Positions 1 through 64,000 of a stretch of DNA of 64,000 nt are shown piece after piece. Where the stretch lies: the NCBI GenBank assembly GCA_964599405.1, contig CAZRED010000001.1, positions 218,323 through 282,322 of the forward strand. Direction: 5' to 3'. The position numbers and the translations under genes are program-made. How positions within the stretch are numbered: position 1 is the first letter of the stretch; the number at the start of each line of letters is the position of its first letter. The notes under the pieces were generated by a model. It worked only from the letters and a program-made list of their open reading frames with translations. It had not been told where the DNA came from and ran no database searches. This stretch comes from an uncultured Candidatus Saccharibacteria bacterium. GTDB lineage: Bacteria; Patescibacteriota; UBA1384; 2-12-FULL-50-11.

Positions 1-300
1 TAAAGTCATATACCAACGCTCATCCAAATTAAACTCATTAGCCAGGCGAACAATATCGCCCACAAATTTTTTATTGGGTGGCAAAAGACGTAGGTCGACA
101 TGGAACTTGAGTAACAATTCTGGATCATAATCAGCAGATTTGCTAAGCGACTGGTACCACTCCGCTCTTTTCTCCCAGGGTATACCTGTCTCCGGAATTC
201 TATACTTTTTCCTAAATTTTGATGTAGCACGTTGAAACCGCTTATACGCGATGAGCATTTCCCCAAAATCCTCCCAATATCTACTAGCCGTTTGATCCAT
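1..300 (-). CDS. hypothetical protein (partial, runs off window start)
   Basis: Open minus-strand frame from ATG at 298-300 (MDQTASRYWEDFGEMLIAYKRF...) with no stop before position 1. It is not in the ORF track because it lacks a stop, and is in a different frame from the listed 6..266 ORF. No recognisable domain. Confidence 0.35.
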   Translation of the reverse strand, partial: MDQTASRYWEDFGEMLIAYKRFQRATSKFRKKYRIPETGIPWEKRAEWYQSLSKSADYDPELLLKFHVDLRLLPPNKKFVGDIVRLANEFNLDERWYMTL

Positions 301-398
301 TATCTTTAATAAACCCGATCTTATAATGATTTACCACGCACCTCCAGTATTAACCTGTTATTTGATAGATTTCTCGGTATACTGCGGTTGAGTAAATA

Positions 399-2909
399 AT
401 GCCAATACAAAAGACATTTGATCGTTCAAAGAACTTTCTAGCACAGTTAATTTTTGCTCTTACATCAAAGCTCTTACTTAGGAACCGAGGGCTTTGGGGT
501 CTTGATGCAAAACGGCCCAAGCACCAAATCCTGGCCTTAAAAGTTGTTGGTCAAATATACCGCTATGGGAAGGTATCCGGGGAATACTTGAGGATTTGGT
601 TATTCACACTTCACGAAAAGGTCTCATCGAACTGGGGAATCTTTAAAGAGCTTTTATATCACTCTAGATCCTTCATCGTATTCACTTTAATAGTAGTCAC
701 CGCATCTCTTCTGCCACTGAAAGGTTGGGGATTCTTACTAACTCGTGATGTAATAATAGGCAGCTCTACCGCCTATGCGGCAGGTGCAACCGCCTTACTT
801 GGAATAGTATTTGCCCTCTATGCAGTTGGCTTTCAGGTAACTACGGCAAAGTTTTCTTCAAAAGTTACTGATTATTTAAACAGGGAGAGGGTGGGTCAAT
901 TCTTTTTCGCCCTACTAACGCTGACGGTTATTTTTTCCCTTGCCACCTTATTACTTCAGCAGGGAACGGAGGAAAAATTAGTAACAGCCTTTATTGTTAA
1001 TTCGTTTTTCATGTTTATTAGCCTAGCCGGACTCCTAATATTCAAAGATGACTACATAACTAAGCTGAAACCAAGACAGACTTTTGAACGGTTATATAAT
1101 CAAATTCTGAAGTCCATCAGGCAGGTCAATAAGTACGACTACCCTGAATTTGACTCTTTCAAAATCACCCGAGCTCAAAACGCAAAGTCTGGCCGCGTTT
1201 ACCCCTCCATTCACAGTAGTTGGTCAATTGTAACGAACCTCCAGCGTCAGGTAAGGGATCGTCTTAGTATTATCGAAGTATTTTATGATGAACTCATCAA
1301 AGATGATAAGCCCCAGGACGCAATGTATGGACTGTCGCTACTGGGACAGCTGCTCGCCGAATACACATCTGTTAAACATTTTATCGATAAGGACTTTGGT
1401 TGGTGGTTTCCCGACAAGCAAGAAATTGTCAAGGCAGACAACAGCACAACATTCGCTATAAAAGCTAATTACGAATCTAAAGGAATTGGTAGACTTGCCG
1501 TAACAAAAAAAGATTTTGATTGGGTTGAAGATACAATTATTGCATTCTTCACTCGCGTTCAAAAAAACACTGACTTTCAGAGAAATCCCGAATTAGGCCA
1601 AGCCTTAATTTTTGCGTACGAAATAGCTATCTCTGGTGACTTTTCGAAAACTAATAAGGGTCTCGAAAAGCTATTACGAGGGTGTTTTGAAAATCAATAC
1701 AACGAAATTGCTAGTAAAATATTCGCGCTTTTCGTTGATTTAGGAGAGAAGGTTTGTTCTGTAGAAGGCTGCAGGACTAATTACCTAAACGCTATGGGAA
1801 CGATAAAAACTATTATCGCAGACGGATTTTCTTTAAGAAGCTTTCCTGGCCATTTAGAGCACTGGTCAACAGACTTAGAGGCAAGAATTAAAGAGGTTAT
1901 CTCAGGCGTACCCCTAGTTTCACAGCAACGCATGATCTCTTGGAAAATGCCAAAGGAATTCTTTTCCAGCCTAACGCTACTTCGAAAAAGACTGCAAACA
2001 GAGTACGAGATCGAGGGAAGGATGGTAAGTCCTCCGGTGTGGCTAACAAAGGATGTAATGGACGAGCTCCGTCGTACAGAAAACGAGATCTCCCTAAAAC
2101 ATCAAGACGAGGTAGTTGAGGCAGTGATACGATTATCAAAATTCTGTGGCTTCTATCGTGATCACTTCGTCATGGTTATCTTAGACATGTTTAACCAACT
2201 TATTTATGCTGACAACTGGGCTGCCATTGATCGCCTGCTGACAAAGTTCGACAAGCAACTACTTACAGTTTTGCTTTCTATCCCCAAAGATCAATTTATT
2301 GAGAATGGACTTAGAGAGCAAATTGAGTTCGGAGTGTTTAATTCATTAATAGTCCGCAAAAAGGCCCCCTTCTTGTTTTACCTTAAGCTATTTTACCTAT
2401 CTCAAATTCGGCTATCAGCAGACATCACAACTCGATCACTCACCGATCAATTCAAAACGTTAAGAAGACCAATTATGCTGGGGAGCCTAGCTTATCTCGT
2501 CTCAGAGTTGGATCAAGATTTTAGCTATGTAACCTCTTTCACGGTAATGATGGAGAAGCTTTATCCCCGTGTGAGCATTGCCGATTTATATTCGCAAGTA
2601 ATCGATTATAGGAGCTTATTAGGCAGTGTGGGTATATTTGAGGTCAGCACTGAAGAGTTCGCTCGCTACAGAATTTACTATCGACAAGTAATTAACCCTA
2701 TTACGGACTTACCTCGCAGGTCTGAAACGTCTGGCTCTATACCGTACGGATTTCACACTAGCGAAATGGCTGACCACCCCAGCAGCTTTGTACGAGATAT
2801 TTCTCAACACGAATTCTCTGACATGGAAGAATGCCACGAGGGTTATGTTGGTTGGTTAAAAAAACGTGAGTTAATGAAAAAATTTATAACCCTATTAAGT
2901 AATGCCTAG
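399..2909 (+). CDS. large hypothetical membrane-anchored protein (about 4 predicted TM helices in residues 90-210, about 600-aa soluble C-terminal region)
   Basis: 836-aa ORF. Hydrophobic segments FIVFTLIVVTASLLPL, STAYAAGATALLGIVFALYAVGF, FFFALLTLTVIFSLATLLL, AFIVNSFFMFISLAGLLIF. AT-rich codon usage distinct from core genes. No family recognised by eye. Confidence 0.6.
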   Translation: MPIQKTFDRSKNFLAQLIFALTSKLLLRNRGLWGLDAKRPKHQILALKVVGQIYRYGKVSGEYLRIWLFTLHEKVSSNWGIFKELLYHSRSFIVFTLIVVTASLLPLKGWGFLLTRDVIIGSSTAYAAGATALLGIVFALYAVGFQVTTAKFSSKVTDYLNRERVGQFFFALLTLTVIFSLATLLLQQGTEEKLVTAFIVNSFFMFISLAGLLIFKDDYITKLKPRQTFERLYNQILKSIRQVNKYDYPEFDSFKITRAQNAKSGRVYPSIHSSWSIVTNLQRQVRDRLSIIEVFYDELIKDDKPQDAMYGLSLLGQLLAEYTSVKHFIDKDFGWWFPDKQEIVKADNSTTFAIKANYESKGIGRLAVTKKDFDWVEDTIIAFFTRVQKNTDFQRNPELGQALIFAYEIAISGDFSKTNKGLEKLLRGCFENQYNEIASKIFALFVDLGEKVCSVEGCRTNYLNAMGTIKTIIADGFSLRSFPGHLEHWSTDLEARIKEVISGVPLVSQQRMISWKMPKEFFSSLTLLRKRLQTEYEIEGRMVSPPVWLTKDVMDELRRTENEISLKHQDEVVEAVIRLSKFCGFYRDHFVMVILDMFNQLIYADNWAAIDRLLTKFDKQLLTVLLSIPKDQFIENGLREQIEFGVFNSLIVRKKAPFLFYLKLFYLSQIRLSADITTRSLTDQFKTLRRPIMLGSLAYLVSELDQDFSYVTSFTVMMEKLYPRVSIADLYSQVIDYRSLLGSVGIFEVSTEEFARYRIYYRQVINPITDLPRRSETSGSIPYGFHTSEMADHPSSFVRDISQHEFSDMEECHEGYVGWLKKRELMKKFITLLSNA

Positions 2910-3990
2910 AAATAGCGAACAATTCCATGGCACGCATTTTAGCGACCCCTTTAAAGAACTGCTAAACGGACACGCCCAGCGAGTATCTACTACGAAAGAT
3001 GCTATGCAGCTATTTCATGAGGTGCATAATTATCGTCAAAACTTATTTCCTCCACGCTCCGTCCCTGTTTCAGGGAGGCCGGGAAGTTCTACCCTAGACA
3101 GCAACTTTTTTAGAGTTTCAGTAGCTGGAAGCCCCGCCTTAAGTAGGGATCTGAACGGTCATTTTACTGACACTAGAGGGTACCCAGCACATGGGGTGTC
3201 ATATGATGGAGCTCACGACCTATCTGAGTTTTTTGAAAACTCTTTATACCACCTATTAATCGACGGCATTGCTACCTATGTGATCGACTGGGAGCGAATA
3301 AAAGTCGCTAATCGTTATTATACGATTCCCGTGGGCCTTCGCTATATAAATCCCTCAACCATAACTATCCCGAAAAACGGAGTTGTTAAACAAAAGTTCA
3401 GCTGGATTGCCAAAGAGGTAAATAACCATTTTGAGTATCAAGATTCTCGCTTCTCCATAAAAGATTTAGTTATTTTCAAGCACCCTATTTATCCATTTTC
3501 TCCAGTAGGAAGGTCTCTTCGCTTATTAAAACAACTCAACCAGTGGAGTATTTTTTCGTTGCAGCAAGGGCAGGCAAATGTTGAGCCCGAGAATCATTCT
3601 ATCGAGCTAGAAAGAACTCGCTACAAACTAGCCGAACCTTATCGCAATAGGGAAGCAATAGCTCGCGCTAAAGTACGAAGGATCTTCAATCAAATAATAA
3701 GCGATACGGGGGTTGAGGCAACCCCTTATTACGAAGTGCTTGCATTCGCTCAATACAAAATGCGATTAAACGAATTCCGAGACTATTTTATGAAACAATT
3801 TTCCGAACAAATACTCAAACAGATTCAAGAAAGGAACGGGTTAAAGAATCCCCCGCAGATTGAGTACCGAGGGTTTGCAAAGAATGACGACATACTTTCT
3901 TCTCTTAAGGAATTTGAGGAAAGAAAAGTTAACGTTGAGGAGTTTCTGAAGAAAGTTAAGGATGATTTCGACCGAGATCTTTACCAATAG
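2902..3990 (+). CDS. hypothetical protein, translationally coupled to upstream gene
   Basis: 362-aa ORF whose start ATGCCTAG overlaps the upstream stop by 8 nt. No TM segments and no recognisable motif. Confidence 0.55.
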   Translation: MPRNSEQFHGTHFSDPFKELLNGHAQRVSTTKDAMQLFHEVHNYRQNLFPPRSVPVSGRPGSSTLDSNFFRVSVAGSPALSRDLNGHFTDTRGYPAHGVSYDGAHDLSEFFENSLYHLLIDGIATYVIDWERIKVANRYYTIPVGLRYINPSTITIPKNGVVKQKFSWIAKEVNNHFEYQDSRFSIKDLVIFKHPIYPFSPVGRSLRLLKQLNQWSIFSLQQGQANVEPENHSIELERTRYKLAEPYRNREAIARAKVRRIFNQIISDTGVEATPYYEVLAFAQYKMRLNEFRDYFMKQFSEQILKQIQERNGLKNPPQIEYRGFAKNDDILSSLKEFEERKVNVEEFLKKVKDDFDRDLYQ

Positions 3991-4005
3991 AAAGGACTTC
4001 AGTAA

Positions 4006-5172
4006 GTGAGACACCGAAAAGATCGTGAGTACTACGAGAATTTCTACGACAAGCTAACCGTTCATTTTGCTCGGAACGATATGGATTCCTTTTTCAGGCT
4101 CCGCGACGAGCTGAAAAAGAAGCTGCCGAAAAAAGAGTTTGAAGCACAAAGCACGCTGTTCTGGCTCGATAAGCTTTGCGACATGCTGGTTATGTGGCCA
4201 TGTGGTGAGCGCTGGGAAAAACGGGGCAGAGAGATCGACAGCATGATGCTAGCCGACGGAAATAAAGACCGCCAACTGGAAAACGCCCGGCTTCGACAGG
4301 AACCTGTTTGCAAACACTGCGGCAAGATTGGTTTACGTATCACCAGTAAGTATTTGATGCATCGAAACGGCTACTCACAAGACGTGCCAGAAGAAGTTTT
4401 GTTCATGCTCGACTGCCCAGCTTGCGAAAAACGAAGCAGTTACTGGGAAAGCGGCGAGTCATTTGAGAGACAGTCGACCCTCTGTCCAAAATGCCAAAGC
4501 GAGATGAAAGAACGCGACAGTCGCAAAGGCAAGATAATCACTACAACCTACACCTGCTCCAAATGCAAACATTCGTATAAAACGGCGCTCGATCTTCGTT
4601 CAAAGCCAGAAGAACCGGATCCGGATTTCGAGAAGCATAAAGCGATTTTCTGTTTTGATAATAAAACCGGTTTGGAGTATTTGCAGCGGCGCAACAACTG
4701 GAAAGCGTTTCAAGAGATGATGGATAGGGAAAAAGAGAAGGAGCAAAACGAGGCGCTGTACGGCTTAGTCGCGAAGATCAAGCGATTAAAAATTGCCGAA
4801 CTGATTGAGCTAATGGAAAAAGAGCTCAAGAAAGTCGAGTTTATTGAGGTTCGCTTTGAGAAGCCGGAGATTGGCAAAGACGTCATCGTTTCGTTTAGCT
4901 GCTTAGACGGAGATTCCAAACGCAGCGCTTATGACAGCGAAAAAATCCTAAAACGAACCGTTAAGAAAACATTACACCCAACCAACTGGCGACTGATGAC
5001 CGAAGGTGTCAGTTACCGTCTTGGCTACTTAACCGGCCGAGTCCGAGCCTACGAAAACGAAGAAGATTTGGTAAGGCTGATCGAAAAAGATCAGCCAGAG
5101 CTCAAGCGGGAGAAAACGGCGAATGATCCTGATCAACTTTTAGACAAAGACGGAAACATTATTACTTTGTAA
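4006..5172 (+). CDS. hypothetical zinc-ribbon protein (four CxxC pairs)
   Basis: 388-aa ORF with CKHCGK...CPACEK and CPKCQS...CSKCKH, i.e. two predicted zinc ribbons, and a charged coiled-coil-like C-terminal half. Its 3' end overlaps the convergent DGR RT gene by 11 nt. Confidence 0.6.
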   Translation: MRHRKDREYYENFYDKLTVHFARNDMDSFFRLRDELKKKLPKKEFEAQSTLFWLDKLCDMLVMWPCGERWEKRGREIDSMMLADGNKDRQLENARLRQEPVCKHCGKIGLRITSKYLMHRNGYSQDVPEEVLFMLDCPACEKRSSYWESGESFERQSTLCPKCQSEMKERDSRKGKIITTTYTCSKCKHSYKTALDLRSKPEEPDPDFEKHKAIFCFDNKTGLEYLQRRNNWKAFQEMMDREKEKEQNEALYGLVAKIKRLKIAELIELMEKELKKVEFIEVRFEKPEIGKDVIVSFSCLDGDSKRSAYDSEKILKRTVKKTLHPTNWRLMTEGVSYRLGYLTGRVRAYENEEDLVRLIEKDQPELKREKTANDPDQLLDKDGNIITL

Positions 5173-6184
5173 GCGAGGCGGTGATCCGAGACTGAATTTT
5201 CTTTTTGAGCTTGTGGGTATCGGCGTGCTGTAAGACGCCGTGATACGACGCCAGCGACTGGCTAAGGTCGTATGTGGTGATCGACTTATCTTTGTATTCA
5301 CTTAGCCGCTGGTCAATCTTCTTGATGACTCGTTGTTTCGTTTTAGTTCGCAACTGCTTGCGGTACGGCAAGATAACGTAGCCTAAAAAGTCAGCGCCCT
5401 GCCGATATTTTCTGATCGATACTTTGTTTGGGTGTAACTCGAGCGATAGCTCCTTGGTTAAAAATGCCCTAACCGGCTCCAAGAGATTTATTAAATAGTC
5501 TTCACTCTCGGCGATAACGACAAAGTCGTCGGTGTAGCGAGCGTAATATTTTACGCCCAAAGTTTGTTTCACAAATTGATCAAACTCGTTCATGTATATG
5601 TTAGCAAAGAGCTGGCTGGTTAAGTTACCGATCGGCATACCGTCCGGAAAACTCCCGATGATTCGCTCCAGAAGCCAGAGGGCGTCCTCGTCTTTAATCC
5701 GTTTAGCGAAAGTTCGAATGATTAGCTCGTGGTCAACACTTCGAAAGAACTTTTTGATGTCACATTTGAGAACAAAACAGGGTCTGGTGTAATTATGACT
5801 AACCTGTCGGATCATTTTATCGACCGCCAAAACTCCTCGGTGAGTACCTTTGCCGACTCGGCAGGAGAATGACGTTGAAATAAACCCGGATTCGAAAATT
5901 GGATTGAGGATATTAAATAGGGCTTGGTGGACGACTCGATCACGCACCTCGGCCTTACTGATAAGCCGCTGTTTCGGGTCTTGGATGTAAAAGGTGTGAT
6001 ATTTGCCGTGCTTATACCGACGGCTTTTTAAGTCTCGGTGAAGCTGAAAAAGGTTTGGTTCGAGCAACCACTCAAACTTCTGAACATCTTTACGGCTCCG
6101 CTTACCTTTACGGAATTTTTCCCACGCCAAAAAGAGGTTTTCGACCGAAATGATTGCTTCGAACAGATTTTCGTATATTTTCAT
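5162..6184 (-). CDS. diversity-generating retroelement (DGR) reverse transcriptase
   Basis: 340 aa. N-terminus MKIYENLFEAIISVENLFLAWEKFRKGKR is typical of DGR RTs. Motif IGNLTSQ (the DGR-specific I/LGxxxSQ replacing group-II QG). Catalytic YTDD box (ARYTDDFVV). RDRVVHQAL motif. Confidence 0.9.
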   Translation of the reverse strand: MKIYENLFEAIISVENLFLAWEKFRKGKRSRKDVQKFEWLLEPNLFQLHRDLKSRRYKHGKYHTFYIQDPKQRLISKAEVRDRVVHQALFNILNPIFESGFISTSFSCRVGKGTHRGVLAVDKMIRQVSHNYTRPCFVLKCDIKKFFRSVDHELIIRTFAKRIKDEDALWLLERIIGSFPDGMPIGNLTSQLFANIYMNEFDQFVKQTLGVKYYARYTDDFVVIAESEDYLINLLEPVRAFLTKELSLELHPNKVSIRKYRQGADFLGYVILPYRKQLRTKTKQRVIKKIDQRLSEYKDKSITTYDLSQSLASYHGVLQHADTHKLKKKIQSRITASLTK

Positions 6185-6658
6185 ATGATGGAGACACTTG
6201 GTTTACCGATCTTTCAAAAGTCGTACGATCTTTATAAATCCTTCTACGGCTGTCGTGACCACGTCGCCAAACAAGACCGGCATACCGTTTGGCAGCGCTG
6301 CGAAAACCTAGTTCTCGATCTACTCCAGTCGATTATTCAGGCTAGCCAGCAAGATAAGGCGGATAAGCTGATAACACTCGAGAAAGCGAGCGTCCAGCTC
6401 AACATGCTTCGCATTTTATTACGGCTCACTAAAGACCTGAAAGTCATCGATCCCAAGAAATACCTAATGCTCGAGGAGCAAATCGACGAGGTTGGTCGAA
6501 TGTTGGGCGGTTGGCTCAGATCGACTAAGATCCCCCCCCCCCCGACTATTTGGGTTCGGACGCGCGTTAGTATGCTGTCTAAACTAAGATTGAGAGATAG
6601 TGCCGAGAGGCCGACAACCCCAAGTTGGAGTTGCGGTTACCATCCGAGTTCCTGTTGA
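6185..6658 (+). CDS. avd: DGR accessory variability determinant (Avd); true C-terminus probably near 6531-6590, the ORF reads through a C12 tract into the TR
   Basis: MMETLGLP... The C-terminal helix ...LEEQIDEVGRMLGGWLRS closely mirrors the Bordetella phage BPP-1 bAvd ...IAEVGRILGSWIAR, with four-helix-bundle family spacing. The start ATG at 6185 abuts the RT start codon (complement of 6182-6184). The part of the listed ORF before 6185 lies inside the RT gene and is discounted. Confidence 0.75.
   Translation: MMETLGLPIFQKSYDLYKSFYGCRDHVAKQDRHTVWQRCENLVLDLLQSIIQASQQDKADKLITLEKASVQLNMLRILLRLTKDLKVIDPKKYLMLEEQIDEVGRMLGGWLRSTKIPPPPTIWVRTRVSMLSKLRLRDSAERPTTPSWSCGYHPSSC
6532..6543. repeat. C12 homopolymer (G12 on the minus strand) at the avd 3' end, 59 bp from the TR
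   Basis: Twelve consecutive C read directly from the sequence. A tract of plus or minus 1 would end the Avd frame at about 6571 or 6590 instead of 6658. Confidence 0.9.
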
Positions 6659-6716
6659 CGTTGAACCCATTGGCATTGAAGTTGCCAACGTTGACGCGGT
6701 TGCCATTCGAATCGAT
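6603..6716 (-). repeat. DGR template repeat (TR), sense on the minus strand
   Basis: 114-bp near-identical copy of 7154..7267. All 17 mismatches are T in this copy on the plus strand (A on the minus strand) versus A/C/G in the other copy. It is AAC-codon rich on the minus strand and has a GC-rich 3' end (GGGGTTGTCGGCCTCTCGG, IMH-like). Confidence 0.9.
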
Positions 6717-6994
6717 ATTTGCCCATTTTCTTCTGGTTTCACCGAAAGTTGAGCCTTACCGTCGGATTCTATCTTGAACCCTGCGGCTAAAGAATTATCG
6801 AATCGACCTATTTACTCTTCTTTCTGAATTTTATTTGGGAGCAGCGTAGAAGCATCTCCACCAAAAATGAGCAAGAACTTTCTCTCAAATCTTTCTCGCA
6901 CGCTGCCGCAACCGGTGGCTGCTGACATTCTGGCGAACTGAAGAATGAGTGCCCCGCGAGACCCAACCATGGCCGGATCTACACTAGCAAGACG

Positions 6995-7010
6995 CCTGCA
7001 TTATACCTGT
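6995..7010 (-). promoter_or_regulatory. candidate promoter -10 (CAGGTATAAT on the minus strand) positioned to drive a TR-containing transcript
   Basis: The minus strand reads CCTAACAGGTATAATGC. It shares CAGGTATAAT with the target-gene promoter element at 8110-8119. The -35 is weak. Confidence 0.3.
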
Positions 7011-7074
7011 TAGGATGTCAGCCGTACAGGGTTAAACAACGAAAAATGTGGCGAGCGCTTCGCGCTCTTAGTAT

Positions 7075-7102
7075 AAAAAAGCCCCGGCGGAAAACCGCCG
7101 GG
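7075..7102 (-). terminator. rho-independent terminator downstream of the DGR target gene
   Basis: Stem CCCGGCGG / loop AAAA / CCGCCGGG, followed on the minus strand by a T6 tract. Confidence 0.7.
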
Positions 7103-7144
7103 AGTTCAAGGGGGACAAAAGGCTCAAGAGCCAATGTCCAAAGT

Positions 7145-8002
7145 TCAGAAGTTCCGAGAGGCCGACAACCCCAAGTAGGAGTAGCGGAAACCATCCGAGT
7201 ACCCGCGGACGCCGAACCCATAGGCATCGAAGCAGCCAACGTAGACGCGGTTGCCATCCGAAACGATGTCGGAGCAGCGAACGTAGACGTTCTCGAACAG
7301 GCGCTCTCCCGTATTCAGGAAGTGTCCCATGACCGTGTACGTCATAACGCAAGCTGTCGGAGTCGTCTCGTCCTTCAGGAGGGCTTGCTGCTCGTCCCAA
7401 GACTTGCTGGTCGAGTTATCGACCGGCTGCTTGCGGATGAGGTACCAGCGGACTTCGACTTTGGTCTTCTTGGCGAAGGCTTGAGTCTCATACCACCCGC
7501 CGGTCGGCGTGTAGAAGAGCTTGCCCTTCTTGGCTCGGCCAGCCTTGGTCCGAACTTGCAGGAGCGTCATCGGATAGCCGGCAACGAGCACGTGTGTGTC
7601 TTTGCAAGCTTCGAGAACTTCCTTAGTGAACGGAACCGTAGCGAGAGCGTCGAGCTGATCCTGGGTCCACTTAGCACCGAGGTGCTTCGCGGCTTCTTCG
7701 AGACCGAAGAAGTTCGTTCCCATGATCGTCTTGGCTTCGTTCTGGCTGTCGGTCAGCTCGATGGCGGCAACAGGCGGAGCCTGCTGGCCGGCCTTCTTCA
7801 AGGCCTTACGAGCAATCCGATCCATCTCGTTAGCGAGCTGGTCATAGCCCAGAAAGGCTTGAAAGCCCGGGCCGTCCAAACCGTTACGGTGGACAAAATC
7901 GCGCATGACCTGGTCGCACTTGTGAAACTGGTCGTCAGTGACTGGAGTAGATGGAGGGGTCTGTGTTTGTGGCATCAGGCGTCTCCTCGTGTTTATGCCC
8001 AC
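7145..8002 (-). CDS. DGR target protein with C-terminal CLec/FGE-like variable region; no signal peptide evident
   Basis: 285-aa ORF containing the VR. The C-terminal GFRYSY/ VRGYSDG pattern resembles C-type-lectin-fold DGR targets. The opposite-strand 354-aa ORF (7046..8110) is R/L/A/G-rich antisense. Confidence 0.8.
   Translation of the reverse strand: MGINTRRRLMPQTQTPPSTPVTDDQFHKCDQVMRDFVHRNGLDGPGFQAFLGYDQLANEMDRIARKALKKAGQQAPPVAAIELTDSQNEAKTIMGTNFFGLEEAAKHLGAKWTQDQLDALATVPFTKEVLEACKDTHVLVAGYPMTLLQVRTKAGRAKKGKLFYTPTGGWYETQAFAKKTKVEVRWYLIRKQPVDNSTSKSWDEQQALLKDETTPTACVMTYTVMGHFLNTGERLFENVYVRCSDIVSDGNRVYVGCFDAYGFGVRGYSDGFRYSYLGLSASRNF
7154..7267 (-). repeat. DGR variable repeat (VR) in the 3' end of the target gene
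   Basis: Counterpart of the TR. It encodes the last ~40 aa of the target protein (...VYVRCSDIVSDGNRVYVGCFDAYGFGVRGYSDGFRYSYLGLSASR). Differences from the TR occur exclusively at TR adenines. Confidence 0.9.
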
Positions 8003-8094
8003 GGGGCAGATTGTCTCCTCTCGGTTGAGATGAGCTGCTCAGAAACTGCTTATTTCCAAGAAGCTCATCTCAAACTTCTTACTGTTAATGTTCG

Positions 8095-8130
8095 TCGGAA
8101 GTATACCTGATTATACCTGAAAAGTCAAGG
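8095..8130 (-). promoter_or_regulatory. sigma70-like promoter of the DGR target gene (-35 TTGACT, 17-bp spacer, -10 TATACT) carrying the shared CCCTTGACTTTTCAGGT motif
   Basis: The minus strand reads CCCTTGACTTTTCAGGTATAATCAGGTATACT. The same extended motif occurs at 35675-35712 and 36293-36330. Confidence 0.55.
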
Positions 8131-8189
8131 GATTAGAGGACGATTTCGGCTATAAAAGTGTGAAGTGTTACGTGACACCTTACGGTTTC

Positions 8190-8317
8190 GTATCGTAACT
8201 TTTTAGCTGCTCGATTTCTTCTTTGGTTTTGGCTTCGTAGCTACATTGGGAGCAACGGTAAAAGTCATCGATTTTAATCATTGACCCCTTACACCGAGGG
8301 CATTTTTTGTAATGCAT
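8190..8317 (-). CDS. small zinc-ribbon protein (42 aa, CPRC...CSQC), candidate
   Basis: Translated by eye: MHYKKCPRCKGSMIKIDDFYRCSQCSYEAKTKEEIEQLKSYDTKP. It is below the ORF-track size cutoff. Confidence 0.3.
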
Positions 8318-8373
8318 GATTTCTGATTATCTCGGGAACAGGTACAAAGTCAATTATAGTTATCTACTAACTG

Positions 8374-8946
8374 ATGAGTTATGATCACCTCATGAAAAGC
8401 GAGCTACTAATCTTGGCTGAATTTCCCGAGGAAATTTGTTGGCTCGGTAATGAAATACTCCGCCAAAAAGCAGAGTCCCTCACTCAGAATGAAATAAAAG
8501 AGGGGAAAGCTGCAGAAATTACCAAAAGGCTAGAGATAACCCTTAAAAAGATTCAAAAACTTGGCAAGGGTGTTGCCATCGCTGCACCACAAATAGGAAT
8601 CTCTAAAGCAATAATCATTATTTACCTAGAAGATCGGTATATTCCTTTTATAAATCCTGTGATTACCACTGCTTCAGAAAACAAGAACTCTTTTCCCGAA
8701 GGCTGTTTGAGTAGTTTACCGTTAGTGGCTGAAACCATCCGACCGGCAGAAATTGACGTGAAATATTTAGACGCTGAAGGAAAAGAACATTTGGAACATT
8801 TTGATGGCAAGATGGCACGAATGCTCCAACACGAGGTTGATCATCTCAACGGCATTCTGTTTATTGACCGAGCGAACTTAAAGACAGGCCGTTTCATAGC
8901 CGACTGGGATGAGTACAAAGAAACAGCTCAGCTAACTGAAATATAA
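8374..8946 (+). CDS. def: peptide deformylase
   Basis: Motifs GVAIAAPQIG, EGCLS and HEVDHLNG (HExxH). Confidence 0.85.
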   Translation: MSYDHLMKSELLILAEFPEEICWLGNEILRQKAESLTQNEIKEGKAAEITKRLEITLKKIQKLGKGVAIAAPQIGISKAIIIIYLEDRYIPFINPVITTASENKNSFPEGCLSSLPLVAETIRPAEIDVKYLDAEGKEHLEHFDGKMARMLQHEVDHLNGILFIDRANLKTGRFIADWDEYKETAQLTEI

Positions 8947-8996
8947 ACCCCAATGGCTAATTCGACAATTCCAGGTTCGAAAGTACAATTCAAGAA

Positions 8997-9530
8997 ATGA
9001 AGACTCTGCCACGCGAAGAAGCCTCAATGCTTTTTGACGAGTGGTGGAATGATTTTGATAAAGAGTGGTTTAAAATCGAGGTTTTGCAAGACTACTCGGG
9101 TGAAGATAACGGACCTTCACTACAAGCTTGGTTAGAAGGCAAAAAGCAAAAAAGCATTGAGCTAATGAAAGCTACTATGAATATGGAATGGATTGAGAGT
9201 TGCCAAGCCAAAGTTGGACAAGGAGCGAAACTACTTCGTATCCGCCTCATAGGAAATCCTCTCACTCCGTACTCAGAGTGGGAAATGGAACACTATAAAC
9301 ACGTTAATATTCCTCTTTGTGGCGAGGAGGTTTTGCTGATTAATAAAACCGACGCCAATGACCTCTCCCTACCCACTGGAGATGTAATGATTTTTGATGG
9401 GAAGAGGGTTATTAAAAATACTTATACGCCAAATGGCTATATGACAGAGCAAACATTCTATGAGGATGAGGACGTTTCGACCTTTTTAAACCTGAGGGGC
9501 GAGCTACTTAAACGAGCAGTCCCGATCTAA
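8997..9530 (+). CDS. hypothetical protein
   Basis: 177-aa ORF with no recognised motif. Confidence 0.45.
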   Translation: MKTLPREEASMLFDEWWNDFDKEWFKIEVLQDYSGEDNGPSLQAWLEGKKQKSIELMKATMNMEWIESCQAKVGQGAKLLRIRLIGNPLTPYSEWEMEHYKHVNIPLCGEEVLLINKTDANDLSLPTGDVMIFDGKRVIKNTYTPNGYMTEQTFYEDEDVSTFLNLRGELLKRAVPI

Positions 9531-9535
9531 TAGCC

Positions 9536-10138
9536 TTACGTCTTTATCAGTGTGAAAGCGGAAACCAAGAAAAGGATCCCTATAATTATCCTGGCCAAGG
9601 GTTGGGCTAAGACTTTCTCTATTATCATTACTTTTTGGGATGCTTGGGCGATAAAAATAAACCAAAGAGCTGTGAACAGTCCCATCTCTAACGCAACGGC
9701 GAGCTGGAATGATAGATCTACGCCGTTGCTTCCCAGCTGACTAATGACCGCGATATAGAAGAAGACCATTTCAATATTTACAGTGTGGTTGATAAATCCG
9801 GCCAGCAAAGGGCTTATTGTCTGCGTTTTATTCCCGCCTGATTTTGCTACGTGAGGAAAGAAGCAAATAACCGCTTGCCAGATGAGCCAAGCTGCACCGA
9901 GGTACCGAATGACTTTTGCGGCGGAAGGAAAGTAGTCAAAAAAGACGCTTAGCCCAAAGATAGCAAGAATAACGACCAACAAACTTCCCAAGCCAAGGCC
10001 AATAGCAACTAGGCTGCCGTTACGAGAGCCTTCCTGAGACGAGTGCCTCAGAACCAGAAACCAGTCAGATCCCGGAAAGACAATCATCCCTGCCTGGAGC
10101 AGAACAACCGCAATTATTTGTTGCAGTGAATTTTCCAT
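9536..10138 (-). CDS. LysE/RhtB-family amino-acid exporter
   Basis: About 6 TM segments in 200 aa. N-terminal VFPGSDWFLVL resembles the LysE-type translocator PGP motif. Confidence 0.7.
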   Translation of the reverse strand: MENSLQQIIAVVLLQAGMIVFPGSDWFLVLRHSSQEGSRNGSLVAIGLGLGSLLVVILAIFGLSVFFDYFPSAAKVIRYLGAAWLIWQAVICFFPHVAKSGGNKTQTISPLLAGFINHTVNIEMVFFYIAVISQLGSNGVDLSFQLAVALEMGLFTALWFIFIAQASQKVMIIEKVLAQPLARIIIGILFLVSAFTLIKT

Positions 10139-10248
10139 ACTTACTCCATATCGTACTCGTTATTTGATATCGGAGTAGGCCGGAAAACGAGACAAAATGC
10201 AACTTCTTTTTTATAGTGTCTCAAATGTCTCATTTACCCTGATGGGAA

Positions 10249-10270
10249 GTTCTAGACCGGAATGTCCCGC
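10249..10270 (+). repeat. 22-bp direct repeat, copy 1 (GTTCTAGACCGGAATGTCCCGC)
   Basis: Perfect identity with 10719..10740. Lies 43 bp upstream of the peptidase gene start. Confidence 0.9.
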
Positions 10271-10313
10271 CAGTCTTGATAATAAAAATATAAATTCTAC
10301 AATTCGGGGATCC

Positions 10314-10718
10314 ATGGAAAGTGTCACTCAACAAGATAATTATGGTTGTGGGGTAGCTTGTGTCGCCTATATTAGTAAAAGGACTTATCGAGCAACGTTA
10401 AAAACATTAGACGCTAAAGCGGCTAAGACTCGGGGGTTTGCTTGCAAGGATTTGGTTATCGGCTTAAATACCATAGGCCATTCTTATACTTATAGTTACC
10501 TCCCAGGAAAGTTAAAACGAAAAATTTATGCTGATGGTGTTATCGTGTTTATTAAAAGGTCTGAACATTACCCGGCCGGACATTACTTAGTTCGAAGCCA
10601 AAATAAGTGGATGGACCCTTGGCTTAATTTTAAGAAGGATCGAAATATTAAAAAAGCTGAGTCTGGCTATCGAGCTAGGTTACCCGGCAAACCAGTTTAT
10701 GCCTTATTCCCAAATTAG
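10314..10718 (+). CDS. papain-like cysteine peptidase, C39-like domain protein
   Basis: QQDNYGCGVACVAYI matches the C39-family Q...CG(V/P)AC catalytic-Cys motif. The start is taken at the internal ATG with a GGGGA RBS. The track ORF from 10197 would include repeat copy 1. Confidence 0.5.
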   Translation: MESVTQQDNYGCGVACVAYISKRTYRATLKTLDAKAAKTRGFACKDLVIGLNTIGHSYTYSYLPGKLKRKIYADGVIVFIKRSEHYPAGHYLVRSQNKWMDPWLNFKKDRNIKKAESGYRARLPGKPVYALFPN

Positions 10719-10740
10719 GTTCTAGACCGGAATGTCCCGC
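10719..10740 (+). repeat. 22-bp direct repeat, copy 2
   Basis: Begins immediately after the TAG stop of the peptidase gene. Confidence 0.9.
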
Positions 10741-10803
10741 ATTGTTTGCTTCTAATAAATTCTCTATGTATATTCCGGTGAGACACACAGGAGGAATTCG
10801 TCT

Positions 10804-11136
10804 ATGAACCTTATATTTCGAATCAACACTACTGCCGATGACGCGGGTGAAATGCTTGGGTTGGTCAATAAGCTCGAATGGAGGTTAGAAGTCCTCAATC
10901 TTGGAGTGACCATCAAAAAGACCATGGTTTCGTCTCGGAAGAAACGTAACGAACCGCACACTCTAACAGTTGGCGAAAGGGCCGTTCGGGGTGTTGAGCA
11001 AATTGAGGCACTTCTTAGTGATATGCGCCTTAATCCTTACTGGCTTACCGCTGAACAGGCTTCTGTAGAAGTGCGTAAATGGCCGACATGGAAACGTGGT
11101 GACTACTCACATCTCAAGCTTCCCGAAGCAACATAG
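10804..11136 (+). CDS. hypothetical protein
   Basis: 110-aa ORF with an AGGAGG RBS 7 nt upstream. Confidence 0.45.
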   Translation: MNLIFRINTTADDAGEMLGLVNKLEWRLEVLNLGVTIKKTMVSSRKKRNEPHTLTVGERAVRGVEQIEALLSDMRLNPYWLTAEQASVEVRKWPTWKRGDYSHLKLPEAT

Positions 11137-11219
11137 TCCGGAGCCCGAAACGATCTCAACCCGTCCTTCTGGACGGGTTATCCCTTTATTTACGGACAAT
11201 CCTAGTTCATAATCGAACT

Positions 11220-11600
11220 ATGAAAAATCGAGTTGTGCATTTTGAGATTGGAGCAGAAGATCCGAAAGAATTGTCCGAGTTCTACAGAAAAGCGCTGGGC
11301 TGGGAGATTAACGAATGGCCGGGCTCGAATTATTGGATGGTCGGCACGGAGAATGACCGCTCTGTCGGCGCTATCAACGGCGGCATCATGAAGCGCTACG
11401 AGCAAGAAAAAACGATCAACACCATCGAGACCGAAAATATTGAGGCAACAATTAAAGACATAACGGATGCCGGTGGCAAAGTCGTCAAACCTGTTGCCGA
11501 CATGGAAATGGGTGAAAAAGATATAATGCGTTGGTGCTACTGCGAAGACCCGCAAGGCAACATCTTCGGCCTGATGCAGATGGTCAAAACCGCCAAGTAG
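11220..11600 (+). CDS. VOC (glyoxalase/bleomycin-resistance) family protein
   Basis: VHFEIGAEDPKELSEFYRKALGW N-terminal beta-alpha-beta-beta-beta module signature. Confidence 0.7.
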   Translation: MKNRVVHFEIGAEDPKELSEFYRKALGWEINEWPGSNYWMVGTENDRSVGAINGGIMKRYEQEKTINTIETENIEATIKDITDAGGKVVKPVADMEMGEKDIMRWCYCEDPQGNIFGLMQMVKTAK

Positions 11601-11606
11601 GTTCGA

Positions 11607-12199
11607 TGAATCGCTGCTCTTGGCCGGGAACAAACGAGCAGATGATTCGTTACCACGACGAAGAGTGGGGCATGCCCTGCCACGACGATCGGAAACTGTT
11701 TGAATACATCGTGCTCGACACTTTCCAGGCCGGTTTGAGTTGGGCAATTGTGCTGAATAAGCGGGAGGGCTTCCGGAAGGCGTTCGACAACTTTAATCCA
11801 GAGAAAATCGCCCTGTATCACAATATTGTGATACAACGGCTCAAGAACAATCCGGAAATAATTCGCAACAAACTCAAGATTGCCGCGACGGTAACTAATG
11901 CTCAAGCGTTTTTGGCAATCCAGAAGGAGTTTGGCAGTTTTGATAGGTACATTTGGCAGTTTGTTTACCCCGAGCAAGGTCGAGGGGTCGGTGGCAAACC
12001 TCTTGTCAACTCGCCCAAAGAAGATTCCCATATCGCTAGCTCCTCCAAAGAATCCGATGCGATGAGCGCAGATCTGAAAAAGCGCGGCTTCAAGTTTGTC
12101 GGCACCACTATTTGTTATGCCTTTATGCAGGGAGCGGGCTTAGTAAACGACCACACAACTAATTGCTTTCGTTACAATGACCTCAAGAATGCAAAGTAG
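11607..12199 (+). CDS. tag: DNA-3-methyladenine glycosylase I
   Basis: YHDEEWGMPCHDDRKLFEYIVLDTFQAGLSWAIVLNKREGFRKAF matches the Tag family. Confidence 0.85.
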
Positions 12200-12575
12200 A
12201 GACGAAAGCTATTGGAAAGAAAAACTAACCACCGAACAGTACGAAGTGCTGCGAATGAAAGCGACTGATGCGCCGTTTACTGGCGAATTTGTTGACCATC
12301 ACGAAGACGGTAGCTACGCCTGTGCCGCATGCGGTAATGTATTGTTTGAATCGAGCACAAAATACGACTCCCACTGCGGTTGGCCGAGCTTTTACGACGC
12401 CAAAAAGGGTTCGGTTGAGCTCCACAAAGACAATTCTAACGGCATGGAACGAACCGAAGTTATTTGCGTGAACTGCGGCGGACACCTCGGCCACATTTTT
12501 GACGATGGCCCAGCCGAGCACGGGGGAGCCCGCTACTGCATTAACTCCACGGCGCTCAATTTCAAACACCAGTAG
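12177..12575 (+). CDS. msrB: peptide-methionine (R)-S-oxide reductase
   Basis: CAACGNVLF...HCGWPSF...CVNCGGHLGHIFDDGP...RYCINS (SelR/MsrB motifs). Confidence 0.85.
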   Translation: MTSRMQSRDESYWKEKLTTEQYEVLRMKATDAPFTGEFVDHHEDGSYACAACGNVLFESSTKYDSHCGWPSFYDAKKGSVELHKDNSNGMERTEVICVNCGGHLGHIFDDGPAEHGGARYCINSTALNFKHQ

Positions 12576-12578
12576 CCA

Positions 12579-13340
12579 CTAACGAATCCGAAACACCACG
12601 GTTACCGTGTAGGTGACAGTTTCTTCGCCAGTTAGCAGAATCGGAGCAGTAACTGGTGCCGCTTGATCGCTTGATACACCTTTGTTTTCCAGCCCCATTA
12701 TCGGGATTGGACCGCCCCAAAGGGGGTCGGAAACGGAAACGACCCGACCGAGTTTCACGTCCAACTCGTCAGCCGTCTGCGCGGCCTTGGTTTTGGCGTC
12801 AGCTATCGCCTTAGCCCGGGCCTGGGTCTCCAGATCTTTCCGTGTCTCACTACTAAACGTACTTTGCGGGGAAACGCCGTAGAGCGGTGAGGTGGTGACG
12901 AGGTAGTCGAGAACTTTTTGCGCTTGGTCTTTGTCTTTAAGGGTAATTATCAGCGAGAACGTCGCGACATAGCCGCTTGGGTCAGCTATCCCACTCTCGC
13001 CCGGCATCTCAACTGCGTCTCGGGAATAGTCGGGATTACTGCCGGCTGATGTTTTAATTGCCTTCTCGGCCACACCGAGCTCTTTAAGCTTGGCCACAAC
13101 TTCGTTGCCAACTTTGGAGACGGCGGAAATTGCCGCCGTGCTGGTAGTAGCGGACTCTTGATACGACGGGTAAAAAACAAATTCGTTGGGTGTGGCTTTG
13201 ATTGATGCCTCGCCCATAACCGAGATTGTTTGCGTATCAATACCCTGCCAAGGTTGCCAAAAACCAAGCATTGCCACGATAACGACCATTAGAATAGCGC
13301 TGACCAAGCGAAAGTCGATCCGCAATGTTGCTTGATTCAT
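12579..13340 (-). CDS. SIMPL/DUF541-domain periplasmic protein
   Basis: N-terminal TM anchor plus a DUF541-like repeat pattern. Confidence 0.6.
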   Translation of the reverse strand: MNQATLRIDFRLVSAILMVVIVAMLGFWQPWQGIDTQTISVMGEASIKATPNEFVFYPSYQESATTSTAAISAVSKVGNEVVAKLKELGVAEKAIKTSAGSNPDYSRDAVEMPGESGIADPSGYVATFSLIITLKDKDQAQKVLDYLVTTSPLYGVSPQSTFSSETRKDLETQARAKAIADAKTKAAQTADELDVKLGRVVSVSDPLWGGPIPIMGLENKGVSSDQAAPVTAPILLTGEETVTYTVTVVFRIR

Positions 13341-13427
13341 CGTCTAAATATACGCCTAGCGGAGCTATGGCTCAAGGTAATTAAAAAGCGAGACGAACTG
13401 TAAGGTTAGACATGCTACCATAACCCT

Positions 13428-14426
13428 ATGAAGCGGGTTCTGCTCTGGGCACTGGTAGGGTTAGCTGTCATCGCCATTATCGCGACCGTTGCGCTCGTTA
13501 GTAGGAACGATGATAACGAGCCAACTGATAGTAGCGATAAACAGTCTGAACGGTTGGTTGGTGTCAGTTTGTCGCCGAGAAGCTTCGGGGCAAAGGATTA
13601 TTTGGCATTTTTCGACAAAGCCGCCGAAGCTGGCAACGCCTTAAGCTGGGCCGGTCCGTACAGTGATTTGGCAAAAACTACGAATAATCCCGCCGAGACA
13701 GTCCTTGAGCAAAGTAAAAATTCTGGGTCCACCCCCGTTATTATCACTGGGCCAGGTAAAGGAGAGGTTTTTGACGGCATTTTTCGACAAGGGTTTAGTA
13801 GCGCAGTGTTGGAATTTGTGAAAGCCAACGAGGTGCCGTACTTGGGAATTGGTAACGAAATTGACGAGCTTTATCTGGACTCGCCGGCCAAATACGATGC
13901 ATTCATCGCCCTGGCTAACGATTTGGCAAGCCAAGTAAAAATAGCCTCCCCAGAAACGAAGGTGATTACTATTTTCCAGCTGGAACGGATGAAGGGGCTA
14001 AATGGCGGACTGTTTGGTGGCGTTAACAACACCGATAAAAACACAATGGCACTGCTCGACGGCCTGAAAAGCTTTGATATGGTTGCTTTCACTACTTACC
14101 CCTGTTTGATTTATAAATCCCCGGCCGAAATCCCTGAAGAATACTATTCGGATATCGCCAACCACACCGATTTGCCGGTAATTTTCACGGAGGTTGGTTG
14201 GTTTCGGGAAACACCGGTGGCTGGTTGGGAAAGCAGCGAGCAAGAGCAGGCCGACTTTATTTCCCGGTTTGAAGATTTAACCACCCGTCTCAATCCCCAA
14301 CTACTGCTCTGGCCGTTTCTTTTCGACCAAGATATCCCCGAGCCTTTCAAACAAATTGGGCTACTCGGCGTTGAGCAACAGACATCTCTTGGCTATGAAG
14401 CCTGGAAAAGCTACCCGAAACAGTAA
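13428..14426 (+). CDS. membrane-anchored glycoside hydrolase, clan GH-A TIM-barrel type
   Basis: GIGNEID (NE acid/base) and FTEVGW (nucleophile E) motifs. N-terminal signal/TM. Confidence 0.55.
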   Translation: MKRVLLWALVGLAVIAIIATVALVSRNDDNEPTDSSDKQSERLVGVSLSPRSFGAKDYLAFFDKAAEAGNALSWAGPYSDLAKTTNNPAETVLEQSKNSGSTPVIITGPGKGEVFDGIFRQGFSSAVLEFVKANEVPYLGIGNEIDELYLDSPAKYDAFIALANDLASQVKIASPETKVITIFQLERMKGLNGGLFGGVNNTDKNTMALLDGLKSFDMVAFTTYPCLIYKSPAEIPEEYYSDIANHTDLPVIFTEVGWFRETPVAGWESSEQEQADFISRFEDLTTRLNPQLLLWPFLFDQDIPEPFKQIGLLGVEQQTSLGYEAWKSYPKQ

Positions 14427-14427
14427 A

Positions 14428-16776
14428 TTATTTGTCAATCACGTGGCTAAGCAGGAGTTTCCGTTCAACGGAAGCAATTAGTCTGCGAGTGGAGACAGCC
14501 ACATCAGGAGCCACTGATACGGAAGTGGCGCCGGCTTTAACCATTGCTTCGGTAATTTCCGGGTAAACGCTGGGCGCTTGGCCGCAGATTGAGCAGGTAA
14601 CGTGGTGTTTGCGACAAGTCCTGACGACGTGAAGAATTGAGTTCAAAACGGCCGGGTAGCGTTCATCAAACTCACTGGCTAACTTCGCCGAGTCGCGGTC
14701 AATACCTAAGATTAGTTGCGTTAAATCGTTCGAGCCAATTGATACGCCGTCAATTCCTTCGTCAATATAGCGCTCCAGCTCCAACACCGTTGATGGCACT
14801 TCTACCATTATCCAGAGCTTGAAATCCGGCCCTTGGCGCAAACTGTTGTGGTGCATTAAATCACGGACTTTCAAAAACTCTTCAACAGTGCGGACAAAGG
14901 GAATCATTACGTGTAAATTTTTCAAATCCATCCCATCGCGAACGGCTTTGATGGCTTCAATTTCCAGGGCAAATTCATCCGGCTCGGCGATGTAGCGCGA
15001 GGCACCGCGGTAGCCAATCATCGGGTTGTTTTCTGGTTCTTCAAACTCTTTGCCGCCTTTGAGCGAGCGGTATTCGTTGGTTTTAAAATCCGTAAACCGG
15101 TAAACCACTGGGCGGGGGCTGAAGGCTTGAGCAATTGTACCGATCCCCTGGGAAAGCTTTTGAACGTACTCTTTTTCCCGGCCAGCTTTAATCATCGCCC
15201 GGGGATGCTCGCCGATATCGGCCACAATAAACTCGGCTCGCAGTAGCCCAACTCCGTCCACCGGCAACTGGGCATATTCGTCGGCCTTCGACGGCTCGGC
15301 TAGGTTTAAGTAGACCTTAGTGGCGGTGACTGGTACCGTCGTGTCCACGCCGTTGGTGGTGGTGGTTTTTAGGTGATGGCCAGGCGGCTCGGTATGAGCC
15401 GGCACGCCGACTTTGCCCTTGTAAACTTTGCCGGAGGCGCCATCAACGGTAACCACTTGGCCGGTTTTTAGCACGTGCGTTGCCGTGCCAGTGCCAACTA
15501 CGCAAGGGATGCCTAGTTCGCGTGACACGATGGCAGCGTGGCTAGTTCGGCCGCCGGTGTCGGTAACGATCGCTGCTGCTCGACGCATAGCTGGGACGTA
15601 GTCGGGGCTAGTCATCTCCGTTACTAACACATCCCCTTTCTCCACTTTGTCGATGTCTTTCGGATGATGAATTATTTTGACGGGACCAGAGGCCTTACCC
15701 ACGGAAGCGGCGGCACCAGAAACAATTACTTCGACTTTCGCTAAATCTGTCGCTTCTACTTTTTCCGCTCCTGTTGGCGAATCCTTAGCGGACTCCTCTT
15801 TTTTCATGGTTGTAACAGGGCGCGCTTGCACCATATAAAAACTACCGCCTTCCAATGCCCACTCGGTGTCTTGAGGTTTGCCGTAATGCTTCTCTACTTC
15901 CGCACCAAGTTTGGCTAAGGCGATAATTTGTTCGTCGGTTAGTTTTTGACCGGCTTTTTCTTTAGCAGTTAGCGCCACATGCTTGTTAGCGCCCTTCTCG
16001 TCACGGACAATCTGCCATTCTTGGGCACCGATTTCCTTGGAGGTAATCTCCATTTTTTTCTTGTCGATAATATAGTGGTCGGGAGTGACCGAGCCGGAAA
16101 CCACGGCTTCACCCAGTCCCAGCCCGGCGTCGATAACAATTTTCGACTCGTCAGAAGTGACTGGGTCAACGGTAAACATAATGCCGGCCACCTGGCTTTG
16201 AACCATCCGTTGGACTGGCACTGCGATGCCGACTTTAAGGTGGTCGAATTTGTTGACGGTCCGGTAATAAATCGCTCGCGCCTCAAATAGCGACGCCCAG
16301 CACTCCCGAACTGCTCGGATCAGCTTGTTCTTGCCCTCAATATTCAGAAACGTTGCCTGCTGACCTGCAAAAGACGCGTCCGGCAAATCTTCGGCGGTAG
16401 CACTGGAGCGGACCGCTACCGGCCCTTCACCAAGCTCCTTGTAGGCTTTTTCAATTTCGTCCACCAATTTCTTGGGAAGTTCTCGCTCTTTGATGGCCGC
16501 TTGAACATGTTCGGCAATATCGTTGAGTTTTTTGGAGTCTTCCGGGTCGAGATTTTTAGTTTCTTTAGCAATGAAGTGATCCAGACCGTTTTCGCGAACG
16601 AAAGTGGTGTAGGCGGCGGCCGTAATAATAAAGCCTGGCGGCACCGGCAACTTAGCTTTGGTCATTTCACCAAGATTGGCGCCCTTGCCGCCAACCAGTG
16701 GAATATCGTTTTTGCACACTTGCGCAAACCAGACTAAATCCGGTTCTTTTTTCCCTCCGAACATTACATACATCAT
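14428..16776 (-). CDS. ppsA: phosphoenolpyruvate synthase
   Basis: 782 aa. N-terminal ATP-grasp region ...LVGGKGANLGEM. Phospho-His mobile domain GGRTSHAAIVSRELGIPCVVG. C-terminal PEP-utilising TIM barrel. Confidence 0.85.
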   Translation of the reverse strand: MMYVMFGGKKEPDLVWFAQVCKNDIPLVGGKGANLGEMTKAKLPVPPGFIITAAAYTTFVRENGLDHFIAKETKNLDPEDSKKLNDIAEHVQAAIKERELPKKLVDEIEKAYKELGEGPVAVRSSATAEDLPDASFAGQQATFLNIEGKNKLIRAVRECWASLFEARAIYYRTVNKFDHLKVGIAVPVQRMVQSQVAGIMFTVDPVTSDESKIVIDAGLGLGEAVVSGSVTPDHYIIDKKKMEITSKEIGAQEWQIVRDEKGANKHVALTAKEKAGQKLTDEQIIALAKLGAEVEKHYGKPQDTEWALEGGSFYMVQARPVTTMKKEESAKDSPTGAEKVEATDLAKVEVIVSGAAASVGKASGPVKIIHHPKDIDKVEKGDVLVTEMTSPDYVPAMRRAAAIVTDTGGRTSHAAIVSRELGIPCVVGTGTATHVLKTGQVVTVDGASGKVYKGKVGVPAHTEPPGHHLKTTTTNGVDTTVPVTATKVYLNLAEPSKADEYAQLPVDGVGLLRAEFIVADIGEHPRAMIKAGREKEYVQKLSQGIGTIAQAFSPRPVVYRFTDFKTNEYRSLKGGKEFEEPENNPMIGYRGASRYIAEPDEFALEIEAIKAVRDGMDLKNLHVMIPFVRTVEEFLKVRDLMHHNSLRQGPDFKLWIMVEVPSTVLELERYIDEGIDGVSIGSNDLTQLILGIDRDSAKLASEFDERYPAVLNSILHVVRTCRKHHVTCSICGQAPSVYPEITEAMVKAGATSVSVAPDVAVSTRRLIASVERKLLLSHVIDK

Positions 16777-16816
16777 AACGCAGTAGTGCCAGGCCAGGAA
16801 GTTTTTCGCAGCGACC

Positions 16817-17272
16817 TTAATCCTTTTTCAGCACTTCCCTAATCAACGTCCCGGGGAAGCCTCGGCGCTGGAGCAGGTGGACGGATTTTTCGAAGCGTTT
16901 CCGCTCGGTCAGCTCCCGCCATGAGCGCTGTTTGCTCTCTAACAACGATCGGGCGGCGGCTAACTCTTCTTCTTGGTCTATCGCACCAACGGCTTCGTTG
17001 ATAATTTCTTTGGGAATGCCCTTCTGAATTAACTCCAGGGCAATCCGGTGCCGACCCCGACGGTAAAGCCTTACTTTGTCGTGTGAGTAGTTGGCGGCGT
17101 ACTTTTGGTCGTCCAAAAAGCCGATTCTTTCCAAGTCGGCTATGGTTTTAGTAATTTGATCGTCCTCATAACCTTTGTCACGCAGCTTAACTAGCATATC
17201 CCGCTTAGAGCGGGCCCGATTGCGTAGTAAATACAGGGCGTACTGGAGGGGCGGCAGTGGCCGCGAGGCCAT
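16817..17272 (-). CDS. recX: RecA regulator RecX
   Basis: 151 aa, directly downstream of recA, with a RecX-like helical repeat pattern. Confidence 0.75.
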   Translation of the reverse strand: MASRPLPPLQYALYLLRNRARSKRDMLVKLRDKGYEDDQITKTIADLERIGFLDDQKYAANYSHDKVRLYRRGRHRIALELIQKGIPKEIINEAVGAIDQEEELAAARSLLESKQRSWRELTERKRFEKSVHLLQRRGFPGTLIREVLKKD

Positions 17273-18315
17273 TAGTCTGGTTCCACAATGACGCCAAGCG
17301 GCCCGTTGGCGGCCAGCTCGCGAATTTTCTTGTCTAGCACTTCGGCCAGCTTGACGTCACCTTTGAGAAAAGCTTTGGCAGCCTCCCGTCCCTGCCCAAG
17401 CTTTTGCTCTCCGTACTGGAACCAGGCGCCGCTCTTGTCAATCAGGCCGGCTTTCACGCCGAGGTCGAGTAGGTCACCTTCTTTAGATATACCCGAATCA
17501 AACATTAAATCAAACTCGGCCACCCGGAACGGCGGGGCAATCTTATTCTTCACCACTTTCACTCTCACTCGGTTACCGATCGGCGTTTCACCGTCTTTAA
17601 TTTGCTCACTCCGGCGAATATCCAAGCGCACGGAAGCATAAAATTTCAAAGCGTTGCCGCCGGAGGTAGTCTCCGGATTACCGAACATCACGCCAATCTT
17701 GAAACGGATTTGGTTAATAAAAATCAGCGTCGCCTTCGATTTGGAAACGGCACCGGTTAGCTTACGCAAGGCTTGACTCATCAAGCGCGCCTGGACGCCC
17801 ATCATTGAATCGCCCATCTCCCCTTCAATTTCTGCTCGTGGTACCAAGGCAGCTACCGAGTCGACGACCACCACGTCGACGGCGTTAGAGCGAATTAGCG
17901 TCTCCACAATTTCCAGCGCTTGCTCGCCGGTGTCGGGCTGGGAAATCAGTAAGTTCTCTAAATCCACGCCGAGCTTAGCAGCGTAGGTTGGCTCGAAAGC
18001 GTGCTCGGCATCCACTAATGCCCCCATACCACCCCGTTTTTGCGCCGAGGCAATCGCCGAAAGCGCCAACGACGTTTTACCGGAGGACTCTGGCCCGTAG
18101 ATCTCCACAATCCGCCCCCGCGGAAAACCGCCAGCCCCCAATGCTACGTCCAGTGACAGTGAGCCGGTGGGAATCGTTTCAATGTTTAAGTGGGTTTGTT
18201 CACCCAGCTTCATAATCGAACCAGCACCGAACTGTTTTTCAATCTGATCTAACGCCGCCTGGAGTGCTTGATCGCGGCCAGAATGAGCCGATTCGTTTTT
18301 TACTGCCTTAGCCAT
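17272..18315 (-). CDS. recA: recombinase RecA
   Basis: [19 protein letters not shown] (Walker A) and RecA L1/L2 regions. Confidence 0.95.
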
Positions 18316-18360
18316 GTCTTTCTTTTCTAAAGCCCAATGGCGGTTTTGGCAAGAGGCAAG

Positions 18361-19083
18361 CTAGTTGACTTGGTTGGGATTAGTGGCTTTGGCGACGTCT
18401 TGCTTGTAGAGCACCTGGACAGTCAGCCGGGATTCTTTATCCACCCGGTTTTTTGCTTGGACGATGATTTGGTTAAGGCCGGGCGAAAGCTGAACATCTT
18501 GGGAGAACTTGCCGTCGGCACCAACGTAAATTGGTTCGGCGTTCATTGAGACAATCGCTCCCTGGGTGGTCCAGCCTTCCAACATCACCGTATCGCGATT
18601 ACTGGTGAACTCAGTTGGCACATTAGTAATCTCCAGTTGCGGCGGCTCGGCAAACTTACGCACTTGGTAAATAATATAGCCAGAGATGCCGCCGAAGACC
18701 GCCAGTATTCCAATTACTCCTAGTAGTTTGGGTGTGACTAAAAAACTCCAATCGCCAAGCCGGGCCGGACGGAGCTGATGGACAGCGCTGGCAATTGGGC
18801 CTAACCGTTGGTCGGAGCGCTCAAAACGGTAGAGCTGAATAATTTTTTCCGGGTTGAGATGTAAAAATTCCGCATAGCCCCGAACGTAGCCGATATTGTA
18901 AGCTTCCGCCGGCATTTGGTCGTATTTTCCTTCCTCCAGCGCCCGCAGGTGCTTGGCGGCAATGCAGGTTTGTTGCTCGGCCTGTTCAATCGTTAGCCCC
19001 GCTTTGCTGCGGGCAGCTTTCAAAATTGAGCCAAGTGCCCGGCGACGATTGCCGATTTTTTTGGTCACAAAACCCGCCGTCAT
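18361..19083 (-). CDS. RodZ-like HTH/transmembrane cytoskeleton protein
   Basis: XRE-type HTH (LGSILKAARSKAGLTIEQAEQQT), one TM, C-terminal DUF4115-like domain. Start taken at M21 of the track ORF. Confidence 0.55.
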   Translation of the reverse strand: MTAGFVTKKIGNRRRALGSILKAARSKAGLTIEQAEQQTCIAAKHLRALEEGKYDQMPAEAYNIGYVRGYAEFLHLNPEKIIQLYRFERSDQRLGPIASAVHQLRPARLGDWSFLVTPKLLGVIGILAVFGGISGYIIYQVRKFAEPPQLEITNVPTEFTSNRDTVMLEGWTTQGAIVSMNAEPIYVGADGKFSQDVQLSPGLNQIIVQAKNRVDKESRLTVQVLYKQDVAKATNPNQVN

Positions 19084-19179
19084 CGGCCGAACAGGTGGGA
19101 CACACAAAAGGAGGTAACTAACACTCTCATCCTGTACAACCAACGCTACGCCGATATTTTAGCAGCGTCAAACCTAAGG

Positions 19180-19485
19180 TTACGAACGCTCAAGGATGAT
19201 TTTTTTATCAAATCCTCCACGCTTGTCGCGTTTTACTTGGCGAACTCTGTTGAGCTCTTCTTCGGAGACGCCCAGGGCAGTGGCGGTAGCATAAGTAATT
19301 TCCAACAAATCGGCCAGCTCTTCTGGATCGCCAGACTCTAAGAACTCCGCCACTTCTTCGCCAAGTTTTTCTTTGGCTTTAACCAGGAATTCGGCGTCAT
19401 CGGCAATGTGCGTTTCGGCTTTTTCGCCTTTGGCAGCGATAATCTCCGGAATCTTGTCGCGAATGAGTTTGTTGTACTCTTTCAT
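19180..19485 (-). CDS. MazG-like nucleotide pyrophosphohydrolase (small all-alpha NTP-PPase)
   Basis: NKLIRDKIPEII ... EELADLLE motif pattern of the about 100-aa MazG-like family. Confidence 0.6.
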   Translation of the reverse strand: MKEYNKLIRDKIPEIIAAKGEKAETHIADDAEFLVKAKEKLGEEVAEFLESGDPEELADLLEITYATATALGVSEEELNRVRQVKRDKRGGFDKKIILERS

Positions 19486-19653
19486 CTGCCCTGACTATAT
19501 ATTCCTACGTTCTTGTTGGAAAGCCGGAGTTTTTCGCAGCGACTTACGCAGCCGTCCTGGCATGGTCGCCCGTAGGGCGCAGGCGGCGAGGAATAAAGCG
19601 CAGCGAGTCGCTGGACGAGCAAGCGGTCGCGAGAAAAAGCTCCGGCTTGAATG

Positions 19654-21702
19654 CTATGGCCCGACGTAGTCGTCTGGCTGAACCAGCACATCACGTGGTT
19701 TGGCCCCGTCTGGCGGTCCAATTACTCCTTCCGCTTCCAATAGGTCCAGCAAGCGGGCAGCTCGGGCGTAGCCGACTTTCAGGCGACGTTGCATTAGCGA
19801 AGCCGAGGCCTTGCCAGCTTGAATCACCAAATCGCGCGCTTCGTTGTAGAGCTCGTCGTCGTCAGATCCGCCCTCGCCCCCATGGTGGTGGCCGTCGGCT
19901 TTCACACCACCACGATAAGTAGTGATGGCTTCGTCATAGACAGCCGGCGCTTGGTTTTTAATAAACTCCGTGACGGCGCGGATTTCTTTATCTTGCAAGA
20001 AAACACCCTGAATCCGCCTTGGTTGGGGCTGGTCGGAACTGATGTAGAGCATGTCGCCCTTACCGAGCAGCTTTTCAGCGCCACCTTGGTCTAAAATTGT
20101 TCGGGAATCGGCCATGCTCGGGACGGCAAAGCCAATCCGCGCCGGAATATTAGCTTTAATCAAACCGGTAATCACATCCACCGACGGCCGCTGGGTGGCC
20201 ACAATCAAATGCATTCCTACCGCTCGGGCCATCTGGGCAATCCGGACAATCGAGGCTTCCACTTCGTTGGCCGCCTGGCTCATTAGGTCGGCCAGCTCGT
20301 CAACAATCACCACGATGTAGGGTAGTTTTTGTTGTTCGGCCGGCAAGTCGCTGTTGAACGCTTCAATGTTTCGGCGGTTATGCGCGGAGAGTACTTGGTA
20401 GCGCCGTTCCATCTCCGCTACCGCCCAACGCAGGGCCGAGATGGTTTTGTCGGTTTCGGTCACAACGTTTATCAGTAAGTGAGCCATATTATTGTACTCA
20501 ACGAACTCCACTCGCTTCGGGTCGATCAGCAGCAGCCGGAGATCTTCCGGCGAGTTTTTATAGAGCAGGTTGACGAGAATCGCGTTCATACAGACCGACT
20601 TACCGCTGCCGGTCGCCCCGGCGATCAGTAGGTGGGGCATTTGTTTTAAGTCCGCCACAATCACTTTGCCGGCAACGTCCCGACCCAGTCCCAACTCCAA
20701 ATTAGAGTCGGTTTCTTTGTAGTCGGACGACTCCAATACTTCTCGCAAACTGACAGTGGCCGCTACTTTGTTTGGCACTTCAATACCCACTAAGGATTTG
20801 CCGGGGATTGGCGCTTCAATACGAATTGGGTGGGCGGCCAGAGCCAGAGCCACGTCGTTGGAGCGGGCGGTAATGGCGCTCAACTTCATCCCTTCAGCCG
20901 GCTTCAGGGTGTACTGGGTCAGAGTTGGGCCAACATTAACTTCCCGCATTGCCACTTCGATACCAAAGTCTTTAAGGGTCTTTTTGATTGTTTCAACGTT
21001 TTTACCGATATCGCCGGCTTCAGCCTTGGTCGAGGCGGAGTACTCCAGCAGGCTTAACTCCGGGAACTGCCACTGGCCGTTACCGACCACCAGGGCCGGG
21101 CCAACGTTGGAGGGCTGTTGTTTCATGGTGCGCACCGGGATGCGGGAATTTTCGTTAATTCTGACGCCGCCACTGTTGCGCTGGGCAAAGTTGAAGCGCT
21201 CCAACAGCTGCTTGATCGAGGTGTTAAAAGCCAGCATCACCGCCACCACCGTGATGGCAAGTAGGGCAATGTACCCACCGGCTGTACCAAGTACAGATTG
21301 AAAAACGCCGAACATTCCCCGGCCAACCGACCCACCGGTCGAATTAAAAATGGCCGGGATTAGCAGGAATAATAAAACCACGCCAATAGCGCTCGTTGCT
21401 CGCATGTAATCGGCTTTTAGAAGTAGTAGCTTCACGCCGGTGTAAATCAGCACAAACGGCGTGGCGTAGGCCAGCACGCCAAACAGGGTGGTAGATAAAC
21501 GGAAAAACGTGTCGCCGAAACCACCAGCTAATCGGAACAGCCCCAAAGCAAAAAGCACGCCGAAAAGTAGCAGCACCACCGCCACAATTTCCCGAGCCGT
21601 ATCCGGTTCAACGGCCCAAACTAAATTGTCCCAAAATGTTGGCAGACGCTTGCGCCGGCGCGATCCATAGCGCCGTCTTCGGCTAAACAGTCCCATAGCC
21701 AT
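19654..21702 (-). CDS. ftsK: DNA translocase FtsK/SpoIIIE
   Basis: N-terminal TM helices, AGATGSGKSV Walker A, C-terminal gamma winged-helix (LMQRRLKVGYARAARLLDLLE). Confidence 0.9.
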   Translation of the reverse strand: MAMGLFSRRRRYGSRRRKRLPTFWDNLVWAVEPDTAREIVAVVLLLFGVLFALGLFRLAGGFGDTFFRLSTTLFGVLAYATPFVLIYTGVKLLLLKADYMRATSAIGVVLLFLLIPAIFNSTGGSVGRGMFGVFQSVLGTAGGYIALLAITVVAVMLAFNTSIKQLLERFNFAQRNSGGVRINENSRIPVRTMKQQPSNVGPALVVGNGQWQFPELSLLEYSASTKAEAGDIGKNVETIKKTLKDFGIEVAMREVNVGPTLTQYTLKPAEGMKLSAITARSNDVALALAAHPIRIEAPIPGKSLVGIEVPNKVAATVSLREVLESSDYKETDSNLELGLGRDVAGKVIVADLKQMPHLLIAGATGSGKSVCMNAILVNLLYKNSPEDLRLLLIDPKRVEFVEYNNMAHLLINVVTETDKTISALRWAVAEMERRYQVLSAHNRRNIEAFNSDLPAEQQKLPYIVVIVDELADLMSQAANEVEASIVRIAQMARAVGMHLIVATQRPSVDVITGLIKANIPARIGFAVPSMADSRTILDQGGAEKLLGKGDMLYISSDQPQPRRIQGVFLQDKEIRAVTEFIKNQAPAVYDEAITTYRGGVKADGHHHGGEGGSDDDELYNEARDLVIQAGKASASLMQRRLKVGYARAARLLDLLEAEGVIGPPDGAKPRDVLVQPDDYVGP

Positions 21703-21749
21703 ATCCTAGCAACTGGTTGACTTTTTGCCAGAGGAGTTCTGCTTAGATA

Positions 21750-21778
21750 GATTGAAAAACTAGCTAGCTCAACATATA
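21750..21778 (+). promoter_or_regulatory. sigma70 promoter TTGAAA-17-TATAAT
   Basis: Canonical hexamers with 17-bp spacing read directly from the sequence, upstream of 21810. Confidence 0.6.
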
Positions 21779-21809
21779 ATGTCGGGGTACTTCACCAGGA
21801 GTAGGCACC

Positions 21810-22109
21810 ATGATAAAAAGGTTTTTTGCACGAATAGCCAGCCTGCTTAACGGCACGGTTAGGCCAAGCGACCCTGACAAACCAACGGAAATGCCAAAAG
21901 ACGGCATGCTTCACTGCCCAGTATGTGGCGGGGTAACGTTTCGCAAAGGTCCAGGAGGCGGAGACGGAATGTGCGTTCTGTGCGTCGGCTGTGGCCAGGA
22001 ATACAATTATCACCCCGTGACCGGCATCTATCGCTGGGTTTCACCAAGATCGGCATACGAGCTTCGTCAAATCTACGGCGACGACCTCCCCTGCCTTACC
22101 AGTGGCTAG
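21810..22109 (+). CDS. small zinc-ribbon protein
   Basis: CPVCGG...CVGCGQ. 99 aa. Confidence 0.45.
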   Translation: MIKRFFARIASLLNGTVRPSDPDKPTEMPKDGMLHCPVCGGVTFRKGPGGGDGMCVLCVGCGQEYNYHPVTGIYRWVSPRSAYELRQIYGDDLPCLTSG

Positions 22110-22115
22110 ATTGCC

Positions 22116-22141
22116 AGCCCCAGACACACTCGTGTTTGGGG
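22116..22141 (+). terminator. rho-independent terminator
   Basis: Hairpin CCCCAGACAC-ACTC-GTGTTTGGGG followed by CTTTATTTAT. Confidence 0.55.
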
Positions 22142-22147
22142 CTTTAT

Positions 22148-24166
22148 TTATACGTTAATCACAACGGTAATCACCATCGGACTACGCTGGGTTTTGTGGA
22201 AAAGGTAGTCGGTCATCTCGTCGCGCAGTTGCCGTTTGAAATTATCCCAATTCTTACTTTTGCGCGACAGGGCTTGGGCGTGGATTTTCCGGACTAACGC
22301 CCGGGCGCCGCCAATTAGTTCTTCGGACTCTTTCATGTAGACAAAGCCGCGGGAAATTATATCTGGCGATGACATCAAGCGGCCACTTTTGCCGTCGACT
22401 GTCATAACCACCATAAAGAGTCCATCTTTAGCCATCGTTTGGCGATCGCGCAGAACGATCTCACCAACATCGCCGACGCCGGAGCCGTCAATTAGCACTT
22501 GGCCAACCGGCACTCGTTCATCAGTAATTCTGCCAGTATTATCTGGTGTGAACTCGGCCACTCGGCCATTTTCCAGAATTAATCCATTTTTTTCTTCCAT
22601 GCCACACTGAACAGCCAACTTAATGTGCTCAACGAACCGGCGGTAGTCGCCGTGAATCGGAATTAAGTATTTCGGCTTCAACAGGTTGAGCATAATTTTG
22701 ATTTCATCAATATGGGCATGACCAGACGAGTGGATGTCGAGCTGCTTATTGGTGATTACTTCTGCCCCCTCGCGGTAAAGGTTGTTGATGGTGTTTTCAA
22801 TCCCCTTTTCGTTGCCGGGTACTTGCGAGGAAGACAACACTACGGTGTCGCCTTTTTTGATTTTAATGTGGCGGTGCTCGCCCAGAGCCATTCGCACTAA
22901 CGCCGAGAATTCTTCGCCTTGGCTACCGGTACACATCACGACGATTTTGTCGTCGGGCAGGCTGTTAATCGTTCGAATGTCCACTAGTACTCCTTGGGGC
23001 ACCTTCAAATAACCAAGCTCCATAGCAATGTTAGCGTTGCGCTCCATCGAGCGGCCAGATAGCGCCAAATGGCGATTGGTTTTAGCGCAAGCGGTGACAA
23101 CGTGCTGAATCCGGTCGATTCGCGAAGAAAAGCTGGAAACAATCACCCGGCTCTTAGCGTCAACGAAGATATCTTCAATGGCTTTACCAACTACTCGTTC
23201 GCTGATGGTGTGGCCTTCGGTCATCACATTGGTGGAGTCGGAAAGCAGACAGAGAATCCCCCGCTGGGCCAGCTCGGTCAGTTTGACAAAATCGGTTGGC
23301 TCGCCAAACGGCGTGTCCATATCAATTCGCCAGTCGGTAGCGTGAAAAACTAGTCCGGCAGGAGTGGTGATGGCAAAACCAAGGATATCGGGAATTGAGT
23401 GGGTCATTCGCACCGGCTCAATCGAAAAGGCGCCGATTTGGACTTTTTCGCCCGGTTTGATAATCCGGAATTCGGCGTTGGGGATGCCGTGCTCTTCAAA
23501 TTTGGCTTTAATAAAGCCGGCCGTTAGCGGGGCGGTGTAGATTGGTACTGGGTACTTCGGCCAAACGTACGGGAAGGCGCCGATGTGGTCTTCATGGCCG
23601 TGGGAAACCAAGAAGGCCCGAATCCGGTCTTTGTTTTCGTCTAAATAGGTGGTGTCGGCAATCACGTAGTCAATTCCCGGCATCGAGGCGTCGGGGAATT
23701 GGATGCCGGCGTCAATAATAATGATGTCGTTGTCGTATTCGAAAACAATCATATTTTTTTCGCCGACTTCTTTGGAGCCACCGAGCGGGATAATTCTTAG
23801 TACCTTCGTTGGGGCGCGGCGAATTAGTTTAGCGCCTTCTTCCCGTTTGTTCTCACTTAAGGAAATGCGGCGGGGTGGTAGCGGTTTATTGCGGCGTGAT
23901 CGCGAGCCGCCACGAGCGTCCGGTCGGCCCCTCGAGTCCCCTCGGGGTTGCCCTGAGTCTATCGAAGGGCGGCGGTTTGGCGATTGACTGTTGTTTGGTC
24001 GATCGCCCTGTCTGAAGGGACGGGATGGGCGATTTGGGCGGTTTTTTCGCTCTGGGCGGGGGCTGGCGTTCGGTTGAAGCACCGATCCGGCGTCAGAGAT
24101 GTCGACGGCCTTTTTTTGCTCAGGCGTCAAAGAGCTGTCCGTATTGGACGTAGGTAATGTATTCAA
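22148..24166 (-). CDS. rnj: ribonuclease J with about 130-aa R/S/P-rich N-terminal extension
   Basis: Metallo-beta-lactamase HxHxDH (VSHGHEDHIG), beta-CASP and C-terminal domains. Low-complexity basic N-terminus. Confidence 0.9.
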   Translation of the reverse strand: MNTLPTSNTDSSLTPEQKKAVDISDAGSVLQPNASPRPERKNRPNRPSRPFRQGDRPNNSQSPNRRPSIDSGQPRGDSRGRPDARGGSRSRRNKPLPPRRISLSENKREEGAKLIRRAPTKVLRIIPLGGSKEVGEKNMIVFEYDNDIIIIDAGIQFPDASMPGIDYVIADTTYLDENKDRIRAFLVSHGHEDHIGAFPYVWPKYPVPIYTAPLTAGFIKAKFEEHGIPNAEFRIIKPGEKVQIGAFSIEPVRMTHSIPDILGFAITTPAGLVFHATDWRIDMDTPFGEPTDFVKLTELAQRGILCLLSDSTNVMTEGHTISERVVGKAIEDIFVDAKSRVIVSSFSSRIDRIQHVVTACAKTNRHLALSGRSMERNANIAMELGYLKVPQGVLVDIRTINSLPDDKIVVMCTGSQGEEFSALVRMALGEHRHIKIKKGDTVVLSSSQVPGNEKGIENTINNLYREGAEVITNKQLDIHSSGHAHIDEIKIMLNLLKPKYLIPIHGDYRRFVEHIKLAVQCGMEEKNGLILENGRVAEFTPDNTGRITDERVPVGQVLIDGSGVGDVGEIVLRDRQTMAKDGLFMVVMTVDGKSGRLMSSPDIISRGFVYMKESEELIGGARALVRKIHAQALSRKSKNWDNFKRQLRDEMTDYLFHKTQRSPMVITVVINV

Positions 24167-24267
24167 AGTTACTTCCTTTCTAATGTGTGTAATCTCTCAA
24201 ATTCCTTAGTGGGAGCACGGGAATATTGAGCTGAATATATATATTGTAGGCAAATTGGTTAAATTAG

Positions 24268-24882
24268 TCAACCGGCGGCGGTAATCTTGTCCATGTAGGC
24301 GGGGATCTTAGCGAAGTCCGCCAGCAAGGTTGCGCGCATTGAGCCGTTGTAGAGCGCGGCGGCCGGATGGTAGAGCGGCAGGTAATGTTGGCCTTTCTGC
24401 TCAACTAATTCCCCGTGAACTTCACTAATTGTGGCCGGCTTGCTACTTAAGGGTAGTTTATCGCCCTTCACGGGGAGGCTTAGTCCCGGCAGAACCGCAT
24501 TCAACGCATGCCTCCCCAGAAAACAGATTAGTTTTGGTTTGATAATAGCAATCTGTTTTTGGAGAAATGGCAACTGGAAACTAATTTCCTCCGGCAATGG
24601 GTCGCGGTTACCTGGTGGCTGGTACTTAATAACGTTAGCGATAAAAACGTCTTGGCGCTCTAAACCAATGGAGTTGAGCATTTCTTCCAGAAATTTCCCG
24701 GCTGCCCCGACAAACGGCCGGCCAGTTTCGTTTTCTTTCGCCCCAGGCGCTTCGCCGATAAACATTATCTGGGCATCCGGACTGCCCTCACCAGGAACGG
24801 GGTTTTGGTTGGGAACGTACTTACAGCGCTCGCAAGCGGCAATGCGCTTAGCCACCAGCTCAAGCGCTTCTTCCTTAGTCAT
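24268..24882 (-). CDS. uracil-DNA glycosylase, family 4
   Basis: CERC (Fe-S cysteines), GEAPGAKE, GRPFVGAAG motifs. Start taken at the internal ATG (MTKEE...). Confidence 0.8.
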   Translation of the reverse strand: MTKEEALELVAKRIAACERCKYVPNQNPVPGEGSPDAQIMFIGEAPGAKENETGRPFVGAAGKFLEEMLNSIGLERQDVFIANVIKYQPPGNRDPLPEEISFQLPFLQKQIAIIKPKLICFLGRHALNAVLPGLSLPVKGDKLPLSSKPATISEVHGELVEQKGQHYLPLYHPAAALYNGSMRATLLADFAKIPAYMDKITAAG

Positions 24883-24946
24883 CAGCTTCGGTATAGCATA
24901 ATCTAAAAACAAAGGCTCCGTGGTAACGGAGCCTTGGAAAAAGTTT

Positions 24947-25348
24947 TCAGAAGAGGCTGCACTCTCGATCGATTTGACACAGAGAGAAGTAAGCCTCGCG
25001 ATACTCGCGCTTCCTAATGAGTCGAGAGAACTCAAGTTTGGCAGCCCGGTTACGGTAGTAGAAGTATCTAGCTACCAATACCAACGTGGCTATGTACGTA
25101 ATGGCGATGAGAGTGAGCCAAACGCCTGACAGGAGACTTTGCACTTCCAGTCTTTCGGTAACAAGCGTAGCCACATACATGGCCGGTAGAGCCAAAAACA
25201 TCGCAATAGCAAATACAGACATGACAGAAAAGTTGCGTGTCGTCACAGACAGGTTGTGCAGCTCAATTATTCGATCACTTTCTTCGCCTGGAGGCAAATC
25301 AGCAAGCCGGCCGAAAATAGCGAGCGCCTTAGCGTCGGATGGTCCCAT
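24947..25348 (-). CDS. hypothetical membrane protein
   Basis: 133 aa with two hydrophobic helices. Plus-strand overlapping ORFs look antisense. Confidence 0.4.
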   Translation of the reverse strand: MGPSDAKALAIFGRLADLPPGEESDRIIELHNLSVTTRNFSVMSVFAIAMFLALPAMYVATLVTERLEVQSLLSGVWLTLIAITYIATLVLVARYFYYRNRAAKLEFSRLIRKREYREAYFSLCQIDRECSLF

Positions 25349-25387
25349 AAATGTACACCTCGAAAAGGTGGTTTGATTATAGGGGAG

Positions 25388-27484
25388 TTAACCTACCCTA
25401 GCAAGGGAAATTCGGCCGCGTTCGGAGTCTACTTCTTTGACTTTAACAGTTAGGGTGTCGCCGACTTTGACGACGTCGGAGACATTTTGAACAAACTGGC
25501 CGTTGCCGAGCGCCGAAATATGAATCATTCCGTCACGATTCGGGGTTAGCTGAACAATTGCCCCAATTTCTTTGCCGGAGTTGCGGTCTTTAACGATTTG
25601 AATCACCGGGCCGGTAAATTCCTGGCCGAGCTCAATCGGTTTGCCGATCGCTTCCACGATGGTTTTAACCGAATCAGCCACTTTCGCGTCAGCCGTGGTA
25701 ATCATCACCGTGCCGTCTTCTTCAATGTCAATCGACAGGATATCCGGACCGCCGTGGTCGTCGATAATTTTGTTAATCACTTTGCCGCCTGGGCCGATTA
25801 GTTCGCCGATTTTCTCTGGGTCAATTTTGCAGGTAATAATCTTCGGCGCGTACGGCGACAGTTCTTTTCTTGGCTCGGCGATAACTTTCAGCATCTCGGC
25901 CATAATCTGCTCGCGACCCTTTAGGGCGTCAACAAAAGTCTGGTGAATCATCTTGTCAGTTAGGCCGCCGTTTTTTACGTCCAGCTGAATAGCGGTGATA
26001 CCGTTTTTAGTGCCGGCGATTTTGAAATCCATCTCCCCGGCAAAATCTTCCAAGCCCTGCAAGTCGGTCAGTACCTGAAAATTATCGTCGGATTCGGCAA
26101 CTAATCCCATGGCAATACCAGCCACTGGGGACTTAATTGGCACGCCGGCGTCCATCAGGGCTAAAGTGGAGCCGCAAGTGGCGGCCATCGAGCTGGAGCC
26201 GTTCGAACCAAGAGTCTCGGAAACTAAGCGAATCGTGTAAGGAAAATCTGCTTTATCGGGAATCATGGCCGCGAGCGCTTTTTCGGCTAGGGCCCCGTGG
26301 CCGATTTCTCGGCGGTTCATGCCGCCCATCCGCTTCACTTCGCCGGTAGCGTAGGGCGGGAAGTTGTAGTGATGAATGTAGCGTTTTTTGCCGAACTGCT
26401 CGAGGGTGTCAATCCACTGCTCTTGGCTAGGACCAGCCAGCGTGGCGATAGTTAGCGCTTGGGTTTCGCCGCGATTAAACAGACCGGAGCCGTGAACGCG
26501 CGGCAAGAGCCCTACTTCCGCCGAAACGGAGCGAACTTCGTCCATTTTTCGTCCGTCGGGGCGCTGTTTCTTTTCCAGAATCAAGGCACGGATGGCTTTC
26601 AAAAAGTGGGCGTCAACCGCTTCCCGAACCTGGGTAGCGTCGTATTTACCGACTAATTCTTCGGTTAAAGCCGCCGTTAGTTCCTTGAGCTTATTGTGGC
26701 GCAGACCCAGATCGGTTTCGGTGACAATTGTTTGGAGTTTGTCCCAAGCTTTTTCTTTAACGGCAATCCAGTGTTCGGCTTCGGTAAACGTCTCTTTTGT
26801 TTTATCTTTGGCAATAAAGGCCTCTTGGGGGGTGATAGCCGCAGCAATCGCTGTTTGGGCAAAGGCCAGGGCTTCCTCCATCTCTTTTTCGGGCACTTCC
26901 AGCGAAGCGACCTCAATCATGGTGATTTTATTGGCAGTACCGGCGGCTAACAGGTCGAGATCGCTCTTCTCCATCTCCTCGTTGGTTGGATTGAGAATTA
27001 GCCCACCATCAATCCGGCCGACTTTAACCGCCGCCACTGGGCCATCAAATGGAGCTTCGGTCTGAACCAGAGCGGCTGAAGCACCGATCACCGCCATCGC
27101 CGAGGTGTCGTGAGTGTCGTCGTAGGCCAGGGTAGTAGCAATAATCTGCACCTCTCGGCGAAAACCTTTCGGGAACATTGGGCGAATGGAGCGGTCGATA
27201 ATTCGGCCCCGTAGTACCGCTTCCTCTGAAGGCCGGCCTTCGCGCTTCATAAATTTCGAGCCGGAAATCTTACCGGCGGCGTACATTCGCTCTTCGTAAT
27301 CAACGGTCATGGGGAAGAAATCGGTGCCTTCGCGCGGCTCCGGCGCCACCACCACGGTGACCAAGAGAACGGTTTCGCCTTGAGTAACGACAACGGAACC
27401 GCTCGCCTGTTTGGCGAGTTTGCCGGTTTCTAATTTTAGTTCAGTCTGGCCAAAAGGGATGGTAGCGGAGGCGGCAGACGACAT
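25388..27484 (-). CDS. pnp: polyribonucleotide nucleotidyltransferase (PNPase)
   Basis: Two RNase PH domains, KH (IGPGGKVINKII) and C-terminal S1 domains. Confidence 0.95.
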   Translation of the reverse strand: MSSAASATIPFGQTELKLETGKLAKQASGSVVVTQGETVLLVTVVVAPEPREGTDFFPMTVDYEERMYAAGKISGSKFMKREGRPSEEAVLRGRIIDRSIRPMFPKGFRREVQIIATTLAYDDTHDTSAMAVIGASAALVQTEAPFDGPVAAVKVGRIDGGLILNPTNEEMEKSDLDLLAAGTANKITMIEVASLEVPEKEMEEALAFAQTAIAAAITPQEAFIAKDKTKETFTEAEHWIAVKEKAWDKLQTIVTETDLGLRHNKLKELTAALTEELVGKYDATQVREAVDAHFLKAIRALILEKKQRPDGRKMDEVRSVSAEVGLLPRVHGSGLFNRGETQALTIATLAGPSQEQWIDTLEQFGKKRYIHHYNFPPYATGEVKRMGGMNRREIGHGALAEKALAAMIPDKADFPYTIRLVSETLGSNGSSSMAATCGSTLALMDAGVPIKSPVAGIAMGLVAESDDNFQVLTDLQGLEDFAGEMDFKIAGTKNGITAIQLDVKNGGLTDKMIHQTFVDALKGREQIMAEMLKVIAEPRKELSPYAPKIITCKIDPEKIGELIGPGGKVINKIIDDHGGPDILSIDIEEDGTVMITTADAKVADSVKTIVEAIGKPIELGQEFTGPVIQIVKDRNSGKEIGAIVQLTPNRDGMIHISALGNGQFVQNVSDVVKVGDTLTVKVKEVDSERGRISLARVG

Positions 27485-27487
27485 GGA

Positions 27488-27754
27488 TTACTTACGCAGT
27501 CCAAGCGATGCAATGAGCTTCTTGTAACCGTCCGGCTGCTTCTTCTCCATATAAGTTAGAAGACTGCGGCGGTGGCTAATCATCTTCAGCAAGCCCATGC
27601 GCGAGTCGTTGTCTTTTTTGTGGTCGCCCAAATGCTTGGAAAGCTGGGTGATTTTTTCCGTCAAAACCGCCACCTGCACTTCGGTAGAACCGGTGTCTTT
27701 AGCGTTGCGCTGAAACTTCTTAATCGCTTTTTCTTTGGTCGTTTGTTTTGCCAT
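27488..27754 (-). CDS. rpsO: 30S ribosomal protein S15
   Basis: ...DTGSTEVQVAVLTEKITQLSKHL...HKKDNDSRMGLLKMISHRRSLLTY. Confidence 0.9.
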   Translation of the reverse strand: MAKQTTKEKAIKKFQRNAKDTGSTEVQVAVLTEKITQLSKHLGDHKKDNDSRMGLLKMISHRRSLLTYMEKKQPDGYKKLIASLGLRK

Positions 27755-27824
27755 ATTTAGAGTTAAATTCTACCAGGAATTTCACCTTGCTTCAACAGCC
27801 GGCAAGCCTTGCCGGATGAGCGAC

Positions 27825-29009
27825 CTAATGGTCGCTATCGCCTTGGCCGGTTGTGGCTTTACGTTTGGTCACTTCTTTAACGATTGTTTGAATAATTATT
27901 TCTTGTTTTTCATCAAGTGCCCCCGGTACCGAGAAACCGGCCGCTGGTACATGACCGCCGCCGCCGAATAGTTGGGCGATAGTCGAAACATTAAAACCGG
28001 GCTTAACTGATCGGAGGCTGCCGTTAATCCGGCCTTCTTTCTCGCTCAATAAAAAGACAAAGTCCACATCAATGACATTTTTCAGCAGTTCATCGATCAG
28101 CTCCCCTTTCGATATCGTCTCTGAACCGGTAATTTCTTTAATTTCCCGCTCGCGAATAGTTGCCCAGGCAAAGCCCAGCTCGCGGTTTTCTTCAATATTG
28201 GAAAGAATTCGCCCCCACAGTTTCAACAGAGCCAGCGACTTGGTTTTCAGGACTTTCTCAATAATCTCTTGCTGGCGCGCCCCGGCGGCGATTAATTGGG
28301 CGGCCACGGTTAGGGCCTTCGGCGTGGTATTGGAGTTTTGGAAGCTGCCGGTATCAGTAATCAGGCCCGCCAACAAAGCCGTGGCGATATCTTCGTCGAT
28401 CAATTGCTCATTGCGGCCAAGGGCTTCTATTAATGAAAGGAGAATCTCCGTGGTCGAGCAGGCGGTCATATCCACCCAGTTGACCTTAGCAAAGTAAGAG
28501 TTGGTACTGTGGTGGTCAATTGAAACAGTCGGGACTTCAAATAACAGATCTGGGTACTGCTCCAGCACCGGGCCAATACGCTCTTGGGTAGCGACGTCGA
28601 GCATAACAACTAAATCGTATTTTGGCCGCGACCGAGTGACAGTCACGTCTTCCGGCACTAGCGTCCCCTTCTCTGGTGAGATTACAATCATTACTTGATG
28701 TTTGTCGGCTAGTTTTTTGTGACCCAGGCGCAGCTCCTCGCCGGTGGAGCGGGTGTCAACGGTAATCACCAATTCGTTACTGCCATCGAGTTTTTCTTTA
28801 GCCGCGTCAAACCCAGGCAAAAACTTCAGATTATCAGCCACTTCGCCGCTAAAAATCACATCAACTTGTTTCTTCAATTTCAGCAGGGCCAAACGCAAGC
28901 CCAGTACCGAGCCGATGGCGTCGCCGTCGGGGTCGTGATGGGTCAGGATAAGAACAGAGTTGGCGCTGCGAATTAGTTCAACGATTTGGGATTTCGGCGT
29001 TGCTTCCAT
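27825..29009 (-). CDS. nrnA: DHH-DHHA1 phosphoesterase (NrnA-like oligoribonuclease / pAp phosphatase)
   Basis: HHDPDGDAIGS, DHH, and DHHA1 GGGGHVPAAGF motifs. Confidence 0.8.
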   Translation of the reverse strand: MEATPKSQIVELIRSANSVLILTHHDPDGDAIGSVLGLRLALLKLKKQVDVIFSGEVADNLKFLPGFDAAKEKLDGSNELVITVDTRSTGEELRLGHKKLADKHQVMIVISPEKGTLVPEDVTVTRSRPKYDLVVMLDVATQERIGPVLEQYPDLLFEVPTVSIDHHSTNSYFAKVNWVDMTACSTTEILLSLIEALGRNEQLIDEDIATALLAGLITDTGSFQNSNTTPKALTVAAQLIAAGARQQEIIEKVLKTKSLALLKLWGRILSNIEENRELGFAWATIREREIKEITGSETISKGELIDELLKNVIDVDFVFLLSEKEGRINGSLRSVKPGFNVSTIAQLFGGGGHVPAAGFSVPGALDEKQEIIIQTIVKEVTKRKATTGQGDSDH

Positions 29010-29077
29010 GGTTGTTTACTGGTGTCAGTATACCGAAAAAAATTTTCTCATCAAGTGAGCCGCAGCGGGTTTACAGG

Positions 29078-29110
29078 GGTAGGCAAATATTATATAATTC
29101 TTCCAACATG
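29078..29110 (+). promoter_or_regulatory. sigma70 promoter TTTACA-17-TATAAT upstream of rpsT, followed by a GGCGGGTAAGCCGCC hairpin in the leader
   Basis: Hexamers and spacing read from the sequence. Confidence 0.55.
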
Positions 29111-29152
29111 CCAATCGGCGGGTAAGCCGCCGTAGGCAGTAAAAACAAAAAT

Positions 29153-29485
29153 ATGCCTATCAGCAAATCAGCCAAAAAAGCCCTGCGCGTTTCTTTGAAA
29201 AAGACTTCGCAGAACCGCTACCGCAAAGCCCTAATTAAAGAGGCTCTGAAAAACGTTGACCAAAAATCCGTCAATAAAGCCGTCTCGATGATTGATAAGG
29301 GCGTCAAATGGGGCATTTACCACGGCAACAAAGCCGCTCGCCTGAAAAGCCAGCTCTCCAAAAAGTTCTCGACCAAACCAGACAGCGACAAGCCGTCGGT
29401 CAAGACAAAGACTGCCAAGCCCAAAAAAACGGCTGCTCCTAAGACAGCGGCGAAAAAAGCCCCCTCCAAAGCTAAGAAGAAGTAA
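29153..29485 (+). CDS. rpsT: 30S ribosomal protein S20 with Lys/Ala-rich C-terminal tail
   Basis: SAKKALR...IDKGVKWGIYHGNKAARLKSQL. Confidence 0.85.
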   Translation: MPISKSAKKALRVSLKKTSQNRYRKALIKEALKNVDQKSVNKAVSMIDKGVKWGIYHGNKAARLKSQLSKKFSTKPDSDKPSVKTKTAKPKKTAAPKTAAKKAPSKAKKK

Positions 29486-29521
29486 GTTGGCCGAGCGCTA
29501 AAAAGCTCGTACACTGATATC

Positions 29522-30094
29522 GTGAACGAATCACGAATTCTTGGAATATCCTTGGCTGCTTTCGCGCTACTGCGCAACGCCCTGCTGATCATTCTTCTAG
29601 TGGCGCTGATTATTGTATTCTTTGGCGTCCCCCTGCCAGTTAGCGGCTCCAGTATGGTGCCGAATTTTCAATCTGGTGAATTAGTGGTGGTGGAGAAAAT
29701 TAGCTACTTCGGCGGCAAGGGTGTTCAACGCGGCGACGTGGTGGCCGCCCGCTTCCCGGCCGACCCGAAAAAAACTCGGTTAATTAAACGGGTTATCGGC
29801 CTGCCTGGTGAGTTTATTGAATACCGCGATAGCCAGTTTCACGTTGACGGCGCGCTACTGGAAGAACAGTACCCAATTACCGCCGGAACACCGCCGTACC
29901 AAGAAATTACCTCACTTCAGCTGAAACAAGATGAATATTTTCTAGTTGGCGATAACCGCCCTGGTTCCAGCGACTCCCGCTTGTGGGGGCCGGTTCAGCG
30001 TCAAGACATCCAAGGCCGGGCCGCTTTCGTATTATTTCCAATTAGCCAAATCCGCTATGTCGACCGGCTGTCTAGCGCGCGGCAGGTTGAGTAG
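29522..30094 (+). CDS. lepB: signal peptidase I
   Basis: SGSSMVP (Ser nucleophile), KRVIGLPGE, GDNRPGSSDSR boxes. GTG start as listed. Confidence 0.85.
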   Translation: MNESRILGISLAAFALLRNALLIILLVALIIVFFGVPLPVSGSSMVPNFQSGELVVVEKISYFGGKGVQRGDVVAARFPADPKKTRLIKRVIGLPGEFIEYRDSQFHVDGALLEEQYPITAGTPPYQEITSLQLKQDEYFLVGDNRPGSSDSRLWGPVQRQDIQGRAAFVLFPISQIRYVDRLSSARQVE

Positions 30095-31541
30095 TAATTG
30101 CCAGGACGTGGGAGAGATAGCCAAACAAGGGGAAAACTTTGTTAGCAAATTGGTCAATTGTGCTGATATTAGCGGCGATATACCAGCTGGGCTGGAAGAA
30201 CGGCAGCTCGTAGAACCGGCTGGTCCACTCGGTTTCCACTTCGAAGACAATGGCGTACGGCAGGTAGGCCAGGTACTGCTCTTGGCTGTGAGCGGCGTAG
30301 TTAACCCGCTCCTCGGAAGCCAAAAACTCGCCGAAGGCCAACCACTTCGCCAACTCTCGGTCGCCGTAAATTGTTCGAGCTGGGATACTGCGGGAGAACC
30401 AGAGTACGAGCAATGCCGATATCACCATGCCAACCCAGAAAAATAGAAACAGTTGGGCGCCGGTGACTAAGAATAAATTAGTAAAGAAGCCGCCGATACC
30501 CAACAAAAACAGCAGCAATCCGGCAATTTGGTAGCGCAAGTGGACTCTCAAGGGGTTGGTAGTGAAAAAGCCCAGCTCGCCGATTCGCCGATAAGCCAGT
30601 ACGAACGCTTGGCTAATCCGTTTGCTAAATACTTCTTGAGCCAAAGAGAAGTTAATCTCTTCGGCGCTGGCCTGTTCGTTATTGACCCCGAAAATTTGAT
30701 CGAGAAAAGCCTGCTCAAAGTCTTCTAACTTGTCGGTGCCGACTTGCCGACGGAAGCGAAAGTCGTCGTTAGACAGGTGGCGAATTACCAGGTGACCACG
30801 GTGGGCCAAGTCTAAGAGTGTGGCGGCAATATCGCGGTTGTTGAGCCGGCCGCGCAGCAAAATACCGATCATTGCCGGCGCCAGGCGGCTCGGCGGCTGC
30901 TCCACCTGCTTACCCAGGGCGCTGACCCGACGATTTCGCGCCAGGGCGGTAATTAACAATAGTAAGCCCGCCAGGCTTGGTAAGCCAATCGACACTCCCG
31001 CCCAAACGGCTGGTGGCAGGGCGGCTAACTTTTCACGCAGTTGGAAAACGGCGGTTTTGCTAATTAAATCTTTCGGTACTTCAAATTCAATTGCCAATTG
31101 GGAGTTCGTTCCAATCCCGGTGGCGGTGAATAGAATTGTTCGTGGGTCGTACAGCACGGCGCTCACCGAGTCGGCCCCACCGTTGTTAATCATTCGGTAG
31201 CCAACCGTATCTTCGGTGCCGTTAAACGGCAGCGCCACCACAAAGAACAGCTCTTCAATTAAGCTGTCGGGTTGGTTAATTACCTGAAGACGGTAGCGAT
31301 AGGTGTTGTCGGTGGTAAAAGTTTCGGCATCAGCCTTGGATCGTCCTAGGTAAACTGTGCCGTCGTTGGCTAATTCGTAGTAAACGGTGCTGTCCGGGTT
31401 CCCAGTGAAGCCGAAGTTCTCCACGCCATTGTCGGCTCGTAGTACCCGCAGCTGGGTTGTTACCACCACAAACACAGCGATTAGTAAAAATAGCCCGAGC
31501 GAGCGCTGGTATAAGCCTAGTGACCTAACTAGCTGCCACAT
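30072..31541 (-). CDS. DUF2207-like membrane protein
   Basis: N-terminal signal/TM, extracytoplasmic beta-rich domain, C-terminal multi-TM region. Confidence 0.5.
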   Translation of the reverse strand: MWQLVRSLGLYQRSLGLFLLIAVFVVVTTQLRVLRADNGVENFGFTGNPDSTVYYELANDGTVYLGRSKADAETFTTDNTYRYRLQVINQPDSLIEELFFVVALPFNGTEDTVGYRMINNGGADSVSAVLYDPRTILFTATGIGTNSQLAIEFEVPKDLISKTAVFQLREKLAALPPAVWAGVSIGLPSLAGLLLLITALARNRRVSALGKQVEQPPSRLAPAMIGILLRGRLNNRDIAATLLDLAHRGHLVIRHLSNDDFRFRRQVGTDKLEDFEQAFLDQIFGVNNEQASAEEINFSLAQEVFSKRISQAFVLAYRRIGELGFFTTNPLRVHLRYQIAGLLLFLLGIGGFFTNLFLVTGAQLFLFFWVGMVISALLVLWFSRSIPARTIYGDRELAKWLAFGEFLASEERVNYAAHSQEQYLAYLPYAIVFEVETEWTSRFYELPFFQPSWYIAANISTIDQFANKVFPLFGYLSHVLAITTQPAAR

Positions 31542-31553
31542 CTTCCCCTCGTA

Positions 31554-32405
31554 CTACGCTCCCAAACTCTCCTCCCATAGTGCCTCCCATTTTACCCGGT
31601 TTTGCCGTCGAATGGGTAACTCGGCGATAAACAGCGCTGCGGCCGACTGTTCATCAAGCAGTCCGGTCTTCAGACCCAGGTCTACATCGGCTAATACTTC
31701 GGTAACGGCCCGGCGCTCCGGAGTGGCCGGACGCTTGCGCAACGCCGAAGCGATCATCCCAATCAACAGTTCAATGGGCGCACCGGCAGCGATATCTTGG
31801 CGGATAAAATTAGCGGCGGAGCGCCAGTTGCCGGTTTGAACGGCTCGATACAGAGCGAATTGCTCACTGGGCCGAGCCTTGTTACGGGCCTCTCCCTGGC
31901 CACCCAGCGCCAAGACGGTGATTGCCGTCTCCCCGGCCCATAAATCCGAGCCGTGGTCGCTGACCAACTGCCCAATCTCGCTATCAGTAAGTTGGTGATC
32001 TTGCAGTTTCGCTCGAGCAATTAGGTGGTTTTTCAGAGCGCTCCCGTAAAGAGGGGCAGAACTGATTCGTTTAGCGACTTGCAGTGCTGCTGCCAGGGCA
32101 CTTTTGGCCGGCAGAGCTTTTTCGTCCCAGAGTACTGCCACGGTGCTGGCTGGGCTAGTGGTTAAAAATCCGGCTAAGCTTTCCTGTTCGGCGACAGTCA
32201 GCTGGCCGACTCGCCGGAGAATTACTAAGCGGGTTTGGGCAAATAGCGGCACGGCCTGGAGGTCGGCCCAGTTCAGCACGCCGTCAGCGGCATCAATATC
32301 TAGCAGCTCCACCCCGTCCGGGTTTTTAGCTAAATACTTTCTTTTAATCTGTTGAATCGCCTGGAGCGCCAAGAAGCTATCACTGCCTTCAATAAAAACT
32401 AGCAT
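31554..32405 (-). CDS. holA: DNA polymerase III delta subunit-like protein
   Basis: N-terminal MLVFIEGSDSFLALQAIQQIKRKY resembles the HolA start. Size and helical C-terminus are compatible. Confidence 0.5.
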   Translation of the reverse strand: MLVFIEGSDSFLALQAIQQIKRKYLAKNPDGVELLDIDAADGVLNWADLQAVPLFAQTRLVILRRVGQLTVAEQESLAGFLTTSPASTVAVLWDEKALPAKSALAAALQVAKRISSAPLYGSALKNHLIARAKLQDHQLTDSEIGQLVSDHGSDLWAGETAITVLALGGQGEARNKARPSEQFALYRAVQTGNWRSAANFIRQDIAAGAPIELLIGMIASALRKRPATPERRAVTEVLADVDLGLKTGLLDEQSAAALFIAELPIRRQNRVKWEALWEESLGA

Positions 32406-35095
32406 TACAGCGGCCTCATCTGCGCCCAGTTTGGCCCGACTTTGGTATCGACAATTAGGGGGACTTTTAGCTCGGCGATGCTACCCATCACTTCTTTAAC
32501 CACCTTGGCCACTTTCGCCTCGGCGCCTTTTTCGACTTCAAACAATAGTTCGTCGTGAATCTGCAGTAGCATTTTCGCTTCTGTTGGCAGCTCCCCCTGA
32601 AGTTTGACCATCGAGAGCTTCATCAAATCCGCCACCGTCCCCTGGTTAGGCATGTTAACGGCCATCCGCTCGGCGGCACTGCGCAGCATCATGTTCGGCG
32701 AGTGGATGTCTGGTAGGTAGCGCTTGCGGCCGTAGAGGGTCTCCACCCAACCCTGTTCGCGGGCCTGTCGTTTCATTTTTTCAATAAACGCCGCCACTCC
32801 GGGGAAAGTTTCAAAGTATTTGTCGATAAATTGCCGCGCTACTTCGGTTTTAACGTTCAGATCGCGCGCTAGTGCATTGGCGCCGAGGCCGTAGATAATG
32901 CCGAAATTAATCGCTTTCGCTGCCCGGCGATCCACTCCTAGCCGTTCTGCTACCGCGGCGTGAAAATCGGCGGCGTTGTGGAACGCCTCGATCAGTTGGG
33001 GGTCTTCGCTCAAATGGGCCAACACCCGCAGCTCGGCCTGCGAGTAGTCGGTACCAAGCAGTACTTTGCCCTTATCGGCAATGAAAGCTTGGCGAACCTG
33101 GTTGCCCAACTCGGTGCGGATTGGGATGTTCTGGAGGTTGGGGTTGTTGGAAGAGAGCCGGCCGGTCGCCGCCCCAATCTGGCTATACGACGTGTGAACC
33201 CGGTCGTTACTATCCATCAACACCGGTAGCGTTTCGACGTAGGTATTCAACAGTTTGGCAATTTCCCGGTACTCCAGCACTAGCGCGATAATCGGATGTT
33301 TATCTTTCAGCTTGGCCAAGCTGTCAGCGTCGGTGGAGTAGCCGTTTTTGTTTTTCTTAATGCCAATAATTGGCAAATCGAGCTTCTCAAAAAGAATCTG
33401 TTGAAGTTGGCCGGGCGAAGCCACGTTGAAATCTTCTCCGGCCGCTTGGCGAACAGCGCTTTCGATTTTTTTCAGCTTTGCTTGCAGCTTCCCTTCCAGC
33501 TCTTTCAGATACGGCCGGTCGATTTTAATGCCGTGGGCTTCCATTTCTTCAAGTACGGGCAAGAGCGGCATTTCGATTTCGTAAAACACTTTTTTGACCG
33601 ATTTTTCTTCAACGTCTTTTCGTAGATGCTCAAACAACCGCCAGGTAATTAGGGCATCTTCGCAGGAATAAGCGGCGAGTTTTTCCAGCAGCACTGTCGC
33701 CATCGACTGGTCTTTTTTCTTGCCAATCAATTGGGTGATAGAGATTTTTTTAAAGCCGAGCTCGGAGAAAGAAATGTCGTCGAGCCGGTGAGAATAAAGT
33801 TGGGAGTTGACCAGTTGGGAAGCAATCATTGTGTCAAACCAGACATTTTTTACCGGTAGCCCAGCCCGGCGTAAGACACCGAGGTCGTATTTGATGTTGT
33901 GGCCGATCTTTCGGATATCGGCGTTGCCAAGGACTTCGTTAATACCCGCCCGGATTTTTTCCAGCGGCAGGCCTCTTGGATAGGCCGGGGCCAGCGGCAG
34001 GTAGGCCGAGTCGTCTTTCCCCCAACCAAAGGCAATACCGATTAATTGACCTTCCAAATCAACCGTTTCGGTATCAATTACCAGCATCTCTTGGTTGAGC
34101 AATGTCTCTTTCAGCTCGTTCCAGCGTTTCTCGGTAGTAATCGCTTCGAACGGTAGCTGGGGCTTGAATTCTTCTGGCTCGCCGCTGTTGTCGGCGCCAA
34201 ACAACGTTGCCTGGCCGCCGTTGGAACCGGCCGGTAGCTTAGTTAGGAGCGATTTGAAATCCAATTCATGGAACAGGCCAACCACTTTGGAAAAGTCGAA
34301 GTTCTTCACGTCGGCTTCTTTCAAATTCAAGTCAATTTTCAGATCTTTTTTGATTTCGGCTAACTCCTGCGACATCTCTACCTGCTTTTTATTGTCGCGG
34401 AGAATTGTCTGCGGCCGCTCTTTCAGCTCCTCGAGATGTTGGTAAATCCCTTCGAGGGTTTTATATTTCTCCAGCAACTCGACAGCGGTTTTCGGGCCAA
34501 TGCCGGGTGCGCCAGGAATATTATCGGAAGAGTCGCCAGCCAGGGCTTTGTAATCGACAATTTGCTCCGGGTAAACGCCGATTTTGGCTTTGACGGCCTG
34601 GCGATCGTAGGTCAGCGTATCGGTGACGCCGCGGCGTAAGGAGTAAACCGAAACCATGTCGCCGACCAGCTGGAGGGCGTCGTTATCGCCAGTAACAATC
34701 ACCGCTTCCAGGCCTTTATCGTTGGCGATACGAGCCAGCGAGCCAACCAAATCGTCGGCCTCAACCCCTTTTTGGGCAAAGAGCGGGATATTCAACACTT
34801 CGACGATTTCTTTAACCCGAGGAATTTGCAGGGTCAGGGCGTGGTCGGTTTCTTTGCGGTGGGCTTTGTACTCTTTATATATAACGTTGCGAAACGTGTC
34901 TTTGCCGACATCAAAACAGGCCACGACGTAGTCGGGCTTTTCGTCTTTAATCGCTTTCAGTAACGCGTTGGCAAAGCCGTAAACGGCATTAACTATCTCG
35001 CCTTTCGGCGTGGTTAGCGGCGGAATGGCATGAAACGACCGGTGAATTAAGGCGTTAGCATCCAGTAATAAAATCTTCGGTAAGCCCTTTGACAT
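32405..35095 (-). CDS. polA: DNA polymerase I
   Basis: 5'-3' exonuclease N-terminus, 3'-5' exonuclease region, and polymerase motifs RRAAKAINFGIIYG and QIHDELLFEV. Start taken at MSKGLPKILLLD. Confidence 0.95.
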   Translation of the reverse strand: MSKGLPKILLLDANALIHRSFHAIPPLTTPKGEIVNAVYGFANALLKAIKDEKPDYVVACFDVGKDTFRNVIYKEYKAHRKETDHALTLQIPRVKEIVEVLNIPLFAQKGVEADDLVGSLARIANDKGLEAVIVTGDNDALQLVGDMVSVYSLRRGVTDTLTYDRQAVKAKIGVYPEQIVDYKALAGDSSDNIPGAPGIGPKTAVELLEKYKTLEGIYQHLEELKERPQTILRDNKKQVEMSQELAEIKKDLKIDLNLKEADVKNFDFSKVVGLFHELDFKSLLTKLPAGSNGGQATLFGADNSGEPEEFKPQLPFEAITTEKRWNELKETLLNQEMLVIDTETVDLEGQLIGIAFGWGKDDSAYLPLAPAYPRGLPLEKIRAGINEVLGNADIRKIGHNIKYDLGVLRRAGLPVKNVWFDTMIASQLVNSQLYSHRLDDISFSELGFKKISITQLIGKKKDQSMATVLLEKLAAYSCEDALITWRLFEHLRKDVEEKSVKKVFYEIEMPLLPVLEEMEAHGIKIDRPYLKELEGKLQAKLKKIESAVRQAAGEDFNVASPGQLQQILFEKLDLPIIGIKKNKNGYSTDADSLAKLKDKHPIIALVLEYREIAKLLNTYVETLPVLMDSNDRVHTSYSQIGAATGRLSSNNPNLQNIPIRTELGNQVRQAFIADKGKVLLGTDYSQAELRVLAHLSEDPQLIEAFHNAADFHAAVAERLGVDRRAAKAINFGIIYGLGANALARDLNVKTEVARQFIDKYFETFPGVAAFIEKMKRQAREQGWVETLYGRKRYLPDIHSPNMMLRSAAERMAVNMPNQGTVADLMKLSMVKLQGELPTEAKMLLQIHDELLFEVEKGAEAKVAKVVKEVMGSIAELKVPLIVDTKVGPNWAQMRPL

Positions 35096-35200
35096 TTGCG
35101 TTGAGAATACCGGATTAACCGAGAGGTGGGAAGGGAAAAATGGGTAAAGAAAAAGCCCGAAGCAAAAATGCTTCGGGCCGTCATAAATGTGTTGCCGCAA

Positions 35201-35647
35201 TCATGGGTACTCCAGCCAGGACCTGTTGTCCCATTCTCCCTCTTTACCTCTGACTAGCGACAGGCTATCAAACCTGTAGCTATTCATTAGGGCAAGGAGC
35301 GTTTCAATTGTGCTAAGAAACCCGTTACCATTTTTGCGGTGTCCCTCCATCCTCTCGTTGAATTTCTCACCAGTGTGTTCGAAGAACGAAAGAACGCTAG
35401 TGTCGAAGTCAAGAAAGGTGATTACCCTGAGTTCCCTGGCGTCGTCGTAGATGAATTGTGAGTTGGGCGATCCAACAACGATGACTGTCATCCCCACCTT
35501 CAGCTTTTTTGGTGAAAGAATTTGGCCGGGACGATACACCCGTTTCCTTGAAGTCAAGGAATAATCCTCGAAGTTCTCTTCCGACAGCTCTTCAACCGCC
35601 TCTTCAAAGAAGCGAAGACCTCGGTCTTGATCTTGTAATTTTGACAT
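35201..35647 (-). CDS. hypothetical protein
   Basis: Start moved to the second ATG (MSKLQDQ...), because the predicted -10 and transcription start of the shared promoter lie inside the first 14 codons of the track ORF. AGGAG lies 11 nt upstream. Confidence 0.5.
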   Translation of the reverse strand: MSKLQDQDRGLRFFEEAVEELSEENFEDYSLTSRKRVYRPGQILSPKKLKVGMTVIVVGSPNSQFIYDDARELRVITFLDFDTSVLSFFEHTGEKFNERMEGHRKNGNGFLSTIETLLALMNSYRFDSLSLVRGKEGEWDNRSWLEYP

Positions 35648-35674
35648 GTATCTGTGCACTCCTGCGTTTGAGCG

Positions 35675-35712
35675 CAATAACCATACCATATCTAACCTGA
35701 AAAGTCAAGGGC
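35675..35712 (-). promoter_or_regulatory. promoter carrying the shared CCCTTGACTTTTCAGGT motif (-35 TTGACT, 17 bp, -10 TATGGT)
   Basis: The minus strand reads CCCTTGACTTTTCAGGTTAGATATGGTATGG. Confidence 0.5.
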
Positions 35713-35780
35713 TAGGGTAGGTATTTTGGGTAAAGAAAAGGCCGCGCTTTCGCGCGGCCAGTGGCTGGGGCATTGAATTG

Positions 35781-36254
35781 TTACTCCGGACGAACGAACA
35801 CCCAATTTGTACTTCCGCCGTACCGGTTAATCGCCTCGCCATTACTGGCGTGCAACCACGTTCTTTTATCGCGTCGAACAATCGCGTAAACGTGCGGATT
35901 ATCACAGGAGTCCTTAATCGGATCCATTGCGACCAGAAGATCTTCCTCCGTAGGGAGGGCCTCACATTGGAGCAGAAGCTGGGGCCCAGCTTCAGACGGG
36001 CAACGCCCGAGGCCTAGCTTGGTGGCGGCATCAAACGTCTCAGCGACAGTGCAACCATCCGGGAACCCAAGCTCTTCGTTGGATCGAACAACCAAGTTCA
36101 GATCTGTCGGCTCGCCGACAGCACTGGTCTTGTACAGCATGTCGTGGGCCCAATCACTGATACTGTGACCTTTTCTTCCTAGTTGTTCGCGAAACGTCCC
36201 TGGATTGACGTCCCCAAGACGGATCATCATCTTGACTTGCAAGTTCTGAGTCAT
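35781..36254 (-). CDS. hypothetical protein
   Basis: The track ORF starts at a TTG. The first ATG (MTQNLQVK...) at 36254 is used. No motif recognised. Confidence 0.5.
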   Translation of the reverse strand: MTQNLQVKMMIRLGDVNPGTFREQLGRKGHSISDWAHDMLYKTSAVGEPTDLNLVVRSNEELGFPDGCTVAETFDAATKLGLGRCPSEAGPQLLLQCEALPTEEDLLVAMDPIKDSCDNPHVYAIVRRDKRTWLHASNGEAINRYGGSTNWVFVRPE

Positions 36255-36292
36255 ATTTTTAACACCCGCTGGTGAGTTACACACCAGAATTA

Positions 36293-36330
36293 GGCGCAAT
36301 ATACCATATCCAACTTAAAAAGCCAAGGGT
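36293..36330 (-). promoter_or_regulatory. promoter, diverged copy of the shared motif (-35 TTGGCT, 17 bp, -10 TATATT)
   Basis: The minus strand reads CCCTTGGCTTTTTAAGTTGGATATGGTATATT. Confidence 0.5.
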
Positions 36331-36447
36331 TGTAGTAGGTATTTTCGCATTTAAAATTATCGCAAAAGCGGCGAACCTGACCCACAGCAGGTCCGAGAGC
36401 CAGCTTTTGCTCCTCGCCCCTGCGGGAAGCGTGGCGGGGGTGGAGGT

Positions 36448-36496
36448 GCAGGAGGAAGGGGGCGGCCTTCGCAACATGAGCCCCCTACCTCCTGCA
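36448..36496 (-). terminator. GC-rich hairpin downstream of the Mur-ligase gene (GCAGGAGGNAGGGGGC stem), followed by a second hairpin and U-run at 36355-36410
   Basis: Inverted repeats read directly. The second element GCAAAAGC...GCTTTTGC is followed by ATAATTTTAAAT on the minus strand. Confidence 0.5.
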
Positions 36497-36504
36497 AAAA
36501 GCAA

Positions 36505-37848
36505 TTAAACTCGATATTTTTCCAGCAGTTTTTCCAAAACTTCCCTGTCCGAAAACGGCACTAATTGACTACCGACCGCCATCACTTTTTCCGCCCCCTT
36601 GCCGGTAACCAGCACCATATCCTGCGGCCGGGCTAGCTCTAGTGCCCGCTCGATAGCGACTTCGCGGTTCGGCACCCGCCACCACCACAAATCTTCGCCG
36701 CTTTCGCGGTACTTGAACGGCACTTCCGACTCTTTGTTGATTTTCATTCGCCCCCGTTTCGGCCGCCCTTTGGAGATGCCGTTAGCGACTTCGTTGATAA
36801 TTTGCTCCGGATCTTCGTCGTAGGGGTCTTCGTTCGTCACAAAAACATAATCAGCGTAGGTGCCGGCCAGCGCGCCTAAAATTGGCCGTTTGGTTTTGTC
36901 GCGCCGCCCCGTGGCTCCCAAAACCGAGATTAGCTTGCCCCGAACTGTTGGCTTAACAGTTTCATAGACTTTTTGGAGGGCATCAGGGGTGTGGGCGTAG
37001 TCAACAATTACTGTAAACGGCTGGCCAACGTCCACCACTTCCATTCGCCCCGGCACGGCGGTGACGCGACGCAAGCCAACCACCACCGCTTCAATCGGCA
37101 AACCCAGCCCAATCCCGACCGTGGCGGCGGCCAAGGCGTTGTAAACATTGAACTCTCCCGGTAACGGCAGGTTAATACTGGCCTGGCGCTGGCCAATCAC
37201 CAGCACGAAATCGGTCCCGCCCGGGCGGGCATAGAGTTTTTTGGCGGCAATTAGCGGCTGACCGTGCAGGCCGTAAGTTAGCACGTGATCGGCCGGGTAC
37301 TTAAGAAAATCCTTGGCGTAGGGGTCGTCGTGGTTAACCACTGACAGCTCCGGATGGTGGGCAAAAAGCTGCTCTTTAGCCAGGCGATACTCGGTCATGG
37401 TCGTGTGATAGTCCAAGTGGTCGTGAGTGAGGTTGGTAAAGACGGCGGTGTGAAACTCCAGCCCCCAGAGCCGGTGCTGGTCGAGAGCAATGGAAGTAAC
37501 TTCAATCACGGCGTCTTCACAGCCGGCTTCGACCATTTTTTTCAGCAATTTCTGTAGAGCAAATGGCGAGACGGTCGTCATTTTAATGTTGTTTTCAATC
37601 AGCTCACCGCCAATTTTGAAGGTGGTGGTGGAGCTCATACCAACTTTTCGGCCGCCGGCCTCCAAAATTGAAGCAATCATATGACAGGTGGTGGTTTTGC
37701 CGTTAGTACCGGTAACACCGATAATTCTTAGTTTTTTGGCTGGGAAACCGTAAACGACGTTCGCCAACATCGCCAGTACTAAGTGGTAACGGTTTATCAT
37801 TTTGCGGCTAAAGACTTTGCGGCCGATGTTTTTTAGAAAGTTGGTCAT
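36505..37848 (-). CDS. Mur ligase family protein (MurE-like UDP-MurNAc-peptide ligase)
   Basis: GVTGTNGKTTT P-loop, DYAHTPDAL, central and C-terminal Mur ligase domains. Exact substrate not assignable. Confidence 0.7.
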   Translation of the reverse strand: MTNFLKNIGRKVFSRKMINRYHLVLAMLANVVYGFPAKKLRIIGVTGTNGKTTTCHMIASILEAGGRKVGMSSTTTFKIGGELIENNIKMTTVSPFALQKLLKKMVEAGCEDAVIEVTSIALDQHRLWGLEFHTAVFTNLTHDHLDYHTTMTEYRLAKEQLFAHHPELSVVNHDDPYAKDFLKYPADHVLTYGLHGQPLIAAKKLYARPGGTDFVLVIGQRQASINLPLPGEFNVYNALAAATVGIGLGLPIEAVVVGLRRVTAVPGRMEVVDVGQPFTVIVDYAHTPDALQKVYETVKPTVRGKLISVLGATGRRDKTKRPILGALAGTYADYVFVTNEDPYDEDPEQIINEVANGISKGRPKRGRMKINKESEVPFKYRESGEDLWWWRVPNREVAIERALELARPQDMVLVTGKGAEKVMAVGSQLVPFSDREVLEKLLEKYRV

Positions 37849-38786
37849 CTGGCAATTTTTCGTCGCCTTTTTTCGGCGAATTGGTACAGTTTATACCAGA
37901 AGGGACTCCCGACCAAGTCCCAACTGCCAAGCAGCTGGACTGCTGAACCGCCAAACTGTGACTTAAATCGGCTTAGGCCAGCGTAGGGATGTTTGTCGCC
38001 TGCCTCTGGCGGGGCGATTGCCAGTAAGTCGTAGATTTTGCAGTGCCGGGCTTTGGCTCGCTTGATCGCCTCCCAGTGCATTAAATACGGCGCCATCAGG
38101 TTGCGGTCGCCGCCTGAGCCGCCATAGAGATAACTAGCCATGGCGCCGTAATAAAGAATAATACCGGCGGCTAACGCCTTTTTCCCCTGGTAGACAGCCA
38201 CAATCTCGCCCTGGTTGTTTTCGGCTAGTAGGTTACAGAGCTCCTGAAAGTAGGCGGCGCTGCGACCAGAGAACTTAGAGCGGCGGGCAGTTTCAAAATA
38301 CAGGTCGTAAAAATCGGTTAACAATTGGTTGGTCATACCCGTTTTTACCTCCAAATTATTGCGTTCGGCCACCCCAATGTTGTAGCGACCCTTTGGCTTC
38401 ATCTGCTTCAAAATGTCCTCTTCGCTACCTTCCAGCGGCACCCACTGCCGGTACTCCGGCTGGACTTCTTCAAAAGATTTAACCAACCCCAGCTCGTGGA
38501 GAGTTTGGGCGGCGGCTGCCGACCAGGGAGTCAGGAACTCGAAGCGGGTAAAGATGTGTTTGGCAGCGACGCCATCGCGGACAGTTTTTTCGAGCGTCAC
38601 GAGCGCTTCTTCGCTGTAAGGAATCTCTGGGAAGTAGAGCATGGACTTGCCGAACGGCAAGCGGCGCTCCAGCCCGAGCAGGTTATCGTAACGCGTCGCT
38701 CGCCAGCCGGTAGCGGCTTTAAATTTTCCCCAGGCGTCAGTCTGAAAATATGACGGGATCACGGTTGTAAGTATACCCTGCAACAA
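37845..38786 (-). CDS. FemAB-family peptidoglycan branch aminoacyl-transferase; 5' end uncertain
   Basis: ...SYFQTDAWGKFK...GW... is typical of the FemAB N-terminal region. The track ORF extends to 38930 over tsaD on the other strand. A TTG/GTG start near 38762-38786 is more plausible. Confidence 0.6.
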   Translation of the reverse strand: MLQGILTTVIPSYFQTDAWGKFKAATGWRATRYDNLLGLERRLPFGKSMLYFPEIPYSEEALVTLEKTVRDGVAAKHIFTRFEFLTPWSAAAAQTLHELGLVKSFEEVQPEYRQWVPLEGSEEDILKQMKPKGRYNIGVAERNNLEVKTGMTNQLLTDFYDLYFETARRSKFSGRSAAYFQELCNLLAENNQGEIVAVYQGKKALAAGIILYYGAMASYLYGGSGGDRNLMAPYLMHWEAIKRAKARHCKIYDLLAIAPPEAGDKHPYAGLSRFKSQFGGSAVQLLGSWDLVGSPFWYKLYQFAEKRRRKIAR

Positions 38787-38813
38787 GTAGGTTATTCCAG
38801 GTAAAATGAAGGA

Positions 38814-39833
38814 GTGAAGATACTGGCGATTGAAACTAGTTGTGACGAATCGGCTGCGGCAATTGTGGCGGAAGACAATTTCCGGCCGGTAGTTTTGAGT
38901 GAAGCGCTCGCCTCGCAGATGGCCATCCACGCTGATTCCGGCGGGGTAATTCCCAACGTCGCAGCGCGCTTACACGTCGAGAATCTGCCGGCCGTTTTGA
39001 AAAAAGCCACCAACTCCCAGCGCTTGGATTACGACGCTGTCGCCGTTACCGCCGGGCCAGGGCTAATTGGATCGTTGTTAATCGGTGTAGCGGCGGCTAA
39101 AACCATTGCCATGACTAAAGGCCTGCCGTTTTTTGCGATTAACCATATGGCCGGCCATGTATATAGCGCTTGGCTAGGTGAAGCCCTGCCGGAGTTACCG
39201 GCCTTAATTGTGATTGTCTCTGGCGGCCACACCGAACTGGTTTTAATGGAACGGCACTACCGCTTCCAGTTGCTTGGCGCTACCCGCGACGATGCCGCCG
39301 GCGAAGCGTTCGACAAAGTCGCTCGAATGTTGGGCCTCCCCTACCCGGGCGGACCGGCCGTTTCTGAATTAGCCAGACACGGTAAGCGCGACGCGTTTGA
39401 CTTCCCGATCGGCCTCAACGAACGCGACAACCTAGACTTTTCGTTTAGCGGCTTGAAGGGGGCGGTATTCCATACCCTGGAAAAGCAGAAGCAGCCGTTG
39501 TCGGAGCATCTCCGAGCCGACATTGCCGCTAGCTTTGAAGACACCGTTGCCCGGACGATCAGCCGTAAAACCGTCGCCGCCCTGCAATCCAACCCGGAAG
39601 TCCGCTCGGTTTGTTTGGTCGGCGGCGTCGCTGCCAACCACCATCTGCGGGTGGAGCTGGAAAAAGCCGTTAAAAATGCTCGGGGCGATGTTCAGTTCCA
39701 CCTGGCACCGCTCGAATACTGCACCGACAACGCCGCCATGATTGGTGCGGCGGCCGTTTTCAAGCATTTGTTTGGAAAACCTGATAACTGGTATGATGTC
39801 GAGGCCAATCCCAACCTGGAGTTGACGCCATGA
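38814..39833 (+). CDS. tsaD: tRNA N6-adenosine threonylcarbamoyltransferase
   Basis: MKILAIETSCDESAAAIV, HMAGHV metal-binding motifs. GTG start. Confidence 0.9.
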   Translation: MKILAIETSCDESAAAIVAEDNFRPVVLSEALASQMAIHADSGGVIPNVAARLHVENLPAVLKKATNSQRLDYDAVAVTAGPGLIGSLLIGVAAAKTIAMTKGLPFFAINHMAGHVYSAWLGEALPELPALIVIVSGGHTELVLMERHYRFQLLGATRDDAAGEAFDKVARMLGLPYPGGPAVSELARHGKRDAFDFPIGLNERDNLDFSFSGLKGAVFHTLEKQKQPLSEHLRADIAASFEDTVARTISRKTVAALQSNPEVRSVCLVGGVAANHHLRVELEKAVKNARGDVQFHLAPLEYCTDNAAMIGAAAVFKHLFGKPDNWYDVEANPNLELTP

Positions 39834-41950
39834 CCAACGAAATCCCCACTAGATACGATCACACCAAAGAGCCGGATTTGTATAAATCTTGGGAAGACGC
39901 TGGTGAGTTCAAACCAACTGGCCAAGGCGAGCCGTTCTCCATCGTTATCCCGCCGCCTAACGTCACCGGCGATTTACACTTAGGTCACGGCCTAACTTAC
40001 GCCGTTCACGACGCCATTGCCCGCCATCAGCGCCGGCTTGGGCACGACGTGCTAATGCTCCCCGGGGCCGACCACGCCGCCATTGCTGTTCAGCATTTAG
40101 TGGAGAAAAAACTTCAGAAGGAAGGTAAGCGCCGCACCGACTTGGGCCGCGAGAAATTCCTTGAAGAAGTTTGGACCTGGATTAACTACTACCTGCCGCG
40201 GATGCAGACTTCATTGCGCCGTTTCGGATTGTCGGCCGATTGGAACCGGTTCCGTTTTACGATGGACGACCAATCCCAAGCGGCCGTCAAAACCGCTTTT
40301 ATCCGCCTGCACGAAAAGGGGCTGATTTACCAAGGCACCTATTTAATTAACTGGGATCCGAAACTCCAGACCGCCGTTTCCGACGACGAAGTTATCTACC
40401 AACCAGGCACCGGCAAGCTTTACTGGATCAAATACGGCCCGATCTCTGTTGCCACCACCCGGCCGGAAACCAAGCTGGGCGATACCGCCATTGCCGTTAA
40501 TCCGATCGATAAGCGTTACGCCAAATACGTCGGTAAAGAAATTGAGTTCAAAAACGAGCAGGGGCAGCTACAAAAGTTGCCAGTGATTGCCGACGAATCC
40601 GTCGATCCGGAGTTTGGCACTGGCGCCCTGAAAGTTACCCCCGCCCACGATCCGCTCGACTGGGAGCTGGGCCAAAAGCATAAGTTAGCCAGCAAACCGG
40701 TGATTGATCAATTCGGTAAAATGACCGCTGACTGCGGGCCGTACGCCGGGCTGAAAGTAGCGGAAGCCCGGGAGAAAATTGTTGCCGATTTGGATAAATT
40801 AGGGCTGCTGGAAAAAGTGACCGAGCACGACATCCGCCAACCAATATCCGAACGCTCCGGAGCAATTATCGAGCCGCTACCGTCGAAACAGTGGTTTTTG
40901 AAAACAACCGCCCTGAAAGACGCGGCCATGGCGGCGGTAAAAAGTGGTCAGATTAAATTTCACCCGAAAAGCGTCGAGAAAGTCTACTTCAATTGGCTGG
41001 AGAACTTGCACGACTGGTGCATCTCCCGGCAGCTCTGGTGGGGACATGAGATCCCGGCTTTTTATTGCATAAAAAGCGCGGGGTCAGAAAATGAAAAGCC
41101 CATAATCGCCACGAAAAAGCCGGATAAATGCCCAGTTTGCGGAAAGTGTGAAATGATCCAAGATCCAGACGTACTGGACACCTGGTTTTCGGCAGGGATT
41201 TGGCCGTTCTCGACACTTGGCTGGCCTCTCGACTCCGCTCGAGGTAAACCCAGCGACGACGATTTCAAACGTTACTTCCCAACCAGTCTTCTGGAAACCG
41301 GTGCCGACATTCTGTTTTTCTGGGTCGCGCGGATGATTATGATGAGCCAAGCGCTAACGGAGCAAATTCCGTTTAAAGAAGTTTATTTCCATGGTCTAGT
41401 CCTGGACGAGCAGGGACAAAAGATGAGCAAGAGCAAAGGAAATGTCTTAGACCCGCTAACATTAATCGACAAATACGGCGCCGACGCCTTACGGATGAGC
41501 CTGATAGGTGGGAACAGCGCTGGTGTGTCACAACGATTCTCCGAGCAGAAAGTTCTCAAGTATCGCAATTTTGTGACGAAAATCTGGAATGCTAGCCGGT
41601 TTGTGGCCATGACAACCGGAAGTCCCAAGTCCCAAGTCCCAAGTCCCAAAATTGATGAAGTTGAAAAGAAGTTTTTAGCTAAGTTAGAAAAAATTGAGAG
41701 AGATAACCAGCGGTTGATGGCCAACTACAAATTGGGCTTGGCCCTAGAGGAACTGTATGAATTTTTCTGGCACGACTTTGCCGATGAAATGATTGAGTAC
41801 CAAAAGAAAATTATTCAGGAATCCACCGACCCGGCTCGAGTCCGACAAAGTCAAAACTTTCTGACATCGGTGCTGAAACGGCAATTAACTCTGTTGGAAG
41901 ACTTTTCCCCATTTGTCGTCCGGACGATTAATAAGGATATGCTCGGGTGA
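39830..41950 (+). CDS. valS: valine--tRNA ligase (short form, 706 aa, lacks C-terminal coiled coil)
   Basis: PPPNVTGDLHLGHG (HIGH) and KMSKSKGN (KMSKS). ValRS-type PPPNVTG signature. Confidence 0.85.
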   Translation: MTNEIPTRYDHTKEPDLYKSWEDAGEFKPTGQGEPFSIVIPPPNVTGDLHLGHGLTYAVHDAIARHQRRLGHDVLMLPGADHAAIAVQHLVEKKLQKEGKRRTDLGREKFLEEVWTWINYYLPRMQTSLRRFGLSADWNRFRFTMDDQSQAAVKTAFIRLHEKGLIYQGTYLINWDPKLQTAVSDDEVIYQPGTGKLYWIKYGPISVATTRPETKLGDTAIAVNPIDKRYAKYVGKEIEFKNEQGQLQKLPVIADESVDPEFGTGALKVTPAHDPLDWELGQKHKLASKPVIDQFGKMTADCGPYAGLKVAEAREKIVADLDKLGLLEKVTEHDIRQPISERSGAIIEPLPSKQWFLKTTALKDAAMAAVKSGQIKFHPKSVEKVYFNWLENLHDWCISRQLWWGHEIPAFYCIKSAGSENEKPIIATKKPDKCPVCGKCEMIQDPDVLDTWFSAGIWPFSTLGWPLDSARGKPSDDDFKRYFPTSLLETGADILFFWVARMIMMSQALTEQIPFKEVYFHGLVLDEQGQKMSKSKGNVLDPLTLIDKYGADALRMSLIGGNSAGVSQRFSEQKVLKYRNFVTKIWNASRFVAMTTGSPKSQVPSPKIDEVEKKFLAKLEKIERDNQRLMANYKLGLALEELYEFFWHDFADEMIEYQKKIIQESTDPARVRQSQNFLTSVLKRQLTLLEDFSPFVVRTINKDMLG
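41621..41648 (+). repeat. (AGTCCCA)x4 tandem heptanucleotide repeat inside valS
   Basis: Four perfect tandem units read directly. Encodes GSPKSQVPSPK. Confidence 0.9.
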
Positions 41951-42303
41951 TGATTGGGCGATTCTGGTTTTACTTGCCGGTATTAATTATCATCGCCGGA
42001 CTGGGCAGTTATTTGAGCTGGATTCACACTCGCCAGGACAGCGAGTTGGCGGCCATCGAGCTAGCTAGCGACAAGCAGCGTCAAGCGAGTATGGCAGTCT
42101 ATCTAGCCGCACAAACTGACGGCCGGAAAATGATTAGCTTGGCCAAGACCGTTGAAAAAACGGCTCCCGAACTGGTTGAGCCAATTGTTCTAAAGGCTTA
42201 CGAATTACTACCGAACAGCCGTGATGCTGCCATACTAGCAAGCCACTACCGGCCGGAGCTGAAAGAAAAAGTCAAAGAACTCGATCCGTTGTATCAAGAA
42301 TAA
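41947..42303 (+). CDS. small membrane-anchored hypothetical protein
   Basis: N-terminal TM (FWFYLPVLIIIAGLGSYLSWI). 4-nt overlap with valS. Confidence 0.45.
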   Translation: MMIGRFWFYLPVLIIIAGLGSYLSWIHTRQDSELAAIELASDKQRQASMAVYLAAQTDGRKMISLAKTVEKTAPELVEPIVLKAYELLPNSRDAAILASHYRPELKEKVKELDPLYQE

Positions 42304-42329
42304 AAAAGGGGTTGGCTTACGCCAACCCC
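42302..42329 (-). terminator. rho-independent terminator (GGGGTTGGC-TTAC-GCCAACCCC plus T6 on the minus strand), bidirectionally placed
   Basis: Perfect 9-bp stem with U-tract on the minus strand. Lies between convergent genes. Confidence 0.7.
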
Positions 42330-42349
42330 GAACTTTGTGAACATCGCCA

Positions 42350-43135
42350 CTACAGACGAATCCTTTTTCCAGATTCAGGAAGCCTCTCACTGGGCAGTGA
42401 CGGCTTGCCGCCCAAGGGATCAAACGGGTTGATATCCGCTGGTCCCAAGTAGATTGCCCAGGGTCGAGCCGCCTCCAAGACGAGATTTGGATTGCGAGAG
42501 GCAAATTTCGTTGTTTTGCCGGTCGACAGGTCCGTCTTAGCCTCCACAAGTAGTGGGCTGTTTTGGCAGGTTGCTCGTACTATTAGCAGTGCGCTCCCGA
42601 CTGGAGCTATCACTGTAACCCCGTTCGCACTAGCACCATCGCTTGCACGAATGTCCAGCTTTTCGAGGTCGCTCACCCCGTAGAGGGAGAGAATCTCTCT
42701 CAAGCTCGGTGTCTGCTGCTGCCTCCGGCTGTAGCCGAAGCTCATTGTTAGCTGCAGAGCATTGATCTTTTCCGACCCCTTCCTTAGGGATGCCTCGTAC
42801 CTTGCGTCCCATTGACCAGCAACCTTATTGTTGTCGATCATCTGGCTGTCGTGCTCGTACCATGTATAGCTACGAAAGCCTTTTTTGTAGTCGAGCTGCA
42901 AGTATGGCGTCCCAAGCAAATCCGAGAGTTGCTCATCGGGTCGATCGATAGAAGTAAGGGCTTTGTAAAGCCTCGGGCTGTTCTTGACCCAGGTAGGGTC
43001 TCCCGAAACAGGCTCGACGATGCTGGTGGCGACCATTGAGGCCGAGACCACCGGATCGCCAGCAACTGGCATTTCTTGTGGCCGCTGGCACCCGCAGAGC
43101 ACCAGAATGGCAATGATAAGCGATACCGTTCTCAT
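42350..43135 (-). CDS. lipoprotein (lipobox VLCGC)
   Basis: MRTVSLIIAILVLCGCQ signal peptide with lipobox. Start taken at M22 of the track ORF. Confidence 0.55.
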   Translation of the reverse strand: MRTVSLIIAILVLCGCQRPQEMPVAGDPVVSASMVATSIVEPVSGDPTWVKNSPRLYKALTSIDRPDEQLSDLLGTPYLQLDYKKGFRSYTWYEHDSQMIDNNKVAGQWDARYEASLRKGSEKINALQLTMSFGYSRRQQQTPSLREILSLYGVSDLEKLDIRASDGASANGVTVIAPVGSALLIVRATCQNSPLLVEAKTDLSTGKTTKFASRNPNLVLEAARPWAIYLGPADINPFDPLGGKPSLPSERLPESGKRIRL

Positions 43136-43243
43136 TATGTGCGCACCACCTCCGTGGTGAATTGCCAACAGCATAGCACTTCCCGCCCTCCATGTCATCA
43201 GAAAGGGCTCACATTTTTACCAAGGCTGGTATGCTATAAGCAG

Positions 43244-44818
43244 ATGAGGGGAGGGTTTTTGAAAAGAGCAGGACGGGTTGTACTATTTTCGATGGCAACC
43301 CTTGTAACATTTTCGGGCGTATTCGGGCTGGCAAGCCCCGCCATGGCCATTGGTGAGCCAAAGTTTTCATACACAAGTAAGACCCTCAATCTCAGGCGAA
43401 TCAGTGAAGCTAAAGTGACGGCATCTGCTCGGTTCCAGGTCTCAGAAGATGGCGCGCCAGACGAGTTGATAGGGTACGTAACTGTTAATGTAGCCTACTC
43501 ATTCCTCTCAAAAGACGGGGTTTTTGAACGTTGGAAAGTAGCCGACGTAACTTTCACCAATCCGAAATTCGACGCTTACGGTAGCAAGCAGAATAAAAGC
43601 AAGGCAGAGGGGTCGCTGCTTGAACTCTATAATGATGACCAACAACTTGTTGCTAGGTTCGATTTCCGTACATCAGTACCTACCTTTCGTTACGTAGTTA
43701 TCAACCAGGAGCCGGCCCAGGTTGGTGGCAACCCAGTCAACCACCCAGGTGTTTTTGTTGGGGTTGCCGATGGTAACGAATTCATACCTACTACCGGCCA
43801 GGGCTCGTTGAGCGAAAAGCACCCGGTGCAGGCCTTTGCCTATGCCAGCACTAGTTCGGGTAGCATCGCTTCCATCGGCTCAATTGCCGGGGAGACATAC
43901 GTACCATACGCCAGCGTCTTCAACTACAGCCTAAAGACTGATGGTTCGGCAGGAAGCGCCGTGAGCAAGGAGCAAGCACAGGGATGGTTCTCTGGCCAAA
44001 ACCTTGGGACACTCTCTATTGAACGCTTTGAGGAAGCCGGCAACCCACCGTACATAGACCTCCCTGGCAGTACTGCTCTGCAGCGGCCGGCGCTGCGTTT
44101 TGTTTTAGCCCATATCGGCGGCGAGGGGTCCGGCTGGGTGCTTTGGGGTAATGTTGATTGGCTAATATTCGAAGCCTACTTACTGGAGGGTGGTAATGCC
44201 ACAGAAAAAGTCCCGAATATTTTCCTCGTAGCCAACGACGAGTTTCGCAAGGACTTCATTTATGACGCCGACATAACAGGAGTGAAAAAAGGAAAATACG
44301 ACCCGATCCCGGCAAATTTCGACATTAATCGCAGCCAACACGAAAAGTTACTAACCTACATCTATAACCACGTACCAAAAGACCCGGCAAAAGAAAATTG
44401 TGGCGAGGAAGCAGTGTATAGTATCGGCCCGAATAGCACCGACGATTATCGTTACGTTAACTTAGTGCCGGGCTGGGCAGATAAGTTGGCCGGGGAGTTA
44501 AACGGTAACTGCATCACAGTCCCCGCAGCAGGTTGGGCGCAGTTTTGGGGAGTAACCGTCAATAGCGCCCCCTTCACCGCCACTGCCGACGGCGGCTGTA
44601 GTGCCACTTGGATTGTTACCGGTGGCAACATCTTGGTTGGCCCTCCCGCTATCCTCAATGAGCTAGGGATTAACCCAAACGAATTAAATATGATATCGCG
44701 TGCCGCCATTTGTATATACGACTGGGTCGTTAACCCAATCGTCGACTGGGCAACAAGTGTGATTCTGTACGCGGCCGGGATTGCCCGCAGCCCGTTTAAC
44801 TTCCTCTACCATGCGTAG
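43244..44818 (+). CDS. secreted hypothetical protein, first gene of the T4SS-like operon
   Basis: Signal peptide MRGGFLKRAGRVVLFSMATLVTFSGVFGLASPAMA. Hydrophobic C-terminus. Stop overlaps the next start (ATGCGTAG). Confidence 0.55.
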   Translation: MRGGFLKRAGRVVLFSMATLVTFSGVFGLASPAMAIGEPKFSYTSKTLNLRRISEAKVTASARFQVSEDGAPDELIGYVTVNVAYSFLSKDGVFERWKVADVTFTNPKFDAYGSKQNKSKAEGSLLELYNDDQQLVARFDFRTSVPTFRYVVINQEPAQVGGNPVNHPGVFVGVADGNEFIPTTGQGSLSEKHPVQAFAYASTSSGSIASIGSIAGETYVPYASVFNYSLKTDGSAGSAVSKEQAQGWFSGQNLGTLSIERFEEAGNPPYIDLPGSTALQRPALRFVLAHIGGEGSGWVLWGNVDWLIFEAYLLEGGNATEKVPNIFLVANDEFRKDFIYDADITGVKKGKYDPIPANFDINRSQHEKLLTYIYNHVPKDPAKENCGEEAVYSIGPNSTDDYRYVNLVPGWADKLAGELNGNCITVPAAGWAQFWGVTVNSAPFTATADGGCSATWIVTGGNILVGPPAILNELGINPNELNMISRAAICIYDWVVNPIVDWATSVILYAAGIARSPFNFLYHA

Positions 44819-46970
44819 GTTGGCCTTACTGTTCCTGCTCGGCGGTAGCTTACTATTTTTCACGCCGCACTTAGACCAGGCTTCGAGCCAGTTGGGAGTT
44901 GGTTTTGTTACCTCGGCCCAAGCCCAGGACGGCGAAAAGTGCGACGACAGTTTCACGGGTACTGGGCGGAAGTGCACACTGGCCGAGCGGATTGTTGACC
45001 CCAGCGGGTTTGTCTACCCGTCTTGGGTAATTGTCAGGGGGATAATTAATATCCTCCTTATTCTGGGCCTGCTGGCAATCTCTTTCTCCAACATCACCCG
45101 AATCAATATCGACACCTACACCATCAAGAAGGCTCTGCCCAACCTATTGATTGGGATCGTCTTAGCAAACGCCAGCTTACTGATTATTCGTTATATAGCG
45201 GATATTTCCACGGTGGCAATTTACTTTTTTGTTGAGCGTTCCCCCGGCTTTGATATCGAGGGTCAAACCCTCCTGTTTCAAGATTTTATCCGCGTTGTGC
45301 TCGGAAATGTCGGAATAGGTTCATTGGTACAGATAATTAACTTAACTGGTGGCGCTGCAGCGTTTTCGGCGCCGTTAATCGTGTTGGTTTTGGGGTTAAT
45401 CCTTCTTATCGGAATGTTATGGCTGGCGTTAGTGATGTTTATTCGACTGGCCGCTATTTACCTGCTTACCATCCTCGCCCCGTTGGCGTTTGTTGCCTAC
45501 GGCATACCAGGTCAAGAAAAGTACTTTACCCAATGGTGGCAGCTTTTCACAAAATGGATGTTTATATTGCCGGCCATGACTGCCGTCTTTTGGCTGATAC
45601 TTCAAATATCCAGGCAGGGTGGGGACTCTATATTAAAGATTGCGATAATGTATATGCTCTTCTTCTTCGCGCTGGCTATTCCGTCCAAGTTTGGCGGATC
45701 TGTTATCGATAAAGCTACCACCGCTTTTAAAAAGTACAGCGGCACCGATGCCGCCGTGAAAGCATCAAAAGAATACGCAGCCCAAAAAGGTCAACAGATC
45801 GGTTATCGCATGCCGGGCGTTGCTAGATTCCAGGGTTGGAGAGAGCAGCAAAAAGCCAATGCGGAGAAAGATATTGATCAGCTGAAGCGGCGCGGCAAGG
45901 CAAAAATTCTTGCCGGCAAGACTGGGCTTAACAAGCAGAAACTAGAAGTGTTAGAGAAAGAATTGGCTAGTCAGGAATTAGAAGTGGACGCTAATCAAAG
46001 GATCAAGGCTGGGGAGCTCAGAGACCGATTTGGATTTGGGACGACTTTGGACGTCCGGGAGATTAGGGCCGACTACGCCAAGCAGAAGGCGGAAGGCCAC
46101 AGGGATGCTGAAGCGGCTAAGAAAAAACTAGAATACTTAGATGCCGGCGAAAACAAAGAAGAACTGCAAAGGGTGTTCGACAAGGTGAATGAATCTACCG
46201 TCCTTACGGGAGAAGTGGGGAAAAACGAGGGCATCGCTAAGGGTAACTTGGCTCGAGAAGAGCTGATTCTTTCTAAGCACGTTGACGACTATAAGAAGGC
46301 TAAAGAAATTTACGATCGGCTTGATAAGCAGCTGCAAAGTGGGCAGGCGCTAAGCCAAGACGACCTCGATCTTATGAATAAAAACGGCCAGGTAATGACC
46401 AAGGTTAAGGCAAACTACAACCTGATTATCGGTGGCAATATGGCCGGGCACGGGTTCTTCTCTGGCAAACACATAGAGCAGGCAGCAAATGCAGTCGGCA
46501 TAGAAAAAACTATCATTTCGGCCAAAAAAGCTCAGTCTGCCAAAGCCGTGGACGCGGGGGTTAAGGCAACGATTGAAGAGGCGCTGAAAAATGAAACCCT
46601 TGAGGAGGCACTCGCTAGTTACGAAGAAATTAAAGACAAAGACAAGCTTGTTAAAGGCGATACGCTTGGAGTGGAGATGAAGGATCAGCACAAGTTTGTG
46701 TCCCACACACAGAAGCTTGTGGCTTGGGCTGGTAAACAGAATGACCACAGGAGGGATGGCGCACTTACTGAGTTGGGGGGTATGTTAATTGACGGCAAGG
46801 GAACAGTTAACCTTAATGGAGTTGATTACATAGACAAGGACGTGTTGGCTGACGCCATAGAAGCTGCAAAGCCCGAGGATAAGAAGAGAATATTTAGAGA
46901 TATTGCAAAAAATAGCCAATTCTTAGTCGGGTCTGGCGGTTATCAAGCCGGCCACTACGAGGATAAATAA
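44811..46970 (+). CDS. VirB6/TrbL-like polytopic membrane protein with long C-terminal coiled-coil region
   Basis: Signal sequence, about 6 TM helices (residues about 80-330), then about 380 aa K/E/A-rich predicted coiled coil. Confidence 0.55.
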   Translation: MRRLALLFLLGGSLLFFTPHLDQASSQLGVGFVTSAQAQDGEKCDDSFTGTGRKCTLAERIVDPSGFVYPSWVIVRGIINILLILGLLAISFSNITRINIDTYTIKKALPNLLIGIVLANASLLIIRYIADISTVAIYFFVERSPGFDIEGQTLLFQDFIRVVLGNVGIGSLVQIINLTGGAAAFSAPLIVLVLGLILLIGMLWLALVMFIRLAAIYLLTILAPLAFVAYGIPGQEKYFTQWWQLFTKWMFILPAMTAVFWLILQISRQGGDSILKIAIMYMLFFFALAIPSKFGGSVIDKATTAFKKYSGTDAAVKASKEYAAQKGQQIGYRMPGVARFQGWREQQKANAEKDIDQLKRRGKAKILAGKTGLNKQKLEVLEKELASQELEVDANQRIKAGELRDRFGFGTTLDVREIRADYAKQKAEGHRDAEAAKKKLEYLDAGENKEELQRVFDKVNESTVLTGEVGKNEGIAKGNLAREELILSKHVDDYKKAKEIYDRLDKQLQSGQALSQDDLDLMNKNGQVMTKVKANYNLIIGGNMAGHGFFSGKHIEQAANAVGIEKTIISAKKAQSAKAVDAGVKATIEEALKNETLEEALASYEEIKDKDKLVKGDTLGVEMKDQHKFVSHTQKLVAWAGKQNDHRRDGALTELGGMLIDGKGTVNLNGVDYIDKDVLADAIEAAKPEDKKRIFRDIAKNSQFLVGSGGYQAGHYEDK

Positions 46971-46972
46971 TA

Positions 46973-47761
46973 ATGGACACGGATATCTTACTTACCGACC
47001 AAGAAGAAGGTCTCCTGGATAGCCTGGTCGCGCAGCTCTATCAAAGTGGCGCGGACATCAATGGGGCAATTAACCAGATCGATGGATTGGGAGGTAAGAA
47101 AACTGACTTATTCTCCTCGGCTATTTATAGCGTCTCCTTTCATCAGCGGGAACGCGAAGACTATGTGATCGCCTCGATTTTCGGCAAAAAAATTACGAGC
47201 TCTAATAGCAGAAAAGTAATTATGCTAGCTCTGGCAAATAACCCCACCTCTCCAGATGAAGCTCTGCGGGCACTCAATATCCCCGAGCTACCGGCAACTG
47301 CTATCGGCACAGTACAAGACCAAGAAGTTCTTAACCAGCTCGCTATCTACAAAACCGTCGAAGAGAACCTCTACAAACTGCAAACCCAATTAATCACCCG
47401 ATACAACGTGATGCCGGTGTTCCCGCTGTTGAAAAACATCCCGGCAGAAAAGTTACAAGAGATTTCAGCCGGAATCGAAAACTACATCAATTACTGCCTG
47501 GGGCTGGAAGAAAAAGTGCTATTTTCCGACCTGCCCTTACCGCCAGCCCTCGAGAAACTATTGATGGAGGTGTCGCCTAGCCTGCCAGCCTTCAAAGCCG
47601 AGTCAACACTGGAAAGAATTAACTACATGAAAGAACTTTTGGTTATCTGCAGCGTGCTAGTCGAAAATTCCGCTCGGCTTGGCCAATCACCAGACTGGGA
47701 GATAGCTGAAATCGCCGGTAAGGTGTTAGCCCTAACAAATACCCCAATCAGCTACCGTTAG
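46973..47761 (+). CDS. hypothetical cytoplasmic protein within the T4SS-like operon
   Basis: 262 aa, no TM, no motif. Confidence 0.45.
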   Translation: MDTDILLTDQEEGLLDSLVAQLYQSGADINGAINQIDGLGGKKTDLFSSAIYSVSFHQREREDYVIASIFGKKITSSNSRKVIMLALANNPTSPDEALRALNIPELPATAIGTVQDQEVLNQLAIYKTVEENLYKLQTQLITRYNVMPVFPLLKNIPAEKLQEISAGIENYINYCLGLEEKVLFSDLPLPPALEKLLMEVSPSLPAFKAESTLERINYMKELLVICSVLVENSARLGQSPDWEIAEIAGKVLALTNTPISYR

Positions 47762-47842
47762 TTCAATTGGCTGGCTAACCCGATTAAGTTACACTATTCA
47801 CTATGGAGGGGTATGCAGTTGAAAACGGTACTTTGGGGATAG

Positions 47843-48262
47843 ATGCAATTTAAAGTTCCCCAAAACATCGATATGGAGGATAAGATTATTGGGCCGCTGA
47901 CGCTGACCCAGTTCTTTTACTTGCTCTTTGGCGGGGTGATTCTCTATATTCTCTTCAACAAACTAGTACTGTCTGGTTTGTCGTTACTGTTTTGGGTGTT
48001 GGCAATTCCTATCGGGACATTCAGTTTCGCGATGGCCTTTGTGAAAATCCAAGACCGGCCGTTCCCCTCGTTCTTTTTCGCCATGTTGAAATACGCCTCG
48101 ACGCCTCGAGCTCGGGTCTGGCAGCACTACACTCGCCCCAACCAGGTCAAGCCGAAGGTTGTTGCACCGAAAGCGGCGACCCCGAAAAAATCCTTCGACA
48201 CCGTCCGGGTGAGTGAATTAGCCCAGGTGATGGATCAAGATTTGCCGAGGGCTCAAGAGTGA
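47843..48262 (+). CDS. PrgI/VirB3-like small two-TM protein
   Basis: MQFKVPQNIDMEDKIIGPLTLTQFFYLL N-terminal pattern of the PrgI family, followed by two TM helices. Immediately precedes the VirB4-like gene. Confidence 0.5.
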   Translation: MQFKVPQNIDMEDKIIGPLTLTQFFYLLFGGVILYILFNKLVLSGLSLLFWVLAIPIGTFSFAMAFVKIQDRPFPSFFFAMLKYASTPRARVWQHYTRPNQVKPKVVAPKAATPKKSFDTVRVSELAQVMDQDLPRAQE

Positions 48263-50928
48263 TGGCCAAGAAAGCCCAAAACAAACCGGTTGCTACCCAG
48301 AAGTTCCTGCAGATCGAGCGAATTCGCGACGGCATCGTTATCTTGAAAGACGGCCGGCTGCGCAAGATTGTCCGGTGTATGCCGTTAAACTTTGATTTGA
48401 AAAGTGAAAAAGAAAAAGAAGTGGCGATTTATCAGTACCAAAACTTTTTGAATTCGCTGAAGTTTCCCCTGCAAATCGTCATCCAATCGCGACGGGTGGA
48501 CTTGTCGGCCTACGTGGAAAAAGTTGAGCAGGCTTCGGCCAACGAAATTAACGAACTACTCCAAAAACAGTCGAAAGACTACCTGGAATTCATCAAAATT
48601 CTAAGCGAACAGGTTAATATCATGGAGAAGTCTTTCTATATGATTGTCGGCCATACGGTGAAAGGAGCGGTAGAGCGCCAGACCTTCGTGGACAAAATCC
48701 TGGGGAAAAAGCGAATTGGTCTGACCGATGTGACCGACAAAGACTTTGCTGAATACAAAACAGTCTTGAGTGAACGGACCCGCACCGTCGCTGGCCGACT
48801 GAATTCGCTGGGCATCCAAACCCATGAACTAGACACCCGGGAAATTATTGAGCTGTTTTACAACTCCTATAACCCCGAGGAATCCTTCACTCAACACTTA
48901 GCCGACCCCGAACAAGTAACGGCTCCTGTGGTACAAAAAGGGCAGGATTTGCTGAAAAAAGCCGGGATTTCAGAGCTGTTACCGCCAGCGACTAACCCGC
49001 CAGCGGCAGCTGCGCCGGCTGGCGCTGGCGAGGTTAAGATTGACCAAGCGGCGGCGGCCGATATTGGCAACGAAGCCAAAACAATGCGCAAAACCACCGT
49101 TTCCCAAATTTTCAACCGGCTCGGCATTAAAGCCACCGACGCCGAAAACACCGAAGCGGTTCTGCGCCAGGGTATCGCCAGTGTGCTGGACGTGATTGCC
49201 CCGGGAGGCATGAATATCACCCCCAACTACGTGCAGCTAGGCAGCTACTATCTCCGCACTCTTTTTGTTTACACCTACCCGCGCTATCTCCAGGCCAACT
49301 GGCTCTCGCCGATTATCAATTATGACACCACGCTCGATTTAGGAATGTTTATCTACCCAATCGAAACCAATATTTTGGTCGGGCAGTTGCGCCGGAAAAC
49401 TACCCAATTACAGTCCAGCTTACAGATTGAGTCCGAAAAAGGGCTGGTTCGAAACCCGGAGCTGGAGACAGCCGTTGGCGATATCGAAGAGCTACGTGAC
49501 ACTCTTCAAAAAGGGGAAACCCGCCTGTTCCAGATGGGGCTCTACTTCACCATATACGCTAGTACGATCGACGAGCTTAATAAACTTTCCAAACAGTTCG
49601 AGTCAATCCTTGGCGGGCAGTTAATCTACACCAAGCAAGCCCTCTTACAAATGGAGCAAGGCTTCAACGCCACTATGCCGCTGCTCGACGACCAGATGGA
49701 TATCGTCCGCAATCTCGACACCGCTTCGCTCTCCACCACCTTCCCCTTCACCTCGGCCGAACTATCGCACCACGACGGTGTGCTCTACGGCATCAACTTG
49801 CACAATAGCTCACTGGTATTGTTTGACCGCTTCCGCATGGAGAACGCCAATCAGGTGGTTTTTGCCAAATCTGGCGCCGGTAAATCTTACGCCGTTAAGC
49901 TAGAAGTAATCCGTTCCTTGATGCTCGGCTCCGAAGTAATTGTGATTGACCCAGAAAACGAGTATCGCACCCTCGCTCAAGCCGTTGGCGGCACCTACGT
50001 TGACCTGTCGCTGAACTCCACCCAGAAAATTAACCCGTTTGATCTACCGAAATACCGCGAAGACTCTGGCGAAACCGGTGAACAGTTGCTGCGCAGCACT
50101 GTCGTGGCCGTTCACGGTCTGGTGAGCCTGATGGCTGGCAGTCTTAACCCCGAGGAAGACAACTTGCTCGACAAGGCCCTTTACGAAACCTACGCCCTGC
50201 GTGACATCACCACCGACCCAGCCAGCCACGCCAACACCCCGCCAACCATGAGCGATTTGGTAACAGTGCTCCAAAACATGAGCAGCACGGAGTCGCTGGT
50301 TAATCGCCTCGCCAAATACACCGACGGTAGTTTTGCCGGTTTGTTTAACTCCCAGACTAACATTGATATGAACAATAAAGTCACCGTTTTCTCGATCCGC
50401 GACATGGAAGACGAGCTCCGACCAATCGGCATGTACATGGCCTTGAACTACATCTGGGCACGGGTGAAAAGTGATTTGCGCAAACGAATGATGGTAATCG
50501 ACGAGGGCTGGGTGCTGATGCGCTACGAGGACTCGGCCAAATTTGTGAACGCCATCGCCAAACGAGCCCGCAAATACTACTTGGGTCTGACAGTGATTAG
50601 TCAAGACGTTGAAGATTTCTTGGGCTCCAGTTACGGCCGATCGGTAGTTAGCAACTCTTCAACCCAACTATTACTTGGCCAGTCGACCACGGCTATCGAT
50701 AAAATTGCCGAAGTTTTCAAACTGACCGATGGCGAGAAGTTTTTCTTAACCGAGGCGGAAGTCGGCCAGGGCTTGTTCTTTGCCGGTAATAACCGGGCAG
50801 CCATTCAAATTGTTTCGTCTTATACCGAAGATCAAATTATTACCACCGATCCGAAACAGCTGCTGGAGCTCTACGGCATTGGTGGGCAGTCCACTCCGCC
50901 CGAAGTGAATACGCCGCCAAATGGCTGA
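48259..50928 (+). CDS. VirB4-like T4SS ATPase (PrgJ/TrsE/CagE family)
   Basis: 889 aa. Walker A FAKSGAGKSYAVK in the C-terminal half, Walker B MMVIDEGW. N-terminal VirB4-type domain. Confidence 0.85.
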   Translation: MMAKKAQNKPVATQKFLQIERIRDGIVILKDGRLRKIVRCMPLNFDLKSEKEKEVAIYQYQNFLNSLKFPLQIVIQSRRVDLSAYVEKVEQASANEINELLQKQSKDYLEFIKILSEQVNIMEKSFYMIVGHTVKGAVERQTFVDKILGKKRIGLTDVTDKDFAEYKTVLSERTRTVAGRLNSLGIQTHELDTREIIELFYNSYNPEESFTQHLADPEQVTAPVVQKGQDLLKKAGISELLPPATNPPAAAAPAGAGEVKIDQAAAADIGNEAKTMRKTTVSQIFNRLGIKATDAENTEAVLRQGIASVLDVIAPGGMNITPNYVQLGSYYLRTLFVYTYPRYLQANWLSPIINYDTTLDLGMFIYPIETNILVGQLRRKTTQLQSSLQIESEKGLVRNPELETAVGDIEELRDTLQKGETRLFQMGLYFTIYASTIDELNKLSKQFESILGGQLIYTKQALLQMEQGFNATMPLLDDQMDIVRNLDTASLSTTFPFTSAELSHHDGVLYGINLHNSSLVLFDRFRMENANQVVFAKSGAGKSYAVKLEVIRSLMLGSEVIVIDPENEYRTLAQAVGGTYVDLSLNSTQKINPFDLPKYREDSGETGEQLLRSTVVAVHGLVSLMAGSLNPEEDNLLDKALYETYALRDITTDPASHANTPPTMSDLVTVLQNMSSTESLVNRLAKYTDGSFAGLFNSQTNIDMNNKVTVFSIRDMEDELRPIGMYMALNYIWARVKSDLRKRMMVIDEGWVLMRYEDSAKFVNAIAKRARKYYLGLTVISQDVEDFLGSSYGRSVVSNSSTQLLLGQSTTAIDKIAEVFKLTDGEKFFLTEAEVGQGLFFAGNNRAAIQIVSSYTEDQIITTDPKQLLELYGIGGQSTPPEVNTPPNG

Positions 50929-52225
50929 GCCGGCGTTGCAACTCCCCGACGACGATATTGAACCGGTCGAACCAAGCGACCCTGATGTTTTATACATGCC
51001 CGGCGCCGAACCGCCGCCGGAGTCTGTTGCTGACGATGGCCAAACCATTGATGCCCGCCCACAAATTAACGAACGTCTTGAGCAGCAGAAGCGCGCTAAA
51101 GCCCAAAGCGAAGTAGAAAAAGTAAAATCCGGCGAACAGAAACTGAAAAAAGCGACCAGCACACCGACAGCGGGCAAGTCCAAGTTCGGAGAGGCGGCCG
51201 CCGGTGCGGCACTGTCTGGCGGCGGAGACAAAGAAGACCGAAAAGAAAGAGCCAAAGAAGCCTTGAAAGAAGAGGCTAAACAACAAGCCAAGCAGTACGC
51301 GAAACAAATCGCTCGTCAGGCGGGTGCGACGATAAAGAAAGCGGCTGTTGAGGCTATCGCCGCCACCTCAGAGTTCTGGGTTCCTGCGCTGGTTATCATT
51401 CTAATTATCATTGCAATTGTCGCCATTATCTTTGTCCTCTTCTCCTTTGACGGTGACGGCGGCAAAGGCCCCGCCCAGTACCCGGAAACAGCCCTGCAGC
51501 GCCAGCACTCCAACTTTTTACTGGCAATTTCAGGCGATAAAATTGCGAGCGATGTGGCAGTCAAAGAAGTGATCGACAGCGAGCTCGAGCGCTACGATCG
51601 GATTAAGACCAACGCCGACCGTTTCAACCCCGACCTGTCAACTACCATTGCCGCCAAGAAAATTGAACTGGACGGCAAGCTGATGGGGCTGCTAATTGAA
51701 AAAAGTGTCGATCGGCGCAAAGTCTTGCGCGACCAATTCCAAGGGGAGATGCGGGCGTTTGAAGCCACGCTGCCGTTTGGCAGCTGGATTGCGGCGTTGG
51801 CCGAAGAGCGGGTAGGCCAGCCCAATCTGCAATTCTGTTCGATTACTGGCGCCACCGCTAAGGTAGCCTGCGCATCGTTTACGTCCACTATTATGTACCT
51901 GGCCGGCGTGCCCAATGCCATCGTTGGCAATACGACCGAAGTTTGGAACAACAGCGCTCTAAAAGTAGTGATCGATCGCAGCCCCGCCCCCACGGCAGGG
52001 CAGTACGACCCTGCCAAGCTTCAGCCCGGCGATATTATCTGGTGGGGCAATGGCAGCTGCAGCAGCGTCAAGTACTCTGGTAAGCTCTTTGACCACGTTG
52101 GTTTTTATGTTGGTAACGGCATGGCGATAGACACCAGCTCCAGCCGCGAAACGGTCGAAAAGCGCTCGGCGCCGCGTCGTGATAGCTGCCGGCTATTTAA
52201 CGGGGCTAAAAGGTACGGAAGATGA
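50921..52225 (+). CDS. membrane-anchored NlpC/P60 (CHAP-like) peptidoglycan hydrolase
   Basis: Acidic N-terminus, K/E-rich segment, TM (VPALVIILIIIAIVAIIFVLF). C-terminal FCSITG (Cys) and HVGFYVGNGMAID (His box) motifs. Confidence 0.55.
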   Translation: MAEPALQLPDDDIEPVEPSDPDVLYMPGAEPPPESVADDGQTIDARPQINERLEQQKRAKAQSEVEKVKSGEQKLKKATSTPTAGKSKFGEAAAGAALSGGGDKEDRKERAKEALKEEAKQQAKQYAKQIARQAGATIKKAAVEAIAATSEFWVPALVIILIIIAIVAIIFVLFSFDGDGGKGPAQYPETALQRQHSNFLLAISGDKIASDVAVKEVIDSELERYDRIKTNADRFNPDLSTTIAAKKIELDGKLMGLLIEKSVDRRKVLRDQFQGEMRAFEATLPFGSWIAALAEERVGQPNLQFCSITGATAKVACASFTSTIMYLAGVPNAIVGNTTEVWNNSALKVVIDRSPAPTAGQYDPAKLQPGDIIWWGNGSCSSVKYSGKLFDHVGFYVGNGMAIDTSSSRETVEKRSAPRRDSCRLFNGAKRYGR

Positions 52226-55200
52226 CAAATAAAAAAGTCTTTCAGCTATTGGCAGCAACGTTTCTGGGCCTGTTGATTGTTGCCCAACCGCTCTTTGTCG
52301 TTGGCCAGTGGCGGTTTGACCGAATCCAAGCTCAACAAGACGACGGCGTTGAGCCCGACAATACCAACGTTTCCCCGGAAGACCAGCTTGGCGACGCCTC
52401 CCCAATCGATTCGCTCGAAGAGCTCGATCCGGTACTGCTAACTAGCCCCGCCCTGACCATTGCCCCGCAAGACGCTAACAATATCCGTGAAGGCCGGGTG
52501 GACGTGCGGGTAACCGACTACTTAATTTACTTAATTACCCCCGTCGAGAAGGGTGGTGGTGGCTTTAAACACATTAAGACGCAACGAATTTTGAAGAACT
52601 ACGACACCGACGGCGTCGGCCGTTTTGATCGGGAAACCCTAGCCGCTATCGATGAAGACGGCTCGGTAATCTCGGCCCACAACGACGGCCAGGCGGTGGA
52701 CGTTTCAGAAGTTGGGGCGATTACCTGCAAAATGGTTGAGCGACGCTATTTGGGCGGCTCAACTACCAAGTGGCAACGCCCCAAACCAATCAAAGTGGCC
52801 TGGCAGAGCCGTGACGGCATCCGCCGCAACCCTACCCCGAAAGGACCAAGCCTCTTTGAGGTCGCTAACACCATGACCGCCCAAAGCATCCTGATGATGC
52901 TTAACGAGTCCGGCGAGATGGACGACTTTGCCGACTACGTCAAAGGGCTCTCGATGGGAGAAATCTTTCGCTACGTCGGCGCTAATATCCTGTTGAAAAA
53001 TTACGGCGCTGGCGATATCCAAATCGACCCACTTTCGCACGATGTTCCGGAGATTCTCGGGGCGCTGTTGTTGCAACGCTCACTCCCCGACTTGCCAACC
53101 AACCTACCAATTGCCGACGGCGATCAAGACATTCGGATTGCGGTCGCTCGCGCCCAAATAGAAGAATTGCTCAACTTGCCGGCCGGCTCGCTACGCGGTT
53201 TCGGCTGGGACGCTATTCTAGCCAGTACCGGCAAGCGAACTTTAGAAAATGCTTTGGGGCTCCCAACGCTAACCTTTGACAAGAAATCACTCGAGGAGGC
53301 TTTGGGTAACGATGCTGTTCAAGCCGCCCTTAAAGAATTCGCTCGCAGCGATCAATCGTTTGGAGTAATGGACGGTACCGTTGGCCTAATCCAGGCCAAA
53401 GATAACCGTGGCTTTGTGTGGGCCGGCGTTAATTTGCTGGCCGATGCTCTACGTTTAAGCCCCGAGCAGCGCCAAGCATTAGTGGCTGCCGTTAAAGCCA
53501 ACCAACAGCCGACAATTCAGCTAGAGACGGTCGGCGCCGACCAAGCTGTCCCCATCGATGTGCTGACCTCGATGTTTGTGGCTAGCGGCAACGAAACCCA
53601 GATACTAAAAGATTTTGGCCAGCGCTACCTTAGCCAAGTGCTCTCCAAGGCCGTGCCCAATCAGCTGTTGGGGCTGACTCGCGAGGTTTTGGGCGACTTA
53701 GCTAACTCTGACAGCAATGTTAAATACGGCGACCTGCGCCGCAGCATGGGGGTACGCAAAATTGCTTCGGACAGCTCGGTTTCCGTTGAAAATGCTGACA
53801 ACTTGGACGGCGGCGCCGGCAACAGCCGCTACTACGGCGAAATCGCCGAAGCCCTTAATGCCCAGCTCGACCTGTCGGTACAGACAATCGGCGCTGGCGA
53901 TATTACAGCGATGCTCCGCGGTGACAACTCAGGGTTACTGGCCAAGGTTGGCGGTAACCAGGCCGATAAAGCCCTCGGTTGGTATAACGGCACGGGCTAC
54001 GCCATTATCAACGGCGACAAAACTTTTGAGCAGGGTCTGAACGAAATCTTCAGCAACTCGTTAACCCAGCTAGTTGGCCTGCCGGCGGGTGTGGAGGTCA
54101 GCTTAGAAGGCGATCTCTACCGTAACTACGGTAACGCTCTGGCCGAAAACCGGCTGGGCTTTGCCTTAACGGAAGGCGGCTCGGCTACCGACATCAACCC
54201 CCAGACGCTTTATCAAGGCTTTGGACTGCGGGAAAGCCGGGGCTTGGCCGAACTGCGAGCCGATAACGCTTACTGGCAACGCGCCGACGTTATCGACGCC
54301 CTGGAGTTTTCCGATATTCGGCTGGGTGTGGCCCTAGGCAGTAGTGCTGCTTACCTGCGTGGCCAGAGCGATAACAACGCCTTTTCGCGCCTAGCCGCCC
54401 AAGGCAACTTATCAACCATTACCCGCGACAAAATTCTTAACTACCTAGACCTCGAAGACAACTACAAGTTAAGCAACGACGAGCTAAATGTTATCGTCGA
54501 CACCCTCGGCAACTGGGACAGCGCTGACGTTACCGCCCAGCAGCGGGTGCTTAGCTTGGGTCTAAAACTAATCGGCGTCACCCTCGACCAGCGAACAACG
54601 TTCGAAAAAGGAGCGATTCTCAATATTGCCCAGAGCCAAAATAGTGCCGAGCTAGTTGACCGACTGATTGAGCAAGGAGTCCGGCAGTTGGCCGGAGCTT
54701 TGGGAGTCAACGTCGCCAGCTTTGAAACGGCTGACTACAAGATACTTACCACCCTGCTAACCGATGCTTACAACGGCTCGCTGGCCGGCAGTACCGGTGC
54801 CTACGGCTATACCGCTGAAAACTTGCTAGTTAAATGGCTGACCGACGCTACCGGTATTCCGGTAGTCACCGACGTCCGGACTTTCATCGACGGTAACGTC
54901 CGAACTGGCCTCGAATCCTGGTCGGCCGCCCAGATGGTGAAGTTCGCCAATACCTACCTGCCCGGCGAAGTGCAGCTCACCTACGACGAGCTGCGTAATG
55001 CCATTAATTTAACCGACAGCGCGTTAATTAACGCCCGGGCTAGTGAGATTGCCGCCAGCAGCGGCGGGGTGGTGGCGGACTACGTCGACCAGGCTCGTCG
55101 GGAACTGATGCAGCAGTTCCGCGACAACGGCAAATACAAAATTTCCGACGCCTTTTTGCGCCAAGCCGAGATCCCGGTACCGGCTAACTTTTCGAAAGTG

Positions 55201-56502
55201 ATGTTCTCCGGAACCAATCAAGAACGTTCTGAAATGCTAACTAGCTCGTTGTTTGCTTTCCTCGATAACGAACTGCGCAAAATTAACCCCAACTACACTT
55301 CGGGCACGCTCGAGCGTTTGTATAACGGCGAAATCGGTGTCGGACAGATGGACCAGCTGGTTATCAACATTGTCAGCGGCCAGGCCGGGTCGCTTGGCGG
55401 GTTATCTACCAGCTTCCTCGGCAGCTTCTACTCGTTTATCTCTTCCCCGGATAAAACCGCCTTCTTCACCGACGATCGCTATCAAGACATGTGGGGAACG
55501 ATGGAGAACTGGTTTGGCAATAATCTTGGCATCTCGGGGCTACCGCCGGGCTTTGCTAAATCGGTGTACTACGCCTCACAGAACGATTGGAATTTCGACG
55601 CCTCAATTATCGAAAATGGCCAAGTATTAGTGCCCTCCATCAACCAAATTGGTAGTGATTTGCTGGCCAATCGCATAACCCAATGGGCTGACTCAACAAT
55701 GGGCTTACCGGCCGGATCGGCCTATCAATTATATCGGGCCGTCAACGCCATTGGTGCTGCCTCGCGGGCTTTGGCCGCTGCCAGGGCGGTCGGCGACGCC
55801 AGCCAAATCACCCAAGCCCAAAGTGGTTTGAGCACGGCCCAAGCTACCCTGGCCACCATCGCAATAACTATCGCCTTAAACGCCTGCGCGGCCTGCCAGC
55901 AGTTCTTTGCTTCAGTAGACCAAGCCCTGGCCGCCCCGCCCGGCTTTACCAATGCGGCAGTTGCTGGCGCCATTGCGATGGCTTTTGGCCTGGGGCCAGC
56001 TGGCTTAATTGCTGCGGCGGCAATTTACTTATTTGGCGTCTACAAGGTTGATTACCTCTGCCCCATGCCGCCTCCCGATCGGTTTGCCTATCCGCAGTTC
56101 GACAATCCCCAAGACGCTCTAGCGCCGTCGGACAGTAGCTACTACGCCGACCCGGCAGTAGTAGTAAAAGATAGCCCAGCACCAGGCCAGAACAAATTCG
56201 ATTGGGACGACGGCGTACCGTTTAAAGACGCCAATAACCCCGAGCTGTGGATGGCCTGGAGTCGCTACTTCACCGGCAAGCTGCTTGACGCCACTATGAG
56301 CTATGGCGCGAGCGTTGATGGCGCCGGCAAACCGCTGCAGGTAATTACCTACCGTCAGGCCAACGTCGAGTTCTTTGCACCGCGCGCCGCTGCCACATTT
56401 GGTCCGAGCGAGGCCGGCAACGATCGGCTGGGCCTAGGCTTCACCCAGGCTTCCACTAAAACCACCGACTGGGTGCATGCCGCCTTTGGAGGGTTTTTCT
56501 AA
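52222..56502 (+). CDS. giant secreted/surface protein (1426 aa), possible peptidase M15-like motif near N-terminus
   Basis: Signal peptide. SAHNDGQAVDV resembles the VanY/M15 S-x-H-x-x-G-x-A-x-D zinc motif. Hydrophobic C-terminal segment. Confidence 0.55.
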   Translation: MTNKKVFQLLAATFLGLLIVAQPLFVVGQWRFDRIQAQQDDGVEPDNTNVSPEDQLGDASPIDSLEELDPVLLTSPALTIAPQDANNIREGRVDVRVTDYLIYLITPVEKGGGGFKHIKTQRILKNYDTDGVGRFDRETLAAIDEDGSVISAHNDGQAVDVSEVGAITCKMVERRYLGGSTTKWQRPKPIKVAWQSRDGIRRNPTPKGPSLFEVANTMTAQSILMMLNESGEMDDFADYVKGLSMGEIFRYVGANILLKNYGAGDIQIDPLSHDVPEILGALLLQRSLPDLPTNLPIADGDQDIRIAVARAQIEELLNLPAGSLRGFGWDAILASTGKRTLENALGLPTLTFDKKSLEEALGNDAVQAALKEFARSDQSFGVMDGTVGLIQAKDNRGFVWAGVNLLADALRLSPEQRQALVAAVKANQQPTIQLETVGADQAVPIDVLTSMFVASGNETQILKDFGQRYLSQVLSKAVPNQLLGLTREVLGDLANSDSNVKYGDLRRSMGVRKIASDSSVSVENADNLDGGAGNSRYYGEIAEALNAQLDLSVQTIGAGDITAMLRGDNSGLLAKVGGNQADKALGWYNGTGYAIINGDKTFEQGLNEIFSNSLTQLVGLPAGVEVSLEGDLYRNYGNALAENRLGFALTEGGSATDINPQTLYQGFGLRESRGLAELRADNAYWQRADVIDALEFSDIRLGVALGSSAAYLRGQSDNNAFSRLAAQGNLSTITRDKILNYLDLEDNYKLSNDELNVIVDTLGNWDSADVTAQQRVLSLGLKLIGVTLDQRTTFEKGAILNIAQSQNSAELVDRLIEQGVRQLAGALGVNVASFETADYKILTTLLTDAYNGSLAGSTGAYGYTAENLLVKWLTDATGIPVVTDVRTFIDGNVRTGLESWSAAQMVKFANTYLPGEVQLTYDELRNAINLTDSALINARASEIAASSGGVVADYVDQARRELMQQFRDNGKYKISDAFLRQAEIPVPANFSKVMFSGTNQERSEMLTSSLFAFLDNELRKINPNYTSGTLERLYNGEIGVGQMDQLVINIVSGQAGSLGGLSTSFLGSFYSFISSPDKTAFFTDDRYQDMWGTMENWFGNNLGISGLPPGFAKSVYYASQNDWNFDASIIENGQVLVPSINQIGSDLLANRITQWADSTMGLPAGSAYQLYRAVNAIGAASRALAAARAVGDASQITQAQSGLSTAQATLATIAITIALNACAACQQFFASVDQALAAPPGFTNAAVAGAIAMAFGLGPAGLIAAAAIYLFGVYKVDYLCPMPPPDRFAYPQFDNPQDALAPSDSSYYADPAVVVKDSPAPGQNKFDWDDGVPFKDANNPELWMAWSRYFTGKLLDATMSYGASVDGAGKPLQVITYRQANVEFFAPRAAATFGPSEAGNDRLGLGFTQASTKTTDWVHAAFGGFF

Positions 56503-57233
56503 TGCGCCAGAAACGTCCAGGAATCTCGGCGGTAATTGTGATTGTCGCGGCACTGGTGATTATTCTCGGAATAATCGTTTTCCCGATTATTATTGTTGGA
56601 ACTTACTTAGGGGGAGGGCTGGATAAAGCAACGGGTGCGGTTGGGGCAACGCTAACCAGTAGCGAGTGTATCACCCCGCTCTATCCACCCGTGGCTGACG
56701 AGCAGAAATTCGCCGCCGCCATCGACACTTACGTCGCCAAACTAACCCCGAGCTCTCCATTTGTGGGCATGGGAAAGGTGTTCGTTGATGCTGGTAAAAG
56801 TTACGGCATTAATCCGGCCTGGGTGGTCAATATTGCCCGAAAAGAATCGTCGTTCGGCATTCACATACCACCAAACTCCAATAATGCTTTCGGCCGAACC
56901 GCCACATCAGAGCAGCCCGGCGTTGAGCTCAGCGGTCGCAAGTGGTATCGATACGACTCTTTTGAAGCTAGCATCCCCGTCCAAACCGAATATCTAAAAA
57001 GACGCTATATCGACCAAGGCCTAGTGACGATCGAGACCATTACTAACGTTTATGCTCCGCCGTCAGAAAACAGCACCGGCACGTATATCGAACAGATGAA
57101 GGAATGGATTGGTAGAGTGATGGCTCTGGCTGGTAACGGGGTTACTTGCCCAGGTTCGGCGGTCGTGGCAATTAAGGCAGCGCCGACAATTTTGTTGGCT
57201 GGTATATTGAAAGGGAGTATTAATGAAAAATAA
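56502..57233 (+). CDS. membrane-anchored glucosaminidase-like (FlgJ-type) peptidoglycan hydrolase
   Basis: N-terminal TM. ARKESSFG ... NNAFG ... YRYDSFEASI pattern of the mannosyl-glycoprotein endo-beta-N-acetylglucosaminidase domain. Confidence 0.55.
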   Translation: MRQKRPGISAVIVIVAALVIILGIIVFPIIIVGTYLGGGLDKATGAVGATLTSSECITPLYPPVADEQKFAAAIDTYVAKLTPSSPFVGMGKVFVDAGKSYGINPAWVVNIARKESSFGIHIPPNSNNAFGRTATSEQPGVELSGRKWYRYDSFEASIPVQTEYLKRRYIDQGLVTIETITNVYAPPSENSTGTYIEQMKEWIGRVMALAGNGVTCPGSAVVAIKAAPTILLAGILKGSINEK

Positions 57234-57819
57234 GTTCCTCCTGTATGGTTTGATAGCTGTCGCCCTAGTTGTAGCCTTCTTCATCTATCGCTCGACCCTT
57301 TTCCGGCTGATTGATACTAACCCCAAGCGCAACACTACTGACATGGCAATTAGCGCCCCGGTTCAGTTTGTTTTCTCAAAAGAAGTGGCCGCAACCGACA
57401 GCTTAACCATTGAAATTAGCCCACCCCAAGACGGTACAATCGCGGTTGCCGGAAAAACAGTGACCGTTCAAACCGGCCTGAAATATTACACCGACTATAC
57501 TATTACCCTGAAAAGCGTCTCCAGTGTTGGAGGCAAGAAAATTGACAGCGTTTCGGTTCGTTTTGTTACTGGCGGATTGGATCTGGCCGGAGTTGAGAAG
57601 CGCAACCAGCTCTTATCAACGCTCCCCTACACCGAAGAGCGTTTCTCGGTTGATTACACCGTCGGTAACCGAGTATTTACGGTGCAAGTTTTTAGCGAAC
57701 CGGTTGAAGACGTAAAACGAGCCGCCTTAGAGTTTCTGGGTCAGCACGGCGTTACCGAAGCCACCGATAAGATTGAATTTTATATCGTACCTAGCGTCTC
57801 CGGCCAGGCTGGCCCGTAG
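57223..57819 (+). CDS. membrane-anchored hypothetical protein, last gene of the operon
   Basis: N-terminal TM, beta-rich remainder. Confidence 0.45.
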   Translation: MKNKFLLYGLIAVALVVAFFIYRSTLFRLIDTNPKRNTTDMAISAPVQFVFSKEVAATDSLTIEISPPQDGTIAVAGKTVTVQTGLKYYTDYTITLKSVSSVGGKKIDSVSVRFVTGGLDLAGVEKRNQLLSTLPYTEERFSVDYTVGNRVFTVQVFSEPVEDVKRAALEFLGQHGVTEATDKIEFYIVPSVSGQAGP

Positions 57820-58089
57820 CTATCGAGATATTTTTATCCTAATTGTGTAGCCGTGGCCCTTACCGGCCATATCGACCAGCTCGGCGTAGAGCCGGGGTCG
57901 GCGCAGTTTAAAGAAAGTGGCCTGGGCGTTGCTGGCGCAGTGGAGGGTGATAATTTGGCCGCGTACACTGACCCGCGGGGCGTCGCTGTGAATGGTTTTG
58001 AGCTTTTTTTGAAACTGCGCTGATAGATAAATGCGCTGCAAATAATCCCGTCCCCCGCCGCTAAGGATATTTTTGATCGGTTCGATCAT
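57820..58089 (-). CDS. DUF721/DciA-like protein downstream of recF
   Basis: 89 aa. Conserved recF-DUF721 synteny. 4-nt overlap with recF. Confidence 0.55.
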   Translation of the reverse strand: MIEPIKNILSGGGRDYLQRIYLSAQFQKKLKTIHSDAPRVSVRGQIITLHCASNAQATFFKLRRPRLYAELVDMAGKGHGYTIRIKISR

Positions 58090-59114
58090 TTCAACTTCTC
58101 CACCTGCCAGCCGTTGAAAATCGGGTCTTTAACAACGCTGGTGGCCAGGATTTGATAGCGATCGCCAAAAAGCGAAAACAGCCAGGCGCAGTTGTCGCTG
58201 TCTAGCTCGCTCACCAGGTCATCCAGTAGAATAATTGGCGGGTTGTCGCTGTGTTTCTCTAAATACTTCGCTTCGACCGCTTTCAGTAGGGCAATAATGC
58301 TGCGGGCTTGGCCACGGGAGGCGAAACGCCGAGCTAGCTGATCATTGCAGGTAATTTTTAACTCGTCACGGTGCGGTCCAAACAGGTTGTGGCCAGTCCT
58401 AATTTCTTGGCTTTGCAGCTGCTCCAGCGTCTCTTTGCTAATTTCCCACTCAACTGTGACGGCGATTTTTCCGGGAATGTCTTTTTGAAAAGTGTTGATT
58501 GCTGTTTGGGCAAATTCGGCAAACTCCACTCGTTTGGCGCGGATTTTGCCGGCGTAATCGCTTAGCAGCTGGTTCCAGGGCTGCAGCTCGGCGATATCGG
58601 CACGGTGGTGCTTCAAAAAGAACAGCAGCCGGGCTCGTTCCCGAAGCACCCGATGATACTCTAAGTAATCGCGGCGAAAACCCTTGTGGGCCTGCCAAAG
58701 AATCCCGTCAACGTACTGCCGGCGCAAGCTGGGTTCGTCGGTCACAATATCAACGTCTTTGGGGATAAACGACACAGTTGGCAGGACGCCTAGAAAATCC
58801 AGCAACGGGGTGGTTTTGCCGTTATGGTGCAGCCGCCGTTCGATTAGCGGGTTGTCTTCAAACTGGCTGCCGTAGAAGTATTCGTAGCTATGATCTGGCC
58901 CGCTGGCGCTAATCCGGCAGTACGGCGCGCCGAAACGGATTAAGTCTTCCTGCCGGCTGGTTCGAAAGCTTTTCCCCACCGACAGCACCCGGATCGCTTC
59001 TAAAATTGAGGTCTTGCCCGAGCCGTTCGCTCCCGTAAAGACGGTCTTTAGCCCAACCTTGGTGCTATATAGTTTTTGGTTGCGAAACTGCTCGAGTTCG
59101 ATTTGCTCGACCAT
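58086..59114 (-). CDS. recF: DNA replication and repair protein RecF
   Basis: Walker A GANGSGKTSILEAI. SMC-like signature. dnaA-dnaN-recF synteny. Confidence 0.9.
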   Translation of the reverse strand: MVEQIELEQFRNQKLYSTKVGLKTVFTGANGSGKTSILEAIRVLSVGKSFRTSRQEDLIRFGAPYCRISASGPDHSYEYFYGSQFEDNPLIERRLHHNGKTTPLLDFLGVLPTVSFIPKDVDIVTDEPSLRRQYVDGILWQAHKGFRRDYLEYHRVLRERARLLFFLKHHRADIAELQPWNQLLSDYAGKIRAKRVEFAEFAQTAINTFQKDIPGKIAVTVEWEISKETLEQLQSQEIRTGHNLFGPHRDELKITCNDQLARRFASRGQARSIIALLKAVEAKYLEKHSDNPPIILLDDLVSELDSDNCAWLFSLFGDRYQILATSVVKDPIFNGWQVEKLK

Positions 59115-59117
59115 CCA

Positions 59118-60203
59118 TCACTCGTTTCGCAGCGGCATAAGTAGGTAGAGGTAGTTCTCCTTGCCCGGAAAGCGAACCACAATCGGGCTGGTAGCGTCAG
59201 TTAACTCCAAGGAAAAATCGCCACTGACGGCGTTTAATACTTCAATTAGGTATTGGGCGTTGAGCGAGACGGCGAAGTCGTCGCCGGAGCTGTTTTTTAC
59301 CGCTACCGTACTCCGGCTCTCACCAAGCTGCGGCGAAGTGGCAATAATCCCCAATTTGTCGCCCTTAATCTCTAGTTTGGTGCTGTACGACGAATCCCTA
59401 GAAAAGAGGCTAGCCACCTTCAAGCCGTGAAGCAGCGCGCTCCCGCTGCCGGTTAGCGCCATTTTGTGCTGCTGGGGAATTCGTGATTGATAGCTAGGGA
59501 ATTTACCATCGATAATCCGGCTGATGATTATGGTTTTGTCGAAAGAAAACTGGACCTGCGACTGGCCCAAACTAATTTTTACCGTACCTTCTTCAATAAT
59601 TCGTTGCAGCTCCAATAGGGTTTTTTTCGGGATAATATACTGGCCAGGGCCAGATTTAACCTTATTAGAGTAAAGAGCTAGACGGTAACCGTCGGTACCA
59701 ACCACTTCAAGTTTTTCGCCAGAGAAATTGAACAGTAGGCCAGTTAAGATTGGCCGGGTGTCGTCGTTGGCGGCGGCAAATAGGCAGGTGGTAATTGCTT
59801 CATTGACAATTGACGCGTCCACCTCAATCTCATCGTCGGCCTTCACCTGTTGGGTGGTCGGGTACTCCTGGGCGGACAGGCCCTTTAGCTTTACTTGGTG
59901 GTTTGAGGATTTCACTAGAATATCCAAGTCATCCACAGAAATAGTAATTACCTCGTCGGTATTGTTCTGTAAAAAGTCGGCACAGAGCCGTAGTGGTACA
60001 GTAATCGCCCCCTCTTCCTCTACTTCCCCATCAATTATTACTTCAATTGTCTGCTCTAAATCTGTCGAGCGAATTATTAACTCTTTATTTTTCGCTCCAA
60101 TATAAACGTTTTGGAGAATTGGTAGGGTTGAACGAGTAGAGATTACCCGACTTGTGGCGTTAAAAGCTTTTATTAGGTCTTGGCGTTTGGTAATTACTTT
60201 CAT
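59118..60203 (-). CDS. dnaN: DNA polymerase III beta sliding clamp
   Basis: Three-domain beta clamp (MKVITKRQDLIKAF...). Confidence 0.9.
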   Translation of the reverse strand: MKVITKRQDLIKAFNATSRVISTRSTLPILQNVYIGAKNKELIIRSTDLEQTIEVIIDGEVEEEGAITVPLRLCADFLQNNTDEVITISVDDLDILVKSSNHQVKLKGLSAQEYPTTQQVKADDEIEVDASIVNEAITTCLFAAANDDTRPILTGLLFNFSGEKLEVVGTDGYRLALYSNKVKSGPGQYIIPKKTLLELQRIIEEGTVKISLGQSQVQFSFDKTIIISRIIDGKFPSYQSRIPQQHKMALTGSGSALLHGLKVASLFSRDSSYSTKLEIKGDKLGIIATSPQLGESRSTVAVKNSSGDDFAVSLNAQYLIEVLNAVSGDFSLELTDATSPIVVRFPGKENYLYLLMPLRNE

Positions 60204-60408
60204 CTGTTTAAATAATAAATATCAGTTATAAGGGATGTGTGTTTGTGGAACCGTACCATAAACGCCTGTGAAAAAAACTGGTAAATCTGTGGATAAGTTG
60301 TTAATTGAGTTGGGATAACTTTTTCAACCCGTTGTTTCCTGGTAGCACTAAGTAAGTTAACTGGTTTTTCAGTAATTTTCCACATGTTTATCCACATAGT
60401 TGGCCACA
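60204..60408. promoter_or_regulatory. oriC-type region with DnaA boxes between dnaA and dnaN
   Basis: TGTGGATAA at 60288-60296, TTATCCACA at 60388-60396, TTTTCCACA at 60377-60385, further 7/9 matches. AT-rich stretch at 60204-60235. Confidence 0.7.
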
Positions 60409-61770
60409 TTACTGAAACCGCTCCTGGATTGCTCGGATATCTTTTTCCACGGCCGAGTCGGCTTTTTTCAAGCCGGTAATCTTATTAACGCCGTGCATAA
60501 TAGTGGTGTGGTCTTTCCCGCCCAGGAATTCGCCGATCTGGGGGTAGGACTGATTGAGTTGCTCGCGCAGGATATACATCACAATTTGTCGGGGATAAAC
60601 CAGCTCCTTAATTCGTTTTTTCCCTAAGATGTCCGCCGGCTCGATTGAAAAGTAATCCGCTACCACCGTAATTACTTTGCGGCCAGAGATGTTGGGCGTG
60701 GCGGCCTTGATAATATCTTTGAGAGTGCGAGCAGTGAACTCTTTAGTGATTGGCGTGTCCTCGAGCATCGCCGCGGTCGCCAGCTTAATTAGCGAACCCT
60801 CCAGCTCGCGAACATTGTCGGTGATGGTGCTGGCGATGTACTCCAGCACATCGGCGGGGATGTCGATGTTTTTTTCTTTGGCTTTAGCCTGCAAAATAGC
60901 CGTTCGGTTTTCGAAGTTCGGCGCTTGAATGTCGGCAATTAAGCCCCAGCCCAAGCGGGAGATCAGCCGATCTTCCAATTCGGTCATTTCTTTAGGAATT
61001 CGGTCGCTGGTCAACACAATTTGCCGGTTAGCTTGATGGAGAATGTTGAAGGTGTGGAAGAACTCCTCCTGGGTGCCCTCTTTATTGGCCAGAAATTGGA
61101 TGTCGTCAATTAGCAGCACATCAGCCTTGCGATATTTGTTTTTAAATTCGTTGATCCGCTTTTCCTGAATAGCCGTCACAAAATCAGTGGTGAAGGCTTC
61201 GCAGGAGGTATAAACGATGCTCTTTTTTGGCCAGCGTTTCCGGACTTCGTTACCGATCGCCTGCATTAGATGGGTTTTCCCCAGGCCAACGCCGCCGTAG
61301 ATAAACAGCGGGTTATAGGCCTCGCCCGGCTTTTCGGCCACCGCTTGGCTGGCGGCAAAGGCCAGGCGGCTATTGTTGCCGACGATAAAATTCTCGAAGT
61401 TGTAGGTTTTGTTAAACGGTGGTGGCCCACTCTTGCTTGGTGTCTCTTCGGTGGCTGTTCCATCTGGGGCAGCCTCCTCTGGGCCAGTTTCTTGGAGAAG
61501 CGGCAGATCGTCGAGCGGTTTAGTCGCTTCCTTTTCCAGCACCACAAACTGGAGCGACTCCATCTTTGGGTAGTGCTCCAGCAGGGCCTGCTTAATTTCC
61601 TTAAGGCAGTTTTTTTCGATCCAGGCCGTTGTGTAGGGGTTGGGAACGCCGATTTTTACCAGACCAGCCTGCTCGCCGAGGAGTTTGGTGGGCTGGAGCC
61701 AAGTGACAAAATTTGGCCGACTGACGGATTTTTCAAGGTTGGTAAGTATTTCCGACCAGACTAATGACAT
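60409..61770 (-). CDS. dnaA: chromosomal replication initiator DnaA
   Basis: AAA+ [18 protein letters not shown], sensor motifs, C-terminal DNA-binding helix-turn-helix. Start at MSLVWSEIL. Confidence 0.95.
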
Positions 61771-61865
61771 CGTCGCTAAGGTACCGGAGTTTTCCACAGG
61801 GGTCAACAAACTGCCCGGAACGGTTGAAGGGCTGTGGAAAAACGGGTAAAATTGTTGAACATAAC
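61771..61865. promoter_or_regulatory. dnaA/rpmH divergent promoter region with inverted DnaA-box pair
   Basis: TTTTCCACA at 61791-61799 and TGTGGAAAA at 61833-61841. Confidence 0.6.
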
Positions 61866-61985
61866 ATGAAACGGACATACCAAGGCAACAAACGTAAGCG
61901 CGCTAAGGTTCACGGTTTTCGCTCTCGCTCGAAGACAGTTTTGGCGAGCCGCCGAGCCAAAGGCCGCGCCAAGCTGGCGCTTTAA
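61866..61985 (+). CDS. rpmH: 50S ribosomal protein L34
   Basis: [39 protein letters not shown]. Confidence 0.9.
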
Positions 61986-62329
61986 TGCTTAAAAGCGTTA
62001 ATCGCTTAAAAAAAGAAACGGATTTTCAGTCTGTTCAGCGTAGCGGAACTCGGTTCAAAACTGCCCATCTCGCTGGCAGTTTTTTGGTCAATAATCTCCC
62101 GGAACCACGAGTTGGCGTAGTGATCTCTAAAAAAATCAGCAAACTGGCCGTTCGGCGTAACCGAATACGCCGGATTATCTTGGCCCAGTTGGCCGAGTTG
62201 CTCCGGGCCGAAAAGCCAAAACACGGCGTTGACTTAGTTCTACGAGTTACCAACTTACCAGCCGAAGATGTCTCGCTAGCCATGCGCCAAGAAGTTAAAG
62301 AATGTTTCGCCAAATTGTTGTTGGTCTAA
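61985..62329 (+). CDS. rnpA: RNase P protein component
   Basis: KLAVRRNRIRR RNR motif. Position after rpmH. Confidence 0.85.
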   Translation: MLKSVNRLKKETDFQSVQRSGTRFKTAHLAGSFLVNNLPEPRVGVVISKKISKLAVRRNRIRRIILAQLAELLRAEKPKHGVDLVLRVTNLPAEDVSLAMRQEVKECFAKLLLV

Positions 62330-62538
62330 TCTCGGCGTATCAGAAAACCCTCTCGCCCGATCACGGTTGGCTGCGCGCTCGCTATCCGGCTGGGCTGTGC
62401 CGCTACCAACCAACCTGTTCCGAATACACCAAAGAAGCGGTTACTCGCTACGGCGTTATAAAGGGGTTATACTTGGGCTCGAAGCGCGTCGGCCGCTGCC
62501 ATCCCTGGTCTGCTGGCGGATACGATCCGGTTAAATAA
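62302..62538 (+). CDS. yidD: membrane protein insertion efficiency factor YidD
   Basis: LISAYQKTLSP...CRYQPTCSEY...G. Confidence 0.85.
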   Translation: MFRQIVVGLISAYQKTLSPDHGWLRARYPAGLCRYQPTCSEYTKEAVTRYGVIKGLYLGSKRVGRCHPWSAGGYDPVK

Positions 62539-62540
62539 AT

Positions 62541-63287
62541 ATGGTTAAAGAATTTTTCAAGACTATCCTCTACGAGCCGCTGTTTAACCTGCTGGTGTTT
62601 TTTGCTTGGCTGGTGCCGGGCCACTCAATTGGTTGGGCGATTATCTTACTGACGCTATTGGTCAAATTAATTCTTTGGGTGCCGTCAGCCAAGGCGATCC
62701 GCTCCCCTCTCCAGATGCGCCAGTACCAGGACGAAATCAAAGAACTCCAAGATCGCCACAAAGGTGACCGAGCCGCTCAAAGCCAAGCGTTGATGGCGTT
62801 CTACAAAGAGAAGGGGATTAATCCCCTCTCCGGCTGTCTGCCGTTACTGATCCAGCTGCCAGTAATCTTTATTCTTTACCGAGTATTTATTGTTGGCTTG
62901 GGTGATTTTCGCCCAGACCTGCTTTACTCGTTCACGCCGCACTTGGACGCGATTAATACTAACTTTTTCGGCATCAACCTGTCTAACCCAGACCGATTTG
63001 TTTTACCGATTATTGCCGCCGGTCTGCAGTTTTTACAGAGCCGCCATATGATGCTGCTTAACCCGCCGTCGAAAAACAGCAACGATCCGGCCGCGGCGAT
63101 GCAGAAACAGATGATTTATATTTTTCCGGTCATGACTTACTTCATTGCCTTGTCGTTGCCGGCTGGTTTGGCGCTCTATTGGGCCGCCAATGCGCTGTTC
63201 TCGGTCGGCCAACAAGAAGTGCTGCGACGTAACTTCAAGCCGACCAAGCCCAACGTGACGGTGAAAGTCCGGACGAAAAACCGGTAA
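62541..63287 (+). CDS. yidC: membrane protein insertase YidC (short form)
   Basis: 5-TM Oxa1/YidC core, GCLPLLIQLPVIF motif. Confidence 0.85.
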   Translation: MVKEFFKTILYEPLFNLLVFFAWLVPGHSIGWAIILLTLLVKLILWVPSAKAIRSPLQMRQYQDEIKELQDRHKGDRAAQSQALMAFYKEKGINPLSGCLPLLIQLPVIFILYRVFIVGLGDFRPDLLYSFTPHLDAINTNFFGINLSNPDRFVLPIIAAGLQFLQSRHMMLLNPPSKNSNDPAAAMQKQMIYIFPVMTYFIALSLPAGLALYWAANALFSVGQQEVLRRNFKPTKPNVTVKVRTKNR

Positions 63288-63341
63288 GAACCGTTCATTT
63301 CTGGGTTAGATTAAGGTACAATTCCAAAGCACTTTAGATAT

Positions 63342-63423
63342 GGAGGGTTGGCAGAATGGTAATGCACTAGTCTTGAAAACTAGCGGGCGCAAGCCCTTGT
63401 AGGTTCGAGCCCTACACCCTCCG
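63342..63423 (+). tRNA. tRNA-Ser (anticodon UGA), class II with long variable arm
   Basis: Manual fold: acceptor GGAGGGT/ACCCTCC, anticodon stem CTAGT/ACTAG, loop CTTGAAA, variable arm CGGGCGCAAGCCC, T-arm GTAGG-TTCGAGC-CCTAC. Confidence 0.8.
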
Positions 63424-63450
63424 CAAGAGCGCAAGCTCTTAAAACTAATT

Positions 63451-63523
63451 GCGCTCGTAGCTCAGCGGATAGAGCGTTCGGTTGCGGTCCGAAAGGTCAC
63501 AGGTTCGATTCCTGTCGAGCGCG
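63451..63523 (+). tRNA. tRNA-Arg (anticodon reads GCG)
   Basis: Manual fold: acceptor GCGCTCG/CGAGCGC, D-stem GCTC/GAGC, anticodon stem TTCGG/CCGAA, loop TTGCGGT, T-arm ACAGG-TTCGATT-CCTGT. Confidence 0.7.
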
Positions 63524-63604
63524 CAGATTGATTTTGAAGTAGTAAACAGGTAATCTCACTTTACCGGATTCGTCTGGCGAACATTCCACACAGGAGGTCT
63601 GACT

Positions 63605-64000
63605 ATGGCTTCGGCTAACAGACTAAATATGATACTCGGACAAGATTACAACGATCAACCACTCACACCGCGCGAGCAAGTAAGTCTACTGCTCGCTGTC
63701 ATTTCCCGAGCCAGGGGACAACTGTCTCACATAACTCCCTGGAACTTCATTGAGTATGCCCAAGAGAAATGGGGGGACTCTTTCGATGGTAAGTACATTG
63801 GGCGACTCTCCCAGGCTGTACAATACGACGGGGACGACTTCACAGCAGAGACAAAGCTACTCCCGTTGCTAGACCACCTTATGGCTAGCGAGAAAAAGGT
63901 ACCCGGTGCCTATGCGGCCACCAGCTACTTTCGTCGAGGGCTTGTTCTCTCTAGGGACGGCAAGTTGGGGATTGCGGTCGCGGAATCGACCTGCTCTCTG
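63605..64000 (+). CDS. hypothetical protein (partial, runs off window end)
   Basis: AGGAGG RBS 8 nt upstream of ATG. Open frame MASANRLNMILGQDYNDQPLTPREQ... to the window end. Located directly after two tRNA genes. Confidence 0.45.
   Translation, partial: MASANRLNMILGQDYNDQPLTPREQVSLLLAVISRARGQLSHITPWNFIEYAQEKWGDSFDGKYIGRLSQAVQYDGDDFTAETKLLPLLDHLMASEKKVPGAYAATSYFRRGLVLSRDGKLGIAVAESTCSL

Follow-up and report, generated by a model that had tools for sequence, protein, structure and literature searches.

The window analysed here, a 64,000-nt stretch of DNA, carries three genes near its start, all on the plus strand. G1 (positions 399-2909) is an 836-aa ORF with an ATG start that encodes a predicted inner-membrane protein, G2 (2902-3990) is a 362-aa ORF, also with an ATG start, whose soluble product was modelled with a phage portal fold, and G3 (4006-5172) is a 388-aa ORF that starts with GTG. 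G1 and G2 share an 8-nt start/stop overlap on the plus strand at 2902-2909 (ATGCCTAG), and this overlap of start and stop codons indicates that the two genes are translationally coupled. The spacer between G2 and G3 (3991-4005, plus strand) is short, as the initial annotation of this DNA had proposed, but is 15 nt long rather than 16 bp, and it includes a Shine-Dalgarno-like AAAGGA 9 nt upstream of the G3 GTG. At its other end, G3 runs into the convergent RT gene of a DGR (5162-6184, minus strand), with 11 nt in common that include the G3 stop codon (5170-5172). The three ORFs and both overlaps lie exactly where they had been annotated. Full-length homologues of all three genes exist elsewhere, so these ORFs are more than chance, and G1-G2-G3 are probably co-transcribed in this window. 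A divergent ORF lies upstream (300 to <1, minus strand) and had no relative in any of the fetched loci.

The GC contents of G1, G2 and G3 are 0.410, 0.419 and 0.465, respectively, against 0.519 ± 0.020 (minimum 0.475, measured in 2.5-kb windows) past 11.2 kb of the window. The AT-richness relative to the flanks that had been pointed out initially is therefore real, since all three genes fall below every 2.5-kb window of that region. They belong to a low-GC island covering approximately positions 1-11,200, to which the GC-rich DGR target gene is an exception, and they look horizontally acquired.

G1 and G2 form an obligate two-gene cassette

The initial annotation treated the three genes as a single unit and proposed a neighbourhood search for their linkage. 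This linkage is kept for G1 and G2 but is lacking for G3. G2 lies directly after G1 in all 13 distinct loci whose contig extends past G1, with the two genes either overlapping (by 4-17 nt) or separated by 1 nt, whereas G3 accompanies the pair in only four of 14 distinct loci and is absent from nine of the 13 G1 or G1-G2 loci outside the window. The pairwise identities of G1 track those of G2 (r=0.975 across 78 pairs, down to 28% identity), and both genes are full-length and intact in every locus, being conserved end to end at 28-89% identity with many invariant residues. The family is small, with ~24 G1 clusters and 8 G2 clusters. G1-G2 is an obligate two-gene cassette, self-contained and apparently carried as cargo among mobile elements and defence islands of candidate phyla radiation (CPR) bacteria.

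The settings of this cassette are diverse. It is found on elements that encode TerL, TerS and a ParB-methylase (L001, L008 and L102), on small serine-recombinase elements (L003, L005, L101 and L103) and on a Phage_CRI Rep/integrase element (L104). The genes of L102 all lie on a single strand, in the order G1, G2, a 251-aa ORF, ParB-MT, TerS and TerL. Type III Mod+Res genes adjoin the pair in L008 and L103, its neighbours in L089 are a SNF2-PLD helicase, an MmeI/Eco57I-type enzyme and a C5 methylase, and in L093 it sits between Ham1 and Fur/ZnuA in an apparently chromosomal location. No terminase is encoded within 10 kb of the pair at nine loci (L002, L003, L005, L089, L092, L093, L101, L103 and L104).

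G1 is a predicted membrane protein with a large helical domain

G1 consists of a basic helical N-terminal stretch (residues 1-88), four TM helices (89-217) and an all-helical C-terminal domain of ~620 aa. The four TM helices described initially are evident in the sequence as hydrophobic segments at 89-115, 124-150, 164-189 and 193-217. The C-terminal ~620 aa are modelled as an alpha-solenoid, which is predicted to be cytoplasmic because the positive-inside rule gives an N-in/C-in topology.

None of the three proteins had been matched to a recognised family, and PADLOC, NCBIfam and PHROGs likewise gave no assignment for G1, G2 or G3. The PADLOC (v2.0) comparison that had been suggested as a check on a defence role matched no defence model to any of them, with a chance-level RexB alignment (E=0.53, for G1) as the only hit. 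Pfam qualifies this picture through weak zinc ribbons in G3 and a partial DUF2254 (PF10011) match in G1 that had been missed, which scores 33.9 bits over a gathering score of 28.8 but is confined to the TM part of this family of predicted membrane proteins (positions 51-168 of the 368 in the profile). This match spans TM2-TM4 of G1 and the KDDYITKLKP segment that follows them; the soluble part of DUF2254 has no counterpart in G1, where the ~620-aa solenoid is found instead. A precomputed PF10011 match is present on roughly half of the G1 homologues. A literature search on DUF2254 function gave nothing relevant. G1 has no recognisable effector domain, and its model features no pore-like or ATPase domain.

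G2 has a predicted portal fold outside the portal sequence families

The predicted structure of G2 has the fold of a portal protomer, with clip, stem helices, wing and crown, a feature that had been overlooked earlier. Confidence in the model is moderate (pLDDT 67, from an alignment of 8 sequences), and segment 215-273, a candidate tunnel or interface region, is strongly conserved yet poorly modelled. By sequence, G2 is not a member of a portal family in Pfam or PHROG models. Pfam matched none of the 8 G2 family members, and the sole PHROG match of the family was between P0027 and phrog_12 (E=0.0018 over ~100 residues). A PDB profile search with G2 returned nothing at E<=10, tblastn against annotated phage genomes yielded chance matches only, and a search of the 2.9 million contigs of IMG/VR turned up no G1 or G2.

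G2 is also not located in a head-morphogenesis module (TerL, portal, protease/scaffold and major capsid protein). Pfam identified no capsid, protease or tail families in the 14 distinct G1-G2 neighbourhoods, and TerL occurs within 10 kb of the pair in only three of these (L001, L008 and L102). G2 differs from the portals of HK97, SPP1 (gp6), lambda (B), T4 (gp20), Mu and GTA in falling outside any portal sequence family, and from phage, prophage and GTA portals generally in that it lacks nearby capsid, protease, scaffold and tail genes, is found in defence islands and cargo slots, and has a large membrane protein as its obligate, coupled partner. Portal proteins are, to our knowledge, regarded as strictly virion components, and T4 gp20 is the one familiar case that we are aware of in which a portal has a membrane partner; T4 gp40 is a small chaperone. 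T4 builds its gp20 ring on the inner membrane together with gp40 and YidC, a process aided by a dedicated membrane-associated factor (PMC4493910). Nothing links gp40 to G1 (836 aa, four TM helices and a solenoid), however, and T4 has a full head module whereas the G1-G2 loci have none. A literature search for a portal-like component of defence systems gave nothing relevant.

G3 borders a recurrent cargo slot

G3 comprises a helical N-terminal region, two zinc ribbons, a helical linker and a conserved C-terminal domain. The zinc ribbons account for the four CxxC pairs of the initial annotation, which are located at 102, 137, 160 and 184 and whose cysteines show little or no variation among 66 homologues. 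The coiled-coil tail proposed for this protein did not hold up, as the helical stretch is not terminal and is followed by the conserved C-terminal domain, with its motif TNWRLMSDGxxYRLGxLxGR. Pfam detected weak zinc ribbons alone in the 66 members, and a PDB profile search produced only Rpb9/TFIIS-type zinc-ribbon noise. Longer homologues carry C-terminal extensions, among which there is one AAA_18 kinase-like fusion and otherwise no informative domain. In L001, G3 is shortened to 112 aa.

The G3 family has 574 cluster representatives at E<=1e-3, mostly full-length and of ~360 aa. Even with a cut-off as loose as E<10, full-sensitivity HMM searches of 80 metagenomic G3 loci detected neither G1 nor G2. 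G3 is a mobile-element gene in its own right, much more widely distributed than G1-G2 and not an obligate partner of the pair.

G3 is the downstream edge of a recurrent cargo slot in CPR mobile elements. The elements that bear this slot encode a terminase, ParB-methylase, serine recombinase or TraG, and its border opposite G3 is ParB-MT or TraG. Immediately upstream of G3 homologues, the slot holds a full-length Avs4 (L048, 2262 bits), GajA and GajB of Gabija (L088), PDC-S28 (L083), PDC-S46 (L011), an LmuB-like ATPase (L075), a type IIG RM system (L033), a type II methylase (L029) and a type I RM system (L015); type III RM is also among the systems listed for it. The slot of L081 is empty, with ParB-MT divergent from G3. 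Co-transcription of G3 with G1-G2 in the window would then arise only because G3 borders the slot. Judged by these slot occupants and by its own defence-gene neighbours, G1-G2 qualifies, on a locus-by-locus view, as defence-island or hotspot cargo in an operational sense.

Rousset et al. in 2022 reportedly described defence hotspots of P2/P4-type prophages and satellites that are flanked by conserved core genes. The G3 slot resembles these hotspots in its fixed position, conserved border gene and interchangeable defence systems, but belongs to another element family (CPR, with TerL/TerS/ParB-methylase/serine recombinase or TraG backbones) and has another flanking gene. As far as we found, neither this CPR element family nor G3 as its flanking gene has been described.

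G1-G2 as a candidate phage-interference module

Because the slot that it occupies here holds anti-phage systems elsewhere, G1-G2 is a credible candidate phage-interference module. We tentatively interpret it, at a little short of an even chance, as mobile cargo that interferes with phages by means of an exapted, membrane-coupled portal, with its function read from genomic context. Of the two roles suggested initially, defence is thus reasonable given the Avs4, Gabija and RM systems found in the slot elsewhere, while service as a DGR accessory is not. The low GC content of the pair (0.41 versus 0.52) was counted in favour of mobile cargo, and the argument for anti-phage activity is one of guilt by association. 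On the other side, TerS/TerL within 10 kb in L001, L008 and L102 would suit a packaging role equally well. It also counts against defence that no PADLOC model fits G1 or G2, that G1 features no recognisable effector domain and that the family is small.

As an exapted portal, G2 would oligomerise on the G1 solenoid at the cytoplasmic face of the membrane, and the resulting complex would interfere with infecting phages. This could proceed through portal mimicry, with capture or mis-nucleation of phage scaffold, capsid or terminase components, or the complex might instead engage phage DNA. G1 would serve as the anchor and possibly as a membrane effector, and the outcome could be abortive infection or exclusion.

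Two known systems have a comparable layout. Kiwa combines sensing of membrane stress by KwaA with binding of ejected phage DNA by KwaB (PMC11785009). Like G1-G2, Kiwa is a two-gene system found in defence islands, pairing a membrane component that has four TM helices with a soluble protein. The soluble protein acts at the membrane, as G2 would, and by functional analogy Kiwa illustrates how G1-G2 could work. G1-G2 is not a Kiwa system, as the PADLOC Kiwa models are unmatched by either protein and Pfam finds no DUF4868; KwaB is a DUF4868 protein whereas G2 is portal-like, and G1 has an additional 620-aa cytoplasmic solenoid. Lambda RexAB, like similar abortive-infection pairs based at the membrane, also joins a 4-TM membrane protein to a cytoplasmic partner on a mobile element, but the RexB match to G1 is at chance level and the sizes and folds are unrelated. 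The proposed mimicry would also differ from Avs4, which senses phage proteins by a receptor.

A bolder proposal, which we regard as possible but rather doubtful, is that an exapted portal held at the membrane by a 4-TM/solenoid partner represents a new class of anti-phage immunity. Such a system would mimic the head-assembly initiator and either trap or mis-nucleate scaffold, capsid and terminase or report them to a membrane effector, and the G3-bordered slot would be a general CPR defence hotspot. If the portal reading is true, G2 would be a clear example of a core viral structural protein that cells or mobile elements have exapted. If the pair does interfere with phage, it would do so by assembly-initiator mimicry at the membrane, which is absent from the described defence strategies that we found. 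Known defence systems are considered scarce in CPR/Patescibacteria. The G3-flanked slot, with its Avs4, Gabija, several RM types and PADLOC candidates, is a genomic handle for CPR immunity genes, helps to define a terminase-carrying, capsid-less element family in CPR, and could be mined for further systems. Since the basis of all these points is context and predicted structure, they are a lead and not a result.

Alternative explanations

The main rival to phage interference, which we consider unlikely, is that G2 is the working portal of a satellite-like element. Helper capsid proteins would then build proheads that only the TerS/TerL of the element fill; these elements have no capsid genes, so a helper phage would be needed. 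The predicted portal fold of G2, the presence of TerS and TerL on the same element in L001, L008 and L102, and the T4 precedent for membrane-initiated portal assembly (PMC4493910) all speak for this explanation. Most elements of this kind, however, have TerS/TerL without G1-G2 (for example L081, L048, L088, L025, L032 and L061), and most G1-G2 loci (nine) have no terminase within 10 kb. The pair also occurs between RM genes or housekeeping genes, and G1 and G2 were not found in IMG/VR. Moreover, we know of no portal that requires an 836-aa membrane partner.

It is improbable that G1-G2 is instead a membrane-anchored DNA conduit, in which a portal-like ring on a membrane protein would export or take up DNA for the element or its host. 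Portal rings are DNA channels, G1 would place the complex at the membrane, and the integrative elements that carry the pair have recombinases and no obvious transfer machinery. Against this, each G1 protomer provides only four TM helices, its model lacks a pore-like or ATPase domain, no translocase ATPase is a conserved neighbour of the pair, and we are aware of no precedent for a membrane-docked portal conduit. More improbable still is that the genes are what is left of a decaying prophage head module and have no present function. The portal fold in a mobile-element setting and the shortened G3 of L001 (112 aa) fit such decay, but G1 and G2 are full-length everywhere at 28-89% identity, with the overlap and invariant residues kept, and this full-length conservation disfavours a remnant because it reflects purifying selection on a working pair.

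The idea that G1, G2 and G3 serve the adjacent DGR as accessory genes hardly merits belief. In its favour are the convergent, 11-nt overlapping ends of G3 and RT and the shared low-GC island. The DGR is complete by itself, with target, VR (7150-7267), TR (6599-6716), Avd and RT, and VR differs from TR at TR adenines only. Although the initial annotation took the overlap as a sign that the two loci travel together, no relative of the window's RT or Avd is present at the 13 other distinct G1-G2 loci, and the overlap is therefore explained by local packing and not by linkage. In tblastn searches of L001-L094, Avd had no match and RT a single weak one, in L029, and the called genes of the later G1-G2 loci (L101-L104) include no RT family. 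As a general association, a DGR accessory role is refuted, as co-occurrence with RT, Avd or TR-VR is not conserved. The RT of L029, the sole match among the 80 G3 loci, is encoded next to a G3 homologue, but at 437 aa and 25% identity it is of another type. The near-identical contig of L030 carries a clustered partial RT ORF.

An obligate gene pair and its separable neighbour

Three co-directional ORFs lie on the plus strand of the window exactly where the initial annotation had placed them: G1 (399-2909, 836 aa), G2 (2902-3990, 362 aa) and G3 (4006-5172, 388 aa, GTG start). The window sequence bears out the claimed 8-nt start/stop overlap of G1 and G2 (ATGCCTAG) and the 11-nt overlap of G3 with the convergent reverse transcriptase (RT) gene of the adjoining diversity-generating retroelement (DGR), while the short G2-G3 gap is present but measures 15 nt, not 16 bp, and includes AAAGGA. 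The reported AT-richness also holds, with GC contents of 0.41-0.42 in G1 and G2 and 0.465 in G3; past 11.2 kb of the window, GC is 0.519 +/- 0.020.

G1 has 24 full-length homologues (38-73% identity) that are conserved end to end, and a distant second subfamily (~25-28% identity) was reached via related loci. At all 13 distinct loci where the contig runs beyond G1 (the window and the compared loci L001, L002, L003, L005, L008, L089, L092, L093 and L101-L104), a G2 homologue lies directly 3' of G1 with an overlap of 4-17 nt or a 1-nt gap, and G1 and G2 pairwise identities are correlated (r = 0.975, 78 pairs). Given this adjacency and correlation, the two genes form an obligate, co-evolving pair. 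The proposed three-gene operon does not stand: the unit is G1-G2 only, and G3 is present at four of 14 distinct loci (the 13 plus L006, whose contig stops within G1), namely the window, L008 with the gene order unchanged, L001 in a truncated form (112 aa) and L006, where it is divergent and upstream of G1. The G3 family is far larger: clustered at 50% identity, it has 574 representatives at E <= 1e-3, of which 190 reach E <= 1e-30. Relaxed full-sensitivity HMM searches for G1 and G2 at 80 metagenomic G3 loci found neither (0/80). The G1-G2 family is small and confined to metagenome-assembled genomes of candidate phyla radiation (CPR) type, with Levyibacteriota and Minisyncoccota as named sources.

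Predicted architecture of the proteins

G1 carries the four claimed transmembrane (TM) segments as hydrophobic helices within residues 89-217. TM2-TM4 match Pfam DUF2254 above the gathering score, covering a third of the profile, and this TM module is the sole part that DUF2254 and G1 have in common. An AlphaFold model (pLDDT 76, pTM 0.70) is helical throughout the other ~620 residues, and since the distribution of K/R in the loops, inspected in the sequence, predicts an N-in/C-in topology, this solenoid would be cytoplasmic.

No library searched yielded a family match for G2. A Foldseek search of its template-free AlphaFold model (eight sequences, pLDDT 67, pTM 0.67) against BFVD independently returned portal matches at probability 1.00, and one G2 homologue matched PHROG 12 ('portal protein') weakly. 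Based on these matches, we regard a portal fold as predicted for G2, and at the level of prediction it is established. G2 is a new member of this fold, a sequence orphan whose gene context is unprecedented. G3, in which the four expected CxxC pairs were found, begins with a helical region followed by two zinc ribbons, whose cysteines are invariant; a helical linker then leads to a C-terminal domain that is also conserved. Family and PDB profile searches returned nothing recognisable for G3 except zinc-ribbon noise.

Genomic settings and the G3-bordered slot

The pair is mobile across diverse backbones. At L001, L008 and L102 it sits on elements with a serine recombinase, TerL, TerS and a ParB-methylase, and a module of a ~255-aa protein, ParB-MT, TerS and TerL is homologous between L001 and L102, with its orientation relative to G1-G2 inverted. 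At L003, L005, L101 and L103 it is carried by small elements that have a serine recombinase and an XRE repressor, and at L104 by a Phage_CRI Rep/integrase element; at L093 the surroundings appear to be ordinary chromosome. Restriction-modification (RM) genes are abundant at L008 (type III Mod+Res directly upstream of G1-G2), L103 (Mod+Res divergent) and L089 (SNF2-PLD helicase and MmeI/Eco57I-type enzyme upstream, C5 methylase and HATPase downstream). Capsid, protease, scaffold and tail genes are absent from every G1-G2 neighbourhood, and neither protein was found in IMG/VR. We also observed that L001, the locus most closely related to that of the window, encodes a very large RHS/YD-repeat toxin-like protein a few genes downstream of G1-G2 (13881-18281, >2000 aa; CBM96, DUF6531, RHS_repeat and TEN_YD-shell domains).

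Gene maps of G3 loci revealed a recurrent plan, in which a conserved backbone (TerL<TerS<ParB-MT< or TraG<HTH<) lies on one side, G3> stands opposite, and a variable, mostly co-directional insert lies between them. We inspected this slot directly upstream of the G3 match in L009-L088 and L095-L100. It has no insert in L081 and elsewhere holds full-length Avs4 (L048, 4866-9620), GajA and GajB of Gabija (L088, 6380-9999), PDC-S28 (L083, 7562-9976), PDC-S46 (L011, 2574-4784), an LmuB-like ATPase (L075), a type IIG enzyme (L033, 5800-8922), a type II methylase accompanied by a partner gene (L029) or a type I RM system (L015, 3474-9449). G1-G2 fills the same slot, held elsewhere by defence systems, in the window, L001 and L008. 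The slot resembles a hotspot for defence genes in CPR mobile elements and could be mined for new defence systems.

One backbone belongs to a family of small integrative elements encoding a large serine recombinase, TerL, a TerS-like protein, a ParB-N-plus-N6/N4 methyltransferase fusion and often a LexA/S24-like repressor (L001, 654-7702; L008, 1-9940; L102, 4085-8064; L081, L025, L032, L061, L088 and L097). These elements look like phage satellites, because capsid, portal and tail genes are absent from the family. The second backbone, with a TraG/VirD4-like protein, has this G3-bordered slot too (L015, L029, L033 and L071).

Possible functions of G1-G2

G1-G2 fits no PADLOC model, and tests for membership of Kiwa and of RexAB were negative as well.

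We rate G1-G2 as mobile-element or defence-island cargo, apparently made from a viral structural fold. Slot context supports the initial annotation in part, as to a candidate defence module, but not as to a three-gene unit or a DGR accessory set. On evidence from gene context and structure prediction, we tentatively favour a phage-interference cassette, a reading with somewhat less than even chances. G2 would oligomerise in a portal-like manner on the G1 solenoid at the cytoplasmic face of the membrane, where it might mimic the head-assembly initiator and sequester scaffold, capsid or terminase, or might instead engage phage DNA; G1 would be the anchor and possibly also a membrane effector. 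Kiwa, a 4-TM sensor with a soluble DNA-binding partner (PMC11785009), offers a functional analogy in its 4-TM component and soluble partner, and portals can assemble at the inner membrane, as for T4 gp20 with gp40 and YidC (PMC4493910). If true, the mimicry mechanism would be categorically new.

The main rival, which we consider unlikely, is that G2 is a working portal with which a capsid-less, terminase-encoding element hijacks helper capsids. TerS and TerL do lie near G1-G2 at three loci, but most pairs have no terminase within 10 kb and most capsid-less, terminase-encoding elements lack the pair. A DNA conduit seems improbable, and a decaying remnant still more so. A DGR accessory set of G1, G2 and G3 is effectively refuted, as DGR RT or Avd occurs at no other G1-G2 locus (L001-L094, L101-L104). 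The locus merits follow-up chiefly for the putative exapted portal and for the G3-flanked defence slot of CPR mobile elements.

The adjoining DGR and low-GC island

The DGR itself is genuine: its RT (5162-6184, minus strand) matches RVT_1, and every mismatch between TR (6599-6716) and VR (7150-7267), both on the minus strand, falls at a TR adenine. The target gene (7145-8002, minus strand) is GC-rich (0.578) amid a low-GC island, and a terminator-like hairpin lies at 7103-7082 (minus strand). The layout (5162-8002) is unusual. A bAvd-like ORF (~6185-6658, plus strand; Pfam E = 1.8e-20) is opposite in strand to all other components; it sits back-to-back against the start codon of RT and reads on into TR. 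Separately, a 437-aa reverse transcriptase lies convergent and just downstream of a G3 homologue at L029 (7637-8458; also L030), echoing the G3/RT arrangement of the window at 25% identity to its DGR RT; no Avd was found near the L029 gene.

On the other side of G1, a divergent minus-strand ORF (MDQTASRYWEDFGEML...) starts at ~300 and extends beyond the window start (1-300); no relatives were found in any of the loci compared. Beyond the DGR (8001-11200) GC stays low (0.43); the right border of the low-GC island is near 11.2 kb and its left border outside the window start. Encoded in this stretch are what appears to be an additional peptide deformylase (8374-8946), a 200-aa membrane protein, a 173-aa protein and a 177-aa protein (8997-9530) whose homologue in L033, ~7 kb downstream of G3, shares 49% identity with it.

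Follow-up and report, generated by a model that had tools for sequence, protein, structure and literature searches.

We are highly confident that the locus described here, located in a window of 64,000 nt (the whole stretch of DNA analysed), is a complete chromosomal diversity-generating retroelement (DGR) of the CPR/Patescibacteria type, with all protein and repeat parts intact and with architecture B3; it is probably active. The cassette was read as the target gene with its VR, followed by a terminator, the DGR RNA with the TR, an inverted avd and the reverse transcriptase (RT) gene. A DGR-lineage RT, TR/VR differences confined to adenines, a VR in the 3' end of the target gene, a non-coding TR near the RT gene and an Avd protein (present in most DGRs, though not in all) were all found. 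The initial annotation had proposed a complete DGR, and this was borne out: no defining part is missing or broken, and chance comes nowhere near to explaining TR/VR differences that fall on adenines only. DGRs have been known since 2017 as abundant in CPR bacteria, and the locus is one more intact example of a class already common in ultra-small CPR/Patescibacteria, leaving the general picture unchanged; it also provides an entry to a large, well-sampled family of more than 45 loci.

Repeats and proteins of the cassette

A repeat finder returned the intervals 6599-6716 and 7150-7267 (offset 551), and the repeat comparison delimited the TR at 6603-6716 and the VR at 7154-7267, both on the minus strand. 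The TR is non-coding in its context, the small ORFs that cross it being without conservation as genes, and the VR comprises 38 codons of the target gene, with only two more before the stop. Base-by-base comparison agreed with the initial annotation in yielding exactly 17 differences, all of them at TR adenines (plus-strand T in the TR, that is, minus-strand A, versus A, C or G in the VR); given that 28 of the 114 TR nucleotides are A, the chance of 17/17 falling at A is 4e-11 (binomial) or 3e-13 (hypergeometric). The first non-A difference, at 6602, is located just beyond the repeat, where the flanks of TR and VR begin to diverge. In the VR frame the TR carries AAC/AAT and reads ...I D S N G N R V N V G N F N A N G F N V N R N..., and the alignment of target homologues is hypervariable at exactly the VR codons that match the TR-adenine differences. 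No second VR was found in the 64-kb window.

By direct reading, the VR terminates in an IMH-like end (7145-7172, minus strand), as had been suggested, in which the GC-rich GGGGTTGTCGGCCTCTCGG is common to the TR. After this common GC-rich 19-mer the repeats show the divergent flanks of a putative IMH/IMH* pair, AACTTCTGA for the VR and CACTATCTC for the TR, with divergence starting right after CGG. The distance from the VR end to the TGA stop codon is 6 nt (AACTTC), and not 7 nt as first annotated. Downstream of the VR, where a hairpin had been placed at 7083-7102, the terminator scan detected a GC-rich hairpin of 9 bp with a 4-nt loop at 7082-7103 (minus strand), which is followed by a U run and therefore also resembles an intrinsic terminator; it is a candidate both for the target-gene terminator and for the DGR target-site hairpin. 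Relatives keep a hairpin at this position; within the close clade its stem has undergone compensatory changes, and across the wider family the stem sequence is conserved.

The RT gene (5162-6184, minus strand; 340 aa; Pfam RVT_1, 4e-23) encodes both of the hallmark motifs reported previously, IGNLTSQ (5632-5612, residues 185-191) and YTDD (5536-5525, residues 217-220). Its best PDB match was 8ub7_A (328 aa, E 2.8e-52, full length), which we take to be the Bordetella phage bRT, whereas the group II intron and retron RTs in the PDB matched at 3e-20 or weaker; full-length homologues were present in 119 phage records.

The start codons of avd and RT are back to back (6185 and 6184), avd being encoded on the strand opposite to RT, TR and target, a point on which the initial annotation was silent. 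The presence of an Avd-like protein was corroborated by the NCBIfam equivalog NF033474 'DGR protein Avd' (86.8 bits, cut-off 80) and by Pfam bAvd (9e-21) in the region from 6185 to about 6544 (plus strand), with the Avd domain at residues 7-113. The gene as annotated extends from 6185 to 6658 (plus strand): at its 3' end a poly-C12 tract (6532-6543, plus strand; poly-G on the TR strand) sets a frame that adds a 37-aa tail, antisense into the TR. The tract occupies the place of the avd stop codon and hairpin seen in the rest of the family; run lengths of 12, 11, 9 and 10 were observed in four close relatives, and simulated tract lengths gave products of 127-157 aa. The 37-aa tail could impair Avd or reflect an assembly error.

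The RNA around the TR

Comparative evidence places the TR within a conserved structured RNA. A -10 box of this TR-containing RNA, TATAAT, is located at 7000-7005 (minus strand), with its T, A and final T invariant in 36 loci (columns T12, A13 and T17 of alignment A2), and the conserved RNA starts about 7-10 nt downstream of it. Alignment A2 and RNAalifold delineated a 5' domain of 276 nt with eight helices (6719-6994, minus strand) just 5' of the TR. The predicted structure contains 59 pairs, 44 of them with double compensatory changes, and 97% of its 2082 pair cells are standard, as opposed to 83.6% in shuffled alignments, none of which reached 97% (0/500), and about 45% when the structure was slid. 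An nhmmer search with the domain gave a hit at E 1e-50 and recovered it in 49 of 51 DGR loci; the clade of the window is distinguished by a longer insertion in one of its hairpins. No description of a DGR RNA domain 5' of the TR was found in the searchable literature; the published survey of DGR RNA elements was confined to the 40 nt preceding the TR.

A segment of the 5' domain, strand a (AAGAUUUGAGAGAAAGU; 6877-6893, minus strand), is predicted to pair with strand a' (CACUAUCUCUCAAUCUU; 6586-6602, minus strand), the TR-specific 3' flank on the IMH* side. These 17 nt of strand a' immediately follow the TR, so that the pairing would make the TR a loop closed by a long-range helix. The duplex has an energy of -16.8 kcal/mol in the window, and cognate duplexes outperformed non-cognate ones in 5000/5000 permutations, a result that shared within-genome GC could inflate slightly. 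Compensatory variants were found among relatives; the register of the helix shifts between subfamilies, and its support comes from the energy permutation test and not from a column-by-column count, RNAalifold on the mini-alignment having failed to recover it.

Variation among relatives and alternative explanations

About 45 loci share the cassette order, all from Patescibacteria MAGs, each with 12-23 A-only TR/VR mismatches and 0-2 others. Compared with its two closest relatives, the VR of the window differs at 13/26 and 15/27 of the shared TR-A sites and at 0/76 and 0/81 of the non-A sites, and the non-A changes of each TR are mirrored in its own VR. In a sister species (76% nucleotide identity to the window), two metagenome contigs that are 99.8% identical differ at 19 of 9,494 nt; 17 of the 19 differences fall in the VR, 16 of these at TR adenines. 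Comparative evidence on VR variation at TR adenines, which the initial annotation had asked for as a check, thus exists in relatives, and within the family DGR activity can be observed by comparing contigs that are almost identical. For the strain of the window itself, the one further assembly is identical, VR included.

An ordinary duplication or gene-conversion tract as the origin of the 114-bp repeat, with a coincidental adenine bias and an RT of retron, group II intron or defence type, is ruled out in practice by the A-only pattern and the presence of Avd. The RT does give matches to NCBIfam models for group II, Drt3a and retron RTs, but all these matches are sub-threshold and far under the cut-offs, and group II RTs trail its best solved relative by 30 orders of magnitude; with the 17/17 differences at A (probability 4e-11), the same pattern in about 45 independent loci and a DGR-specific Avd adjoining the RT, we regard this explanation as extremely improbable. 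Scarcely more credible is a small-protein gene or a DNA-level site in the 276-nt stretch between target and TR, as might be supposed from two 52-aa ORFs inside it (e.g. 6812-6970, minus strand) and from a sequence conservation as high as that of the TR. Both versions are opposed by the proportions of standard pairs (97%, against about 45% on sliding and with 0/500 shuffles equalling it), by the 44/59 doubly compensated pairs, by sub-threshold RNA-family matches at the corresponding position of two distant loci, and by alignment A2, in which the ORFs are interrupted by indels of 1 and 2 nt and by hairpin insertions that vary.

A recently inactivated, fossil DGR, in which the TR/VR differences record past activity of a strain that no longer diversifies, is unlikely, although it carries more weight than the preceding explanations. 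A possible cause would be an altered Avd C-terminus and the loss of the stop codon and hairpin of the family through the poly-C tract, which takes the avd frame 37 aa further into the TR. The identical VR in the second assembly of the strain is consistent with inactivity, and 7 of 32 RT-less target loci retain fragments of the RNA domain, indicating that decay does occur in the family. In the window, however, a full-length RT retains its YTDD motif, the Avd domain (residues 7-113) is unaffected, and no damage is seen in the RNA domain, the TR or the IMH-like ends; three other members of the G-run clade have intact cassettes with 16-19 A-only differences, and the non-A mismatches that would build up after inactivation number zero.

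Proposed mechanism, known systems and target protein

In the mechanism that we propose, the DGR RNA would be transcribed from the -10 box at 7000-7005 on the minus strand, and its structured 5' domain would be bound by RT and Avd. Synthesis of cDNA would begin at the TR 3' end, beside the long-range helix, with misincorporation opposite TR adenines; the cDNA would then replace the VR, guided by the common GC-rich end together with the VR-specific flank and hairpin, so that a C-type-lectin-like binding surface would be rewritten at 17 or more codon positions. Most family members have a hairpin and a U run about 50 nt past the TR, where the RNA would end; the clade of the window has a G run instead of this hairpin, and its RNA may therefore continue through the antisense avd into the RT gene.

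Tentatively, and with somewhat more doubt than conviction, we suggest that the DGR RNA of this CPR family is a self-contained ncRNA of about 470 nt, equipped with a -10 box of its own and, for the majority of members, a bidirectional terminator; its 5' 276 nt would act as a protein-binding and priming scaffold, and the long-range helix would clamp the TR in a loop. Relative to the Bordetella-phage DGR RNA, in which the scaffold (Sp, Rfam RT-10) is 3' of the TR, the order of the parts would be permuted; to our knowledge, that BPP-1-type RNA is the only DGR RNA studied biochemically. The richly covarying template RNA provides a concrete, testable model of priming and cDNA delimiting in inverted-avd DGRs.

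The TR-(avd)-RT architecture B3, defined by the order TR, reverse-strand avd and RT with no other accessory gene, has been reported for 90% of CPR DGRs (Wu 2018, PMC5758913). The same order was found here (TR 6716-6603, minus; avd 6185-6544, plus; RT 6184-5162, minus) and in about 45 relatives. The window and the CPR B3 DGRs ('DGR clade 2' in Roux 2021, PMC8144416; PMC5758913) have in common the gene order, the inverted avd, the chromosomal setting, a VR at the C-terminus, a TR rich in AAC and a target without recognisable TM segment, signal or Pfam domain. No essential difference between them was found; the clade of the window has as its own traits the longer RNA-hairpin insertion and a poly-C/G tract where the avd stop and hairpin would otherwise be.

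The phage-borne Bordetella BPP-1 DGR (mtd-avd-TR-brt) likewise has an RT with I/LGxxxSQ and YxDD, an Avd, adenine-specific TR-to-VR transfer (in the window, a sequence pattern), and a GC-rich IMH-like end with a GC hairpin of 4-nt loop downstream of the VR. In BPP-1 an upstream:downstream duplex loops out the TR ('cPRT Stop'; bioRxiv 10.1101/2023.10.23.563531), as predicted for the window, although the upstream strand is adjacent to the TR in BPP-1 and about 160 nt away in the window. The two also differ in the strand of avd, in the setting and target (a phage tail fibre in BPP-1, versus a chromosomal element whose target is not a tail fibre) and in the position of the RNA: the functional spacer RNA of BPP-1 (Rfam RT-10) is 3' of the TR, whereas the large structured RNA of the window is 5' of it. 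Rfam RF03022 (RT-10, the BPP-1 TR-brt spacer RNA) gave no match up to E = 10 in 6100-7200 on both strands.

Rfam RF03019 (RT-16), an orphan motif near RT genes with no function assigned (Weinberg et al. 2017, PMC5737381), matched 6721-6873, the 3' two-thirds of the domain, with 23.9 bits, and locus L064 with 24.2 bits (gathering score 50); locus L008 gave no match, and none of 14 loci reached the gathering threshold. RT-16 and the RNA domain of the window coincide in place, strand and RT-gene association, and share a similar topology (a long closing stem around two hairpins) and the strings AUAAAAUaCAG and GGUGA; the common motifs and topology point to a distant relationship and not to membership. 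Helices 1-4, an additional 5' part, and the long-range helix to the TR flank are present in the window only. Were the self-contained ncRNA reading true, it would provide a function for an RNA related to this orphan motif.

The target gene (7145-7975, minus strand) encodes 276 aa from an ATG at 7975, the start used by gene callers and homologues; the 285-aa product annotated initially does correspond to an ORF (7145-8002, minus strand), read from an alternative GTG at 8002. A promoter-like site upstream of the gene, TTGACT-17-TATACT (8100-8128, minus strand; 10/12 matches in the consensus scan), is a consensus match only. Profile searches of the target against Pfam, NCBIfam and PDB detected no similarity, including to DGR variable proteins with C-type-lectin or FGE-sulfatase folds (Mtd 1yu0, TvpA 2y3c, TaqVP 5vf4). 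Its C-terminal region models as an FGE/C-type-lectin-like fold, the VR part with low confidence, and Foldseek with this model gave no match. A TM segment cannot be seen, nor can a signal peptide, whose absence the first reading had noted, and the protein is probably not membrane-anchored; a missing signal peptide is not peculiar to this locus, having been reported for CPR DGR targets before (Roux 2021, PMC8144416). The soluble-looking target, with its putative lectin fold, bears on what CPR DGR targets bind. The target gene also displays a family-wide GC3 excess, which together with the poly-C12 tract at the avd end makes up the two odd features of the locus.

The retroelement, its gene order and its chromosomal setting

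A base-by-base comparison of the template repeat (TR, 6603-6716, minus strand) with the variable repeat (VR, 7154-7267, minus strand) gave 17 mismatches, at all of which the TR has a plus-strand T (minus-strand A) and the VR has A, C or G. This confirmed the 17 of 17 adenine-specific differences proposed in the initial annotation. The minus strand of the TR carries 28 adenines in 114 nt, and the probability of all 17 mismatches falling at an A is about 4e-11. The pair lies within the one long direct repeat detected by a repeat finder in this region (6599-6716 and 7150-7267, offset 551), and no second VR, further repeat copy or remote target was found within the 64 kb. In the target frame the TR reads I D S N G N R V N V G N F N A N G F N V N R N S D G N R N S N L G L S A S R; it is AAC/AAT-rich, and is a typical template of a diversity-generating retroelement (DGR). 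The VR makes up the last 38 codons but two of the ORF at 7145-8002 (minus strand), just upstream of the stop codon as had been described, with a gap of 6 nt instead of the 7 nt first counted. The ORF itself stood, while its length of 285 aa had to be revised: according to gene calls and homologues, translation probably starts at the ATG at 7975, giving a protein of 276 aa.

The reverse transcriptase (RT) ORF (5162-6184, minus strand) contains the IGNLTSQ and YTDD motifs and matches Pfam RVT_1. Its closest solved relative was the 328-aa reverse transcriptase of PDB 8ub7-8ube (E 2.8e-52, full length), and the matches to group II intron and retron RTs were thirty orders of magnitude weaker; PDB 8ub7 is probably the Bordetella phage bRT. 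Homologues spanning the full RT occurred in 119 phage records, among them those of Bordetella phages, crAss-like phages and the archaeal virus ANMV-1. The Avd ORF, starting at 6185 on the plus strand, matches Pfam bAvd and passed the NCBIfam equivalog model for DGR Avd (86.8 bits, cut-off 80).

RT, TR and target share one strand and avd occupies the other, the avd start (6185) lying directly next to that of the RT (6184). This gene order with an inverted avd corresponds to architecture B3, 'TR-(avd)-RT', of Wu et al., which accounted for 90% of the CPR DGRs in their set and was nearly absent elsewhere (PMC5758913). The earlier reading of the locus as a DGR was correct, and the element, with its inverted-avd layout already published, is a standard CPR-type DGR. 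The target family comprises 461 detectable homologues, and the few with a source name are mostly from Patescibacteria. About 45 of the 79 genome loci retrieved with the target-family profile showed the order target (+), TR, avd (-), RT (+) with spacing as in the window, each having a TR/VR pair of 114-122 nt with 12-23 adenine-specific differences and 0-2 others.

The target protein lacks a signal peptide, as previously noted, and also a transmembrane segment, a reported trait of CPR 'clade 2' DGR targets that may or may not reflect a true absence of membrane binding (Roux et al. 2021, PMC8144416). No significant match to the target model was returned by Foldseek against the PDB, nor was the protein matched by profile searches of PDB sequences, Pfam and NCBIfam.

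The window is chromosomal DNA, and its gene content includes PolA, FtsK, PNPase, PPDK and peptide deformylase. Two ORFs of 362 and 388 aa without family match occupy 2902-5172 (plus strand), the latter having many zinc-ribbon-like CxxC pairs and an 11-nt convergent overlap with the 3' end of the RT. They were considered as part of the DGR or of a prophage, and rejected as such because neither has a phage or DGR family match and the neighbours differ in the relatives. Farther away, a same-strand gene block (44781-57819, plus strand) encodes a TraG/TraC-like P-loop ATPase (48259-50928), has an ORF of 1,426 aa (52222-56502) with no Pfam match, and may represent a secretion or conjugation-type system.

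Diversification of the VR among relatives

When the window was compared with its closest relatives, the VR differed at 13 of 26 shared TR-adenine sites and at none of 76 shared non-adenine sites in L002 (75% target identity), and at 15 of 27 and none of 81, respectively, in L003 (86% target identity). Where the TRs of these three loci differ, each VR tracks its own TR. Together with the divergence restricted to adenine sites, this requires that sequence passed from TR to VR once the lineages had separated.

A scan of metagenome contigs for the invariant 3' end of the VR yielded two contigs of a sister species with about 76% nucleotide identity to the window, L084 (Ga0209542_10014450) and L085 (C687J35174_10004710). 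These contigs are 99.8% identical over 9,494 nt, with 19 differences, 17 of which fall inside the 103 nt of VR covered by both; TR adenines account for 16 of the 17. At population level, this concentration of changes is direct evidence for an active DGR in the clade of the window. For the window's own strain, the one other assembly (L001) is identical, so that current activity there is inferred.

A structured RNA surrounding the TR

The TR is embedded in a strongly covarying RNA, with a large structured domain 5' of the TR and pairing across it. The VR and TR are separated by 437 nt, of which a stretch of about 200-280 nt approaches the TR in its conservation (37 loci). An alignment of this RNA domain from 36 loci opens with a -10 box in which the T, the A and the final T are invariant (TAnnnT; TATAAT at 7005-7000, minus strand, in the window). 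The domain in the window spans 276 nt (6719-6994, minus strand), beginning about 7-10 nt after the -10 box and ending within 3 nt of the TR. RNAalifold predicted 59 base pairs in eight helices, with compensatory double changes in 44 of the 59 pairs, and the consensus helices were recovered by the minimum-energy fold of the window sequence. In an independent count, 97.0% of 2,082 pair cells were standard pairs, compared with 83.6% in column shuffles and about 45% when the partners were slid; none of 500 shuffles equalled the observed pairing by any measure.

A sequence profile of the RNA domain had one match in the window and was found in 49 of 51 loci with an RT or avd. The same profile also matched 7 of the 32 loci lacking both genes (L027, L034, L044, L073, L074, L080 and L081), in which no RT or avd occurs within 5 kb, yet pieces of the RNA domain, for the most part from its 5' half, directly follow the target gene. 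These loci are probably decayed DGR cassettes.

At the gathering threshold, Rfam searches of the window and 14 relatives returned only tRNAs and a LOOT RNA, with no family for the DGR RNA. The LOOT RNA (RF03000, 74-79 bits) is absent from the window, and lies upstream of the target-gene match, at a distance of about 500 nt, in the relatives L008 (4386-4507, minus strand) and L020 (4385-4517, minus strand). An E-value search of Rfam over 60 kb was too insensitive for RT-16 (RF03019), one of 19 orphan motifs described near RT genes (PMC5737381). With the thresholds relaxed, RT-16 matched the 3' two-thirds of the domain at 23.9 bits in the window and at 24.2 bits in L064, a distant locus (gathering score 50). 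Both matches have the same placement, and the conserved strings AUAAAAUaCAG and GGUGA are common to RT-16 and the RNA domain. Since these scores are below threshold and a third locus gave no match under the relaxed conditions, the sequence likeness would make the domain at most a distant relative of RT-16. The only one of the 19 motifs linked to a DGR was RT-10, which in phage BPP-1 forms the spacer separating TR from brt (PMC5737381) and thus sits on the other side of the TR from the domain described here. No description of a structured RNA 5' of the TR was found in the literature searched, and its novelty is uncertain because that search reached neither the supplementary data on RT-16 nor Paul et al. 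2017.

The 17 nt directly 3' of the TR (6602-6586, minus strand; CACUAUCUCUCAAUCUU), where the likeness between TR and VR ends, have their complement in a single-stranded stretch of the 5' domain (6893-6877, minus strand; AAGAUUUGAGAGAAAGU), with a duplex energy of -16.8 kcal/mol. Over the 36 loci the mean duplex energy was -13.1 kcal/mol for cognate domain and flank versus -11.3 kcal/mol for non-cognate combinations, and none of 5,000 permutations matched the cognate mean, a result perhaps slightly inflated by the GC content common to one genome. Compensatory variants of the helix were observed across loci (GGAUAGAG/CUCUAUCC, GGAUGGAG/CUCCAUCC, GACAGA/UCUGUC and UUGAGAGA/UCUCUCAA). Column-wise covariation was tried and abandoned, as an RNAalifold mini-alignment did not recover the helix because its register shifts between subfamilies; support for the helix thus comes from the energy permutations and the explicit compensatory examples in place of column counts. 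Such a helix would close the TR and helices 5-8 into a loop, recalling the 'cPRT Stop' of the BPP-1 RNP, a duplex of upstream and downstream segments that leaves the TR looped out and that cDNA synthesis requires (bioRxiv 10.1101/2023.10.23.563531); compensatory mutations did not rescue synthesis in BPP-1. The survey of other DGRs in that study covered 40 nt upstream of the TR only (bioRxiv 10.1101/2023.10.23.563531).

Most family members also possess a covarying GC-rich hairpin about 25-30 nt after the TR, with an A run on one side and a U run on the other, close before the stop codon of avd on the opposite strand. It looks like a bidirectional terminator, and it could also be an Avd-binding stem-loop of the kind proposed for many DGRs. 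Ended by this hairpin, the DGR RNA would form a separate transcript about 470 nt long.

Hairpins, a poly-C tract and the composition of the target gene

The window and three close relatives lack the hairpin after the TR and the avd stop codon found there in the family; a C tract of 12, 11, 9 or 10 nt takes their place on the avd strand (6532-6543, plus strand, for the C12 at the avd 3' end of the window). Without the hairpin, the TR RNA of this clade may run on through antisense avd into the RT gene. The corresponding G run on the TR strand was dismissed as a general feature of DGR RNA, being restricted to these four close relatives and absent in the sister species L084 and the wider family. 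A role as an on/off switch for Avd is also unlikely: at simulated C-run lengths of 9, 10, 11, 12 and 13 the protein would measure 156, 127, 133, 157 and 128 aa, respectively, with the Avd domain intact in all, so that the tract alters only the Avd tail, which in the window is an antisense reading into the TR. The run differs by one base between L003 and L004, otherwise near-identical contigs from two runs, reflecting either real slippage or an assembly artefact.

About 60 nt following the target stop codon (7075-7145, minus strand, in the window; about 35 loci) are conserved across the family, with repeated CTTGA motifs and a small hairpin. Next downstream is a terminator whose stem sequence, GAGCCUCCG/CGGAGGCUC, is conserved in most loci; this is unusual for a simple terminator and suggests a sequence-specific role. 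The clade of the window has another stem sequence, retaining the GC-rich stem and 4-nt loop at 7082-7103, where a hairpin downstream of the VR had already been recognised. In BPP-1, a hairpin downstream of the VR promotes homing (summarised in PMC5758913), and by analogy the 7082-7103 hairpin fits a homing hairpin; it is just as much a transcription terminator, and the sequence comparison does not tell the two roles apart.

The GC content of the target gene in the window is 58%, against about 43% in its surroundings, and over 82 loci the target gene showed a mean excess of 13 points over its flanks, with none for the RT. Avoidance of adenine was ruled out as the cause of the high GC, since A3 and T3 are depleted alike. 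The bias is synonymous, with a GC3 of 69% in targets without the VR, 42% in RTs and 46% in Avd.

Follow-up and report, generated by a model that had tools for sequence, protein, structure and literature searches.

The window, by which we mean the whole 64-kb stretch of DNA analyzed here, carries a diversity-generating retroelement (DGR) whose parts follow one another, in the sense of its reverse transcriptase (RT) gene, as a target gene with its variable region (VR), ~430 nt of non-coding DNA, a template repeat (TR), ~55 nt, an avd gene on the opposite strand and, back to back with avd, the RT gene itself (Table 1). TR, RT and target are all minus-sense, as the original prediction stated.

Table 1. 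Features of the DGR locus, in coordinates of the window
Feature	Position	Strand	Description
DGR reverse transcriptase	5162..6184	-	340 aa; RVT_1 4e-23
avd (accessory variability determinant)	6185..6535	+	Avd domain ~117 aa; PF22296 and NF033474
C12 (plus strand)/G12 (TR/RT strand) run	6532..6543	.	occupies the slot of the hairpin and avd stop of relatives
X' TCTCTCAA, immediately 3' of TR	6590..6597	-	inverted repeat; complementary to leader segment X
Template repeat (TR)	6599..6716	-	118 nt, 29 adenines
Conserved structured leader RNA, directly 5' of TR	6718..6992	-	275 nt; alignment A1, RNAalifold, nhmmer
TATAAT -10 box for leader-TR RNA	7000..7005	-	its T and A conserved to 90% or more in A1
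Intrinsic-terminator-like hairpin and T-run after target gene	7072..7103	-	9 pairs, 8 GC, CTTTTTTATA
DGR target gene	7145..7975	-	276 aa from ATG 7975; SD GAGGAG at 7988-7983
Variable region (VR)	7150..7267	-	3' end of target ORF 7975..7145
Promoter-like TTGACT-17-TATACT upstream of target gene	8100..8128	-	10/12 matches; consensus match only

The TR and VR form a 118-nt repeat of 85% identity, and 17 of its 18 differences fall at TR adenines. The eighteenth, at 6602/7153, is the only base that differs between the GC-rich 3' ends (IMH/IMH*), which read GGGGTTGTCGGCCTCTCGG(A/C)ACT; no adenine is substituted 3' of 6626. Put differently, 17 of the 29 adenines differ, 88 of the 89 non-adenine positions are identical, and outside the IMH there is no non-adenine difference at all. 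Judged from the sequences, this pattern argues for recent DGR activity. All 29 TR adenines occupy codon positions 1 or 2, with nine AAC and three AAT codons among them. Differences almost confined to adenines and a VR at the 3' end of its target, here ending 3 nt before the stop codon, are what identifies the pair as that of a DGR. The target itself, also called as 276 aa in the Logan gene set, had no match in Pfam, NCBIfam or PDB sequences, and the 64-kb window contains no further VR.

The RT belongs to the DGR/group-II-like lineage. Its translation contains YTDD and also IGNLTSQ, an instance of the DGR-typical [I/L]GxxxSQ motif. Among solved structures its best relative, matched over its full length (residues 3-327, 2.8e-52), is 8ub7_A, titled only "Reverse transcriptase" and presumably the Bordetella phage bRT. 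The N terminus, MKIYENLFEAIISVENL, aligns from residue 1 with two sets of 80 relatives. Identity to these 160 proteins ranges from 47 to 82%, the nearest (82%) coming from a Berkelbacteria MAG; those from named genomes are labeled candidate phyla radiation (CPR)/Patescibacteria MAGs, apart from a few odd labels, and the 80 genome relatives carry mostly CPR labels, some only "bacterium" or, oddly, Gammaproteobacteria. The 3' end of the gene overlaps a convergent ORF (4006-5172) by 11 nt.

The identification of the accessory gene held in profile searches, where the product of avd exceeded both curated cut-offs: 74.8 bits against a cut-off of 40 for PF22296 (bAvd, 9.4e-21), and 88 bits against a cut-off of 80 for NF033474 (DivGenRetAVD, 4.3e-25), the latter over profile positions 1-104 of 104. 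The ORF runs on to 6658 (157 aa), beyond the 115-116 aa of Avd in relatives, as it lacks the usual stop near codon 116. In the slot of the relatives' hairpin stands a 12-base C/G run that removes this stop, and the length of the ORF now depends on the run, from 127 to 157 aa for C10 to C14. The run is the only G/C run of at least 9 in the 64-kb window, and the Logan assembly of SRR6868922 has it at identical length. A sequencing artefact was rejected as its source, since related locus L001 has homologous flanks and G8 in the same slot, and the slot also holds runs in L030 (G10) and L109 (G9). A metagenome scan for near-identical loci that might vary in run length gave nothing above 59% identity. 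By sequence comparison, this run in place of the hairpin after the TR is the single departure of the locus from its clade.

Where avd and RT meet, the sequence tcatATGATG (6181-6190) confirms the head-to-head junction that was originally described, with the RT ATG (complement of 6182-6184) adjoining the avd ATG at 6185. A second avd ATG lies at 6188. Because the Avd alignments of relatives begin at this second Met, translation may in fact start there, and the gap would then be 3 nt instead of 0. Since only 0-3 nt separate the two start codons, the earlier reasoning is sound that a promoter of either one has to overlap the other's coding sequence, and so is the point that transcription of TR and RT together would run antisense to avd. 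The geometry is that of the whole clade. An avd was detectable in 149 related loci, and in every one it diverges from RT and lies directly upstream of it; among the 107 loci with well-placed starts, the gap between start codons is -2 to +14 nt in 94% and exactly 0 in 20. Other spacings vary little as well: mostly 36-59 nt (range, 10-70) from the TR end to the avd stop, and 348-455 nt from VR to TR. Shine-Dalgarno (SD)-like motifs at -18 to -4 precede RT in 0 and avd in 3 of 113 loci. A sigma-70 consensus scan of 5000-8300 located no canonical -10/-35 for either gene, and a positional search of 108 loci gave no peak of -10-like hexamers upstream of their start codons. Upstream of RT there is a conserved TTGAAAATTGGTATATC, which is the antisense of the conserved Avd N terminus (DIPIFKK) and is inseparable from coding constraint.

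The original prediction called this architecture unusual, a description that does not stand. Wu et al. (2018, NAR 46:11, PMC5758913) define architecture B3 as TR-(avd)-RT with a reverse-strand avd between TR and RT, and it accounts for 90% of their CPR DGR set; the locus shows this core order on the (-), (+) and (-) strands, respectively. It agrees with B3 further in that the target gene and its VR sit upstream, on the strand of RT, in having relatives mostly labeled as CPR MAGs, and in a target protein with no recognizable domain, as reported for CPR targets. In Roux et al. (2021, PMC8144416), the counterpart of B3 is DGR clade 2 (Patescibacteria). Architecturally we found no difference; what is specific to the locus is the homopolymer. 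DGR components on different strands need at least two transcription units (PMC5758913). Abutting start codons, near-constant spacings and a structured VR-TR spacer were not found described in the literature searched, and neither was an RNA element upstream of the TR in CPR DGRs (Paul et al., 2017, Nat Microbiol 2:17045, was not covered by these searches).

Directly before the TR lies a conserved structured leader. Its consensus fold (RNAalifold) has 46 pairs, 39 of them with compensatory changes, arranged in helices at A1 columns 166-201, 255-320, 360-370 with 556-566, 374-419 and 433-528. Paired cells amount to 96.7%, versus 37-50% (around 45%) in slid controls, and covariation to 0.751, versus 0.28 in shuffled alignments, with none of 500 shuffles reaching the observed values. 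By nhmmer the leader is found in the window at 9.6e-46 and in 97 of 126 loci, in each case on the strand of RT and immediately ahead of the TR. Rfam 15 gave no match for it at E values up to 1 within 5000-8300; a sub-threshold suhB-like match in that interval falls on the terminator of the target gene, and at gathering scores the whole window yields two tRNAs only. Across loci, the position of -10-like hexamers peaks 7 nt ahead of the conserved start of the leader (in 35 of 88 loci and with shoulders, over a background of 1-3 per position), and transcription of the leader-TR RNA is predicted to start near 6993. The sigma-70 scan, which detects the promoter and terminator of the target gene, misses this promoter because a good -35 is lacking. 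A second small hairpin (7053-7067) lies near the target-gene terminator, and relatives have equivalent hairpins upstream of the -10 box. Thus, among the explanations first offered for the layout, a separate promoter for the TR RNA gains support from the terminator, the conserved -10 box and the covarying leader, and the TR seems to be produced as a structured RNA of its own.

Two adjacent segments of the leader are complementary to the two flanks of the TR. Segment X (6888-6881) pairs with X' (6597-6590) over 8 bp, and segment Y (6873-6863) with Y' (6730-6720), just 5' of the TR. The X:X' complementarity is locus-specific across 41 loci, with a score of 7.32 within loci versus 5.83 between loci (0 of 20,000 permutations); for four control segments, own-locus and cross-locus complementarity were no different.

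On the other side of the TR, about 35 of 41 relatives have a hairpin of 9-17 bp between the TR and the avd stop (z of -2.4 to -5.1 in the five that were folded); in many of them, an A-run precedes the stem and a T-run follows it. No such hairpin of at least 6 bp is present in the window (z of +1.1), and because it is missing, the TR RNA here would have no recognizable stop before avd and RT. In several relatives the T-tract is weak, and the hairpin may be an Avd-binding stem-loop, of the kind proposed by Handa et al. (bioRxiv 10.1101/2023.10.23.563531), rather than a terminator.

Taken with the published architecture, we think it probable that the locus is an ordinary CPR-type DGR of type B3, most likely organized in four transcription units. 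First, the target gene would be expressed from its own promoter and SD and end at its own terminator. Second, a non-coding DGR RNA would start ~7 nt after the TATAAT (7005-7000) and run through the structured leader (275 nt) and the TR (118 nt) into a short 3' tail; in it, the Y:Y' and X:X' pairings would bring both ends of the TR to one junction. The third and fourth units would be avd and RT, diverging from a start region inside each other's first codons, from promoters whose existence we assume, and giving SD-less mRNAs that we infer to be leaderless or very short-leadered. As the conserved RNA around the TR sits upstream of it, co-transcription of the TR with RT would be unnecessary, which would explain how an inverted avd can lie between them. 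One relative, L060, has its TR on the strand opposite RT; all other informative relatives have the two on the same strand. Its arrangement implies that co-transcription of TR and RT is not obligatory in the clade.

The most serious alternative is that the TR and RT are nevertheless co-transcribed, the transcript running antisense through avd and serving as the RT mRNA, so that convergent transcription or RNA pairing would couple avd and RT inversely. The common strand of TR and RT in all informative relatives but L060 fits this reading, as do the failure to find a separate RT promoter and the poor T-tract of the hairpin in several relatives, where the structure could be a protein-binding stem-loop. 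The window, moreover, has no hairpin between TR and avd, and because it lacks the one that most relatives have after the TR, antisense read-through is somewhat more plausible at this locus. Against it, a strong hairpin does stand between TR and avd stop in most relatives, the TR of L060 is on the other strand, TR and RT can occupy different strands according to Wu et al. (PMC5758913), and RT would begin, without an SD, ~410 nt into such a transcript. We regard this alternative as unlikely.

A second possibility is that avd is decaying, its stop and the hairpin having been lost to the homopolymer, and that the DGR is non-functional and its arrangement a relic. The missing stop, an ORF length that varies with the C-run, and the absence here of a stem-loop that most relatives have after the TR could all be read in this way. 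Yet the Avd domain matches its full profile above the curated cut-off, the RT is full length, the G-run variant recurs in four loci, and the nearly unchanged non-adenine positions beside so many differing adenines argue for recent activity; decay thus seems very improbable. Finally, avd might have been flipped in this genome by a recent inversion, by an invertible switch or through a mis-oriented join in the assembly, for which the contrast with the Bordetella-phage layout is the one argument. This can be dismissed, as the orientation is the same throughout the 149 relatives from many assemblies, the best inverted repeats flanking avd (13 nt at 85% and 24 nt at 71%) are at chance level, the coding sequences continue unbroken up to the junction, and the Logan assembly of run SRR6868922 is identical over 7023 of 7023 nt, junction included. 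That assembly, the only identical copy found, may share its sample with the window and so is a check on the assembler, not a second sample. Misassembly, which the original prediction had named as a possible refutation, is thereby excluded, and the inversion of the avd segment that it proposed is possible in one form only, an ancient event fixed across the clade.

The four-unit reading bears on how the RNA of such a DGR is built. In Bordetella phage BPP-1 the order is mtd-avd-TR-brt, and the core DGR RNA extends from 20 nt of avd through the 134-nt TR to a 140-nt spacer (Sp), with A56 of the Sp as the site of cis-priming (Handa et al., 2018, PMC6182149; 2024 preprint 10.1101/2023.10.23.563531). 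The present locus resembles BPP-1 in its homologous RT and Avd, in the adenine-specific pattern of mutagenesis, in the IMH-like GC-rich 3' end of TR and VR and, through X:X', in the pairing of a segment upstream of the TR with the sequence just 3' of it. It differs in that avd is on the other strand and downstream of the TR. Further, the locus has no counterpart of the 140-nt non-coding TR-RT spacer, which in BPP-1 carries the priming site and wraps the RT: only ~55 nt lie between the TR and the C/G run with the 3' end of avd, and RT starts 414 nt after the TR, with antisense avd in between. The conserved structured RNA is instead 5' of the TR, so that its connectivity is permuted relative to BPP-1; the partner of X' lies ~165 nt before the TR, not within 40 nt as in a Bordetella-phage-type RNA; and the stem-loop just after the TR is missing.

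Tentatively, CPR-type DGRs may use a permuted DGR RNA, in which the ~275-nt leader 5' of the TR would hold the template for RT-Avd, two adjacent leader strands would clamp both TR flanks, the one on the 3' flank having a primer strand's geometry, and only a short tail would follow the TR. We consider this model possible, with the odds against it. If true, it would explain both the movement of an inverted avd to between TR and RT and the shared start region of the two genes.

By itself, the divergent layout of avd and RT matters little, being the published norm of CPR DGRs. What the comparison adds is the tightness of that layout, with abutting start codons and near-constant spacings, and the indication that the TR is embedded in a promoter-driven structured RNA whose conserved part is upstream of the TR. 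In practical terms, it provides construct boundaries for reconstituting a CPR DGR, from ~6993 to 6530 on the minus strand. According to the literature consulted, a large share of all known DGRs sits in CPR bacteria. If the leader does act as the scaffold for RT-Avd, the RNA requirements worked out in the Bordetella phage would not be directly transferable to the most DGR-rich bacterial lineage.

The locus agrees with the diversity-generating retroelement (DGR) family in every sequence-level criterion tested, and with cassette architecture B3. The reverse transcriptase (RT) ORF matches RVT_1 (4e-23), contains IGNLTSQ and YTDD in its translation, and aligns over residues 3–327 with its closest solved structure, 8ub7_A (2.8e-52). 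The opposing ORF is an accessory variability determinant (Avd), matching PF22296 (9.4e-21, 74.8 bits; cut-off 40) and, over the whole profile, NCBIfam NF033474, "diversity-generating retroelement protein Avd" (88 bits; cut-off 80). Read in minus sense, the template repeat (TR) and the variable repeat (VR) differ at 18 positions, of which 17 are adenines of the 6716..6599 copy and the last is a single C/A in the GC-rich 3' end (IMH). All 29 TR adenines occupy codon position 1 or 2 in the frame of the 7975..7145 ORF, and there are nine AAC codons. Repeats, ORFs and adenine pattern thus bear out the original prediction that TR, RT and the target are minus-sense, with avd antisense between TR and RT. 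The junction, read directly as tcatATGATG at 6181–6190, likewise has the two start codons abutting on opposite strands with a gap of 0, or possibly 3 nt, as Avd homologues align from the second Met.

Coordinates of the DGR features in the window
Feature	Position	Strand	Remarks
RT ORF	5162–6184	minus	340 aa; start codon is the complement of 6182–6184
avd ORF	opens 6185; second ATG 6188	plus	matches Avd profiles
C12 run	6532–6543	plus (C); G12 on TR strand	replaces the post-TR hairpin; removes the usual avd stop
TR	6599–6716	minus	118-nt repeat pair with VR
Leader	6992..6718	minus	275 nt, non-coding; sequence profile 9.6e-46
-10 box, TATAAT	7005–7000	minus	T and A kept by at least 90% of the 41 loci in the alignment
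Intrinsic-terminator-like hairpin	7103–7082 plus T-run	minus	after target gene
VR	7150–7267	minus	118-nt repeat pair with TR

Several side observations concern the target gene and its surroundings. Upstream of the gene is a promoter-like site, TTGACT-17-TATACT (8100–8128, minus), and 3' of this, within the putative 5' UTR, a 21-nt inverted repeat (8025–8073, minus), 86% complementary, around a 7-nt loop. Just past VR and the stop codon (7105–7149, minus), GGACA...TGTCC surrounds GGCTCTTGAGCC and possibly corresponds to the inverted repeat that follows the IMH in the Bordetella element; in relatives, the same region appears by eye to hold several copies of CTTGA(A/G) plus a small hairpin ahead of the terminator. 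G+C is 0.40–0.47 in 1–11000 versus 0.50–0.56 over most of 15000–64000, and the target gene's kilobase (7001–8000) has the highest value in the window, 0.567. At gathering score, Rfam finds only two adjacent tRNA genes in the window (63342–63523, plus).

Searching with the RT against a one-genome-per-species set and JGI metagenomes yielded 160 loci at 47–82% identity; the named relatives are nearly all candidate phyla radiation (CPR)/Patescibacteria MAGs, the nearest a Berkelbacteria MAG. Between VR and TR, the order is a terminator-like hairpin, a -10 box and then strongly conserved sequence running into TR. Across 88 loci, -10-like hexamers cluster 7 nt ahead of the first conserved position (35 loci there, with shoulders, against a background of 1–3 per position elsewhere), which fits a putative transcription start where the conserved block begins (close to 6993 in the window). 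A separate TR promoter, one of the explanations first offered for the layout, is thus supported by the terminator, the conserved box and the hexamer peak.

The profile of the leader, the conserved RNA 5' of TR, matches 97 of the 126 loci with enough upstream DNA, always on the RT strand and directly before TR; loci lacking a match mostly have the most distant RTs. Using an ordinary MAFFT alignment of 41 loci, not fitted to a structure, RNAalifold gives 46 leader pairs, 39 of them with compensatory double changes. Standard pairs fill 96.7% of cells, compared with 37–50% when the 3' partners are slid by 1–3 columns, and the covariation score is 0.751, compared with 0.28 after shuffling and 0.10–0.17 after sliding; none of 500 shuffles attained any observed measure. 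Judged by this covariation, the leader is a structured RNA. No Rfam 15 family matches the region, and we found no mention of the leader in the DGR literature covered by our search, which stopped short of the main CPR DGR paper.

Two adjacent leader segments, X and Y, are complementary to the sequences on either side of TR. Y (6873–6863) forms an 11-bp helix with Y' (6730–6720), the 11 nt right before TR. X (6888–6881, TTGAGAGA), which adjoins Y on its 5' side, is complementary to X' (6597–6590, TCTCTCAA), the 8 nt right after TR, a pairing also found blindly as an inverted repeat in the repeat scan. In many loci, the leader segment that best matches the post-TR tail falls in the same alignment columns, with differing sequences. 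When the X segment of each of 41 loci was compared, without aligning the tails, with its own tail and those of other loci, the mean best complementarity was 7.32 versus 5.83; a mean this high came up in none of 20,000 permutations, and no own-versus-other difference in tail complementarity appeared for four control segments of the leader. The two pairings predict that a pair of adjacent leader strands brings both ends of TR together at one junction.

In about 35 of 41 relatives, a 9–17-bp hairpin lies between TR and the avd stop, often with an A-run before it and a T-run after it (folding five of the relatives gave z-scores of -2.4 to -5.1). There are two readings of this element. It could be a bidirectional terminator that serves both the TR RNA and the avd mRNA converging on it, or it could be the Avd-binding stem-loop of Handa et al., who located one "just downstream of TR" in 207 of the 278 DGRs with Avd, among them CPR members (preprint 10.1101/2023.10.23.563531). 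Their analysis covered the 40 nt before and the 100 nt after TR, so the leader lies outside the region that they analysed.

How avd and RT are expressed is a matter of inference. Motifs resembling a Shine-Dalgarno (SD) sequence at -18..-4 precede RT in 0 and avd in 3 of 113 loci; the target gene in the window has GAGGAG 7 nt before its ATG. With 0–14 nt between the start codons, the avd and RT mRNAs would be either leaderless or overlapping in antisense at their 5' ends. A consensus scan of the locus and a positional search in relatives found no canonical promoter for either gene: TATATT at 6174–6179, 5–8 nt before the avd ATGs, has no consistent equivalent in relatives, and the conserved stretch ahead of RT reads, on the other strand, as the conserved N-terminus of Avd. 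The lack of a canonical promoter leaves room for read-through from the TR promoter into RT, most so in the window, where the post-TR tail has no hairpin of at least 6 bp (z +1.1); we consider such read-through unlikely. As a general mechanism, it is opposed by the hairpin in most relatives and by one locus (L060) with TR on the strand opposite RT.

The C12 run that takes the place of the hairpin is the only G/C run of at least 9 in the 64-kb window. It begins one codon past the point at which relatives' Avd is two residues from its stop, so that the avd ORF continues to 6658, into TR, for 157 aa; other run lengths would yield computed ORFs of 127–134 aa. L001, the closest relative, carries G8 at the corresponding point between homologous flanks, and the same slot is occupied by G10 in L030 and G9 in L109. 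Such a run fills the slot in 4 of 139 loci, with the G consistently on the TR strand; as background, 977 kb contains 34 G/C runs of 8 or longer. The run is a real and recurrent feature. Since Avd keeps an intact domain and, the IMH aside, TR and VR differ only at adenines, the element does not look dead.

The divergent layout is widely shared. In 149 of 149 loci with a detectable avd relative, avd is the gene directly upstream of RT and is encoded on the other strand. The start-codon gap is -2 to +14 nt in 94% of the 107 loci with both starts confidently placed, exactly 0, as in the window, in 20, and with two bases shared (CATG) in 11. Geometry is near-invariant in the roughly 40 relatives studied in detail: Avd has 115–116 aa, the distance from the end of TR to the avd stop is usually 36–59 nt (range 10–70), and VR end to TR start is 348–455 nt. 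A contig from an independent assembly by the Logan project (run SRR6868922) encodes the exact same RT protein and is identical over 7023/7023 nt, junction and C12 run included; possibly from the same sample, it tests the assembler, not biology, and the comparison across relatives is the stronger test. This identity, the uniform orientation and a locus scan that found no inverted repeats flanking avd better than chance rule out a recent inversion of the avd segment, an invertible switch and a misassembly.

Among the gene calls stored for the Logan contig are the target, RT and neighbouring genes but not avd (L161 2040–3001, equivalent to window 6185–7145); automated annotation would thus miss the gene defining the divergent arrangement. 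Two relatives depart from the common pattern. In L001 (1981–2078; RT 82% identical), 96 nt separate the avd and RT starts and include a leftover duplicate of the 5' end of RT (ATGAAAATATACAAAAAT), now opening a short dead-end ORF, which indicates rearrangement of that junction by partial duplication. In L060 (3282–3394), the adenine-specific differences of a TR-like repeat are on the strand opposite RT, TR is co-directional with avd, and VR is downstream of RT, a differing arrangement inside the same RT clade.

In the classification of DGR cassettes by Wu et al. 2018 (PMC5758913), the layout is class B3, TR-(avd)-RT. The same work states that a cassette split between the two strands needs two or more transcription units, and that TR can even be encoded on the strand opposite RT. 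Thus, although the logic of the original prediction was sound and its separate TR promoter is supported, the architecture that it called unusual is the published norm for this CPR lineage, and the divergent avd/RT locus is an additional example of it.

The structured leader with its two TR clamps, together with the recurrent G/C run, is more interesting than the divergent layout itself. In the Bordetella-phage DGR, the core RNA consists of 20 nt of avd followed by TR and a 140-nt spacer that contains the priming adenosine (PMC6182149). The window locus does not fit this layout; it has no long 3' spacer and, unlike the phage RNA, a conserved structured RNA 5' of TR. Nevertheless, the function-relevant geometry is similar, here with two adjacent leader strands pairing with both TR flanks. 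We hypothesize by this analogy that the leader could be a permuted equivalent of the Bordetella spacer.

Follow-up and report, generated by a model that had tools for sequence, protein, structure and literature searches.

In this study, we describe a genuine simple-sequence repeat, conserved within lineages and prone to replication slippage, at the junction between avd and the TR-proximal spacer of a DGR. Our main reading, to which we give a probability of about 0.4, is that this is a contingency-type repeat that would toggle the C-terminus of Avd and thereby modulate DGR activity. The window, by which we mean the whole 64-kb stretch of DNA that was analysed, carries the repeat as a C12 homopolymer at positions 6532-6543 on the plus, avd-sense strand (G12 on the minus strand, which is that of the TR RNA and the RT), and pure runs of C stand at the homologous position of 12 further, distinct related sequences. 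A homopolymer scan found it to be the only run of at least 8 bases in the window; the longest remaining runs are 5 for C and 6 for G, and an i.i.d. or first-order Markov composition predicts about 0.003-0.004 runs of at least 12 bases. A run of 12 nt had been called exceptional in the initial annotation of this DNA, and with no second homopolymer of 8 or more bases in 64 kb and about 0.004 expected, that judgement is borne out. As written, C12 produces an avd ORF of 157 aa that ends at 6658, within the antisense TR, while C13 or C10 would end avd at 6571 or 6568 and C11 or C14 at 6586 or 6589. This agrees with the frame arithmetic of the initial annotation, which had C12 reading through to 6658 and one-base changes terminating at these places (the last given there as about 6590). 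On the minus strand, the G12 run lies 59 nt 3′ of position 6603, the last base on which TR and VR agree, matching the 59 nt reported earlier; from the BLAST repeat end at 6599 the distance is 55 nt. The TR-proximal spacer had also been named as a region of DGR RNA elements, correctly so by comparison with the Bordetella phage system.

The window locus is a complete DGR, with every part but avd on the minus strand, in the order target/VR, TR, inverted avd and RT of a CPR-type DGR. Its reverse transcriptase (340 aa; 5162-6184, minus strand) matches RVT_1 with E = 4e-23 and has the IGNLTSQ motif in its translation. The best relative of this RT, at 82% identity, is encoded on a Berkelbacteria MAG contig, where the neighbouring protein is annotated as a DGR Avd, and the closest relatives are Candidate Phyla Radiation (CPR; Patescibacteria) MAGs. 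The avd ORF as written (157 aa; 6185-6658, plus strand) matches Pfam bAvd (PF22296, E = 9e-21, residues 9-113) as well as NCBIfam NF033474, DivGenRetAVD, at 86.8 bits against a cutoff of 80. The bAvd domain ends at Lys115 (codon 6527-6529) and is followed by an isoleucine, by PPPP from the tract and by a read-through tail of 37 aa whose codons extend antisense into the TR; the C12 tract thus begins one codon past the complete domain. The start codons of RT and avd stand back to back on opposite strands (CAT then ATG, 6182-6187), with zero intergenic bases, and an inverted avd, divergent from and abutting or overlapping with the RT gene, was found in 86/86 related loci with an Avd match. Because the start codons adjoin in this way, promoter and RBS of each gene lie within the coding sequence of the other, or else the RT is expressed from the TR transcript through antisense avd.

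The template repeat (TR; 6603-6716, minus strand) and the variable repeat (VR; 7154-7267, minus strand), the only VR in the window, were delimited by alignment to each other and form a pair of 118 nt in which 17/18 mismatches fall at TR adenines. The VR occupies the 3′ end of the target gene (285 aa; 7145-8002, minus strand), and its end lies 6 nt ahead of the stop codon of the target ORF (8002-7145), which returned no match in a Pfam or NCBIfam profile search. Just 3′ of the VR and the target stop is a nested inverted repeat read from the sequence (GGACAUUGGCUCUUGAGCCUUUUGUCC; 7113-7139, minus strand), and a terminator scan placed an intrinsic-terminator-like hairpin with a U run after the target gene (7082-7103, minus strand). 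A DGR-type RT, A-biased TR/VR differences, a 3′ VR followed by an inverted repeat, and Avd, the four criteria for a DGR, are all present. In composition, the target-gene region (7001-8000) has a G+C of 0.567 against 0.40-0.48 nearby, and G+C is lower over the first ~11 kb of the window than over the remainder (~0.50-0.55). A 388-aa ORF with weak zinc-ribbon matches (4006-5172, plus strand) is convergent with the RT gene, with which it shares 11 nt at the RT 3′ end (5162-5172), and two adjacent tRNA genes (63342-63423 and 63451-63523, plus strand) are the only above-threshold Rfam matches in the window.

Our survey of the tract in related DGRs comprised 13 distinct sequences including the window, with run lengths of 6, 7, 8, 9, 9, 9, 10, 10, 11, 11, 12, 12 and 12. 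They come from the window clade (Berkelbacteria-type, with Avd proteins 73-91% identical), from a Peregrinibacteria/Peribacteria-type clade and from one further lineage, and the run follows directly after the conserved Avd end. Within the window clade, the tract is C12 in the window and in L134, C11 in L138, C10 in L164, C9 in L135/L136, C8 in L001 and C6 in L137; in the Peregrinibacteria/Peribacteria-type clade it is C11 in L160, C10 in L030, C9 in L161 and likewise in L162, and C7 in L163; the further lineage, L139, has C12. By source run, the tract is C10 in SRR21686416, C9 in SRR21686417 and SRR21686418, C12 in SRR31850038 and C6 in SRR22388053. No other G/C run at a tract-bearing locus comes near it in length, the runner-up measuring 4-6. 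The initial annotation had considered a tract that lacked conservation in homologous DGRs; across these 13 sequences, the position is conserved and the length is variable. Pro-run tails (PP, PPP or PPPP) were present in 54/201 retrieved Avds, and 110/201 had the canonical Avd end, 1-2 residues after ...GRMLGGWIKSTK (GGWIKSTK). In about 75 other relatives the run is absent, and an avd stop codon and a strong stem-loop occupy the homologous place. On an Avd tree, which is weak given the shortness of the protein, the tract lineages fall in one neighbourhood with the canonical L018 and L021 interleaved, which implies more than one gain or loss of the tract.

The prolines of the run are all encoded by CCC, whereas at these loci the RT and Avd bodies use CCC for 39/161 prolines (24%). 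The constraint is thus on the nucleotide homopolymer and not on the peptide, and selection for a poly-proline peptide is ruled out by the same codon usage together with the differing downstream frames. One Peregrinibacteria-type sub-lineage (P0084, P0087, P0089, P0196-P0207) has Avd tails ending in a variable (RE)n, from LRERE to LRERERERERE, the product of a (GA)n microsatellite of varying length that forms the complement of the post-TR CU run; in this sub-lineage the Pro run is interrupted (SPSP, LPPS). The locus with the shortest Peregrinibacteria-type tract (L163, C7; GCA_016196295.1, JACPYA010000052.1) has an unusually high share of non-adenine TR/VR mismatches (9/25), and although its source record has no RT gene call, tblastn detects a full-length RT; the DGR may be decaying or mis-annotated.

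The length of the tract differs between very close relatives. Two sister samples, L135 (SRR21686417) and L164 (SRR21686416), align over 4,483 bp with C9 versus C10 as the sole difference, and the extra C turns the 132-aa Avd of L135 (tail GLFRFRAALIPSC) into a 156-aa read-through Avd in L164 that is similar to that of the window. Likewise, clusters of Avds at least 90% identical contain all three tail frames on identical bodies; in one such cluster the tails are GTPPPQSNY and GTPPPPEQLLS, each followed by a stop, and GTPPPRAIIELKEKRRKCR.... A slipped-strand variable site had been proposed from the window by itself, and the fixed position, the varying length and the single-C difference over 4.5 kb lend support to that proposal. 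Given the frequency of such differences, the number of independent sources and their short-read origin, real slippage is the better reading of these cases, though sequencing error could explain some of them. The C run encodes proline in each frame, so that in every state a Pro run and then one of three tails follow the complete bAvd domain. Past the domain, the tails predicted in silico for the window have 13, 19 or 41 residues depending on the frame, with the bAvd domain itself unchanged. Avd ORFs of these lineages are, as a result of the tract, routinely called at varying length (115 to ~217 aa), which annotation pipelines should expect.

In the window clade, one of the three frames (frame A) reads x-LFRFRAAL-IPS-F (xLFRFRAALIPSF) and stops within the conserved CUUAR motif. 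Frame A and its stop are intact in the DNA of L001, L134, L135, L137 and L138, including two loci where the tract puts them out of frame (L134, C12; L137, C6), and an intact short-tail frame and stop at the DNA level are common to all relatives with the tract. With C11 or C14, the window would read RLFGFGRALVCCLN and stop at the homologous place. The C12 of the window is therefore a read-through state, one base off the conserved frame, and represents either an alternative state or a miscount by a single base. Of the 54 P-run tails, 26 were classed as short, 9 as intermediate and 19 as long read-through; short tails exceed the one-in-three expectation of a random frame, in counts that are not phylogenetically independent. 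A-biased TR/VR differences were present in every tract-bearing locus with both repeats.

How might such a tract act on a DGR? Constant hypermutation would destroy a working variant. Slippage by single bases swaps the C-terminal tail of Avd among three alternatives, and the C12 state of the window adds an extension of 41 residues encoded antisense to the TR. Tails could become more heterogeneous still if ribosomes slipped by +1 on CCC-C codons. Under our main reading, five long or odd tails, placed at the end of the Avd pentamer that accommodates the TR RNA, would lower or block cDNA synthesis, and sub-populations would flip between diversifying and non-diversifying states. The experimental hint of such an effect comes from a fusion experiment in the Bordetella system, in which a pentameric protein was joined to the C-terminus of Avd: the resulting bRT-Avd copied a TR-truncated RNA and not the intact DGR RNA, an outcome that the authors put down to the bulk of the TR being directed towards this end of the Avd barrel (bioRxiv 10.1101/2023.10.23.563531). 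Five 41-residue tails might interfere as the Avd-Fae fusion does. Set against this, Fae is a folded pentamer of 170 aa, whereas the tails described here have 13-41 aa and are probably disordered. Moreover, a frameshift does least damage where the tract lies, beyond the entire conserved domain, and a true on/off switch ought to sit close to the 5′ end. Past A-mutagenesis has left its marks in loci of all three frames, so that no frame is demonstrably "off", and some of the length differences in public assemblies, along with the C12 of the window, could be sequencing miscounts. Finally, a nucleotide-level need for a G run in the TR RNA would explain the purity and conservation of the tract as well. 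In its most specific form, our main reading describes a phase-variable DGR in which poly-C switches Avd between permissive short tails and obstructive read-through tails, lineages alternate between diversifying and freezing, and the poly-G of the RNA may double in priming or in Avd-binding architecture; we put this fuller version forward as a tentative proposal.

A different reading places the function in the RNA. The G run of the TR transcript could form the 3′ strand of a wobble helix (G:C and G:U pairs) with the polypyrimidine motif that follows the TR, and this helix would replace the canonical stem-loop of relatives. We consider this a possibility, if a somewhat doubtful one, and it is not exclusive of the modulator reading. 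A short CUCUC-like polypyrimidine motif directly 3′ of the TR is family-wide; in the window it is CACUAUCUCUC (6592-6602, minus strand), the candidate pairing partner of the G run, and between the two lies an imperfect inner stem-loop (GUUUAGACAGC..GCGCGUCCGAAC; 6554-6584, minus strand) that appears in MFE and centroid folds as a weak structure without statistical support. In canonical relatives, a spacer of 45-60 nt separates the TR from the avd stop, and a stem of at least 8 bp was found in 48/64 loci. These stems have 8-20 bp, most commonly 12-14, with loops mostly of 4-5 nt, start 10-20 nt 3′ of the TR, and are followed by a T-rich tail in about half of the canonical relatives. Neither this hairpin nor the canonical stop codon was found in any of the tract-bearing loci. 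A stem-loop just downstream of the TR binds Avd in the cryo-EM structure of the Bordetella phage DGR RNA, and such an Avd-binding stem-loop was predicted in 207/278 DGRs, CPR included (Handa et al., bioRxiv 10.1101/2023.10.23.563531). We infer by analogy that the stem-loop of the canonical relatives corresponds to it. The element is defined by a stem of ~9-11 bp with a short loop, and what the window has instead is the imperfect 9-bp stem-loop, with z-scores of +0.26 and +1.1. As modelled, the helix of CU motif and G run could be a substitute for the Avd-binding stem-loop.

Several observations are in keeping with such a helix. When the spacer is folded in isolation, the MFE or centroid structure of the window and of L001, L134, L138, L139, L030, L160 and L162 joins the CU run to the G run, and the spacer of L139 consists of pyrimidines followed by G12 and nothing else. 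A member of the window clade without a G run (L140/L141; JGI Ga0209542_10014450 and C687J35174_10004710) has, at the exact place, the Watson-Crick complement UUGAAGGCGAUAGUG of its post-TR motif, with about 13 bp; the motif itself reads CACUAUCUCUCAA in these sequences. In L005, the 3′ arm of a canonical hairpin is G6 paired to CUCUCC, a plausible origin of the run, and the sequences suggest that A-to-G drift preserving G:U pairs, followed by slippage, produced it. As G:U pairs are needed, the helix would be limited to the RT-sense strand of the TR RNA; the avd-sense strand would require C:A pairs. The order of CU strand, inner stem-loop and G strand also mirrors that of TR118-129, Avd stem-loop and Sp47-56 in Bordetella. 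Several pairing registers are open to any run of at least about 6 G, by which slippage and the accompanying changes of the Avd tail would be tolerated as side effects.

Other observations weaken the case for the helix. The initial annotation had directed attention to the RNA structure of the minus-strand spacer, and in our models the pairing of CU motif and G run is predicted for the isolated spacer; dinucleotide shuffles, however, fold just as well (z from -0.67 to +1.1), and we reject thermodynamic support for any spacer fold on these non-significant z-scores. With RNAfold in a 230-nt context, the G run pairs with the antisense of the LGGW codons of Avd in five loci, with another downstream C-rich stretch in L134 and with C-rich stretches inside the TR in L030, and in L139 it is split between upstream and downstream partners. 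Covariation is impossible to show for a homopolymer. In canonical loci, a permutation test for locus-specific complementarity of the flanks around the hairpin gave only a weak signal (p = 0.03, 0.6 kcal/mol). The CU run of the window clade has 6-7 nt, against G runs of up to 12.

The RNA upstream of the TR has a family-wide element of its own. An RT-16-like motif lies directly upstream of the TR (6721-6873, minus strand) and scored 23.9 bits with Rfam RF03019, for which the gathering score is 50; among 14 relatives searched, none reached this threshold, and in the DGR region of the window no Rfam family attained its gathering score. In the ~150 nt that precede the TR, the window shares with the RT-16 consensus the AUAAAAUxCAG and CGGUG blocks as well as a closing helix, and a CUGCUCCC-R-AAUAAAAUxCAG motif followed by a purine run stands 60-130 nt upstream of the TR in 37/67 related loci. 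The motif being family-wide, RT-16-like RNAs may represent the 5′ portion of the RNAs of CPR DGRs. The conserved CUCCC upstream of the TR is part of this motif and occurs also in loci without a G run. An analogue of the Bordetella stop duplex, in which the G run would pair with C-rich sequence ahead of the TR, is ruled out for the window, which has no complementary stretch there.

It is also conceivable, although we regard it as unlikely, that the tract is a non-functional by-product: a purine-rich hairpin arm that drifted to a G run and was expanded by slippage, with slippage keeping the run homogeneous and the tail changes being harmless. Each of the three tail frames does occur, as does a range of lengths from 6 to 12, the tail peptides are poorly conserved in the Peregrinibacteria-type clade, and no structural signal is significant; in the sub-lineage with (RE)n tails, the Pro run is broken up and the neighbouring (GA)n repeat varies too. 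Yet a pure run is kept at one site across lineages that are ~55% identical in RT and Avd and whose spacers are otherwise unalignable, and an unconstrained run of 9-12 nt should long since carry interruptions. Such a by-product also leaves unexplained that the canonical hairpin is absent from all tract-bearing loci, that a tract-less sister lineage built a replacement helix, and that the frame-A stop codon has been kept in loci where it is out of frame.

It is highly improbable that the run of the window arose as a poly-G/C read artefact or by a mis-join: 12-base homopolymers are error-prone, in long reads especially, and with C12 one base from the conserved frame a +1 miscount of a true C11 is conceivable, but the tract recurs at the same codon in independent assemblies (NCBI, ENA, JGI and Logan) and its flanks are collinear with those of relatives on both sides, so that at most the count of 12 versus 11 could be wrong. 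This recurrence rules out an assembly chimera or poly-G read artefact, and the sequencing or assembly soft spot that had been the alternative in the initial annotation is, in the sense of a one-off assembly artefact, excluded by the presence of the tract in homologous DGRs, the count of 12 versus 11 aside. Further candidates were rejected on more specific grounds. An intramolecular G-quadruplex needs at least 11 G in a single run even for two layers, of which relatives with 6-10 G are incapable, and is no general explanation. Terminator function at the tract is contradicted by the absence of a hairpin with U run on both strands, and a scan of 6185-6720 detected no intrinsic (bidirectional) terminator between the convergent avd and TR. 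No flanking inverted repeats that would make avd an invertible segment were found, and its orientation is fixed in 86/86 relatives. By reasoning, non-templated addition of C by the RT is not the origin of the run either, which on the RNA lies 3′ of the TR, beyond the start of the cDNA.

To our knowledge, the regulation of DGRs is poorly understood and few switches have been described, and we know of no biochemical study of the very large CPR branch of DGR diversity. Should our main reading be true, a slippage-prone repeat in the accessory gene of many CPR DGRs would provide a simple, heritable and reversible control, with one hypermutation device nested within another. If instead the G run is an RNA element, it would represent a degenerate, register-tolerant replacement of the Avd-binding stem-loop and would bear on how CPR DGR RNAs recruit RT-Avd. 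A literature search on DGR or avd together with homopolymer or phase variation returned no paper linking them, and we found no published description of a conserved, length-variable homopolymer at the avd/TR junction.

The cassette itself belongs to a known type. Architecture B3 makes up 90% of the CPR DGR set (Wu et al. 2018, PMC5758913), and we take the arrangement of the window to be B3 on the strength of the description in that paper, and hence to be known and not new: as there described, B3 shares with the window a target gene whose VR is at its 3′ end, a TR in the same orientation, avd and a DGR RT, with an order and orientation of avd and TR unlike those of the Bordetella phage. What sets the window and its sublineages apart from their canonical B3 relatives is the junction, where the relatives end avd 1-2 codons after GGWIKSTK and have a strong stem-loop, while the former have a homopolymer in an extended avd ORF. 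In the spacer of the BPP-1 DGR RNA, the Avd-binding stem-loop spans Sp3-33, the primer Sp47-56 pairs with TR118-129 and the stop duplex involves Sp59-70 (PMC6182149; bioRxiv 10.1101/2023.10.23.563531). Our tract similarly falls within the ~70 nt that follow the TR in the TR RNA, and the modelled CU:G helix, if formed, would enclose an inner stem-loop as the template:primer duplex of BPP-1 encloses the Avd-binding stem-loop. The two spacers differ in that there is no sequence similarity between them and a G run is not described in BPP-1; furthermore, the spacer of the window runs on into antisense avd and not straight into the RT gene, and the pairing of its G run is a prediction. The tract occupies the place of the Avd-binding stem-loop and falls outside the definition of that element. 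The RT-16 RNA motif (Weinberg et al. 2017, PMC5737381) excludes the homopolymer, and the resemblance to it is confined to the region upstream of the TR, at a sub-threshold score.

In anatomy and polymorphism, the tract resembles the poly-G/C contingency loci of Neisseria, Haemophilus, Campylobacter and Mycobacterium (PMC5084427; PMC8437040; PMC11898584). Common to both are a pure G/C run of at least 7 bases in an ORF, single-base differences between near-identical strains, and the resulting frame shifts. Of the properties by which contingency loci are recognized, an uninterrupted homopolymer of at least ~7 bases inside an ORF is found in the window itself, as C12 in avd, and length polymorphism between close relatives is found among its relatives, in the L135/L164 pair and in the Avd clusters of at least 90% identity. 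The tract differs from these loci in its host, which is of the CPR, in that switching and phenotype are predictions here, and in the gene concerned, which encodes a retroelement accessory factor and not a surface or restriction-modification function. It differs also in its position, for here the run stands at the extreme 3′ end of the gene, where a change in length swaps the tail of the protein rather than truncating it.
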